A stretch of 35,469 nucleotides of DNA, taken from positions 1-35,469 of the IMG/VR virus record IMGVR_UViG_3300016474_000374; one strand, given 5' to 3'. Below the pieces are notes generated by a model that ran no database searches, was not told the origin of the DNA, and was given only the letters and a program-made list of their open reading frames with translations. This DNA is from a virus. Its lineage: Duplodnaviria > Caudoviricetes. Made by a program: the position numbers and the translations under genes. The stretch's first letter is position 1, and each line of letters starts with the position of its first letter. This document shows, in pieces, positions 1 through 35,469 of the stretch.

Positions 1-2
1 AT

Positions 3-950
3 ACCAGAGTTTGGGCTAATGTCCAGCCAGTTATTGATACTAAAGCAAATGTAGTAGATTTAACTACAAGCAATGTTGTTGAAGGCAATAATTTATATTA
101 TACCAATACTAGAGTAGCTGCTAATATTACTACAATTCTTACTAATGGCTTCTTGACAGATTCAAGATTCGGTAATGTATTCGCCGGTAATATAATGTTA
201 ACCGGTAGAATTATAGGTGATGGTTCAGGATTAGTAGGTGTAGCACCTAATTTATGGACTTATGGTGGTAATATTCTAGCAAGTAATATTGAAGTTACAG
301 GAAATGTAAGTGCTTCTAATGTTAATGTAGGTAATGTTTATGCTACTAGATATTATGGCGACGGTTCATATCTAACAGGTATTCAAACAAGTTTGGCTGT
401 AATAGCTAGAGTAGCAATTTTAGAATCAAATATTGTTCTTAAGGCGAATTTAGTTGATCTAAATACATCTAATGTGGTTGAGGGCAATAATTTATATTAT
501 ACGAATACGAGAGTTCATGCTAATATTGCTCCATTATTAACCACTGCTAATGTCAGCGAAGTAACTAATTTATACTTTACTAATACAAGAGCTAGAGCGG
601 CTATAAGTGCAGGCAACAATGTTAGTATAGATAATAATGGTGTTATTAGTGCTAATTTACTTGTATCAAGTAATGTTAATCTTGATGTAGCTAATGTTAC
701 AGTAACAGGTAGAATAGTTGCAAATAATATCGTAAGTTCTGGTACAGGTGTGCCGACCTTAGAGTCCTCATCTAGTATTAATTTAAGCGCTAATAATGCA
801 GTGGTTATAACCAGATCAGTATTGAGAATGGCTAGTTTTACTAATGGTGAAATAGCTAATTTGGCAGCAATGCCTGGTGATATAGTTTTCAATTCTTCAA
901 ATAATAAATTCCAAGGGTATGTTTCTAATAGTTGGGTGGATCTACACTAA
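3..950 (+). CDS. Tail fibre/virion structural protein, 5'-truncated by window
   Basis: Frame is open from position 3. Asn/Val/Thr-rich, with repeats KANxVDLxTSNVVEGNNLYYTNTRV, YYGDGSYLTGI motifs and a C-terminal GDIVFNSSNNKFQGY...W motif typical of T4-like fibre proteins. Confidence 0.7.
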   Translation, partial: TRVWANVQPVIDTKANVVDLTTSNVVEGNNLYYTNTRVAANITTILTNGFLTDSRFGNVFAGNIMLTGRIIGDGSGLVGVAPNLWTYGGNILASNIEVTGNVSASNVNVGNVYATRYYGDGSYLTGIQTSLAVIARVAILESNIVLKANLVDLNTSNVVEGNNLYYTNTRVHANIAPLLTTANVSEVTNLYFTNTRARAAISAGNNVSIDNNGVISANLLVSSNVNLDVANVTVTGRIVANNIVSSGTGVPTLESSSSINLSANNAVVITRSVLRMASFTNGEIANLAAMPGDIVFNSSNNKFQGYVSNSWVDLH

Positions 951-2599
951 TGGAAAGTTCTGAACCACTCATGGCTGCTCCTCCTACAGAGCAAAAAGAA
1001 TTCGCAGTAGTAATAAAAGATGCTGCAGATTTTGACGAGATCCATGAAAAAATCATCACAGATTACGGTGATGATTCTATACCTAATAGACAAATAGAAA
1101 TAGCTAATTATAGACCTGGAAGTGAAAGAATTACTCATTATATGTTGACTGAGGAAGAAGCGGCTCAACTTAGAACAAATCCAAAAATTCAATCAGTAGA
1201 AGTACCTCCCCATTTAAATCCAAGATTAAAGTTTACTTCGTTACTTAAGCAAGATGCTACTTTTACTAAAACAAGTACAATAATACAAAGTGATGTAAAC
1301 TGGGGATTATTACGATGCACAAAAACTACTGATACATGGGGTTCAGGAGTTGCCAATTCCATTGGGTCATATAATTATACTCTGACAGGCAAAGGAGTAG
1401 ATGTAGTTATATTAGATGGAGGAATCACTCCAAACCATCCAGAATGGACTGATTCTAATGGCGTTAGTAGATTACAACAGATAGATTGGTACACTGCATC
1501 TGGATTGGCCGGGACACAATCAGCTAATCATTACTTAGACTATGATGGACATGGTTCTCATGTGACAAGCATAGCTGCAGGCAGAACACAGGGTTGGGCA
1601 AGAAATTCTAGAATTTACTTTGTTAAAAATTCTGGTCTAGCCGGTTCAGAGGGCGGAGGAATATCAGGGTCTGATATGTTTGATGTTATTAGGCTTTGGC
1701 ACAATAATAAACCAGTAGATCCAAATACAGGTTACAAAAGACCTACTGTAGTAAATATGAGTTTTGGTATTGTCGCTACTGAATATAGTGCCAGTTTGCC
1801 TTCAGTAATAAATTATAGAGGCACTAATTACAATAGAGGAACTGATTATACTACATTAGATCAGATGAAAAATAATTATGGCTGGATGGGATTTTTAAGT
1901 GGCGGTTACTATTACCATCCTTACTGGTCCTCAACCTATGAGGCTGAAGTCCAAGACATGGTTAATGCTGGTATACATGTAGTAGTAGCAGCCGGTAACT
2001 ATAATTTAAAAATAGATGTTCCAGGTGGAGATGATTATAATAACTATTGGGGCGGATATGCAGATAGTTATTACCATAGAGGATCTGCTCCTGGTACCAG
2101 ATATGCAGTTGTTGTTGGAAACATTTCTACGTCATATAATTCTTCTTTAGAAACAAGATCCTCATCTAGTGAATCGGGACCAGGTGTTCATGTATATGCG
2201 CCGGGCACTTATATTATGGGTGTGTCCTCTAAAGATAATGCTGGCACAAATAAAATTGTAACGGATTATTCATTAACTACAGTACCCTCAGTTCTTGATT
2301 CAAATTATAATATGATGAAAATAACTGGTACTTCTATGGCTGCTCCTCAGGTTGTAGGTATCTTGGCATGTTTATTAGAATTAAATCCTGGTCTGACTCC
2401 TGCTCAAGCAAAAGCATGGTTGATAAATAAATCTTTGAAGAACATGATTTATGATACTGGTGGAGCTACTAGTTATAATAGTTCTACTTCTTTGACTGGC
2501 GGAAACAACAATTTCCTATTTAATCCTTTTAACAACAGTGATGATGGTAAAATTCAAAATGGTCTAACTATATTGAATGGAACCCTTAGATTAGTGTAA
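950..2599 (+). CDS. Subtilisin-like serine protease (peptidase S8)
   Basis: Catalytic triad motifs VDVVILDGG (D), DGHGSHV (H), TGTSMAAPQV (S) and oxyanion AAGN. Start taken at the TAATG overlap at 950. Confidence 0.92.
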   Translation: MESSEPLMAAPPTEQKEFAVVIKDAADFDEIHEKIITDYGDDSIPNRQIEIANYRPGSERITHYMLTEEEAAQLRTNPKIQSVEVPPHLNPRLKFTSLLKQDATFTKTSTIIQSDVNWGLLRCTKTTDTWGSGVANSIGSYNYTLTGKGVDVVILDGGITPNHPEWTDSNGVSRLQQIDWYTASGLAGTQSANHYLDYDGHGSHVTSIAAGRTQGWARNSRIYFVKNSGLAGSEGGGISGSDMFDVIRLWHNNKPVDPNTGYKRPTVVNMSFGIVATEYSASLPSVINYRGTNYNRGTDYTTLDQMKNNYGWMGFLSGGYYYHPYWSSTYEAEVQDMVNAGIHVVVAAGNYNLKIDVPGGDDYNNYWGGYADSYYHRGSAPGTRYAVVVGNISTSYNSSLETRSSSSESGPGVHVYAPGTYIMGVSSKDNAGTNKIVTDYSLTTVPSVLDSNYNMMKITGTSMAAPQVVGILACLLELNPGLTPAQAKAWLINKSLKNMIYDTGGATSYNSSTSLTGGNNNFLFNPFNNSDDGKIQNGLTILNGTLRLV

Positions 2600-2988
2600 T
2601 GGTATTTGATTTGAACGAAGATAATTTTGTATTATATGCTATGAAGCACTATGATAATCCTAGTTGCAAAGGCATGAATGAATTTTTAGATGATCTTAAA
2701 AGATTTAAATATCTCAAAAGGTTGTTAAAAAAATATAATCAAACTAAAGATTTAAAAGAAAGACTTATTCTTAATCACATTATAGTAATTTGTAACGTGT
2801 TTGGAGTTGATGCTGCTACTAAAATGATGTTTTTTAAGATTGAGGAAAAATACTGGTCTCAGTTAAAAACATTTTTGGTATTTCTTAACTATATGCCGTT
2901 AAAGATAATAATATCTAAGGGTTTAGAAATCAAAGAAAATGATATTGATATAGACGAAAAAATTTTGGATACTTTAAAGAAAATTTAA
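2599..2988 (+). CDS. Conserved T4-like phage hypothetical protein
   Basis: 129 aa with motif YAMKHYDNP...DDLKRFKYLKRL...ERLILNHII, recognised from T4-like phages. TAATG coupling at both ends. Confidence 0.7.
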   Translation: MVFDLNEDNFVLYAMKHYDNPSCKGMNEFLDDLKRFKYLKRLLKKYNQTKDLKERLILNHIIVICNVFGVDAATKMMFFKIEEKYWSQLKTFLVFLNYMPLKIIISKGLEIKENDIDIDEKILDTLKKI

Positions 2989-3545
2989 TGGGAAGATTTG
3001 TAGATTCACTAATAGCTTATAGAATACTTTACTTGTTAGTCACACCCTTTGAAAAGACACCTGCTTTTAAACTAGGGATTATAGACAAAACGGGTAAGGA
3101 ATTAATACCAATGTCCCAACTCAATACAGTTGAGGAAAGAGATGCTTATACTTTACTTCATAGATTAGTTTATAGATTAAAAAAGATTATAGAAAAAGTT
3201 CCTATCGCAAATAAACAATTATTATCATTGGCTGCAGCTTATTCACTTATCAAAGAATGTGTTGATAAAAATATAGAACCTGTGGATTTGGAAAATAGAT
3301 ATCTTAAAAAATTAAACGAAGATATATCTAATGAACTGGCTTTAGTAGAACAACATTTGTCAGAAAAGAAATTATTTACCTTCAAGCAATTTGCTGAAGA
3401 GGGTGAGGGTGGAGGCAATGGAACCCCTACTACATCTGTTCCAACAAATAATATAGCACAAGATCCTGAAGCTATAGAAAAACCAGAAGGATTTCCTCTA
3501 TTTGGCAAACGCAGAAGAGTTTTAAGGAGAAAAAAGTATGTTTAG
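2988..3545 (+). CDS. Conserved T4-like phage hypothetical protein (possibly head-associated)
   Basis: LLVTPFEKTPAFKLGIIDK motif and an internal FTFKQFAEE segment resembling prohead-protease-processed sequences. Confidence 0.6.
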   Translation: MGRFVDSLIAYRILYLLVTPFEKTPAFKLGIIDKTGKELIPMSQLNTVEERDAYTLLHRLVYRLKKIIEKVPIANKQLLSLAAAYSLIKECVDKNIEPVDLENRYLKKLNEDISNELALVEQHLSEKKLFTFKQFAEEGEGGGNGTPTTSVPTNNIAQDPEAIEKPEGFPLFGKRRRVLRRKKYV

Positions 3546-3822
3546 TTGGTTAAGAAATATTTTCGTGTCCAAAGATGATACTGTAAAAGATAAACTAGAT
3601 GTTAATAACGATGGTAAAATTAACATGGCAGATGCTGTAGAAGCAGTTAAAAAAGTCGAAGCAAAGGTGGAGGAAGTAGCCGCTCCTGTAGTTGAAAAGA
3701 TTACTAAAACTGCAGATGTGAATAAAGATGGAAAAGTAGATAAAGAAGATGTAAAGGCTGCTGCTACTAAAGTTAAAGCTACCGTCAAATCAAAGGCGGT
3801 AAAAGCTAAAGCCAAAAAATGA
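3538..3822 (+). CDS. Small protein with two EF-hand/dockerin-like loops and a Lys/Ala tail
   Basis: DVNNDGKINMAD and DVNKDGKVDKED fit DxNxDGxI/V; C-terminus KAAATKVKATVKSKAVKAKAKK. Confidence 0.7.
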   Translation: MFSWLRNIFVSKDDTVKDKLDVNNDGKINMADAVEAVKKVEAKVEEVAAPVVEKITKTADVNKDGKVDKEDVKAAATKVKATVKSKAVKAKAKK

Positions 3823-4136
3823 GCACCGTGGAGCTTGAAGTTGCTAGAATAGCCGTGTTAGAAACCAAAGTAGAAACTATCAAAGAGGATATCGTTGAGA
3901 TAAAAAACGATATCAAGATTGTCCATACTCGTGTTGATAACACTGCAGAAGAGCTAAAGGTCCAGCTTGATAAAATGTATGACGCGTCTTGTGCTCAGCA
4001 TAGTCAATTGGCTCAAGAAATAAAAGCTTTAAAGCAATTCAAATCCCAGTGGTCATATCTCATTTTGGGCGGTGTGGCAGTTCTTGGCTGGGTATCTGGT
4101 CATCTAGATTTTTTCAATAAACTTTTCGGTAATTGA
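3819..4136 (+). CDS. Coiled-coil protein with a C-terminal transmembrane helix (holin-like candidate)
   Basis: Heptad-rich N-terminus followed by hydrophobic WSYLILGGVAVLGWV. Function is inference. Confidence 0.5.
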   Translation: MSTVELEVARIAVLETKVETIKEDIVEIKNDIKIVHTRVDNTAEELKVQLDKMYDASCAQHSQLAQEIKALKQFKSQWSYLILGGVAVLGWVSGHLDFFNKLFGN

Positions 4137-4161
4137 TTCTTTATTCTAAGTATAATATAAT
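4133..4161 (+). promoter_or_regulatory. Sigma70-type promoter for the primase operon
   Basis: TTGATT(4133)-17 bp-TATAAT(4156), with a GAGGA SD before ATG 4182. Confidence 0.6.
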
Positions 4162-4181
4162 AGTCTAATGCGAGGACTATT

Positions 4182-5201
4182 ATGTTATACATTGATTTAA
4201 AATATCTCAAGCTGATTAGCAATCGGCTTCCCCTGTTTAAACAAAAAAGCGATCACGTCTATACTTGTAGATGCGTCATCTGCGGAGATTCAAAAAAGAA
4301 GGTTACCAAAACACGAGGACATTTTTACGTCATCAAGAATAGTTTACTGTACAAATGTTTTAATTGTGATGTAAGTATGCAGTTTGGTTCTTTTCTAAAA
4401 GACCAAGATCGTTTATTATATGACCAATATGTATTAGAAAGATATTCTGCTGGGTTACCATTTAACAAACCGCATCAAAATGCTGAAAGTGTTTTCAAAA
4501 CAGTTGCTCCTGTTTTCGAGAAAAAAGAAGAAAATTTACTAGATAAAATTTTAGATAGACTTGATACATTACCGGAAGATCATGAAGCCATTTTATTTTG
4601 CAATAAAAGAAAAATTCCTCAATCATCGTTTAAGAGATTATACTTTGTTGATGACATTAGAAAGATTGAACAACTATCAGACAAGTACAAGGACAAACTT
4701 AAAACATCCGAACCAAGATTGGTTATACCATTTATTGATTCGGACGGTAAATTATTAGGAGTTACCTGTAGAGGGTTGAGAAACGAAGAATTAAGATATA
4801 TTACTATAAAAGTAAATGAAACGAAACCTTTTGTATTTGGTTTAGATCATGTTGATAAGAATAAAGCAGTATTTGCAGTTGAAGGTCCTCTCGATAGTTT
4901 ATTTGTTAAAAATTCTATTGCCGTAGGCGGGACAACATTTAGTAAATTAAATGACCTTGGTATATCTAGAGATAAATTGATAGTTGTATTTGACAATCAG
5001 CCAAGGAATAAAGATGTTGTTAAATTAGTAAATAAGGCTATAGAAAATGATCTTAAAGTTGTAATCTGGCCTCAAAATTTAGCTGAAAAAGATATTAATG
5101 ATATGGTGCTTTCAGGCAAAAATATTGATAAATTATTAAAGGACAATGTTTTTAGTGGATTGGAAGCAAAAATGAACTTTGTAGCATGGAAAAGAGTATG
5201 A
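4182..5201 (+). CDS. DNA primase, T4 gp61-like
   Basis: Zn-binding CVICGDS...CFNC, TOPRIM motifs VEGPLDS, VFDNQPRN and KDINDM. Confidence 0.93.
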   Translation: MLYIDLKYLKLISNRLPLFKQKSDHVYTCRCVICGDSKKKVTKTRGHFYVIKNSLLYKCFNCDVSMQFGSFLKDQDRLLYDQYVLERYSAGLPFNKPHQNAESVFKTVAPVFEKKEENLLDKILDRLDTLPEDHEAILFCNKRKIPQSSFKRLYFVDDIRKIEQLSDKYKDKLKTSEPRLVIPFIDSDGKLLGVTCRGLRNEELRYITIKVNETKPFVFGLDHVDKNKAVFAVEGPLDSLFVKNSIAVGGTTFSKLNDLGISRDKLIVVFDNQPRNKDVVKLVNKAIENDLKVVIWPQNLAEKDINDMVLSGKNIDKLLKDNVFSGLEAKMNFVAWKRV

Positions 5202-5896
5202 AAATAAAATTAATTAGTTATTCGCAAGCATCAAAGGAGATGTTAGAAACATATGAACAACATCTTATTCCCAACATACAAGATCTCGTTGCCTATTGCG
5301 CCCGAGTCTCGAACCCAAGTAATCAATCCAATACTGAAACCTCGGACAGATTACTCAGATATCTTATTAAGAACAAACACTGGTCTCCCTTCGAAATGGT
5401 CAGTGCCTGCCTTGAAGTCGAAACAACAAGAGATATTGCAAGACAAATCCTCAGACACAGAAGCTTTAGTTTCCAGGAGTTCAGCCAAAGATATGCTGAC
5501 CCAGTTAAAGAACTCTCATTTACTATTAGAGACGCTAGGTTGCAAGACTCCACTAACAGACAAAATTCTACAGAACTTGACTTCAGGCGAGAAGAACACC
5601 GAGAACTTGCAGAAGTTTGGAGAGAAAAACAGTGGGCAGTAATTAAAGCAGCTAGAGATGCTTATGAGTGGGCAATCTGGAATGGTATTGCTAAGGAACA
5701 AGCCAGAGCAGTATTACCTGAAGGGTTAACTATCTCGAAATTATATATAAACGGTACCCTTAGAAGTTGGATTCACTACATAGAATTGAGATCTGCTAAC
5801 GGAACACAAAGAGAACATATGGATATTGCGCTTGCATGCGCTGACGTAATATCTAAAGTATTTCCAATGATTACAGAATTTAAAGGTGTTGAATGA
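5198..5896 (+). CDS. thyX: FAD-dependent thymidylate synthase
   Basis: HWSPFE, RQILRHRSFSFQEFSQRY, AKEQARAVLP. Start at the ATGA overlap. Confidence 0.96.
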   Translation: MKIKLISYSQASKEMLETYEQHLIPNIQDLVAYCARVSNPSNQSNTETSDRLLRYLIKNKHWSPFEMVSACLEVETTRDIARQILRHRSFSFQEFSQRYADPVKELSFTIRDARLQDSTNRQNSTELDFRREEHRELAEVWREKQWAVIKAARDAYEWAIWNGIAKEQARAVLPEGLTISKLYINGTLRSWIHYIELRSANGTQREHMDIALACADVISKVFPMITEFKGVE

Positions 5897-6273
5897 ATAC
5901 TAGATTAGATGTTGCAACATTTATGCGAGCCGGTGAACAAAACGTAGAAACAAAAAATGCAGGGTTTTATCCTGGTAGGCTTTCTCAAGCAGATTTATAT
6001 TTTGAGTTAGTAGAAGAAGAATTTACAGAGTTGAAAGAAGCAGTTATCAAAAAAGATATTGTAGAAACTGCTGATGCATGTGCAGATCTTATTTGGGTTG
6101 TTGAGGGTTTGATGTACAGTCTTGGTATTGACCCTCAAACAGTATGGGATGAAGTTGCCAAATCAAACAATTCTAAAACTGTCGATGGTAAGTTAGTAAA
6201 GAGAGACGACGGTAAGGTATTAAAGCCAGAGACATTTAGACCACCTAATATTCAAAGAGCACTGGGGTTATAA
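5893..6273 (+). CDS. MazG-like/all-alpha NTP pyrophosphohydrolase
   Basis: EEEFTE...ETADACADL...SNNSK...RDDGKVLKP pattern. Confidence 0.85.
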   Translation: MNTRLDVATFMRAGEQNVETKNAGFYPGRLSQADLYFELVEEEFTELKEAVIKKDIVETADACADLIWVVEGLMYSLGIDPQTVWDEVAKSNNSKTVDGKLVKRDDGKVLKPETFRPPNIQRALGL

Positions 6274-6828
6274 ATGACAGTATTCACCTTTCTAATAGAA
6301 TTTATACCAGATTTGGTATGGGTTTTATTATTCTTTGTTGGCGTCACATTAATGATTGCTGGGCAATTTTTGCGCGGCATTCCAATGGTTATGCAATATC
6401 GTTTGCCAATCATGTTTGTTGGATTTTTCTCTTTAATGATAAGTACATGGGCATTGGGAGCTGCAGCTAACGAATCTAAATGGCAAGCTAGACTCAAAGA
6501 AGTTGAAGAACAGGTGAAAGAACAAGAAGCTAAAGCTGCAGAACTTAATGACAAACTGGAAAAAGAAGTTGCTGAGAAAAAAGAATTAGCTGAGAAAAAG
6601 AACAGAGTTATTGTTAACGAAATAGTAAAATGGCAAACTAAAGAGGTTCTGAAAGAAGTTAAGGTTGAGGGGCCTGAAAGAGTCCGAGTAGAGGAAGTTA
6701 TTAAGTATATCGAGAACTGCCCTATTCCTAAAGAAATGTTGGATATACATAATAAAGCTGCAGCATCGGTATTAGATAAAATGAAAAAAGATGAACCAAA
6801 AGTGGAAAATAAGGGAGAAAAGAAATGA
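6274..6828 (+). CDS. Membrane-anchored coiled-coil protein, i-spanin (Rz-like) candidate
   Basis: Two N-terminal hydrophobic segments, a long coiled coil and a CPIP...HNKAA motif, directly followed by a lipoprotein gene. Confidence 0.6.
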   Translation: MTVFTFLIEFIPDLVWVLLFFVGVTLMIAGQFLRGIPMVMQYRLPIMFVGFFSLMISTWALGAAANESKWQARLKEVEEQVKEQEAKAAELNDKLEKEVAEKKELAEKKNRVIVNEIVKWQTKEVLKEVKVEGPERVRVEEVIKYIENCPIPKEMLDIHNKAAASVLDKMKKDEPKVENKGEKK

Positions 6829-7109
6829 GATTAATAATGGCTTTTCTTCTTGCTGTTGGTTTATCTAGTTGTGCAATGATAGAACGATACATGCCAGCTA
6901 AACCTAAGTTTCCTGATCCTATTAAAGAACTTACGTTGCCTTGTCCCGATCTAAATCAGATAGAAGGGAATCAAGTTGCTATCACAGAATTGCTTAAAGC
7001 AGTAGTAAATAATTATACATTATACTATGAATGTTCTTTGAAGAATGAGGGCTGGAATAAGTGGTACAAAGAACAAAGAGAAATCTATGAGAGAGGTGGT
7101 AAGAAATGA
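6825..7109 (+). CDS. Lipoprotein, o-spanin (Rz1-like) candidate
   Basis: Lipobox LSSC, Pro-rich KPKFPDP...PCPDL and NY..YYEC motif. Confidence 0.65.
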   Translation: MRLIMAFLLAVGLSSCAMIERYMPAKPKFPDPIKELTLPCPDLNQIEGNQVAITELLKAVVNNYTLYYECSLKNEGWNKWYKEQREIYERGGKK

Positions 7110-7366
7110 AGGCTATAATTATAATAGCCGCTGCATTAGCATTGGCTGGATGTGCATCAACAAGTAAGGAACAACTATACTATGAAACAGCTAAGTCTAT
7201 ATCGAAGGACAGTACTATGGCACAAACTGCTTGTTTTGCGGCTGTCACTGAAATTGCTAAGGGTGGGGATCAGGGTGCTAAGGTGGGTGCTATCACACTC
7301 GCAGATAAATGCAAAAACGAAACAATGAGAATTGAACCTCCAAAGAAAAATTGGCTCGGGTTGTGA
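7106..7366 (+). CDS. Lipoprotein of unknown function
   Basis: Signal peptide with perfect lipobox LAGC. Confidence 0.75.
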   Translation: MKAIIIIAAALALAGCASTSKEQLYYETAKSISKDSTMAQTACFAAVTEIAKGGDQGAKVGAITLADKCKNETMRIEPPKKNWLGL

Positions 7367-7393
7367 TCTAAAAAAACAATAAGGTAGAAGTAA

Positions 7394-9190
7394 ATGGCAG
7401 ATACGATACATGGTATTAGGGTAGACTATTCTCGGGATAAACTGTTTGATGAGCTAGGCATCAAAAGACTTAAAGAAAGTTACATGAAAGATGATGAAAA
7501 ATCTCCTCAAGAAAGATTCGCTTTTGTATCAAAAGCATTTGGATCTAATCCAGGTCATAGTCAGCGTCTTTATGATTATAGTAGCAAGCATTGGCTCAGT
7601 TATAGTACTCCAATACTCTCGTTTGGAAGAAGTAAACGTGGTCTTCCAATCAGTTGCTTTTTGCCTTATTTGGATGATAGTGCTGAAGGTTTGGTTGATA
7701 CTTTATCGGAAGTTAATTGGCTGTCAATGCTCGGGGGAGGTGTAGGAATTGGAATTGGTATTCGTTCAGCGGATGATAAAAGTGTTGGAGTCATGCCCCA
7801 TCTTCGCACATATGACGCATCATCTCTCGCTTACAGACAAGGTAGGACTCGTCGTGGTTCTTATGCTGCATACCTTGATATTTCTCATCCTGATATTCTA
7901 ATGTTTTTGGACATGCGTAAGCCTACCGGCGATCCAAACATGCGAGCACTTAATCTTCATCATGGTATTAATATCACTGATGATTTTATGCACATCATCG
8001 AACGATGCATGATCGATCCAGCAGCTGACGACACCTGGGAACTAAAAGATCCACATGATGGAACAGTAAGAGAAAAGATTTCTGCCAGAGAACTGTGGCA
8101 ACGTATTCTTGAACTTAGAATGCAAACCGGAGAACCCTACATTCACTTTATTGATACAAGTAATAAAGCTATGCCTGAGTTTCAAAAGAAACTTGGATTG
8201 AAGATTAGACAAAGCAATTTGTGCTCAGAAATTATTTTACCTACTGATAAAGAAAGAACAGCAGTCTGTTGTCTATCTTCAGTGAATCTGGAGTATTTTG
8301 ATGATTGGAAAAATGACAAACTTTTTCTTCGGGACGTTGCGGAGATGCTTGATAACGTTCTTCAGTATTTCATTGATAATTCTTCTGATAGCATATCGAG
8401 AGCAAAATATTCTGCTAGCCGTGAACGGTCTATTGGTGTTGGTGCTCTCGGCTTTCATGCTTACTTACAACGCAATGGTATACCTTTTGAATCCGCCCTT
8501 GCAGTAAGTAAAAACAAACAAATGTTCAAACATATTCGTGAAGGATTAGATCATGCAAATATCAAACTCGGAAAAGAAAGAGGGGAAGCGCCTGATGCTA
8601 TTGGCACTGGCAAACGTTTCAGTCATATGCTTGCTATTGCTCCCAATGCCTCAAGTTCTATTATCATGGGTAACACTAGTCCCAGCATTGAGCCTTATCG
8701 TGCTAATGCTTATAGACAGGATACTTTATCAGGAGCCTACTTGAATAAGAATAAGTGGTTAGATAAAATTATTATGGAGAAATGTAATGCCGATTCTAAA
8801 TTGGACTATAACGAAATCTGGTCAAGTATCATCGCCAATGATGGCAGCGTTCAACATCTTGAATTCTTGTCAGACTGGGAACGCGATGTATTTAAGACGT
8901 CGATGGAAATCGACCAGAGATGGATTGTACAGCATGCCTCTGATCGCCAGTCCTATATTGACCAAGCGCAAAGTGTTAATCTCTTTTTCAGACCAGACTC
9001 AAACATCAAATACATTCACGCGGTACACTTTATGGCGTGGAAGCAAGGACTCAAGACACTTTATTACTGCCGCAGCGAGAAGATTTCGAAAGCTGATAAA
9101 GTCTCTAGAAAAATCGAAAGGCAAGTGATTGAGGAATTAGATATGAAAGCATTAGCAACCGAAGATATTTGCATTTCATGTGAAGGTTAA
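7394..9190 (+). CDS. nrdA: Ribonucleotide reductase class I alpha subunit (short, no obvious ATP cone)
   Basis: PISCF, SNLCSEI, AIAPNASSS, KTLYY and C-terminal CISCEG. Confidence 0.96.
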   Translation: MADTIHGIRVDYSRDKLFDELGIKRLKESYMKDDEKSPQERFAFVSKAFGSNPGHSQRLYDYSSKHWLSYSTPILSFGRSKRGLPISCFLPYLDDSAEGLVDTLSEVNWLSMLGGGVGIGIGIRSADDKSVGVMPHLRTYDASSLAYRQGRTRRGSYAAYLDISHPDILMFLDMRKPTGDPNMRALNLHHGINITDDFMHIIERCMIDPAADDTWELKDPHDGTVREKISARELWQRILELRMQTGEPYIHFIDTSNKAMPEFQKKLGLKIRQSNLCSEIILPTDKERTAVCCLSSVNLEYFDDWKNDKLFLRDVAEMLDNVLQYFIDNSSDSISRAKYSASRERSIGVGALGFHAYLQRNGIPFESALAVSKNKQMFKHIREGLDHANIKLGKERGEAPDAIGTGKRFSHMLAIAPNASSSIIMGNTSPSIEPYRANAYRQDTLSGAYLNKNKWLDKIIMEKCNADSKLDYNEIWSSIIANDGSVQHLEFLSDWERDVFKTSMEIDQRWIVQHASDRQSYIDQAQSVNLFFRPDSNIKYIHAVHFMAWKQGLKTLYYCRSEKISKADKVSRKIERQVIEELDMKALATEDICISCEG

Positions 9191-9211
9191 TAACAATTAT
9201 AAAGGACAAAT

Positions 9212-10132
9212 ATGCCAATTACAACACAAATCATTATAGAAGATACAGCAGTCAATACAACATATCAAGATGTTACTGGTACCACTGCGGGTGGTGGCAC
9301 TGGTGCGAAATTTGATGTAGTTAAGACTGATGGTAAATACGCCGTAACATTAGATACAGCAACAGCAAGCTCTGGTTCAGGATATGTTGCAGGCGATACA
9401 ATTACCATCCCTGGTACAAGTTTAGGTGGCCTAGCTCCAGATCATAATTTGATTGTAACTGTAGGGACAGTAGGTTCAGGTGGAAAAATTGCTACTTTCG
9501 GTGCAGTGGGTTCGGGTAGAGTAGGCGATGGAGAAATAGATTTAATTATTAAAACGACCGGTACTTCCTCAAATCATGATGTTTTTTCTTTAGATGCAGA
9601 TTTAGATGATTTAATCATAACTATTAATGATGGAGTAGTATCAATATCTCATTCTGATTTAGATAACGTAGTATTGTCTATGACAGACATTGAACGTTTA
9701 GTTGGAAATAATAAAGAAGGTAAAGCGTTTGATGTTGATGGTAGAGCAGGTGAGGTTTATACATTACTTGCTGCAGCATTAGGTCAAAATGATATTACCC
9801 CAGCATTAATGGGTAGATATTTGTTTATGTCTGATTTAGGAATGAGCGATACACAAATTGCTAATTCAATACTTGCCTCAAAAGAATATGCAGAAGATGC
9901 TCTAGGCACAAGTAATGAAACTTTTGTTAAACAAGTTTGGGTTAATGTCTCCGGAAGTCTTCCATCTTTAGAACAACTTCAGATTTTCACAAAAGTATTA
10001 GATGATAAAGTCTTTACTAAAGCTGAATTATTAGAGGCTGCCTCTAATTTAGATTTATTTAGAGATCAAAATCATCTTAATATGGATGCCATTACTTTGA
10101 CTGGCATTGATTATATTGCTCCATTGGGTTGA
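9212..10132 (+). CDS. Surface-protein-like protein with DUF4214-like C-terminal domain
   Basis: Gly/Thr-rich N-terminus. DIERL...AFDVDGRAGEVY...IANSILASKEY...SNETFVKQVWVNV resembles proteobacterial DUF4214/S-layer-associated proteins. Confidence 0.6.
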   Translation: MPITTQIIIEDTAVNTTYQDVTGTTAGGGTGAKFDVVKTDGKYAVTLDTATASSGSGYVAGDTITIPGTSLGGLAPDHNLIVTVGTVGSGGKIATFGAVGSGRVGDGEIDLIIKTTGTSSNHDVFSLDADLDDLIITINDGVVSISHSDLDNVVLSMTDIERLVGNNKEGKAFDVDGRAGEVYTLLAAALGQNDITPALMGRYLFMSDLGMSDTQIANSILASKEYAEDALGTSNETFVKQVWVNVSGSLPSLEQLQIFTKVLDDKVFTKAELLEAASNLDLFRDQNHLNMDAITLTGIDYIAPLG

Positions 10133-10139
10133 GGTTTGT

Positions 10140-10499
10140 ATGCGGTTAGAAGGTAAAGTTGAAAAAGTCTGGGGACATGAGGATATCTGGTGCACTAATG
10201 ACAAATACTGTGGAAAATTTATGCATTTCAATAAAGGTGCTAATTTTTCAATGCATTTTCATGCAGAAAAAGACGAGACTTGGTACATTCTCTCGGGCAA
10301 ATTTAGAGTAAAATGTATAGATACTAAAACCGCATCCACTTGGGAGAAGGAATTGAACAAAGGGGATACTTGGCACAATCCTCCTTTGTTCCCTCACCAG
10401 GTATTCTGCATAGAGGCTGGGACGATAATAGAAGTATCTACCCCAGATTCTGTAGAAGATAATTATAGAGTAATACCGGGTTCTAAAGGAAATGAGTAA
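10140..10499 (+). CDS. Cupin (sugar isomerase/mannose-6-P-isomerase-like)
   Basis: KVWGHE, SMHFHAEKDETWY and PH...EVST cupin metal motifs. Confidence 0.85.
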   Translation: MRLEGKVEKVWGHEDIWCTNDKYCGKFMHFNKGANFSMHFHAEKDETWYILSGKFRVKCIDTKTASTWEKELNKGDTWHNPPLFPHQVFCIEAGTIIEVSTPDSVEDNYRVIPGSKGNE

Positions 10500-10689
10500 A
10501 ATAGTCTTACTTAAAGATGTGTATGCTCTTAAAGAACAAAAAGAAAAAGAGCTATTATTTTATAAAGAAAAACTTACAGAAATACAAGATAAGATGTTTT
10601 GGTTAGAAAAGGAATTGAAACTAACCAAAGATATCATTAAAATGATCGAAGATGAACGAGTAAAAAACATAGCAGAAGGAGAAAAATGA
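10492..10689 (+). CDS. Hypothetical coiled-coil protein
   Basis: 65 aa ORF overlapping its neighbours. Confidence 0.6.
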   Translation: MSKIVLLKDVYALKEQKEKELLFYKEKLTEIQDKMFWLEKELKLTKDIIKMIEDERVKNIAEGEK

Positions 10690-10940
10690 AACTCTTGAAG
10701 TTCCAAGCGGACTGGTGTGGTCCGTGTAAAATGATGTCTAGTGTTATTAAAAATTTAGGAGCCAAAGTCACTATTCCTATCGAGGAAATAAACATAGACG
10801 AAAATATGGAAGAGACTAGAAAATGGAAAGTGACAAGTGTTCCGACACTTATTCTAGTTGACGAAAACGGAGAAATTAAAAGACATATGGGCGCCCTTCG
10901 GGAACCACAATTTTTAGAATTTATAAAGAATGACAGATAA
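10686..10940 (+). CDS. Thioredoxin
   Basis: WCGPC active site and cis-Pro motif SVPT. Confidence 0.93.
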   Translation: MKLLKFQADWCGPCKMMSSVIKNLGAKVTIPIEEINIDENMEETRKWKVTSVPTLILVDENGEIKRHMGALREPQFLEFIKNDR

Positions 10941-10951
10941 CAGGATATTTT

Positions 10952-11875
10952 ATGGCTACAACATTTATTATAGACGGTGGATTGGGAAGACAAATCGCAG
11001 CTATTCCTGCGCTTGAAAAATTTATTAGACGTTATCCGGATACAAACATCATTACTCATTTCTGGACTCCAATCTACTGGGGTAACAAGATTTTAGCCAA
11101 CAGAACATTTGATGCTTCTACTAAAGGATTATTTGATAGAGTAAAAGATACAAAAATTGTAAAACCGGAACCTTATTATAATTCTAACTATATCAACAAC
11201 AAGGTATCGTTGGCGGATGCGTTCAATGAGGAAATAAACGGCGATAATGAAAAAATGCCGATTCCAAGAATTCATCTTACACCTGCAGAAATGCGCAATG
11301 GATGGAACATCGCAAGGCAAAATAATAGAAAGGTAGTTGTGTTTCAACCTTTTGGTAGTACAGCAAGAATTGAAAATGGAGAGATTCTAGATAATACTGT
11401 TCGTTCTTTGGAAATGGGGGCGACACAGCAGTTAATTAATTTTCTTAGAAATGATGGTTATGACATAGCATTCTTCGACGACAGAGAATGGCCAGCAACA
11501 ATTGATAGAAACAAATTTTTACCTATCAGAGGGGTAGATTGTAGAGTCTGGGCATCTATTATTGCTAACTCTGATTACTTCCTCGGAGTAGATAGTGCCG
11601 GGCAGCATATTGCGAGAGCATTTGACAAACCAGGGACTGTTATTATTGGCGGAACTACTGAAGTAAATACAAGTTATCCTGATCATTTTAATATTGTTAA
11701 GAAGAATGTAGAAAAACGATATATGAGTTATAGATTGTGTGACTTTGATTACTGGTTATCTGAACTAGAGAATTCTGATCTTATGAGATATTCACCTGAA
11801 GAAGTTCAAAACATATGTAACATGGTAGGCAAAGACATCAAGGAAAAAATGAATGATAAAAAAATTAAAAAGTAA
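10952..11875 (+). CDS. Glycosyltransferase family 9-like (heptosyltransferase fold)
   Basis: N-terminal GGLG and C-terminal IANSDYFLGVDSAGQHIARAFDKPG. Confidence 0.8.
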   Translation: MATTFIIDGGLGRQIAAIPALEKFIRRYPDTNIITHFWTPIYWGNKILANRTFDASTKGLFDRVKDTKIVKPEPYYNSNYINNKVSLADAFNEEINGDNEKMPIPRIHLTPAEMRNGWNIARQNNRKVVVFQPFGSTARIENGEILDNTVRSLEMGATQQLINFLRNDGYDIAFFDDREWPATIDRNKFLPIRGVDCRVWASIIANSDYFLGVDSAGQHIARAFDKPGTVIIGGTTEVNTSYPDHFNIVKKNVEKRYMSYRLCDFDYWLSELENSDLMRYSPEEVQNICNMVGKDIKEKMNDKKIKK

Positions 11876-12845
11876 TCTATCAGAAGAAAGACACGCATTC
11901 AAACCTTTTAATTATCCCTGGGCATTTGAAGCCTGGTTGAAGCATGAACAAATGCATTGGCTTCATTCAGAAGTGCCAATGATCGAAGATGTGAAGGATT
12001 GGAAAAACAAGTTGTCAGAGGATGAAAAGAAATTTCTAACACATATCTTTAGATTTTTCACACAGGGAGATGTAGATGTTGCTGGAGGTTATGTGAAGAA
12101 TTATCTTCCTTACTTCCCTCAACCAGAAGTAAGAATGATGTTATGCGGTTTTGCCGCCCGTGAAGCGCTGCATATTGCAGCATATTCTCATCTTATTGAG
12201 TCACTGGGCATGCCGGACACTACATACAACGAGTTTCTCGAGTATGCTGAAATGCGAGAGAAACATGATTACCTTTTGGATCTCAGCTCGAAGAACAGCA
12301 CTAAACAATCTACGGCCGAACACATCGCTGCATTTAGCGCGTTTACGGAAGGCATGCAGCTCTTTAGTTCTTTCATTATGCTTCTTAATTTTCCTCGTCA
12401 TGGTCTAATGAAGGGCATGGGTCAAATTGTAACTTGGTCTATAGCAGATGAAACACTGCATGCTGAGTCGATGATCAAACTCTTCAGAACATATATAGAG
12501 GAGAACCGAGAAATCTGGAATGACGAACTTAAAGGAAAAATTTATACTATTGCTACCAAAATGGTGGAGCTTGAAGATAAGTTTATTGATTTGGCATTCG
12601 GCATGGTACGCGTGGCTGATCTGGACGCTAATGACGTTAAATCTTATATCAGGTATATTACTGACCGCCGTCTTATTAGTTTGGGTCTTAAAGGAATCAT
12701 GAAGGTAAAAAAGAATCCATTACCATGGGTTGAGGAAATGTTAAATGCGCCAACGCATACTAACTTCTTTGAGAATAGAGTAACAGATTATGCTAAAGGA
12801 AGTTTGACTGGCGATTGGTCAGACGTTTGGGGTAGAGCAGCCTAA
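11853..12845 (+). CDS. nrdB: Ribonucleotide reductase class Ia beta subunit
   Basis: FFTQGD, EALHIAAY, EGMQLFSSF, DETLH and NFFE...Y. Confidence 0.96.
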   Translation: MIKKLKSNLSEERHAFKPFNYPWAFEAWLKHEQMHWLHSEVPMIEDVKDWKNKLSEDEKKFLTHIFRFFTQGDVDVAGGYVKNYLPYFPQPEVRMMLCGFAAREALHIAAYSHLIESLGMPDTTYNEFLEYAEMREKHDYLLDLSSKNSTKQSTAEHIAAFSAFTEGMQLFSSFIMLLNFPRHGLMKGMGQIVTWSIADETLHAESMIKLFRTYIEENREIWNDELKGKIYTIATKMVELEDKFIDLAFGMVRVADLDANDVKSYIRYITDRRLISLGLKGIMKVKKNPLPWVEEMLNAPTHTNFFENRVTDYAKGSLTGDWSDVWGRAA

Positions 12846-12994
12846 TGTACAAATATAAATTATGGGTAAGAATTAATTCTTACCAAACTGCTGAGACTAT
12901 TGTATATGCTAATAATGATTACGAAGCCAAATTGTTAGGAGAAGCGCAATATGGTACAGGTAATGTTCTTAACTATACGAGGATAGATGAATGA
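12845..12994 (+). CDS. Small hypothetical protein (49 aa, not in ORF track)
   Basis: MYKYKLWVRINSYQ...YTRIDE; TAATG and ATGA overlaps fill the gap exactly. Confidence 0.7.
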   Translation: MYKYKLWVRINSYQTAETIVYANNDYEAKLLGEAQYGTGNVLNYTRIDE

Positions 12995-13683
12995 ATACTA
13001 CAATTTTGCATGAACCATTCAGGTATTTAACTGCTAGTGAAATTAATACTAAAATGGCTGGTGTCTATAAACATATGGCACTAGCTGTTTTGGTTAGTAT
13101 GCTTACAGCATTTTCTGTTAGTACTGTTCCAGCACTGATGGCATTTTTATTTACAGGCTGGATGAAGTATATAGTAATGTTCCTGCCCTTAGTGGCAGTT
13201 ATTGGAATGTCAGTGGCATTGAATTCTAATCCCCCTAAAGCACTCGCGCAACTAATGTTGCTAGGGTTTTCTGTTATTATGGGGGTAAGTTTTGCCACTA
13301 TCTTTGCAGTATATAAAATGGGTAGTATCTTCACGGCCTTTATGGGTGCGGGTGTTCTATTTGGTACTATGAGTTTTTATGGTTACTTTACTAAACAAAG
13401 CTTAGATAGTCTAGGTAAGTTTATGTTTATTGGATTGATTGCAATTGTTATTACAAGTATAATTAATATTTTCATTGGCAGTAGTGTTATTGCTATGGTA
13501 GTTAGTGCCTTGGCAATAATCATTTTCCTCGGGCTTACTGCGTATGATACTCAAAAAATAAGGGAAATGATAACTGATGGCGATCAGGACAATGTAGAAG
13601 TTATTGGAGCGCTGTCATTATATCTAGATTTTATAAATATCTTCTTAAGTTTGCTTCAATTATTCGGAGACAAGAAAGAATGA
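12991..13683 (+). CDS. Bax inhibitor-1/YccA family membrane protein
   Basis: About 7 hydrophobic segments, TAYDTQKI and ALSLYLDFINIFLSLL. Confidence 0.93.
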   Translation: MNTTILHEPFRYLTASEINTKMAGVYKHMALAVLVSMLTAFSVSTVPALMAFLFTGWMKYIVMFLPLVAVIGMSVALNSNPPKALAQLMLLGFSVIMGVSFATIFAVYKMGSIFTAFMGAGVLFGTMSFYGYFTKQSLDSLGKFMFIGLIAIVITSIINIFIGSSVIAMVVSALAIIIFLGLTAYDTQKIREMITDGDQDNVEVIGALSLYLDFINIFLSLLQLFGDKKE

Positions 13684-13982
13684 AAAAAATATTAGTTTCA
13701 TTATTTTTATTATCTTTTTCTTCAGTAGCAGCAGCTAATCCATACGGGCACAGGCATCACCATCATAGACATTGGCATTCTCCCCCTGTTCATCATTGGG
13801 TAGTACCTGCCTTAATTGGCGGAGCAGTAGTTTATGCTGCTACCAGACCCGATCCTGTGGTTGTACAACAACCTGCACCTGTAGTCCTCAATTCTCAATA
13901 TATAATAGTTGATGGCGTAACCTATAAAAAAGAATTAGTGATAATTAACGGTATCTCTCAAGAAATTTGGATTAGACAGTAA
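13680..13982 (+). CDS. Secreted/membrane His-rich hypothetical protein
   Basis: Signal peptide (AAA), [10 protein letters not shown] tract and hydrophobic [11 protein letters not shown]. Confidence 0.65.
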
Positions 13983-14299
13983 TGTTACAAATAACAGACA
14001 AAGCATATAAACAAATTCAATCAGTAATGATTGAAGAAAATACTACAGATGCTCTGCGGGTTTTTGTCCAAGGAGGAGGGTGCTCAGGATTTAACTATGG
14101 ATTTACTTTTGATGAGCAGAAAGATGATGATTTCGTCATGGAAAAAGACGGGATAAAAGTATTAGTAGACGCTATGAGTATGACATATCTTGAAGGTGCT
14201 GAGATAGATTACAAAAAGGATTTTACATCTGCTCAATTTGTTATTAAAAATCCTAACGCCACTACTACTTGTGGTTGCGGTTCTTCCTTTGCTGTATAA
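13982..14299 (+). CDS. erpA: A-type Fe-S carrier (ErpA/IscA, HesB family)
   Basis: [15 protein letters not shown] and [14 protein letters not shown]. Confidence 0.9.
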
Positions 14300-14679
14300 T
14301 GGCTTACTCGGTACAAGTATTAGACCACTACGAAAACCCCCGTAACGTCGGATCCTTTGCAAAGGAAATCAAGAGAGTTGGCACAGGTATGGTTGGAGCA
14401 CCAGCATGTGGTGATGTAATGAAACTACAGATACAGGTGAATGAAGAAGGAATAATTACAGATGCTAAGTTTAAGACTTATGGTTGCGGGAGTGCTATTG
14501 CAAGTAGTTCATTAGTAACTGAGTGGGTTAAGGGCAAAACACTTGATCAAGCTAGTCAAATAAAGAATACTCATATAGCTGAAGAACTTGCACTACCTCC
14601 TGTAAAAATACATTGTTCAATTTTAGCAGAAGATGCTATAAAAGCTGCAATAGAGGATTTCAAAAAGAAATATATCTAA
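14299..14679 (+). CDS. iscU: Fe-S cluster scaffold protein
   Basis: YENPRNVG, PACGD, GCGSAIAS and LPPVKIHC. Start at TAATG 14299. Confidence 0.96.
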   Translation: MAYSVQVLDHYENPRNVGSFAKEIKRVGTGMVGAPACGDVMKLQIQVNEEGIITDAKFKTYGCGSAIASSSLVTEWVKGKTLDQASQIKNTHIAEELALPPVKIHCSILAEDAIKAAIEDFKKKYI

Positions 14680-14680
14680 T

Positions 14681-14854
14681 ATGAAAAATTTTATTATTTT
14701 GAGAAGAGAAATTTGTGATACTTGTGACAGACAAAAAACTACACTTGGTGTTAAAGTATGCAAAGAATGTGGTTGCTCTATTTGGGCTAAGACACAATTA
14801 TCTGCTGCAGTTTGTCCGATAGGAAAGTGGGGTAAAAGTGATAACGCAAACTGA
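14681..14854 (+). CDS. Small Cys-rich protein (DUF6171-like; not in ORF track)
   Basis: RREICDTC...CKECGC...K...CPIGKW, 57 aa. Confidence 0.7.
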   Translation: MKNFIILRREICDTCDRQKTTLGVKVCKECGCSIWAKTQLSAAVCPIGKWGKSDNAN

Positions 14855-15305
14855 TCTTGCACATATGGAAGCGGCTGAAGTATATGCCCGACTATCTAAA
14901 GCTAAAAAATTAAAAGTTGGTGCTATTGTTGTCAAAGATAATAGAGTCATTAGCATTGGTTATAATGGCACACCTGCAGGTTGGGATAATACCTGCGAGG
15001 ATGAGATTACAGTATACGAGGATTGTTATATTGATAATGGTGGCCCGCCAATGCAAGTTGGCACTATTTCGCTAACAACTAGACCAGAAGTAATTCACGC
15101 CGAAACTAATGCTATTGCTAAACTTGCCAGATCTAATGAATCGGGCGAAGGTGCCACAATGTATATTACCCATTCTCCTTGCTATGATTGTGCTAAGATG
15201 ATACACATTGCAGGTATAAAGAAAGTATATTTTAGAAAACACTATAGAAGTAATGAAGGTATAGAATTTTTAAATAAATGTAATATCGATGTGGAGAAAT
15301 TATGA
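14838..15305 (+). CDS. dCMP deaminase
   Basis: GYNGTP, HAETNA and SPCYDC. Confidence 0.93.
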   Translation: MITQTDLAHMEAAEVYARLSKAKKLKVGAIVVKDNRVISIGYNGTPAGWDNTCEDEITVYEDCYIDNGGPPMQVGTISLTTRPEVIHAETNAIAKLARSNESGEGATMYITHSPCYDCAKMIHIAGIKKVYFRKHYRSNEGIEFLNKCNIDVEKL

Positions 15306-15808
15306 ATGGTAATAATAGAGACGGAAAGATAGGAATAACAGCATCTACCTTTGATCTTTTTCATGCAGGACATATCGTTATGCTAGAAGAAGCTAAAAGA
15401 CATTGTGATTGGCTTATTGCTGCTATTCAATTAGACCCAACTATTGATAGACCTGGCGTAAAAAATAAACCAGTCCAATCAATAATTGAGAGACAAATTC
15501 AAGTGAGTGCTTGTAAATTTGTAGATGAGGTTATAGTTTATTCTACTGAAAAAGAATTAGAAGATATTTTTCTTACTCTTCCTATAGACATTAGAATTCT
15601 AGGCGAGGAATATAGAGACAAAGAATTCACCGGTAAAAATGTTTGTATAAATAGAGGTATAGAATTACACTATAATAAAAGAGATCACTACTTTAGTTCC
15701 ACAGATTTAAGGACTAGAGTCTTTGATGCGGAACTAAAGAGGCGAGGGAAGTTATGGGACGAAAACAACACTTCGAATGTGTCGAATGTGATGCAGTCTT
15801 TAAAATAA
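15302..15808 (+). CDS. Cytidylyltransferase (TagD-like)
   Basis: TFDLFHAGH and C-terminal SST motif. Confidence 0.88.
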   Translation: MNGNNRDGKIGITASTFDLFHAGHIVMLEEAKRHCDWLIAAIQLDPTIDRPGVKNKPVQSIIERQIQVSACKFVDEVIVYSTEKELEDIFLTLPIDIRILGEEYRDKEFTGKNVCINRGIELHYNKRDHYFSSTDLRTRVFDAELKRRGKLWDENNTSNVSNVMQSLK

Positions 15809-15912
15809 ATTTTGATTTAGACGAAGATTATTACAATGTAGCATATTGTCCCTTTTGCGGTTCGGAAATGGATGAAGATCAACAAGATGATTACGAGGAT
15901 GATGAATTATGA
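15754..15912 (+). CDS. Small zinc-ribbon protein with acidic tail (not in ORF track)
   Basis: MGRKQHFECVEC...YCPFCG...DDYEDDEL, 52 aa, with ATGA overlap to the next gene. Confidence 0.7.
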   Translation: MGRKQHFECVECDAVFKINFDLDEDYYNVAYCPFCGSEMDEDQQDDYEDDEL

Positions 15913-16505
15913 GATATAGTTGGTATTTAGATAATCAACACGCAGATGAACTATGGTGTTACCATAACAATCTTTTCACACCAGAAGAATGTGAAAAGAT
16001 TATAACAATCGGGCACACACCTGAATTAGTAGATTTAGATTATGCCTCCGTCGGTGGTTCTGATGATGGTAAGGTAGACTTCAATATTAGAAAATCCACT
16101 ATTGGTTGGGTGCCGATTGCTGATCAAACAGTATGGATTTTTCAGAAATTGACTGATGCTATTAACGGCATCAATAAAGGATTTTTTAATTACGAGCTAT
16201 CTCATATTGAAAACCTACAATTTACTATGTACAAAGACGATGGTGAATACTATGGTAGGCATATTGATATGATGTATAAATCAAATGCCACTAGAAAATT
16301 AAGTTTTTCTGTTCAATTAACTGATCCAAGCGACTATGAGGGTGGAGAATTTCATTTGATTGCTGGCAAGGATCCTAATATTCTACCTAAAGATCGAGGG
16401 ACTTGTTTGTTCTTCCCAAGCTGGTCTTTACATGAGGTAACTCCTGTGACCCAAGGCACTCGTTATGCTTTAGTTGGATGGGTATGCGGTCCAAGATTTA
16501 AATGA
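15909..16505 (+). CDS. 2OG-Fe(II) oxygenase (PKHD/prolyl-hydroxylase type)
   Basis: HID...RKLS...YEGGE...HEVTPVTQGTR. Confidence 0.9.
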   Translation: MRYSWYLDNQHADELWCYHNNLFTPEECEKIITIGHTPELVDLDYASVGGSDDGKVDFNIRKSTIGWVPIADQTVWIFQKLTDAINGINKGFFNYELSHIENLQFTMYKDDGEYYGRHIDMMYKSNATRKLSFSVQLTDPSDYEGGEFHLIAGKDPNILPKDRGTCLFFPSWSLHEVTPVTQGTRYALVGWVCGPRFK

Positions 16506-16837
16506 AGGATTGTCCAAAGTGTGGAACATTGCACAGTAAACCGGGGAAATTTTGTTCTCGGGCCTGTGCAAATTCGAGACAATGGACAGACGATCACAAA
16601 AAGATTTTCTCTGAGAAACAAGCTGCCTATATGGCAAGAGATGAATCAGAGGAACACCGAGCCAAAAAGTCTATACAAGCTAAGATGTTACACAAGATAG
16701 GCGCAATGGGACGAGGCCCGGCTACTGAGATTCCTGAAGATGTAATGACAAATCCAGATGACTATTTTCTAATCGCGCCTCGTATTGATGTTGATGGTAA
16801 GTTCGTTGAAGGAGGAGATCTATGGGAGGAGGTGTGA
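16502..16837 (+). CDS. Hypothetical protein with N-terminal Cys4 zinc finger
   Basis: CPKC...FCSRAC. Confidence 0.65.
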   Translation: MKDCPKCGTLHSKPGKFCSRACANSRQWTDDHKKIFSEKQAAYMARDESEEHRAKKSIQAKMLHKIGAMGRGPATEIPEDVMTNPDDYFLIAPRIDVDGKFVEGGDLWEEV

Positions 16838-16867
16838 TAAATACTGATTTAATTACAGTATACACAC

Positions 16868-17266
16868 ATGTCTCCATGGAATTTTAAAAACAAACCTCTC
16901 ACTAACATTCCTGACGGTGCCTATGGTTTTGTCTATCTAATAGAAAATAAGCAAAATAACAAGAAATATATTGGTAAAAAACTATTTTGGTTTACTAAAA
17001 CTAAACAAGTAAATAAGAAAAAGAAAAGAGTTAAATACGAATCTGATTGGAGAGATTATTGGTCAAGTTCTCCTGATGTACATAAAGATGTAGAACTGTT
17101 TGGTAAAGATAATTTTGAGAGAACTATACTACATGTATGTCCTAATAAAGGATCTTGTAATTATCTAGAAGCTAGAGAACAAATGGATAGAAGAGTTCTC
17201 GAAACTGAAGAATATTATAATGGTACCATACAGTGTAGAATACATAAAACACATGTAAAACTCTGA
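16868..17266 (+). CDS. GIY-YIG endonuclease, T4 EndoII-like
   Basis: GFVY...KYIGKK, YWSS and conserved E and YN. Confidence 0.8.
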   Translation: MSPWNFKNKPLTNIPDGAYGFVYLIENKQNNKKYIGKKLFWFTKTKQVNKKKKRVKYESDWRDYWSSSPDVHKDVELFGKDNFERTILHVCPNKGSCNYLEAREQMDRRVLETEEYYNGTIQCRIHKTHVKL

Positions 17267-17273
17267 GGTTGTT

Positions 17274-18434
17274 ATGAAAATTGCTGTGATCGGTGCTGGT
17301 ATTGCAGGCGTAACTGCTGCATATTATCTGGCAAAAAATAAACACGATGTAACTGTCTTTGAAAAAGAACCATACTCAGCTATGAAATGTTCTTTTGCTA
17401 ATGGCGGGCAATTGTCTGTTTGTAATTCTGATGTATGGAACACGTGGTCTAATATAGTCAAAGGTGTTAAATGGATGCTAAAAAAGGATGCACCTTTACT
17501 AATTAGGCCTGATCTTGATTGGCAAAAGGCTACATGGTTATTTAAGTTTGTTCAGTCCACGCTGAGAAAAGATGCAGAAAAAAGAACTTTGGATATCATT
17601 TTACTTGGTATGAAATCCAGAAGATTATATAATACATTAGCTCGTGCTGAGAACATTAAGTTTGATTATAATCAATGTGGCATACTAAGATTTTATAAGA
17701 ACACTGAGTATTTTGATTCAGCCAAAGCTATGACGAGATTATATCTCGATGCCGGAGTAAATTGGCAGGTAATCAACAGCCAAGGATGTCTCGAGGTCGA
17801 ACCAAGATTATATCATGTAAAGAATGAAGTAGTGGGAGGCATCTTGTCTCCAGATGATTCAGTCGGGGACATTCATAAGTTCTGTACTAATCTCTCATCT
17901 ATTCTCGAAACAAGATATAATGTAAAGTTCATATACAATCACAAGGTAAAAGCAATCGCTGAGCTATCAGAATATGATAGAATAGTTATAGCAAATGGAT
18001 CAGATGCTTGTGAATTTATGATAGATAATCTTTGTGTATATCCGGTTAAAGGTTATAGCATTACAATTAATAATGGGCATGGATCACCTGCAGTGTCATT
18101 ACTAGATGATCAAGCAAAAATAGTTAGTTCGAGACTTGGTGATAAACTTCGAGTCGCTGGCACTGCAGAACTAACTGGGCATAATCAAGATATTACTCGA
18201 TCAAGAATTACGCCTTTACTTAAATGGGTAAAGACTAATTTTCCTAATATGAATACAAGCGATTACTCGCAATGGGCTTGTCTCAGACCAATGACTCCGG
18301 ACATGATGCCAATAGTGAAACGCTCAGAATTTAATTCAAGAGTTTACTATCACTGTGGTCACGGTCACTTAGGTTGGACAACAGCACCAGCCACTGCGCT
18401 GAGACTCGCTGAGATGATGGACGCTGAGACATGA
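17274..18434 (+). CDS. dadA: D-amino acid dehydrogenase (FAD-dependent)
   Basis: GAGIAG, SFANGGQLS, YPVKGYSIT, LRVAGTAE, LRPMTPD and GHGHLGWT. Confidence 0.88.
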   Translation: MKIAVIGAGIAGVTAAYYLAKNKHDVTVFEKEPYSAMKCSFANGGQLSVCNSDVWNTWSNIVKGVKWMLKKDAPLLIRPDLDWQKATWLFKFVQSTLRKDAEKRTLDIILLGMKSRRLYNTLARAENIKFDYNQCGILRFYKNTEYFDSAKAMTRLYLDAGVNWQVINSQGCLEVEPRLYHVKNEVVGGILSPDDSVGDIHKFCTNLSSILETRYNVKFIYNHKVKAIAELSEYDRIVIANGSDACEFMIDNLCVYPVKGYSITINNGHGSPAVSLLDDQAKIVSSRLGDKLRVAGTAELTGHNQDITRSRITPLLKWVKTNFPNMNTSDYSQWACLRPMTPDMMPIVKRSEFNSRVYYHCGHGHLGWTTAPATALRLAEMMDAET

Positions 18435-18748
18435 TAGAAACTTATGACAACACTACTTTTAATCTTGAAAAAATATGTATAAAAGGTGATGTATTACAAT
18501 GCACACTAAACTTAGATGAATTTGATTTGTTTGATAAATCTTTTCCCGAGGATTTTATAAAAACAGAGCTTGCTAAAAAATTAGCAATAAAACTGCTAGA
18601 AAACAATTATATCAATTTTACTAAAACCAAAAACCACGCAGATATGTCAGTAACCTACATAGCGAGAGCTGCTGTCGTACCTAAAGATATTGTGCAAGAA
18701 TTAGTGAAAACCGCACAGGTAAAAGGGTTTCTAAAAGTCAATCCTTAG
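18431..18748 (+). CDS. Hypothetical protein
   Basis: 105 aa ORF with ATGA overlap. Confidence 0.6.
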   Translation: MIETYDNTTFNLEKICIKGDVLQCTLNLDEFDLFDKSFPEDFIKTELAKKLAIKLLENNYINFTKTKNHADMSVTYIARAAVVPKDIVQELVKTAQVKGFLKVNP

Positions 18749-18787
18749 CGTTGTTTTTTCACAACACTGATCAAGTTGCACACAAGT

Positions 18788-18833
18788 ACCCGAGCATTTG
18801 ACTCGGGTTACTTTTGGTTATATAATTTGAACA
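18788..18833 (+). promoter_or_regulatory. Early promoter element copy 1 (inverted repeat plus sigma70 promoter)
   Basis: ACCCGAG-CATTTGA-CTCGGGT; TTGACT(18798)-17-TATAAT(18821); ATG at predicted +1. Confidence 0.85.
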
Positions 18834-19138
18834 TGATGAGAAAAAAGCGAACCGACAGACGTCACATCGTGTACCTCCTACAGAATGCTGTAACAGGCGA
18901 ATCTTACGTCGGGGTTACACAGGGTTTTCGGCAGAAAGATCTTCGTGTGAGGGTTCTGAAGCACTTTCAGAGGGCCCTTAGCGAGGCCAAGAGCTGGACA
19001 CTGTGCAAGAACATACGCCAGTACGGACCCGAATCTTTCGTCTGGACAGTGCTGGACGTCGTCAGGGGCAAGGGCACTGCTCACGCTCTAGAACTTGAGC
19101 TCTTGTCCAAGTACGCTCCGGAGTTGAACTCCAAGTAA
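18833..19138 (+). CDS. GIY-YIG family nuclease, probably leaderless
   Basis: HIVY...SYVGVT...R...H...E...LN. No SD; ATG coincides with predicted +1. Confidence 0.75.
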   Translation: MMRKKRTDRRHIVYLLQNAVTGESYVGVTQGFRQKDLRVRVLKHFQRALSEAKSWTLCKNIRQYGPESFVWTVLDVVRGKGTAHALELELLSKYAPELNSK

Positions 19139-19198
19139 CCCTTCATTTGACTCGGGTTACTGCAGAACATATAATATGGGTATAGTGAAAAACAGGAG
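19136..19198 (+). promoter_or_regulatory. Early promoter element copy 2
   Basis: TAACCCTTCATTTGACTCGGGT; TTGACT(19147)-17-TATAAT(19170); ATAGTGAAA; AGGAG. Confidence 0.88.
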
Positions 19199-19204
19199 AT
19201 GCAA

Positions 19205-20116
19205 ATGGCTTCAGTAGCGATCAAGTTTAATGAGTCAAAAAAGCGTTGGGAAGGTGTCGTGAATGGTCGAGTCAAGTCCCACAGTACTCATCTTGATTAC
19301 GTGCAAAATAAGATGACTGCTCTTGGCTACAGCATCAGTGCTCCACAGACTTTGAATCAAGATGCAAAGCAAGCTGATGAGTTTGGCATCACCAAGCGTT
19401 TTGAGTTCGTCAAGCAAATGGTAACGATGGTCGCAAAGAAAACTGTAGCATCAGCGATTATCACTGGTCAAGGCGGTCTTGGTAAGACTCACAGTGTGCT
19501 AAAGGCACTAAAAGATTGTGGTCTACAAGATGTGACTGATCTGGCATCATTCGAAGTTGGTGCTCGTATTCAGGGTTCGCTTTCTTACAGAGTGATCAAA
19601 GGGTTCAGCACTGCTAAGGGTCTGTATCGCTCTTTGTTCGAAGGCAACGGCATGACTCTGGTCTTTGATGACTGCGACAGCGTGCTTAAGGACCCTGTAG
19701 CATTGAATCTGCTGAAGGGTGCGTTAGACTCATATGGCGAGCGCTACATTAGCTGGAATGCTGATATCAAAGACGAAGATCTTCCGCGTTCGTTCAAGTT
19801 TACTGGTAGCATTGTTTTTATCAGCAACAAAGATATGGACTCGTTGGATCAAGCAGTGCGTTCACGTGCATTGTGCGTAGACCTCAGCATGACTGAAGAG
19901 CAAAAGATCGAGCGCATGGATACTATTGTGCAAGATGCAGAGTTTATGCCCGAGTACAGTATCGACTTCAAAAGTGATGCATTAGAGTTTTTGCGTTCGA
20001 TGGCAAAGAGTGTTCAAAATCTCTCGCTTCGGTCGCTTATCAGTGTTGTCAAGATTCGTGCTGAGGGTGGTGACTGGAAACAATTGGCTAAGTATGTTCT
20101 GACTGCGGGTGCTTGA
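19205..20116 (+). CDS. P-loop (AAA-like) ATPase
   Basis: Walker A GQGGLGKT, Walker B LVFDDCD, FISN sensor and AVRSR arginine finger. Confidence 0.85.
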   Translation: MASVAIKFNESKKRWEGVVNGRVKSHSTHLDYVQNKMTALGYSISAPQTLNQDAKQADEFGITKRFEFVKQMVTMVAKKTVASAIITGQGGLGKTHSVLKALKDCGLQDVTDLASFEVGARIQGSLSYRVIKGFSTAKGLYRSLFEGNGMTLVFDDCDSVLKDPVALNLLKGALDSYGERYISWNADIKDEDLPRSFKFTGSIVFISNKDMDSLDQAVRSRALCVDLSMTEEQKIERMDTIVQDAEFMPEYSIDFKSDALEFLRSMAKSVQNLSLRSLISVVKIRAEGGDWKQLAKYVLTAGA

Positions 20117-20141
20117 CACCCCATTCTTTTTAATATATACT
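20107..20141 (+). promoter_or_regulatory. Sigma70 promoter overlapping a possible terminator hairpin
   Basis: TTGACA(20113)-17-TATACT(20136); GGGTG-CTTGA-CACCC followed by a T-rich tract. Confidence 0.7.
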
Positions 20142-20163
20142 CATGATACAGTAAAGGAACAAT

Positions 20164-20535
20164 ATGGCAGTTAGACTCCCTATTATTTTTACAAACACCA
20201 GTGTTGTAACTGCAATTGCTGGTGGTGGCGGAAGCGGCGGCAGTACCGGTGGTGGCGGAAGCGGCGGCAGTGCCGGAAAGCCAATTTCACTGGTTTCTTT
20301 GGAAAAATGCAAGTGGCAAAAAAATCTCAATCAACTTACTGTACCTTGGAATTCAAACTTCCCTAAAGAGATTACTGTTCACAATCATAAAACTGATACG
20401 CATAGACTATATACTCAGATAAGCGATACTGATCCTCGTTTTGATCAAGATCAATGGGATGGAGAACAAATGATCTATAAAACTCATGGTCCTACCAACA
20501 ATGCAGAATATCTTGTACTGTATCATTCATCATGA
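20164..20535 (+). CDS. Hypothetical protein with Gly-rich linker
   Basis: AAGGA SD; contains a GGGGSGGS duplication. Confidence 0.6.
   Translation: MAVRLPIIFTNTSVVTAIAGGGGSGGSTGGGGSGGSAGKPISLVSLEKCKWQKNLNQLTVPWNSNFPKEITVHNHKTDTHRLYTQISDTDPRFDQDQWDGEQMIYKTHGPTNNAEYLVLYHSS
20221..20271 (+). repeat. 24-bp direct repeat x2 (period 27)
   Basis: GGTGGTGGCGGAAGCGGCGGCAGT at 20221 and 20248. Confidence 0.95.
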
Positions 20536-20825
20536 GTTTCATTGAATTTTTCCTTGGTATGCTACTTGTGTATTCTATTCTTAAAGCATTGGTTAGACGA
20601 CGAGAAGAGGCATACGATCAAGGAGTATATACTAATCGTCAGTTTACCAAAACAGAAATAATTGTTGTCAAAATTGAGGAAATAAATGGTATTTACTATC
20701 TTTGGGATAAAGATAGTGAGGATTTTTTGGCGCAGGGACCAACAGTTGAAGAAGCTCTTAAAATTATGGTAGAAAGGTTTCCTGATAAAGTTTTCAGGAG
20801 TGAGAATGTTATTACACAAGCATGA
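20532..20825 (+). CDS. Hypothetical protein with N-terminal TM segment
   Basis: Hydrophobic N-terminus and FLAQG.TVEE motif. Confidence 0.65.
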   Translation: MSFIEFFLGMLLVYSILKALVRRREEAYDQGVYTNRQFTKTEIIVVKIEEINGIYYLWDKDSEDFLAQGPTVEEALKIMVERFPDKVFRSENVITQA

Positions 20826-20985
20826 ATTTCAGGTTATGGAATATTATGACCCGGAAAGGAAAAAAGTATGGAAGGTGGAACTTCAGCATAGACATTACAT
20901 AAAAGATGATTACGGTAGTACACTTAAAGATACTGGATTTATAACAGTACCAAGGGTAAGAATAGATTTATCGGAGCAGTCATGA
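20806..20985 (+). CDS. Hypothetical protein
   Basis: AGGAG SD before ATG 20806. Confidence 0.6.
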   Translation: MLLHKHEFQVMEYYDPERKKVWKVELQHRHYIKDDYGSTLKDTGFITVPRVRIDLSEQS

Positions 20986-21239
20986 GTCATTCTGAAGATA
21001 AAATTAAGAACAGTACTCGACGTCACAGAGACGATAGCGCAGTAAAGAAGCAATTAAAGATTGCAAAAACCATGGGAGTGCCCGTAGACGAACCACATAA
21101 ACTGGCTAAACATCATGCACTGGATTGCGGTCGTCCCGGATGCCCATTATGTTCAAGTCCAAGAAAAAGAGGAGAACTTACCATCCAAGAAAAAAGATTT
21201 TACCAGGATATGAAAGATGAGTATTCTAAACAAGACTGA
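20982..21239 (+). CDS. Basic hypothetical protein with Cys/His cluster
   Basis: KHHALDCGRPGCPLC. Confidence 0.65.
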   Translation: MSHSEDKIKNSTRRHRDDSAVKKQLKIAKTMGVPVDEPHKLAKHHALDCGRPGCPLCSSPRKRGELTIQEKRFYQDMKDEYSKQD

Positions 21240-21681
21240 ATCAGAAAATAGTATAGATATTACAAATGTGGGCGCCAGGGAAACCTTAACTATCACATCT
21301 TACTTAGATGATTGGAATTATGCAGATACATATGGTCAACACAATATTCAAGCATTAACTACAGAACAAATTTCTCAGCTTACTATTAATTCAATTAATA
21401 ATTTAACCACTCCAACCATAACTACGGGTCCAAATACTATTCAATATAATAGTTTAAATAATTTAAAGACTACAAAATATGTGATTGCTGGAAATATGGA
21501 GCAATACAAAGCGTTTATCAAGCGCAAAGGATTCTCGGAAACAGAATATCAATACTTATATGATGCCGACATGCTTCATGGGATGAGAAATATTCACGGA
21601 TTTTACGTTGGTTCCTGGAGGGAAAGAGAAGATATAGAAGAAATAAAACAAATGATTTATAAATGCAACCAGAGAGTCTAA
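21217..21681 (+). CDS. Hypothetical protein (C-terminal domain paralogous to 26081..26383)
   Basis: YVIAGN...HGFYVGSWRER. Confidence 0.6.
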   Translation: MSILNKTESENSIDITNVGARETLTITSYLDDWNYADTYGQHNIQALTTEQISQLTINSINNLTTPTITTGPNTIQYNSLNNLKTTKYVIAGNMEQYKAFIKRKGFSETEYQYLYDADMLHGMRNIHGFYVGSWREREDIEEIKQMIYKCNQRV

Positions 21682-21902
21682 TGAAGAAAGAAAAACAGGA
21701 CGAAAAATTAGCAAGAGAAGCAATGGATGATACTTATGAATTTATTCAAAAGATGAGTTATCAGTATGATCCAATGCTAATTGCTGCCTATATGGTAATC
21801 CAAGGATTGGGTCTTTATAAAACTATGCTATCCCCTGAAGATTATGAAGTAATGTGTGAAAAAATCTACGAAGGTAGAAATAGAATTAAAGAAATTTCTT
21901 AG
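21681..21902 (+). CDS. Hypothetical protein
   Basis: ORF starting at a TAATG overlap. Confidence 0.6.
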   Translation: MKKEKQDEKLAREAMDDTYEFIQKMSYQYDPMLIAAYMVIQGLGLYKTMLSPEDYEVMCEKIYEGRNRIKEIS

Positions 21903-21911
21903 GAGACTGAA

Positions 21912-22391
21912 TTGCCAAATTGGTGTAACAACAATCTAGAAATTCGTTCTGACAATCCCAATCTTATTCAAAAGTTTAATCTTGCTTTAGACTCAGATGG
22001 GTTATTTCAAGCATTGAAACCAAATCCTACTGGTGCATGGGATTATAGTTGGAGTGTGGAAAACTGGGGTACCAAGTGGGACATCAGAGGAGAGGATATA
22101 CAGGTAGTTCAATCTGATGATGATAGAATTATTATCGTGTTTGATACCGCCTGGGGTCCCCCTATTCAATTGTACGAGCACTTGGAAGAAGAAGGATACG
22201 AAGTAGTTGGTATGTATTACGAACCAGGTATGGCATTTTGCGGTATCTACAGTAATGGGTTTGACGAGCACTATGAGTTCGGAGACATGACTTCAGATGA
22301 GATACGAGAGGCTATCCCTGATGAACTTGATGAGTGTTTTATGATATCAGAATATGTTGAAGATTTGGAAGATGAAGAAGTAGACAACTGA
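21912..22391 (+). CDS. DUF1281/ferredoxin-like-fold phage protein
   Basis: PNWCNN, NWGTKWD, FDTAWGPP and YYEPG; TTG start with AGGAG SD. Confidence 0.8.
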   Translation: MPNWCNNNLEIRSDNPNLIQKFNLALDSDGLFQALKPNPTGAWDYSWSVENWGTKWDIRGEDIQVVQSDDDRIIIVFDTAWGPPIQLYEHLEEEGYEVVGMYYEPGMAFCGIYSNGFDEHYEFGDMTSDEIREAIPDELDECFMISEYVEDLEDEEVDN

Positions 22392-22409
22392 TACATTGTC
22401 CTATATAAT
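22381..22409 (+). promoter_or_regulatory. Sigma70-type promoter
   Basis: TAGACA-17-TATAAT(22404), with AAGGAG downstream. Confidence 0.6.
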
Positions 22410-22436
22410 TATTGTATATTGATAAGGAGCTATAGT

Positions 22437-22871
22437 ATGGGTTTAGATATGTACTTAAAGGGCAAGGTGTACTTAGACTACAATAGTCCAGAGCGCGAAG
22501 AAATTGCTGAGATGTTGGATATCAAAGGCTATGATGTGAGTAGTGTAACTGTTGAATTAGGTTACTGGCGTAAGGCAAATCACATTCACAAATGGTTTGT
22601 CGATAATGTACAAAATGGAGTTGATAACTGTAGTGAGTACCATGTTAGAAAAGAGGATCTAGAAACTCTATTACTTATCTGTAAACAAGTAATAGAAGAT
22701 AAATCTAAAGCAGCATCATTACTGCCGACTCAACAAGGATTCTTCTTTGGAGCCCAACAGTATGATGCTTGGTATTACGATGATTTAGAATCAACTGTAG
22801 AAATAATTGAGAATGCTTTAAAGTTTTACAACGAAAAAATGGTAGACATCTATTATGATTCGAGCTGGTAA
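22437..22871 (+). CDS. Conserved phage hypothetical protein (MGLDMY...YWRKAN type)
   Basis: Recognisable motifs; C-terminus YYDSSW. Confidence 0.7.
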   Translation: MGLDMYLKGKVYLDYNSPEREEIAEMLDIKGYDVSSVTVELGYWRKANHIHKWFVDNVQNGVDNCSEYHVRKEDLETLLLICKQVIEDKSKAASLLPTQQGFFFGAQQYDAWYYDDLESTVEIIENALKFYNEKMVDIYYDSSW

Positions 22872-23146
22872 TGGCACATATAATTCGTGATGGTGAGATC
22901 GTTCCTATTGCTATACCTGTAGGTAAACGTGTAAAAATTGGTTCAGCGTATATTGCTCCTTTGGAGAATCATATTGCTAATGATCAACTATGGGTACAAG
23001 ACGTATTCACATTCAAAACACTTCCATGGTACGCTATTAAAAACAGACTAGAACGTTACTTAGTTCTGTGGACACTATGGGGTGCAGCATTCTACATTCT
23101 TACTTTTATTGGTAGATATTTAGGCGCAAAGCCGGGGTGGTTCTAA
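22871..23146 (+). CDS. Hypothetical membrane protein
   Basis: C-terminal hydrophobic segment. Confidence 0.6.
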   Translation: MAHIIRDGEIVPIAIPVGKRVKIGSAYIAPLENHIANDQLWVQDVFTFKTLPWYAIKNRLERYLVLWTLWGAAFYILTFIGRYLGAKPGWF

Positions 23147-23388
23147 TGAATTTTAATCGTTTTGATTTTGAACAGCAAATGCTAGAATGCTGGGGTGTTA
23201 CCAAAGACATCAAGACAATATATGAAGGTGTTTGTGATTCTAGTCCTCCAATGACTGAAGATCAAATTGCTAATGCTTTGCTTGGACTAGAAACTTTATA
23301 TGAATTAAAGTTTAACAAACTTTGGTCTATGTTTGAGCAAGGTGTACTTCAGCAACCAATTAATAGCACAAAGGAAGAAAATGTATAA
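23146..23388 (+). CDS. Hypothetical protein
   Basis: TAATG coupled; RFDFEQQ...CW motif. Confidence 0.65.
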   Translation: MNFNRFDFEQQMLECWGVTKDIKTIYEGVCDSSPPMTEDQIANALLGLETLYELKFNKLWSMFEQGVLQQPINSTKEENV

Positions 23389-23641
23389 TTGGCGGGATAC
23401 TCCTACTATGAATTACTACTACAGAGAATCTGATGGTAGAATCATGGGTGCTGCATGGCATGCAGCACTTAATGCAAATTTTTATTCTTCAAAGATTTAT
23501 ACTGAGACTTTTCCCTTCACCAATGATTGTGAAAAGTATATTGGGCATTTCATCAATGAAGGTGATGCTAAGAGATCTATAGAAAAATATTGGTTGCAAC
23601 AATCTAATACTTTAGAATACGATGAAAATAGTAATAAATAG
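23381..23641 (+). CDS. Hypothetical protein
   Basis: AAGGA SD before ATG 23381. Confidence 0.6.
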   Translation: MYNWRDTPTMNYYYRESDGRIMGAAWHAALNANFYSSKIYTETFPFTNDCEKYIGHFINEGDAKRSIEKYWLQQSNTLEYDENSNK

Positions 23642-23948
23642 ATGCTTCGGTGGTTTTAATTTATCCGAAGAAGCTCATGCCTTTATTGCCAAGCGTAAAG
23701 GTTGGCAGCATGCTTGTGATGACTGGGACAATGATTACTGGTACAGTGAACCCGGAAAGCCAGTATATTCTAGTGATCTTAGTCGCAACGACTCTGACCT
23801 AGTAGCTGCTGTAGAAGAATTAGGTGCAGGTGCTAACGGTCGCTATGCCGAACTAAAGATAGTTAATGTGCCAGATGAAGTAGACTGGCACATTAGTGAG
23901 TATGATGGGTTAGAAGAAGTGCATGAATGCCATAGGAGTTGGTTATGA
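23622..23948 (+). CDS. Conserved phage hypothetical protein (MKIVIN.CFGGF type)
   Basis: Motifs INRCFGGFNLS and EYDGLE.V.E.HRSW. Confidence 0.75.
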   Translation: MKIVINRCFGGFNLSEEAHAFIAKRKGWQHACDDWDNDYWYSEPGKPVYSSDLSRNDSDLVAAVEELGAGANGRYAELKIVNVPDEVDWHISEYDGLEEVHECHRSWL

Positions 23949-24172
23949 ATAAGAAAACAATAGAACTTGCTAAACAAGCAGGATTTGTATTCTGGGAGGA
24001 TGAGGAATGGGGCCCTGGTTCAGAATATATTGATTGGACTACTGATTATGACAAAGAACTAGAAAAACTAGTCGAACTGGTAGTGCAGGAGTGTGCAAAA
24101 TCCGTCCAGCATATAAAAGTGTGGGATACCGATCTTGGCGAAATTATTACAGAGAAATTTTACGCAAAATGA
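23945..24172 (+). CDS. Divergent member of the MNERI...HFGVEE paralogue family
   Basis: MNKKTIELAKQAG...KLVELVVQECA. Confidence 0.65.
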   Translation: MNKKTIELAKQAGFVFWEDEEWGPGSEYIDWTTDYDKELEKLVELVVQECAKSVQHIKVWDTDLGEIITEKFYAK

Positions 24173-24996
24173 AACTAGCAATATGTTCTGATCTTCATCT
24201 TGAGTTCGGCGATATTGCCCTCAAAAATGAGGGTGCCGACGTCTTGATTCTTGGTGGTGATATTATGACTGCTCAGGAATTACATGAATTCAAAGCAAAC
24301 GATACTAAATTTGCCGATGAATTAACTAGACGAGGCATTGCAGAAAGATACAGAGAATTTTTAGCTAGGTGTAGTGCAGAATTTCCTCACGTTATCTATA
24401 TTGCTGGTAATCATGAGTTCTATCATGGTAAATATCCTGATGCTTACAATTACCTAGAAGAAGAATGTAAAGCGTTTAACAATGTATACTTCTTAGAACA
24501 GAGATCAAAACAGATTTGTGATGTGACCTTTATCGGGGCTACGCTGTGGACTGATATGAATGAAGGTGATAGAAATACTCTATTAATCGTTCAAGAGATG
24601 ATGAATGATTACAGAATCATTCGTAATAGTACTCGTAAATATGCCAGACTTACTCCCTCAGACACTGTAATTAGGCACAAAAATACTCTCAAGCATATAA
24701 AAACTGTTGTGGAGTCTGATACAAATAAAAAGTATGTGGTTGTAGGTCACCATGCTCCTAGTAAGAAAAGTGTCAAGCCAAGGTATGCAGAGGATGTAGA
24801 AATGAATGGCGCATACAGCAGCGATCTTGAGGAGTTTATATTAGCTCATCCTCAGATCAAGTTGTGGACACACGGACATACCCATGACGTATTCGATTAC
24901 AATATAGGAGATACACGCATTGTCTGTAATCCACGAGGATACATTGGCTATGAATCGCAGGCCGAAGAGTTTACTCTTAAGTATGTGGAAGTATAA
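24169..24996 (+). CDS. Calcineurin-like metallophosphoesterase
   Basis: SDLH, GD, GNHE, HH and HGHTH motifs. Confidence 0.92.
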   Translation: MKLAICSDLHLEFGDIALKNEGADVLILGGDIMTAQELHEFKANDTKFADELTRRGIAERYREFLARCSAEFPHVIYIAGNHEFYHGKYPDAYNYLEEECKAFNNVYFLEQRSKQICDVTFIGATLWTDMNEGDRNTLLIVQEMMNDYRIIRNSTRKYARLTPSDTVIRHKNTLKHIKTVVESDTNKKYVVVGHHAPSKKSVKPRYAEDVEMNGAYSSDLEEFILAHPQIKLWTHGHTHDVFDYNIGDTRIVCNPRGYIGYESQAEEFTLKYVEV

Positions 24997-25196
24997 TGAG
25001 TGCAGGATTTAACTTTAAAAGAAGGCAAAATGCTATGAGGGCTACTGTTGAAGTTCAATTCGATGAATACACTGGAGATTATTTTTTAGAATTACCTCCA
25101 GATATTCTGAAAGCTGCTAATTTAGACGTAGGCGATACCATTGTTTGGAAAAAATTAGATGATGATTCCTGGACTATTGAAAAGCAGATGAAATAA
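24996..25196 (+). CDS. AbrB/MazE/SpoVT-like DNA-binding domain protein
   Basis: LELPPDILKAANLDVGDTIVW swapped-hairpin pattern. Confidence 0.7.
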   Translation: MSAGFNFKRRQNAMRATVEVQFDEYTGDYFLELPPDILKAANLDVGDTIVWKKLDDDSWTIEKQMK

Positions 25197-25216
25197 ATAT
25201 TTCTAAAAGGAATCAG

Positions 25217-25498
25217 ATGCAAACTTTTAGAGATCATTTAGAAGAAAAACTCAAAGGATCCCACGGCAAAGCCTGCTGGAAGGGGTATCGTCGCAAAGGT
25301 GTAGACGATTGCGTAAAGGTATCAGAAAATTTTGCTGATGGACGCAATCCTCAAGATAAAGGCGATATGGCTCGGCATGGATTAAAGGGTAAAACAATTA
25401 CCCAACTCAAAGCAATACGATCATCAGATTCTGCTTCTCCAAGACAAAAACAACTTGCCCATTGGCGCATCAATATGACACAGGGTAAAAAGAAGTAA
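25217..25498 (+). CDS. Basic protein, putative internal head protein
   Basis: N-terminus MQTFRDHLEE, CWKGY...CVK and ENFADG; late-promoter-like AATAAATA at 25192. Confidence 0.55.
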   Translation: MQTFRDHLEEKLKGSHGKACWKGYRRKGVDDCVKVSENFADGRNPQDKGDMARHGLKGKTITQLKAIRSSDSASPRQKQLAHWRINMTQGKKK

Positions 25499-25568
25499 CC
25501 CTTTGGCTTGCTCGGACACTTGACACGGCATACTGCAGGTGTTATAATTATGGTATAGTGAGAGGAAC
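25496..25568 (+). promoter_or_regulatory. Early promoter element (variant)
   Basis: TAACCCTT...TTGACA(25520)CGG-17-TATAAT(25543) with extended TGn; ATAGTGA. Confidence 0.85.
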
Positions 25569-25572
25569 ATAT

Positions 25573-25779
25573 ATGATTACGATTCATGGTCTTACCCCTA
25601 CCCAACACGCAATCGCAGACAAACTCTGGACCGCAGAGTCGCCTGATGCTATCACTGCACTGATGCTAGTATTCGGCAAAGCAGAAGTAAAAGTCGTTAT
25701 GGAAATGATGACACTTGCTGCTTTAGATCAGATTGAACCAGACCTTGATGATGTTGCTAATTACTTGAGGAAGTTCTAA
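25573..25779 (+). CDS. Hypothetical early protein
   Basis: GAGGA SD; first gene after a promoter. Confidence 0.7.
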   Translation: MITIHGLTPTQHAIADKLWTAESPDAITALMLVFGKAEVKVVMEMMTLAALDQIEPDLDDVANYLRKF

Positions 25780-26079
25780 ATGAAATTCAAATACATTACT
25801 AAGAAACCTGATCGTGATCAACTATGGGGAATGTCACCAAGTCAGTTTAAGACTTTACTCAAGCGTAAAGGGTTTGAAGTTGACAGAGACTTCTTTAAGA
25901 TGGGTGCTATGGCTAAGAAAGGCAATCGGCTGTATCGCTTTCGTTACTGGGCATTCCCCGACTTCTTTGTAGATATCAGCTGTCCTCTCAATGAATTTGA
26001 TCGTTGGGCAAATAGTGTTGATCGCACTATTAATTTCTATAACTTTCTTGAGTTAGATAAAAAGCCTACTGAAGTATAG
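25780..26079 (+). CDS. Hypothetical protein
   Basis: 99 aa ORF with GAGG SD. Confidence 0.65.
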   Translation: MKFKYITKKPDRDQLWGMSPSQFKTLLKRKGFEVDRDFFKMGAMAKKGNRLYRFRYWAFPDFFVDISCPLNEFDRWANSVDRTINFYNFLELDKKPTEV

Positions 26080-26080
26080 C

Positions 26081-26383
26081 ATGGCAAATAAAATAGATAA
26101 GTATTTCATTGTATCAGGGAACCATGCCGAGTATAAAGACTGGGTCAATAAAAAACATATCTTTTATCCCGACAATAATCTACATGATTTTATCTATGTT
26201 CACAGTTTAATCGTATTCCGTGGGTATGCTAACCCCCATGGATTTTTTATCGGCACTTTTAGACATAGAGCAGACTTACATGAAATTGTACTAACCATAA
26301 TTATGTGTAGTCATGACATGAGCAATCAATCTAAAGCTAAATTAATAAACAGTATTTTACCACCAGCACAACCTGCACCATGA
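26081..26383 (+). CDS. Hypothetical protein (paralogue of the 21217 C-terminal domain)
   Basis: YFIVSGN...HGFFIGTFRHR. Confidence 0.6.
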   Translation: MANKIDKYFIVSGNHAEYKDWVNKKHIFYPDNNLHDFIYVHSLIVFRGYANPHGFFIGTFRHRADLHEIVLTIIMCSHDMSNQSKAKLINSILPPAQPAP

Positions 26384-26625
26384 GTGATTTCGCTAAACGC
26401 AGATGGGAAATAGACAGAGCCCGGAGTAAAAAGATGCAGGAGCTCATGGAAGAATATGATAAGACTGTCTATTATCCTGCCAAGAATGCCTTGATTAAAG
26501 AATGTGGTGAGATAGGCCATCGAGGCGGAAAATATCATGACAATGGATTCGGTTGGTCATGGTTCTATTGTGGCGGATGTGGGGGTCGTTACGACATAAC
26601 CGGTCCCAACGGAGAGAAAAAATGA
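26380..26625 (+). CDS. Hypothetical protein with Cys/His zinc-binding motif
   Basis: CGEIGH...CGGC. Confidence 0.65.
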   Translation: MSDFAKRRWEIDRARSKKMQELMEEYDKTVYYPAKNALIKECGEIGHRGGKYHDNGFGWSWFYCGGCGGRYDITGPNGEKK

Positions 26626-26948
26626 GTGAATATCTAGATAAGGATGGTTATCCTACTGAAGAAGCACTTGACAAGATAGAGAAATGGCATTATAATGATC
26701 CTAGAGGATGGTTCAAGTTTATTGAGAACATCTGGCATCTACGTAGTTGGGGATGGTCAGAAGGTTACTTTAAGGAAAATGAAACTGATCCAGCAGACAA
26801 ATATCAATATCACATCAGCACCGCTGGTTGGTCTGGTAATGAGGACATTATAAGGGCCATGCAAGAGAATAACATTCTTTGGTACTATACCTGGGTGCAG
26901 ACTCGCCGAGGCGGGCATTATATTTTTGAGGTGAAAGATGAAAACTAA
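26622..26948 (+). CDS. Trp-rich phage hypothetical protein
   Basis: DGYPTEE, STAGWSGNE and RGGHY. Confidence 0.7.
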   Translation: MSEYLDKDGYPTEEALDKIEKWHYNDPRGWFKFIENIWHLRSWGWSEGYFKENETDPADKYQYHISTAGWSGNEDIIRAMQENNILWYYTWVQTRRGGHYIFEVKDEN

Positions 26949-27294
26949 ACACGAAATTATTACTGCCATGTGTGTTACTTTTAGGCATGATTATGGACTA
27001 CCTAAAGAAAATTATAGAATAGAAGGTACCCATAATCCACTGTCACCTGGAATGACCAAGCAAGAGCAGGAAACTCTTTATAATACAATGCTAAAGATTT
27101 ACACTAATGCTATAGAACCGTATATGGTAATCAGGGGCGAAGCATATATTCCACAACCCGATAAAGATGCAGTACTCGAGCGAGATAAATATCATTATCA
27201 AATTCGATTCTTAGAAGAACGATTAGAAATTTCTGAAGAGCATTTAGATAAGGCTATGGATATGTTACGTAATCTAATTACTAAATTGAAATGA
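26938..27294 (+). CDS. Hypothetical protein
   Basis: GAGGTG SD, MCVTFRHDYGL and a C-terminal coiled coil. Confidence 0.65.
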   Translation: MKTKHEIITAMCVTFRHDYGLPKENYRIEGTHNPLSPGMTKQEQETLYNTMLKIYTNAIEPYMVIRGEAYIPQPDKDAVLERDKYHYQIRFLEERLEISEEHLDKAMDMLRNLITKLK

Positions 27295-27512
27295 AACATC
27301 CAAATCCTGATTGTGACCGTCATTGTAAATTTGTGTATGGATATAGCGTGACTACTGCCATGTACTATAATCCTGTCTATGACAAGCATGGTAATAATTT
27401 GAATCCAGACGGCAATATTACAAGTGGAACCATTGACTGTATAGAATGCCATAAACGATGGTCATACTCTACACAATATGATAAAACAACATTTAGTGAG
27501 GTTATAGGGTGA
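27291..27512 (+). CDS. Cys-containing hypothetical protein
   Basis: CDRHC...CIEC; ATGA overlap. Confidence 0.65.
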   Translation: MKHPNPDCDRHCKFVYGYSVTTAMYYNPVYDKHGNNLNPDGNITSGTIDCIECHKRWSYSTQYDKTTFSEVIG

Positions 27513-27730
27513 ACATTGAATCACAAGCAAGATGGTACGCAATCAAGTTAATCTTGATATACTTCAGCATCTTAGCGGCCTTATTGATTATAGGCTATAT
27601 TGATCTATTTTATTTGTTCGTTGGAGCGGGTGCGATGTTTGGTATAATGATAGCCAGTGCCATATACAGGGATGCCTACCATGATAAACTATGGGAGTTG
27701 AAGAGAAGTGACCAATCAAGAACTAATTAA
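27509..27730 (+). CDS. Two-TM membrane protein
   Basis: Two hydrophobic segments; GTGA overlap. Confidence 0.6.
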   Translation: MNIESQARWYAIKLILIYFSILAALLIIGYIDLFYLFVGAGAMFGIMIASAIYRDAYHDKLWELKRSDQSRTN

Positions 27731-27845
27731 TACCCTGCGTAAGGCTAGTGAAAGCCAAGATAACATAGCATTGAAGATGTTATTGATTATGGCTGCTGAA
27801 AGAATGGAAAGATTACATAGTGCTCTATATGGAGACAAGACATGA
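27708..27845 (+). CDS. Small hypothetical protein (45 aa, not in track)
   Basis: GTG start, TNQELINTLRKA...GDKT; ATGA overlap with the next gene. Confidence 0.55.
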   Translation: MTNQELINTLRKASESQDNIALKMLLIMAAERMERLHSALYGDKT

Positions 27846-28021
27846 ACGAACGAATTCAAGAACTTGCCGAACAGGCTCTGTTTGAATCTGATTTTGATGA
27901 TGAGCAGAATATTAAAATCACTATGGATATTTTCGCCGAGTTGATCGTTCGTGAATGTGCAAGTAAAGTGACCCGTAATGAGGCTTTGAACATTTTAGAA
28001 CATTTCGGAGTTGAAGAATGA
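27842..28021 (+). CDS. MNERI...HFGVEE family member (59 aa, not in track)
   Basis: MNERIQELAEQA...FAELIVRECA...HFGVEE. Confidence 0.85.
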   Translation: MNERIQELAEQALFESDFDDEQNIKITMDIFAELIVRECASKVTRNEALNILEHFGVEE

Positions 28022-28185
28022 AAGATGAGCGCTTAGAAATGCTAAGTGATAAGGTTCGCATGGGTGTACCTATTGACTTTAAAGAAGCGATTGAGGTTAT
28101 AGATTATCAAATGAAATTGCAACAAGAACGAAAAAACAATTCTTGGATTTACAAAGTGCGAAGATTTTTTGGATTTGAACAATGA
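28018..28185 (+). CDS. Small hypothetical protein (55 aa, not in track)
   Basis: MKDERLEML...FFGFEQ; ATGA overlaps at both ends. Confidence 0.7.
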   Translation: MKDERLEMLSDKVRMGVPIDFKEAIEVIDYQMKLQQERKNNSWIYKVRRFFGFEQ

Positions 28186-28394
28186 ACACCATTAGATTAT
28201 GTAAGCGAGAAATAGAGAGAATTAAAGAACTCTTTGATACCATTCATACCACTGGCAATGTAGGATTTGTTACTCTGACTCAACATGATGAAGAATCTGG
28301 TATTGGATATGAACTCAGAGCAACCTTTCAGATTACTCACAAAAACACCGATGGTGATTTTGTCGTCACTATCACTGACCACAGAGATTGGTAA
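28182..28394 (+). CDS. Hypothetical protein
   Basis: Coupled ORF with SGIGY motif. Confidence 0.65.
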   Translation: MNTIRLCKREIERIKELFDTIHTTGNVGFVTLTQHDEESGIGYELRATFQITHKNTDGDFVVTITDHRDW

Positions 28395-28558
28395 TGGGAA
28401 ATACTTACGAAGTTAAGGCATGGGAATCAGCAGTAGGTAGTGACCACTTTTACTGGTTAGAGATATACCGAGGTGAGAGCTTACTTAAAGCGTTATACAA
28501 TCTTTGGTGGTGTAAACGCAATGGTTGGAAGTGTATAAAATTAGAATATCGCCCATGA
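28394..28558 (+). CDS. Small hypothetical protein (54 aa, not in track)
   Basis: MGNTYEVKAW...EYRP; overlaps at both ends. Confidence 0.65.
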   Translation: MGNTYEVKAWESAVGSDHFYWLEIYRGESLLKALYNLWWCKRNGWKCIKLEYRP

Positions 28559-28809
28559 ATAAATTCAAACACCACTGTCCTGACTGGGACTTTATGCTTA
28601 TTGATAGGCATGATTCAGAGTTTGAATGCTGTACCTGTGACTTCTCAGATATTCCTATCGCTATAGAAGTGCTTGATGATCTAATGGGTTACAGTGGTGT
28701 TGGCACCGACGGCAATCCATACGACACTCCCTCCTGGAACGCTGCTTTGCGTGCCGCTAAAGACGTAATCAAACAAAGGATTATAAATAATAATGATTTA
28801 ACCCAATAA
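28555..28809 (+). CDS. Hypothetical protein with Cys motif
   Basis: HHCPDWD...EFECCTC; start at an ATGA overlap. Confidence 0.65.
   Translation: MNKFKHHCPDWDFMLIDRHDSEFECCTCDFSDIPIAIEVLDDLMGYSGVGTDGNPYDTPSWNAALRAAKDVIKQRIINNNDLTQ
28782..28789 (+). promoter_or_regulatory. T4-type late promoter
   Basis: Exact TATAAATA 30 bp upstream of the MKTFKQLRE ORF. Confidence 0.7.
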
Positions 28810-28818
28810 GAAAAATAA

Positions 28819-29268
28819 ATGAAAACGTTTAAGCAATTAAGAGAAGCTAATTCTTATTCTAAGCCAGATGAGCATACAGGTGTTATGTCGTACCATGATT
28901 TAGAAGCTCATATTGGTAAACCAAAAGCTCTTTTGATTGCTAAGCACGAACAATTTCAAAAACACATCACTCCTCAAATAAGTTTAGGTGCCAAGGCAGG
29001 TTTTAAGTTTGAAAGACGTCATGGGTTTGAATCTGTCTATGCAGTTCATGGTCCTAATAAGTACGTTGACAAAGAAAAGCCTGGATACAGAACTATGCTT
29101 AGATTTCATCTAAGTGGTAGTGGTAAAAAGGTTACTCAGGTCGATCGTTCTGTTAATCATAATAATGAAAGACATCGTGAAGGTAGTTTAGTTTGGGATC
29201 ATAGAGAGACCTGGGAGCATCCAGTAAACAAACGAGAAAATAAGCGTTTGGCAAAGAGCACAAAGTAA
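28819..29268 (+). CDS. Basic protein with a T4 internal-protein-like capsid-targeting N-terminus
   Basis: MKTFKQLREA resembles T4 IP leaders; late promoter upstream. Confidence 0.6.
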   Translation: MKTFKQLREANSYSKPDEHTGVMSYHDLEAHIGKPKALLIAKHEQFQKHITPQISLGAKAGFKFERRHGFESVYAVHGPNKYVDKEKPGYRTMLRFHLSGSGKKVTQVDRSVNHNNERHREGSLVWDHRETWEHPVNKRENKRLAKSTK

Positions 29269-29340
29269 CCCTTCAGCCCGCTAGGGCTCTTGACTTCTGT
29301 TTCTTTTGACTATAGACTTATGTTATAGTGAAAAAAGGAA
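29266..29340 (+). promoter_or_regulatory. Early promoter element (variant)
   Basis: TAACCCTTC, hairpin AGCCC-GCTA-GGGCT, TTGACT(29290)-17-TAGACT(29313), ATAGTGAAA. Confidence 0.75.
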
Positions 29341-29346
29341 CAGAAA

Positions 29347-29580
29347 ATGAGAGTAGTAAATGATTTCGGACTCGTCAGAGTCATCAGTACCGGTAAAGAT
29401 CCCCGAGTAAGTGGTGCAGATATCCTTGTAGAAGTACGGGATTCTGATACCTCAGCGTGGGAAATTTTCGACAAATTCAACAGTTTTAGCGACGACTACG
29501 CTTTCACCAATGCCCGTGAAGCAGCAGGGCAAGCAATCAAAATTATCGCAGCGCGCAAAGCGCAGTTCCCGAGCATTTGA
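29347..29580 (+). CDS. Hypothetical early protein
   Basis: AAGGA SD; the stop codon lies inside the next -35. Confidence 0.7.
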   Translation: MRVVNDFGLVRVISTGKDPRVSGADILVEVRDSDTSAWEIFDKFNSFSDDYAFTNAREAAGQAIKIIAARKAQFPSI

Positions 29581-29628
29581 CTCGGGAATCAAAAGGTGTT
29601 ATACTATTGTTATAGTGAAAGATAGGAG
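29566..29628 (+). promoter_or_regulatory. Early promoter element
   Basis: TTCCCGAG-CATTTGA-CTCGGGAA; TTGACT(29577)-17-TATACT(29600). Confidence 0.88.
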
Positions 29629-29633
29629 AAGTT

Positions 29634-29831
29634 ATGAGCATGAGTGATCTGGTAATCGGCATTCAAGAAGATATCGAAATGGGTTTGCTCGATTTTCAAG
29701 CAATCGCTAAGAAGCACAAAGTGTCGCTGAAAGACGTAGATTTGTGCAATGCTATGCTGTTGGAAATGTATATGGAGCAAGATCACTGCACTAATGATAA
29801 CTGGTACGACGAACAGTACGAGCTCGAGTAA
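29634..29831 (+). CDS. Acidic hypothetical early protein
   Basis: AGGAG SD. Confidence 0.7.
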   Translation: MSMSDLVIGIQEDIEMGLLDFQAIAKKHKVSLKDVDLCNAMLLEMYMEQDHCTNDNWYDEQYELE

Positions 29832-29892
29832 CCCGTTGCTTGACTCGGGTACCTTTTGGTGTTAGAATAGCGGTATGGTGAAGAACAAGGAG
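29829..29892 (+). promoter_or_regulatory. Early promoter element
   Basis: TAACCCGTTGCTTGACTCGGGTA; TTGACT(29840)-17-TAGAAT(29863); ATG at +1. Confidence 0.88.
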
Positions 29893-29898
29893 TCATAT

Positions 29899-30126
29899 AT
29901 GTTTCAGAGTCAATTTGGTATGTTCAGTTCTGAGGGCGATGAGGCAGTGTCAAGAGTGATTGACACCGCAAAGCGTTTTAATATGCCCTGGCCTAAAGTA
30001 ATATCTTTGATCGAAACTATTACAATGACCCGTCCCAAGGTTCGTGAGATGCGAGATACCGCAGTGCTCGAAGAAATCTTCGATGCCATTGGTTACGATG
30101 AGTCAGTTTGCTTTTACGAGAGGTAG
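29899..30126 (+). CDS. Hypothetical early protein
   Basis: AAGGAG SD; FGMFS.EGD.AV motif. Confidence 0.7.
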   Translation: MFQSQFGMFSSEGDEAVSRVIDTAKRFNMPWPKVISLIETITMTRPKVREMRDTAVLEEIFDAIGYDESVCFYER

Positions 30127-30129
30127 AGT

Positions 30130-30477
30130 ATGAGTCTTGATGTTAGATTAATGATTACCAAGCCAACTGAGGTTTATTCTGGTAACATTACTCACAATCT
30201 AGGCAAGATGGCTAGTAAAGTAGTCTTGGCTAATGGTTTGACTTTGTATAACATTCTGTGGCGTCCAGACGAATGCGAACCTCCACTACAGAAAGCAAGC
30301 GACATCGCAGAACTTCTTGACGAAGCACTAGGTATTCTGATTCAGGACAAGGATCATCTGAAACAATACAACCCGGAGAACGGTTGGGGTAATTATTATG
30401 GTCTTTTTGAACTAGTACACGAATATAGAAATGCTGCTAGAGCAGAACCCAACGCTGATATCGAGGTATGCAGATGA
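30130..30477 (+). CDS. Conserved phage hypothetical protein
   Basis: MSLDV...NITHNLGKMA...NPENGWGNY. Confidence 0.72.
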   Translation: MSLDVRLMITKPTEVYSGNITHNLGKMASKVVLANGLTLYNILWRPDECEPPLQKASDIAELLDEALGILIQDKDHLKQYNPENGWGNYYGLFELVHEYRNAARAEPNADIEVCR

Positions 30478-30734
30478 ACGAACGAATTAGAGAACTTGCA
30501 GAACAGGCTGGAGAATATGTGAATGAAGTTTATACTCCACCTGTGAGATCCAAGACTCCTGGAAAGATTTGGGAGGATGGGCACATCGAGTGGCATACAC
30601 AATTCAATCAAAAGTTCGCCCAGTTGATTGTACAGGAATGTGCCGAGGTTGTCCAAGAGGGTAGATGGATGGTTCCGCCGAGCCAAGAACAACTAGCAAG
30701 AAGCATTAAACAACATTTCGGAGTTGAAGAATGA
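30474..30734 (+). CDS. MNERI...HFGVEE family member
   Basis: MNERIRELAEQA...KFAQLIVQECA...HFGVEE. Confidence 0.85.
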   Translation: MNERIRELAEQAGEYVNEVYTPPVRSKTPGKIWEDGHIEWHTQFNQKFAQLIVQECAEVVQEGRWMVPPSQEQLARSIKQHFGVEE

Positions 30735-30820
30735 ACGAGATTGGTTTGGCACTGCTGGCCTGTTATGTGATAGGTTTTGTCACTGGTTTTGTTTGGGGCT
30801 GGCAAAAGAATTATGATTAG
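30731..30820 (+). CDS. 29-aa single-TM peptide (not in track)
   Basis: MNEIGLALLACYVIGFVTGFVWGWQKNYD; ATGA overlap. Confidence 0.55.
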   Translation: MNEIGLALLACYVIGFVTGFVWGWQKNYD

Positions 30821-30824
30821 AAGA

Positions 30825-31058
30825 ATGAACGAACGAATTAAAGAACTTTTCGTACAGGCTTTAGAAGAATTCAAGGCAGAAAACAAATATGCTACTATCA
30901 TTGTTCCTAATCCCTTGCAAGAAAAGTTCGCCGAGTTGTTGATTCGAGAATGTATGGATCTACTTGAAGATTACACTACAGACGTACACGTGGGTGGTAT
31001 TCAATATAACGTAGTGAGTGCAGAGGAGACTTTACAGAAACACTTCGGACTCGAGTAA
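30825..31058 (+). CDS. MNERI...HFGVEE family member
   Basis: MNERIKELFVQA...KFAELLIRECM...HFGLE. Confidence 0.85.
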   Translation: MNERIKELFVQALEEFKAENKYATIIVPNPLQEKFAELLIRECMDLLEDYTTDVHVGGIQYNVVSAEETLQKHFGLE

Positions 31059-31118
31059 CCCTTCGGTTGACACGGGTATCAATAGGTGTTAGTATGTGGT
31101 TATGGTAAAGAAAGGAAC
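31056..31118 (+). promoter_or_regulatory. Early promoter element
   Basis: TAACCCTTCGGTTGACACGGGTA; TTGACA(31067)-17-TAGTAT(31090). Confidence 0.87.
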
Positions 31119-31122
31119 TCAA

Positions 31123-31332
31123 ATGACCAGCAAAATGACTAAAGTGATTCGTAGTGTAGTTGGACCAGACGTAGTGATCTTCAACGACAAGCTAGTCGAC
31201 GGAACTCGCAGTGTCAAAATCTGGGGTATTCGGTACAACTACGGACCTACCATCAAAGCACTAACATCAAATGGTTTCAGTGTCAAGCTCGTCGACGGCT
31301 TCAACGGACGCACTCGGTTACATGTAAAATGA
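31123..31332 (+). CDS. Hypothetical early protein
   Basis: AAGGA SD; FNDK..DGTRSVK motif. Confidence 0.7.
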   Translation: MTSKMTKVIRSVVGPDVVIFNDKLVDGTRSVKIWGIRYNYGPTIKALTSNGFSVKLVDGFNGRTRLHVK

Positions 31333-31487
31333 TTACTTACACCGTTCATATGGTCAACTTCGGACTCAACAAGGGATCATTTAGCTCCCTAGAAGAAGCG
31401 ATAGCTCACGCTCAGGCCCTCGGATTCGAGTGCTCTATAGTGTCAAGCGACCCCAGCGTCGAACCCATCAGTGTCAAACCCTACTAG
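31329..31487 (+). CDS. Small hypothetical protein (52 aa, not in track)
   Basis: MITYTVHMVNFG...KPY; ATGA overlap. Confidence 0.65.
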   Translation: MITYTVHMVNFGLNKGSFSSLEEAIAHAQALGFECSIVSSDPSVEPISVKPY

Positions 31488-31497
31488 AACTTCGTAG

Positions 31498-31560
31498 TAC
31501 CCATACGGTTGACTCGGGTATCAAAAGCATATAGACTATGGTTACAGTGAAGATAAAGGA
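31498..31560 (+). promoter_or_regulatory. Early promoter element
   Basis: TACCCATACGGTTGACTCGGGTA; TTGACT(31509)-17-TAGACT(31532). Confidence 0.87.
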
Positions 31561-31567
31561 CAAAGAA

Positions 31568-31747
31568 ATGCAGATCAATACTAAAGCAGACATCAGAGCA
31601 GAAACAGAACTAGCAATCGCAGCATTCCTAGCAAAAGGTAACGTGATTACTCAGGTCAAAGCTCGAAAGACTCCCAAAGCAAAAACCGCCAATGGAAAAT
31701 CGAAAGGGCATTTTGGTACGAAACCAGTATTTGCAGCAGGAGTATAA
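31568..31747 (+). CDS. Small basic early protein
   Basis: KA.IRAE...IAAFLAKG.VI pattern (loosely SutA-like) with a Lys-rich tail. Confidence 0.65.
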   Translation: MQINTKADIRAETELAIAAFLAKGNVITQVKARKTPKAKTANGKSKGHFGTKPVFAAGV

Positions 31748-31749
31748 GC

Positions 31750-31884
31750 ATGAACGATCTCATTGATTTAGCAGTAGAGCAGATTGTAGAAGACGTACAG
31801 AATGGTCTCACAGATGCGATCTACGCTTTACTGATGAACGTCAAAGCGGAACTGATCAAAGAATTTCTAGTATCAGAGGAGTAG
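31750..31884 (+). CDS. Small acidic protein (44 aa, not in track)
   Basis: AGGAG SD; MNDLIDLAVEQI...VSEE. Confidence 0.65.
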   Translation: MNDLIDLAVEQIVEDVQNGLTDAIYALLMNVKAELIKEFLVSEE

Positions 31885-32430
31885 CTAGTGTAGTGTTCGC
31901 CCTAGCTTTTCGTAGACACCCGTAGAACCAGAGCGGGTGTTCTTATCTAGCCATCCACGAACATCATCTCGCTCTTCTTTTAAGTAATCCACCTCGTTCT
32001 TCAGATCTTTGACTTCTCGTTCTAGTCTAGTGATACGAAGTTTTGCTTGTTCAAGTTCAGCATTTAGATCAGTCTTGGGAGGTTTCGGAGTGGGTGCTGC
32101 TAGTTGTTTTGGTTTTGAGTTCATAGTTTCAATTGTATTCATGCTCAATTGTCTTGCATCAGGATTGTCTAGATAGTAACGACCGATTTTAGAATACTTT
32201 CTCCACGTTACATCTTTTATATTCAATTTTGCTATGACCATAGCAAGTTTGGCTTTCTTATCTTTTTTCTTCAATGTATTTAGATACGCATCTTGCTGTG
32301 CTATATTCATACACAGTTCAGCAACAGCTTCCTGTCCCCTTACCATAATGTTTTGGCAGTCTGAGACTAGTGTTTCTAGTGTGGAATCGTTTAGATCAGA
32401 TACAGATTGATATATACTTAGGCTGTGCAT
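31885..32430 (-). CDS. Hypothetical protein with C-terminal coiled coil; only credible minus-strand gene
   Basis: 181 aa from ATG 32430 with AAGGA SD; no competing + ORF; late promoters upstream. Confidence 0.8.
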   Translation of the reverse strand: MHSLSIYQSVSDLNDSTLETLVSDCQNIMVRGQEAVAELCMNIAQQDAYLNTLKKKDKKAKLAMVIAKLNIKDVTWRKYSKIGRYYLDNPDARQLSMNTIETMNSKPKQLAAPTPKPPKTDLNAELEQAKLRITRLEREVKDLKNEVDYLKEERDDVRGWLDKNTRSGSTGVYEKLGRTLH

Positions 32431-32457
32431 AATAGTTCCTTTAGATTGGGTTAGCAT

Positions 32458-32495
32458 AGAGCTAGTGGATGTTCGAGCATCGCGACTAGCACTCT
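32458..32495 (-). promoter_or_regulatory. 5'-leader stem-loop
   Basis: GCTAGT/ACTAGC outer stem, GATG/CATC inner stem, AGA/TCT base. Confidence 0.6.
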
Positions 32496-32497
32496 TT

Positions 32498-32545
32498 TAT
32501 TTATAGTTTTATCGGTGTCTTAGTGACCAAAAAAGCGTATTTATA
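32498..32545 (-). promoter_or_regulatory. Two T4-type late promoters
   Basis: TATTTATA on + (TATAAATA on -) at 32498-32505 and 32538-32545. Confidence 0.72.
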
Positions 32546-32611
32546 TACCCTACGAAAGTAGGATTTCGAGCCTATAGAAAAGAGCGGAATAGCGTGCTTA
32601 ATTCATGAGCA

Positions 32612-32676
32612 CGGTGACTAGCGCGGAATCAGCGGGTAGAACGGTGAGATTCGGTGCAACTCGGTGTAGTGCGGTT
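32612..32676. repeat. 10-bp-phased CGGT(G) repeats
   Basis: CGGT at 32612, 32642, 32652, 32662 and 32672. Confidence 0.7.
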
Positions 32677-32749
32677 AGCATATAAGCCTTCATTCATTTG
32701 TAACAGAAGTCAAGCAACCCTTCGTTCCACTCAGGTATTCTCCCCCAAT

Positions 32750-32795
32750 TTGACACAGAATCCTCTCGGTGTTATCATTATGGTATGGTAAAGAA
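32750..32795 (+). promoter_or_regulatory. Early promoter element (variant)
   Basis: TTGACA(32750)-17-TATCAT(32773) with TGn; ATGGTAAAGAA. Confidence 0.8.
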
Positions 32796-32816
32796 CAAAG
32801 AAGCAAGGAGCAGATC

Positions 32817-33026
32817 ATGATTGAGCGTAATCTACATGCAGCAGGACGTAGAGCTAATGTCCTGTTTGGGGTTGCAGAGGTCGTAGACGGCTTGGTCAGA
32901 GTTCTCAGTGCTGGATTCTTCCATACTCGGTTGACCCTGATCGTTAGCCGTTGGCAGATGCGACGTGCGATCGTTAGCCGTTGGCAGATGCGACGTGATT
33001 TTCAGCGTCGGTCAGTGAGGAGTTGA
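32817..33026 (+). CDS. Hypothetical early protein with internal duplication
   Basis: AAGGAG SD before ATG 32817. Confidence 0.6.
   Translation: MIERNLHAAGRRANVLFGVAEVVDGLVRVLSAGFFHTRLTLIVSRWQMRRAIVSRWQMRRDFQRRSVRS
32939..32997 (+). repeat. Perfect 29-bp tandem duplication (period 30)
   Basis: GATCGTTAGCCGTTGGCAGATGCGACGTG at 32939 and 32969. Confidence 0.95.
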
Positions 33027-33081
33027 TACCCCGTCATTTGACTCGGGATTCAAATGGTGTTAGTATATGGTTATGGTGAAG
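33027..33081 (+). promoter_or_regulatory. Early promoter element
   Basis: CCCGTCATTTGACTCGGG; TTGACT(33038)-17-TAGTAT(33061). Confidence 0.87.
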
Positions 33082-33163
33082 ACGAGATCGAACAGACAAA
33101 TTGCAGCGGGTAGCCCAAAGCAGATGAATCTCGTCGGATCCACCCCACTTATAGGAGTTTCAC

Positions 33164-33457
33164 ATGGCTAAGTTGCTCATTTCTACGCAAATCCTCGAGA
33201 ACTATGGTTCAGAAGACAACCCCTTCTGGAAATGCAAAGGATCAGAAGATTACGTAGTCAAGAACTTCAGAGACTTCAACCGAGTCAACGAGGTCGTGAT
33301 GGCACTTCGCTCCGAGATTGAGATCGACAACCCCTTCTGCCAAGAGTACATCGCCGGCTGGGAAGTCGTTGATGATGACTATATGACGCAGGCCGAGCGC
33401 CTTCAGATGCTATACGAGGGCAAAGTCACCTATGCTCCCCGAGAGCTAGCTTGGTAG
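33164..33457 (+). CDS. Conserved phage hypothetical protein
   Basis: TQ..ENYG...WKCKG motif; AGGAG SD. Confidence 0.75.
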   Translation: MAKLLISTQILENYGSEDNPFWKCKGSEDYVVKNFRDFNRVNEVVMALRSEIEIDNPFCQEYIAGWEVVDDDYMTQAERLQMLYEGKVTYAPRELAW

Positions 33458-33525
33458 TACCCATACAGTTGACTCGGGTACCATTTGAACATATAATTAT
33501 GGTATGGTGAAGAAACAACAGGAGC
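33458..33525 (+). promoter_or_regulatory. Early promoter element
   Basis: TACCCATACAGTTGACTCGGGTA; TTGACT(33469)-17-TATAAT(33492). Confidence 0.9.
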
Positions 33526-33530
33526 AAAAG

Positions 33531-33737
33531 ATGGCCAAAAGCCCAGTGTACGCGAATCTAGACCATGCACTTCTCATAGCCGACCTAGCATATATAGCAG
33601 CAAGGCTTCCGAGGCGCGACAATGTCCTAGCAGGGATGCTGATCAGGTGGTTCGACAACAGGGGGACTCTGTCCGAAAAGCAAGATGCTCTCGGCAGGTC
33701 CATTCTACTTCGTAATCAGGAGCTTCTCAATGCGTAG
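33531..33737 (+). CDS. Hypothetical early protein
   Basis: AGGAG SD; RGTLSEKQ motif. Confidence 0.7.
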   Translation: MAKSPVYANLDHALLIADLAYIAARLPRRDNVLAGMLIRWFDNRGTLSEKQDALGRSILLRNQELLNA

Positions 33738-33996
33738 TCGTTTAGTCGTAGGTCTCAAGAACTCGCAAAAGATTCGAGTCATCGTCAACGGTGTAGCGTT
33801 TCACACCACAGTACAGGGTGCTATGGAAGGTATGTCTTTCGTAGATCAGCGACTCGCAGTGAGTCATGTGCTAACAGAGCTCGGTTTGGGTCAGTTCAAT
33901 CTGACAGACAAGCCCCTGGGTATCGCTAAACCCGTCCGAGTATTCAATCACAAGAATGAGCGCGTCACTGTAGACGTCCAGGTAGATCTGGTATAA
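33730..33996 (+). CDS. Hypothetical early protein
   Basis: AGGAG SD before ATG 33730. Confidence 0.7.
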   Translation: MRSRLVVGLKNSQKIRVIVNGVAFHTTVQGAMEGMSFVDQRLAVSHVLTELGLGQFNLTDKPLGIAKPVRVFNHKNERVTVDVQVDLV

Positions 33997-34061
33997 CCCG
34001 TCATTTGACTCGGGTATCATTTGGTGTTAGACTAATGGTATGATGAAAAGACAACAGGAGC
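33994..34061 (+). promoter_or_regulatory. Early promoter element
   Basis: TAACCCGTCATTTGACTCGGGTA; TTGACT(34005)-17-TAGACT(34028). Confidence 0.9.
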
Positions 34062-34066
34062 AAAAG

Positions 34067-34240
34067 ATGCAAGTATCCCAGGATGTTCGTAGTTACGCCC
34101 TAGACCTAGTACAGAATGGTGTAGTCGACATGGAAGTGTTGCTGAGAGCATGTCTCGGCTACATGAGCATGGAAGATGTTTGCCACATGCTTGATCTTAA
34201 CGAAATGAGTCCACGCTTTTTTGCCGCCGAGGAGCAGTAA
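34067..34240 (+). CDS. Hypothetical early protein
   Basis: AGGAG SD; ACL.YMS..DV..ML..NE motif. Confidence 0.7.
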   Translation: MQVSQDVRSYALDLVQNGVVDMEVLLRACLGYMSMEDVCHMLDLNEMSPRFFAAEEQ

Positions 34241-34241
34241 C

Positions 34242-34418
34242 ATGGAAATTACGAGAATCATTCAATTCTTCACCGAGCTCGGAGAAGCAGGGTTTGATAG
34301 AGAAGCGAGTCCTGGCAACGGTCCCTACTATGTCAAACTCTACGATGACAGCTTCGATGCCACCGGATTCGACACTTTGGACGAGGCCATCGAGGAACTT
34401 CGATACGCTACAGAATAA
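34242..34418 (+). CDS. Acidic hypothetical early protein
   Basis: GAGGAG SD before ATG 34242. Confidence 0.7.
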   Translation: MEITRIIQFFTELGEAGFDREASPGNGPYYVKLYDDSFDATGFDTLDEAIEELRYATE

Positions 34419-34480
34419 CCCGTCATTTGACTCGGGTATCAAAAGCATATAGACTACGGTTATGGTAAAGAACAAAGGAA
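34416..34480 (+). promoter_or_regulatory. Early promoter element
   Basis: TAACCCGTCATTTGACTCGGGTA; TTGACT(34427)-17-TAGACT(34450). Confidence 0.9.
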
Positions 34481-34485
34481 ACGAA

Positions 34486-34719
34486 ATGAAACGCGAAGAA
34501 TTCATCGACATGACAGACGTGATTCGCAAAGCAACAGTAGCCGCAATGGACGCTGGCAACGAGTTCAGCACTCCCTGGCGCATCATCGGAACACTGACAG
34601 CATCACTGGAGGCAGCATTGTACCATCTCCCCAAGGCTAGACGTGCCGAGATACTAAAGCAGACTGTAGAGGGTCTAGAGTATATAGAGCGGTCTTATGC
34701 TATGAAGGAGGCCGCATAA
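34486..34719 (+). CDS. Hypothetical early protein
   Basis: AAGGA SD. Confidence 0.7.
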   Translation: MKREEFIDMTDVIRKATVAAMDAGNEFSTPWRIIGTLTASLEAALYHLPKARRAEILKQTVEGLEYIERSYAMKEAA

Positions 34720-34856
34720 TGAGAGATGGAGTGAGAGTGGGACGAGTGCTACCCCGTGAGGATTCCGGGGACTTCTGGGATCGAATGGTTGGCCGCTGTA
34801 TTTGGTTTACGGCTGGTGCCCTCTCGGTTTTGATGTGGCTGGATATTGGGATTTAG
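34719..34856 (+). CDS. Small membrane peptide (45 aa, not in track)
   Basis: AAGGAGG SD, TAATG overlap and hydrophobic C-terminus. Confidence 0.55.
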   Translation: MRDGVRVGRVLPREDSGDFWDRMVGRCIWFTAGALSVLMWLDIGI

Positions 34857-35207
34857 GGAGTTTGGTGAGAGGACTCGGAAAAAGGTGTTATAGAATATAA
34901 AAAATATTTTTTTCAGATGAGTCTCATACCCTATATAACGGGTATAAACCCCTACCCTATTTTATATCCTCTTATTCCGCTCTCTCCGTTCGCCACCGTT
35001 ATTCGCCATCTTTACTATACTACTCTATACGTAACCGAGTTCTACGAAGTCTTACGAAGTTCTACGAATTCTAATCTATATGTCTGCTTTACAAAAAATT
35101 CTCCAGAAATTTTTCTACATATTTTCCAAATCTATTCTACATATCTCGATTACAAAAAAATCTTGTACAGAAATTTCTATCTAAAACCCCGTCTATAAGA
35201 GTATACT
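34857..35207. other. Non-coding region with palindromes and phased repeats (candidate origin)
   Basis: AAAAAATATTTTTT palindrome at 34899, ATACCC/GGGTAT at 34926-34945, TACGAA at 35043/35053/35063, and a local G-rich to C-rich switch. Confidence 0.45.
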
Positions 35208-35351
35208 ATGTTTGATTACGATTCTATATGGGACATATACGAAATGAAGTTCATTATATTGTTCATTAGTATAGTCTTAACAATCATATTGGGCAATTAT
35301 CTATACAATAAAAATAAGAATACAAACAAAGATGATGACTCCTCTTACTGA
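35208..35351 (+). CDS. Small single-TM protein (47 aa)
   Basis: MFDYDSIW...FIILFISIVLTIILG. Confidence 0.5.
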   Translation: MFDYDSIWDIYEMKFIILFISIVLTIILGNYLYNKNKNTNKDDDSSY

Positions 35352-35424
35352 ATTTAATATAATAATGCTATGCTTTATAGCCATTGTTCTATTCTTCATT
35401 TACTTGCATAAGGATAAGTTATGA
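35332..35424 (+). CDS. Small single-TM protein (30 aa)
   Basis: MMTPLTEFNIIMLCFIAIVLFFIYLHKDKL. Confidence 0.4.
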   Translation: MMTPLTEFNIIMLCFIAIVLFFIYLHKDKL

Positions 35425-35469
35425 CTTATCGAGAGGATAAACTATGAGAATCGGGTATACACTTAATGA

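Follow-up and report, generated by a model that had tools for sequence, protein, structure and literature searches.

The window, by which we mean the whole 35,469-nucleotide stretch of DNA analysed, from a freshwater T4-like phage, carries four copies of a small gene in which three constant blocks (N, middle and C) alternate with two variable segments, V1 and V2. A first-pass annotation had picked out these four open reading frames, and all of them were found again, along with several neighbouring elements:

23945..24172, + strand: copy 4, diverged, 75 aa; its middle block departs from the DNA consensus at 11/33 bases
25520..25548, + strand: sigma-70-type promoter, 12/12, upstream of the small-gene run with copy 1; consensus match only
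26668-26696: second sigma-70-type site, 12/12; consensus match only
27842..28021, + strand: family copy 1, 59 aa (ORF and block alignment); N-block 27842-27877, then V1, middle block 27926-27958, V2, C-block 27992-28021
28555..28809, + strand: non-family ORF, 84 aa; its C-terminal hairpin is a homologue of the V2 module in one family member (L173)
29840..29868, + strand: repeated sigma-70-type promoter, upstream of the run with copies 2 and 3; consensus match only
30474..30734, + strand: family copy 2, 86 aa (ORF and DNA profile scan); N-block 30474-30509, then V1, middle block 30609-30641, V2, C-block 30705-30734
30609..30920, + strand: 312-bp unit running from one middle block to the next; it holds the V2 of copy 2, then a joint, the 29-aa gene, a second joint and the V1 of copy 3
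30731..30820, + strand: hydrophobic non-family ORF, 29 aa, flanked by two copies of the stop/start joint (repeat family D10)
30825..31058, + strand: family copy 3, 77 aa (ORF and DNA profile scan); N-block 30825-30860, then V1, middle block 30921-30953, V2, C-block 31032-31058

The blocks are visible both in the alignment and as the repeat families D8, D9, D10 and D15, and the lengths originally given for the first insert of copies 1 to 3 (18, 35 and 22 aa) are correct. The middle block, described as FAELIVREC, is present throughout, but it reads FAQLIVQEC in copy 2 and FAELLIREC in copy 3. Neither a six-frame motif scan nor a DNA profile scan found a further full copy in the window, and the DNA profiles of the blocks gave 0 matches in 268,755 shuffled bases.

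All three constant blocks are seen in the DNA, but tandem arrays have two DNA joints instead of three, because the C-block of one gene and the N-block of the next are fused at an ATGA stop/start overlap; in the DNA profile scan, 100 of 249 C-to-N neighbours have this spacing. Whole genes come and go at this joint. In the relative L422, which is 94.5% identical over 1.9 kb with parts swapped at the blocks, copy 1 is absent at a 12-nt joint, an extra family copy stands at 28555, and the V2 of copy 3 is in place behind another V1, the match beginning at 30918. In L205 and L372 other modules occupy the copy 1 slot. Taking the 312-bp unit out of copies 2 and 3 yields a gene of a commoner type (cluster P0005), which fits either an insertion or a loss, and the 29-aa hydrophobic ORF inside the unit has a relative in 5/364 loci. 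Other small phage genes may also take part, exchanging new modules with the family.

The original proposal that V1 and V2 reassort, with breakpoints inside the blocks, is borne out by pair counts in 594 members, by the relatives just described and by the decay of linkage. Among pairs of members sharing a V1, 684/708 have a different V2, and 396/420 of those sharing a V2 have a different V1; nearly all classes with several members have more than one partner (90/93 for V1, 107/109 for V2). These members comprise 393 V1 classes, 386 V2 classes and 576 pairings; the estimated total is roughly a thousand classes per module. Even at a module identity of >=97% the partner is kept in only 20/128 pairs. 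In the canonical members, then, V1 and V2 reassort almost freely. The window's own modules take part in this: the 21 members of P0005 combine the V1 of copy 2 with the V2 of copy 3, the 107 parsed proteins with the V1 of copy 2 have 64 V2 groups between them, and the V2 and V1 of copy 3 are found with 4 other V1 classes and 2 other V2 classes, respectively. Pairs within a locus share a module in 12/602 cases, two of them from one short overlapping locus. Homogenisation within genomes was considered and rejected, since the identity of the middle block is equal within loci (0.804) and between them (0.802).

The exchanges can be located within the blocks. Along the 33-bp middle block the excess identity of V1-sharing pairs drops from ~0.8 through 0.4 to ~0.05, while that of V2-sharing pairs climbs from 0 through 0.2-0.4 to 0.7; the linkage decay is gradual and the crossovers are spread across the block. 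All of this reassortment is read from metagenome assemblies, as contigs and not as events in raw reads, and the contig joint tables, which mostly reflected other family members, were left out as events. Considering this, and that the 50,697 cultured-phage records contain zero matches for copy 1 or copy 2, one might ask whether the apparent reassortment is produced by assembly chimeras. We find this scarcely credible. Each of canonical copies 1-3 lies within one unbranched contig, with 0 differences, in a possible source run of the window; the blocks, at ~33 bp, share a median exact match of only 13 bases between random pairs; the same P0005 pairing recurs in independent sources (JGI/IMG, ENA, NCBI, Logan and MGnify); and an artefact would yield neither a graded linkage decay nor a loss of partners that tracks module divergence.

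The diverged copy 4 provides a natural control. It has lost the DNA consensus, and its single V1-V2 pair is kept in 35/37 homologues, down to 66% identity; it evolves as an intact gene. This control is one lineage, with a similar trend within the 594-member set that comes from small counts. Gradual, congruent divergence along the whole gene, which the first-pass annotation had named as evidence against a shuffling system, is therefore a property of copy 4 only and not of the canonical members. A copy close to the DNA consensus would remain part of the shared pool, and one that has drifted would freeze.

Each module is under purifying selection while changing partners. The pN/pS of V1 and V2 is 0.16-0.19, proline- and glycine-rich loops included, with pN<pS in 78/82 and 98/101 module classes, and the reading frame is kept in 681/683 N-to-middle and 662/668 middle-to-C intervals. 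This selection could be partly a matter of folding and not of binding. The blocks, for their part, are conserved as DNA as well as protein. As anticipated, their silent sites are conserved, those of the middle block being homogenised, and minority codons prevail, also in the 306 members from loci retrieved with protein queries (for example GCC 247/293 and GAG 252/280, against 0.19 and 0.24 in the variable segments). Such homogenisation might be expected of a selfish or neutral repeat, whose blocks spread as recombination joints while the protein is selected merely to fold and be harmless; the retention of C-block DNA out of frame in 3 loci, the 1 to 17 family matches per record and the copies missing from close relatives point the same way. 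However, the low pN/pS of the variable segments, the constraint on the protein in the cores of the middle and C blocks (pN/pS 0.16-0.28) and the near-perfect keeping of frame make this reading unlikely.

We favour instead a dual role, in which the blocks encode the constant helices and would double as recombination substrate, and the phage RecA/UvsX machinery would exchange modules in co-infection or between tandem copies. RecA/UvsX is encoded in 4/4 complete carriers, and the original observation that no reverse transcriptase or recombinase is present in the window extends, for reverse transcriptase and site-specific recombinases, to these carriers, as integrase (PF00589), resolvase (PF00239) and reverse transcriptase (PF00078) occur in 0/4. 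Ordinary homologous recombination at protein-coding linkers is the likely mechanism; another pathway may contribute, because 13 exactly matching bases, the median, are few for RecA-type exchange. A rival reading is that a sequence-specific recombinase or DNA-binding factor is dedicated to the blocks, in the manner of an integron or shufflon, and indeed the middle and C blocks have a 7-base word in common, while V1 and V2 are bordered by short inverted repeats whose pairing is slightly in excess (5.41 vs 5.33, p 0.007; 4.97 vs 4.86, p<0.001). We nevertheless regard it as very improbable: linkage decays gradually and not in one step at a single crossover position, none of the three enzyme families is found in the complete carriers, the flanking stems appear in just 6 and 4 of the 40 folds predicted, and subfamilies confound the pairing excess. 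An RNA stem as the main cause was likewise rejected, since the stems are seldom part of the predicted folds (mean z -0.42). Diversity-generating retroelements diversify phage variable regions on a constant scaffold by adenine-specific mutagenesis. Here, in contrast, the variation consists of replacement by unrelated segments of differing length.

As for the protein, the three-helix scaffold first suggested is supported as a prediction (AlphaFold, pLDDT 92). In both models, which we use for topology only, a central helix of 20 residues separates V1 from V2, with one segment at each end, and V2 is predicted to be partly a helical extension. The 59-aa model gave 0 Foldseek matches in the PDB at E<=0.001, which, for a short helical fold that is hard to search, does not amount to a new fold; the best result of a VIA fold search had Z 5.0, rmsd 2.5 and 47 aligned residues, again for a short helical fold, and the top BFVD rows are uncharacterised phage proteins.

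This geometry bears on the antibody-like architecture originally imagined, in which V1 and V2 would form one composite surface, possibly across a dimer, with each pairing a new specificity. A conserved scaffold with very large combinatorial diversity (576 pairings in 594 members) is what such a binder would display, but the predicted placement of the segments at opposite ends of the helix, the conservation of modules through partner changes and the lack of correlation between V1 and V2 in length (rho 0.00), or hardly any in charge (rho -0.09), render it distinctly unlikely. Since V1 and V2 are at opposite helix ends in the models, two independent modules fit better than a single antibody-like binding site.

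The family is large: 7,486/7,998 candidate clusters belong to it, the carriers being uncultured T4-like phages. Its members are multicopy helical proteins of accessory regions, 59-100 aa long, with a median net charge of -6 (acidic, against a background set that includes spurious ORFs). The first-pass annotation could name no described function for them, and the libraries searched gave no known family either: four copies had no match in Pfam or PHROGs at E<0.01, 92 members gave nothing significant in NCBIfam, the family profile gave nothing significant against PDB sequences, and the ESM Atlas returned solely unnamed viral clusters, with no usable named match. Searches of the main text of openly available articles turned up no description of the family, though one may exist elsewhere. 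The family thus represents thousands of sequence clusters without a catalogue entry in those libraries. In cellular genomes the middle-block motif has 14 matches, all on MAG contigs of mixed phyla; we rejected these as evidence of hosts and read them as binned phage DNA, one of the contigs carrying Gp23.

As in linker-mediated modular shuffling of the Botstein-Campbell kind, the modules that are exchanged lie between short conserved DNA linkers, and it is at these linkers that relatives have swapped parts; the family is a variant of this known process, of which gp38 and PeSL are examples. The adhesin gp38 is encoded by a single gene per genome. In T-even phages its conserved glycine-rich motifs, suggested to be recombination hotspots, flank hypervariable segments (PMC12032242; Tetart et al. 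1998 cited there), and these conserved motifs within the gene form the structural core, as they do in our family. There gp38 is described as a virion receptor-binding protein with five motifs and four segments (PMC12032242), whereas the family members are small multicopy helical proteins. Our alignments contain no glycine-rich motifs, and no sequence or fold match to gp38 was found. Nor do the family N-termini resemble the N-terminal packaging motif of the T-even internal proteins (IPs). The IP loci also exchange small variable proteins at conserved flanks (Repoila et al. 1994, as described in PMC2839356), but IPs are there said to be encapsidated and exchanged whole, whereas the family shuffles internally. 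The promoter-stem-loop (PeSL) cassettes of RB49 and phi1 guide the gain, loss and replacement of small ORFans (Arbiol et al. 2010, PMC2839356); like our blocks, they are short conserved linkers in T4-type hyperplastic regions, with no dedicated recombinase identified. The PeSL linkers, however, are a non-coding promoter plus stem-loop and move whole genes (PMC2839356), whereas the family blocks are protein-coding and protein-constrained, have no supported stems, encode the core of the protein and carry both whole genes and, in frame, half-genes. More generally, the domain mosaicism of phage proteins has been presented as ongoing fragment shuffling, proposed to reflect a host arms race (Smug et al. 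2023, PMC10684548); it concerns receptor-binding proteins, endolysins and polymerases, and the abstract names no small multicopy family with DNA-homogenised joints.

What this locus offers is a clear natural example of half-genes being shuffled in frame, at linkers that are at once protein core and recombination substrate, with a drifted, little-shuffling copy as a built-in control. Both the linker model, long proposed for the modular evolution of phages, and selection for recombinability become measurable in population data.

Overall, we think it probable that the family encodes a small, acidic, predicted three-helix protein whose modules are re-paired by homologous recombination within the blocks, and which is likely an early-expressed carrier of two host-interaction modules, each independent of the other. 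V1 and V2 would bind host or defence proteins separately, and a putative action on the host is likely. A more ambitious reading, which we advance only tentatively, is that of a population-wide combinatorial library of mini-proteins with the core DNA as joint, common to many T4-like phages, exchanging modules with other genes and diversified with no dedicated enzyme. Its V1 and V2 modules, about a thousand of each, would be displayed on two-armed binders or adaptors that act against defence or regulatory proteins of the host. If the modules bind, they would constitute a ready library in which to look for host and defence targets of freshwater bacteria, and also a natural mini-scaffold with two arms. 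Tad3 and NAMPT/NMNAT-type genes do occur among the neighbours of family members, although in an uncontrolled count only 3/100 scanned neighbour families (one Tad3, two NAD-synthesis enzymes) are counter-defence-related, and no such gene of those families was identified within the window.

Judging from their consensus matches, the sigma-70-type promoters may drive early expression. As a rule, promoter and terminator calls do not coincide with the blocks. Metatranscriptome contigs, which give no strand or level and may derive from DNA, were not counted as expression. Those of 4 runs cover the region in part, and 3 runs extend through the V1 of copy 2 to 30629.

The four ORFs singled out in the first-pass annotation, and the three blocks that they share, were confirmed as described. 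Each gene runs N-block, variable segment V1, 33-bp middle block, variable segment V2 and C-block, and no further full copy was found across the window:

27842-28021, copy 1
30474-30734, copy 2
30825-31058, copy 3
23945-24172, diverged copy

Searches with a profile built from the four copies gave matches to 7,486 of 7,998 scored candidates at E<=0.01 and to 3,258 representatives (50% identity) at E<=0.001. For the analysis of the modules we used 501 sources (the window and 500 loci from other phage sequences, obtained by two DNA-motif scans and three protein scans), in which 1,324 profile hits corresponded to 933 distinct segments. The 594 distinct members kept have all three blocks parsable; partial, divergent and duplicate hits were excluded, and V1 and V2 classes were defined at 75% DNA identity.

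V1 and V2 reassort between copies and between genomes, as had been proposed from the window alone. The 594 members fall into 393 V1 classes and 386 V2 classes in 576 pairings (Chao1 estimates: about 1,260 and 1,040 classes, respectively), and the other module is also shared in only 24 of 708 V1-sharing pairs and 24 of 420 V2-sharing pairs. Among equal-length pairs, the partner was retained in 0/391 at 75-85% module identity, 7/223 at 85-92%, 19/132 at 92-97% and 20/128 above 97%; module swaps thus outrun point mutation. The diverged copy at 23945, which departs from the middle-block consensus at 11 of 33 bases (copies 1-3: 4-5), provides a natural control: 35 of its 37 homologues, with identities as low as 66%, retain both modules, and two have a related V1 with a different V2, in a one-lineage set from a search ranked by shared words that favours full-length matches. 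Within the 594-member set, three identity bins contain linked pairs, and in two of them the trend points the same way, on small counts.

The window itself bears traces of such exchange. Family proteins from elsewhere (P0005-P0008) join the V1 of copy 2 to the V2 of copy 3, and the P0005-type cluster counts 21 members, against one each for the clusters of copies 1-3, which are singletons; copies 2 and 3 thus equal a P0005-type gene plus a 312-bp middle-to-middle unit (30609..30920). The V1 of copy 2 has 64 V2 groups as partners among 107 parsed hits, its presence in 115 of 118 hits being due to the query, which contained it. In the relative L422 the V2 of copy 3 stands behind a different V1, copy 1 is missing with its gap precisely at the stop/start joint, and an additional family copy is present at 28555; in two other loci (L205 and L372) other modules occupy the slot between the N- and C-blocks of copy 1. 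A non-family ORF of the window (28555..28809, + strand, 84 aa) has a C-terminal hairpin homologous to one V2 class, so that modules are also common to other genes; hits outside the family set came from only 15 of 699 module queries, and most of these appear to be divergent or partial members.

Linkage along the blocks was followed in 168 V1-sharing and 202 V2-sharing pairs (at most 3 per class). V1-linked excess identity starts at about 0.8, has dropped to 0.4 halfway through the middle block and is about 0.05 beyond it, V2-linked excess is its mirror image, and the N- and C-blocks have the same gradients. This gradual decay fits homology-driven exchange rather than a single cut site. All four complete carriers encode RecA/UvsX, and PF00589, PF00239 and PF00078 were sought in them and are absent; homologous recombination at coding linkers is the likely mechanism. 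Where genes stand in tandem, each C-block shares an ATGA overlap with the N-block that follows, giving the arrays two DNA joints, the stop/start joint and the middle block. The ATGA end is found in 455 of the 594 members, and 82 members run directly into a family start.

The blocks are constrained both as DNA and as protein. They prefer codons seldom used in the variable segments, a bias also present in 306 members from protein-scan loci, on which it was rechecked because DNA-motif scans favour consensus blocks. Core pS is 0.32-0.44 between members with unrelated modules, no higher than the 0.37-0.46 between alleles of one module, and the cores are protein-constrained too. The blocks are homogenised, not letter-identical (median 4/33 mismatches to the consensus), and their identity within a locus equals that between loci, which range from about 36 to 46% GC, so the block pool is common to different phages. 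In a DNA-only scan the frame was kept in 681/683 and 662/668 block-to-block intervals; at three loci (L146, L169 and L179) C-block DNA is retained in another frame, where it ends one gene and restarts the next. The modules have pN/pS of 0.16-0.19 (equal-length pairs: 656 of the 708 V1-sharing and 406 of the 420 V2-sharing).

AlphaFold2 models of copy 1 (helices 3-15, 22-41 and 45-55; pLDDT 91.8) and copy 2 (3-19, 40-62 and 71-82; pLDDT 91.9) each have three helices. As these extend into the variable segments, with hydrophobic periodicity persisting into both ends of V2, we read V2 as a helical hairpin tip and V1 as a freer loop. The predicted topology would place V1 at one end of the central helix and V2 at the other; a hypothetical dimer could bring them together. 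Fold searches gave uncharacterised phage proteins in BFVD (TM up to 0.86) and no clear match in the PDB.

Each module being conserved whatever its partner, V1 and V2 may each be an independent interaction module attached to a carrier. Whether they would bind host or defence proteins is an evenly balanced question, and a putative host-interaction role is plausible to much the same degree. The family proteins are acidic, with a median net charge of -6 (-0.077 per residue vs -0.008 for neighbouring ORFs), have no evident packaging or membrane signal, vary in copy number and lie downstream of predicted host-type promoters. An uncontrolled scan of 100 neighbour families (the top of 1,016 clusters), most of them unnamed, included Tad3, NAMPT, NMNAT-Nudix, MazG and WYL_2; in other phages, the following lie <=2.5 kb from family members:

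L325:2974-3474, Tad3 (6 neighbour sequences)
L159:6069-7469, NAMPT
L180:2884-3900, NMNAT-Nudix

The protein family libraries searched do not name the family, copies 1 and 2 have no match in cultured phages, and a full-text literature search found no paper describing it. In its working it resembles the motif-bounded segment exchange of gp38 (PMC12032242) and the linker shuffling of PeSL (PMC2839356), but it is a member of neither family.

Fifteen large records picked from the loci have 1-17 family matches each, with 17, 15, 12 and 4 in the four complete ones; Gp23 is present in all four of these and in 8/15 overall. Short ORFs in two records (G004, 160527-160604; G005, 13510-13689 and 201018-201194) are similar to the Gp23 N-terminus only and are perhaps capsid-targeted proteins.

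The window is an entire 35-kb virus record and derives from a T4-like phage, with a primase matching gp61 of T4-like cyanophages (about 42%), and encodes ThyX, NrdA/B and Fe-S proteins, of which the Fe-S genes could help in naming the host. Sequencing runs sharing words with it come from fresh, estuarine, aquaculture and some marine waters. Outside the family its features include:

1-950, end of a fibre-like ORF, internally repeated (repeat families D6 and D7)
950-2599, subtilase, after the fibre-like ORF end
12991-18434, auxiliary genes: Bax inhibitor-1, IscA-type, IscU-type, 2OG-Fe(II) oxygenase and FAD-dependent oxidoreductase, with GIY-YIG just downstream
25217-25498 and 28819-29268, two basic ORFs, each with a promoter repeat directly after its end

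A run of small genes extends from about 18.8 kb onward behind repeated, predicted sigma-70-type promoters (15 sites in 18798-34455, e.g. 19147, 29577, 29840, 31067, 31509, 33469, 34005 and 34427). In most of them a short inverted repeat has the -35 box within or next to its loop, and a conserved ribosome-binding stretch comes after it, a PeSL-like cassette. L422 has gained and lost small genes near these sites. Many non-family small genes of 22871-28809 recur in other phages (L349, L423-L426) in other orders at 75-95% DNA identity, so whole-gene shuffling at gene boundaries is general here. The two basic ORFs have no match in Pfam or PHROG; their N-termini resemble the packaging motif of T4 internal proteins. 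Positions 19105-19128, immediately before the promoter at 19147, contain a weak orphan C-block-like sequence (score 12.7), and at 32939-32997, inside a small ORF, a 29-nt sequence is exactly duplicated at a distance of 30 nt (D19).
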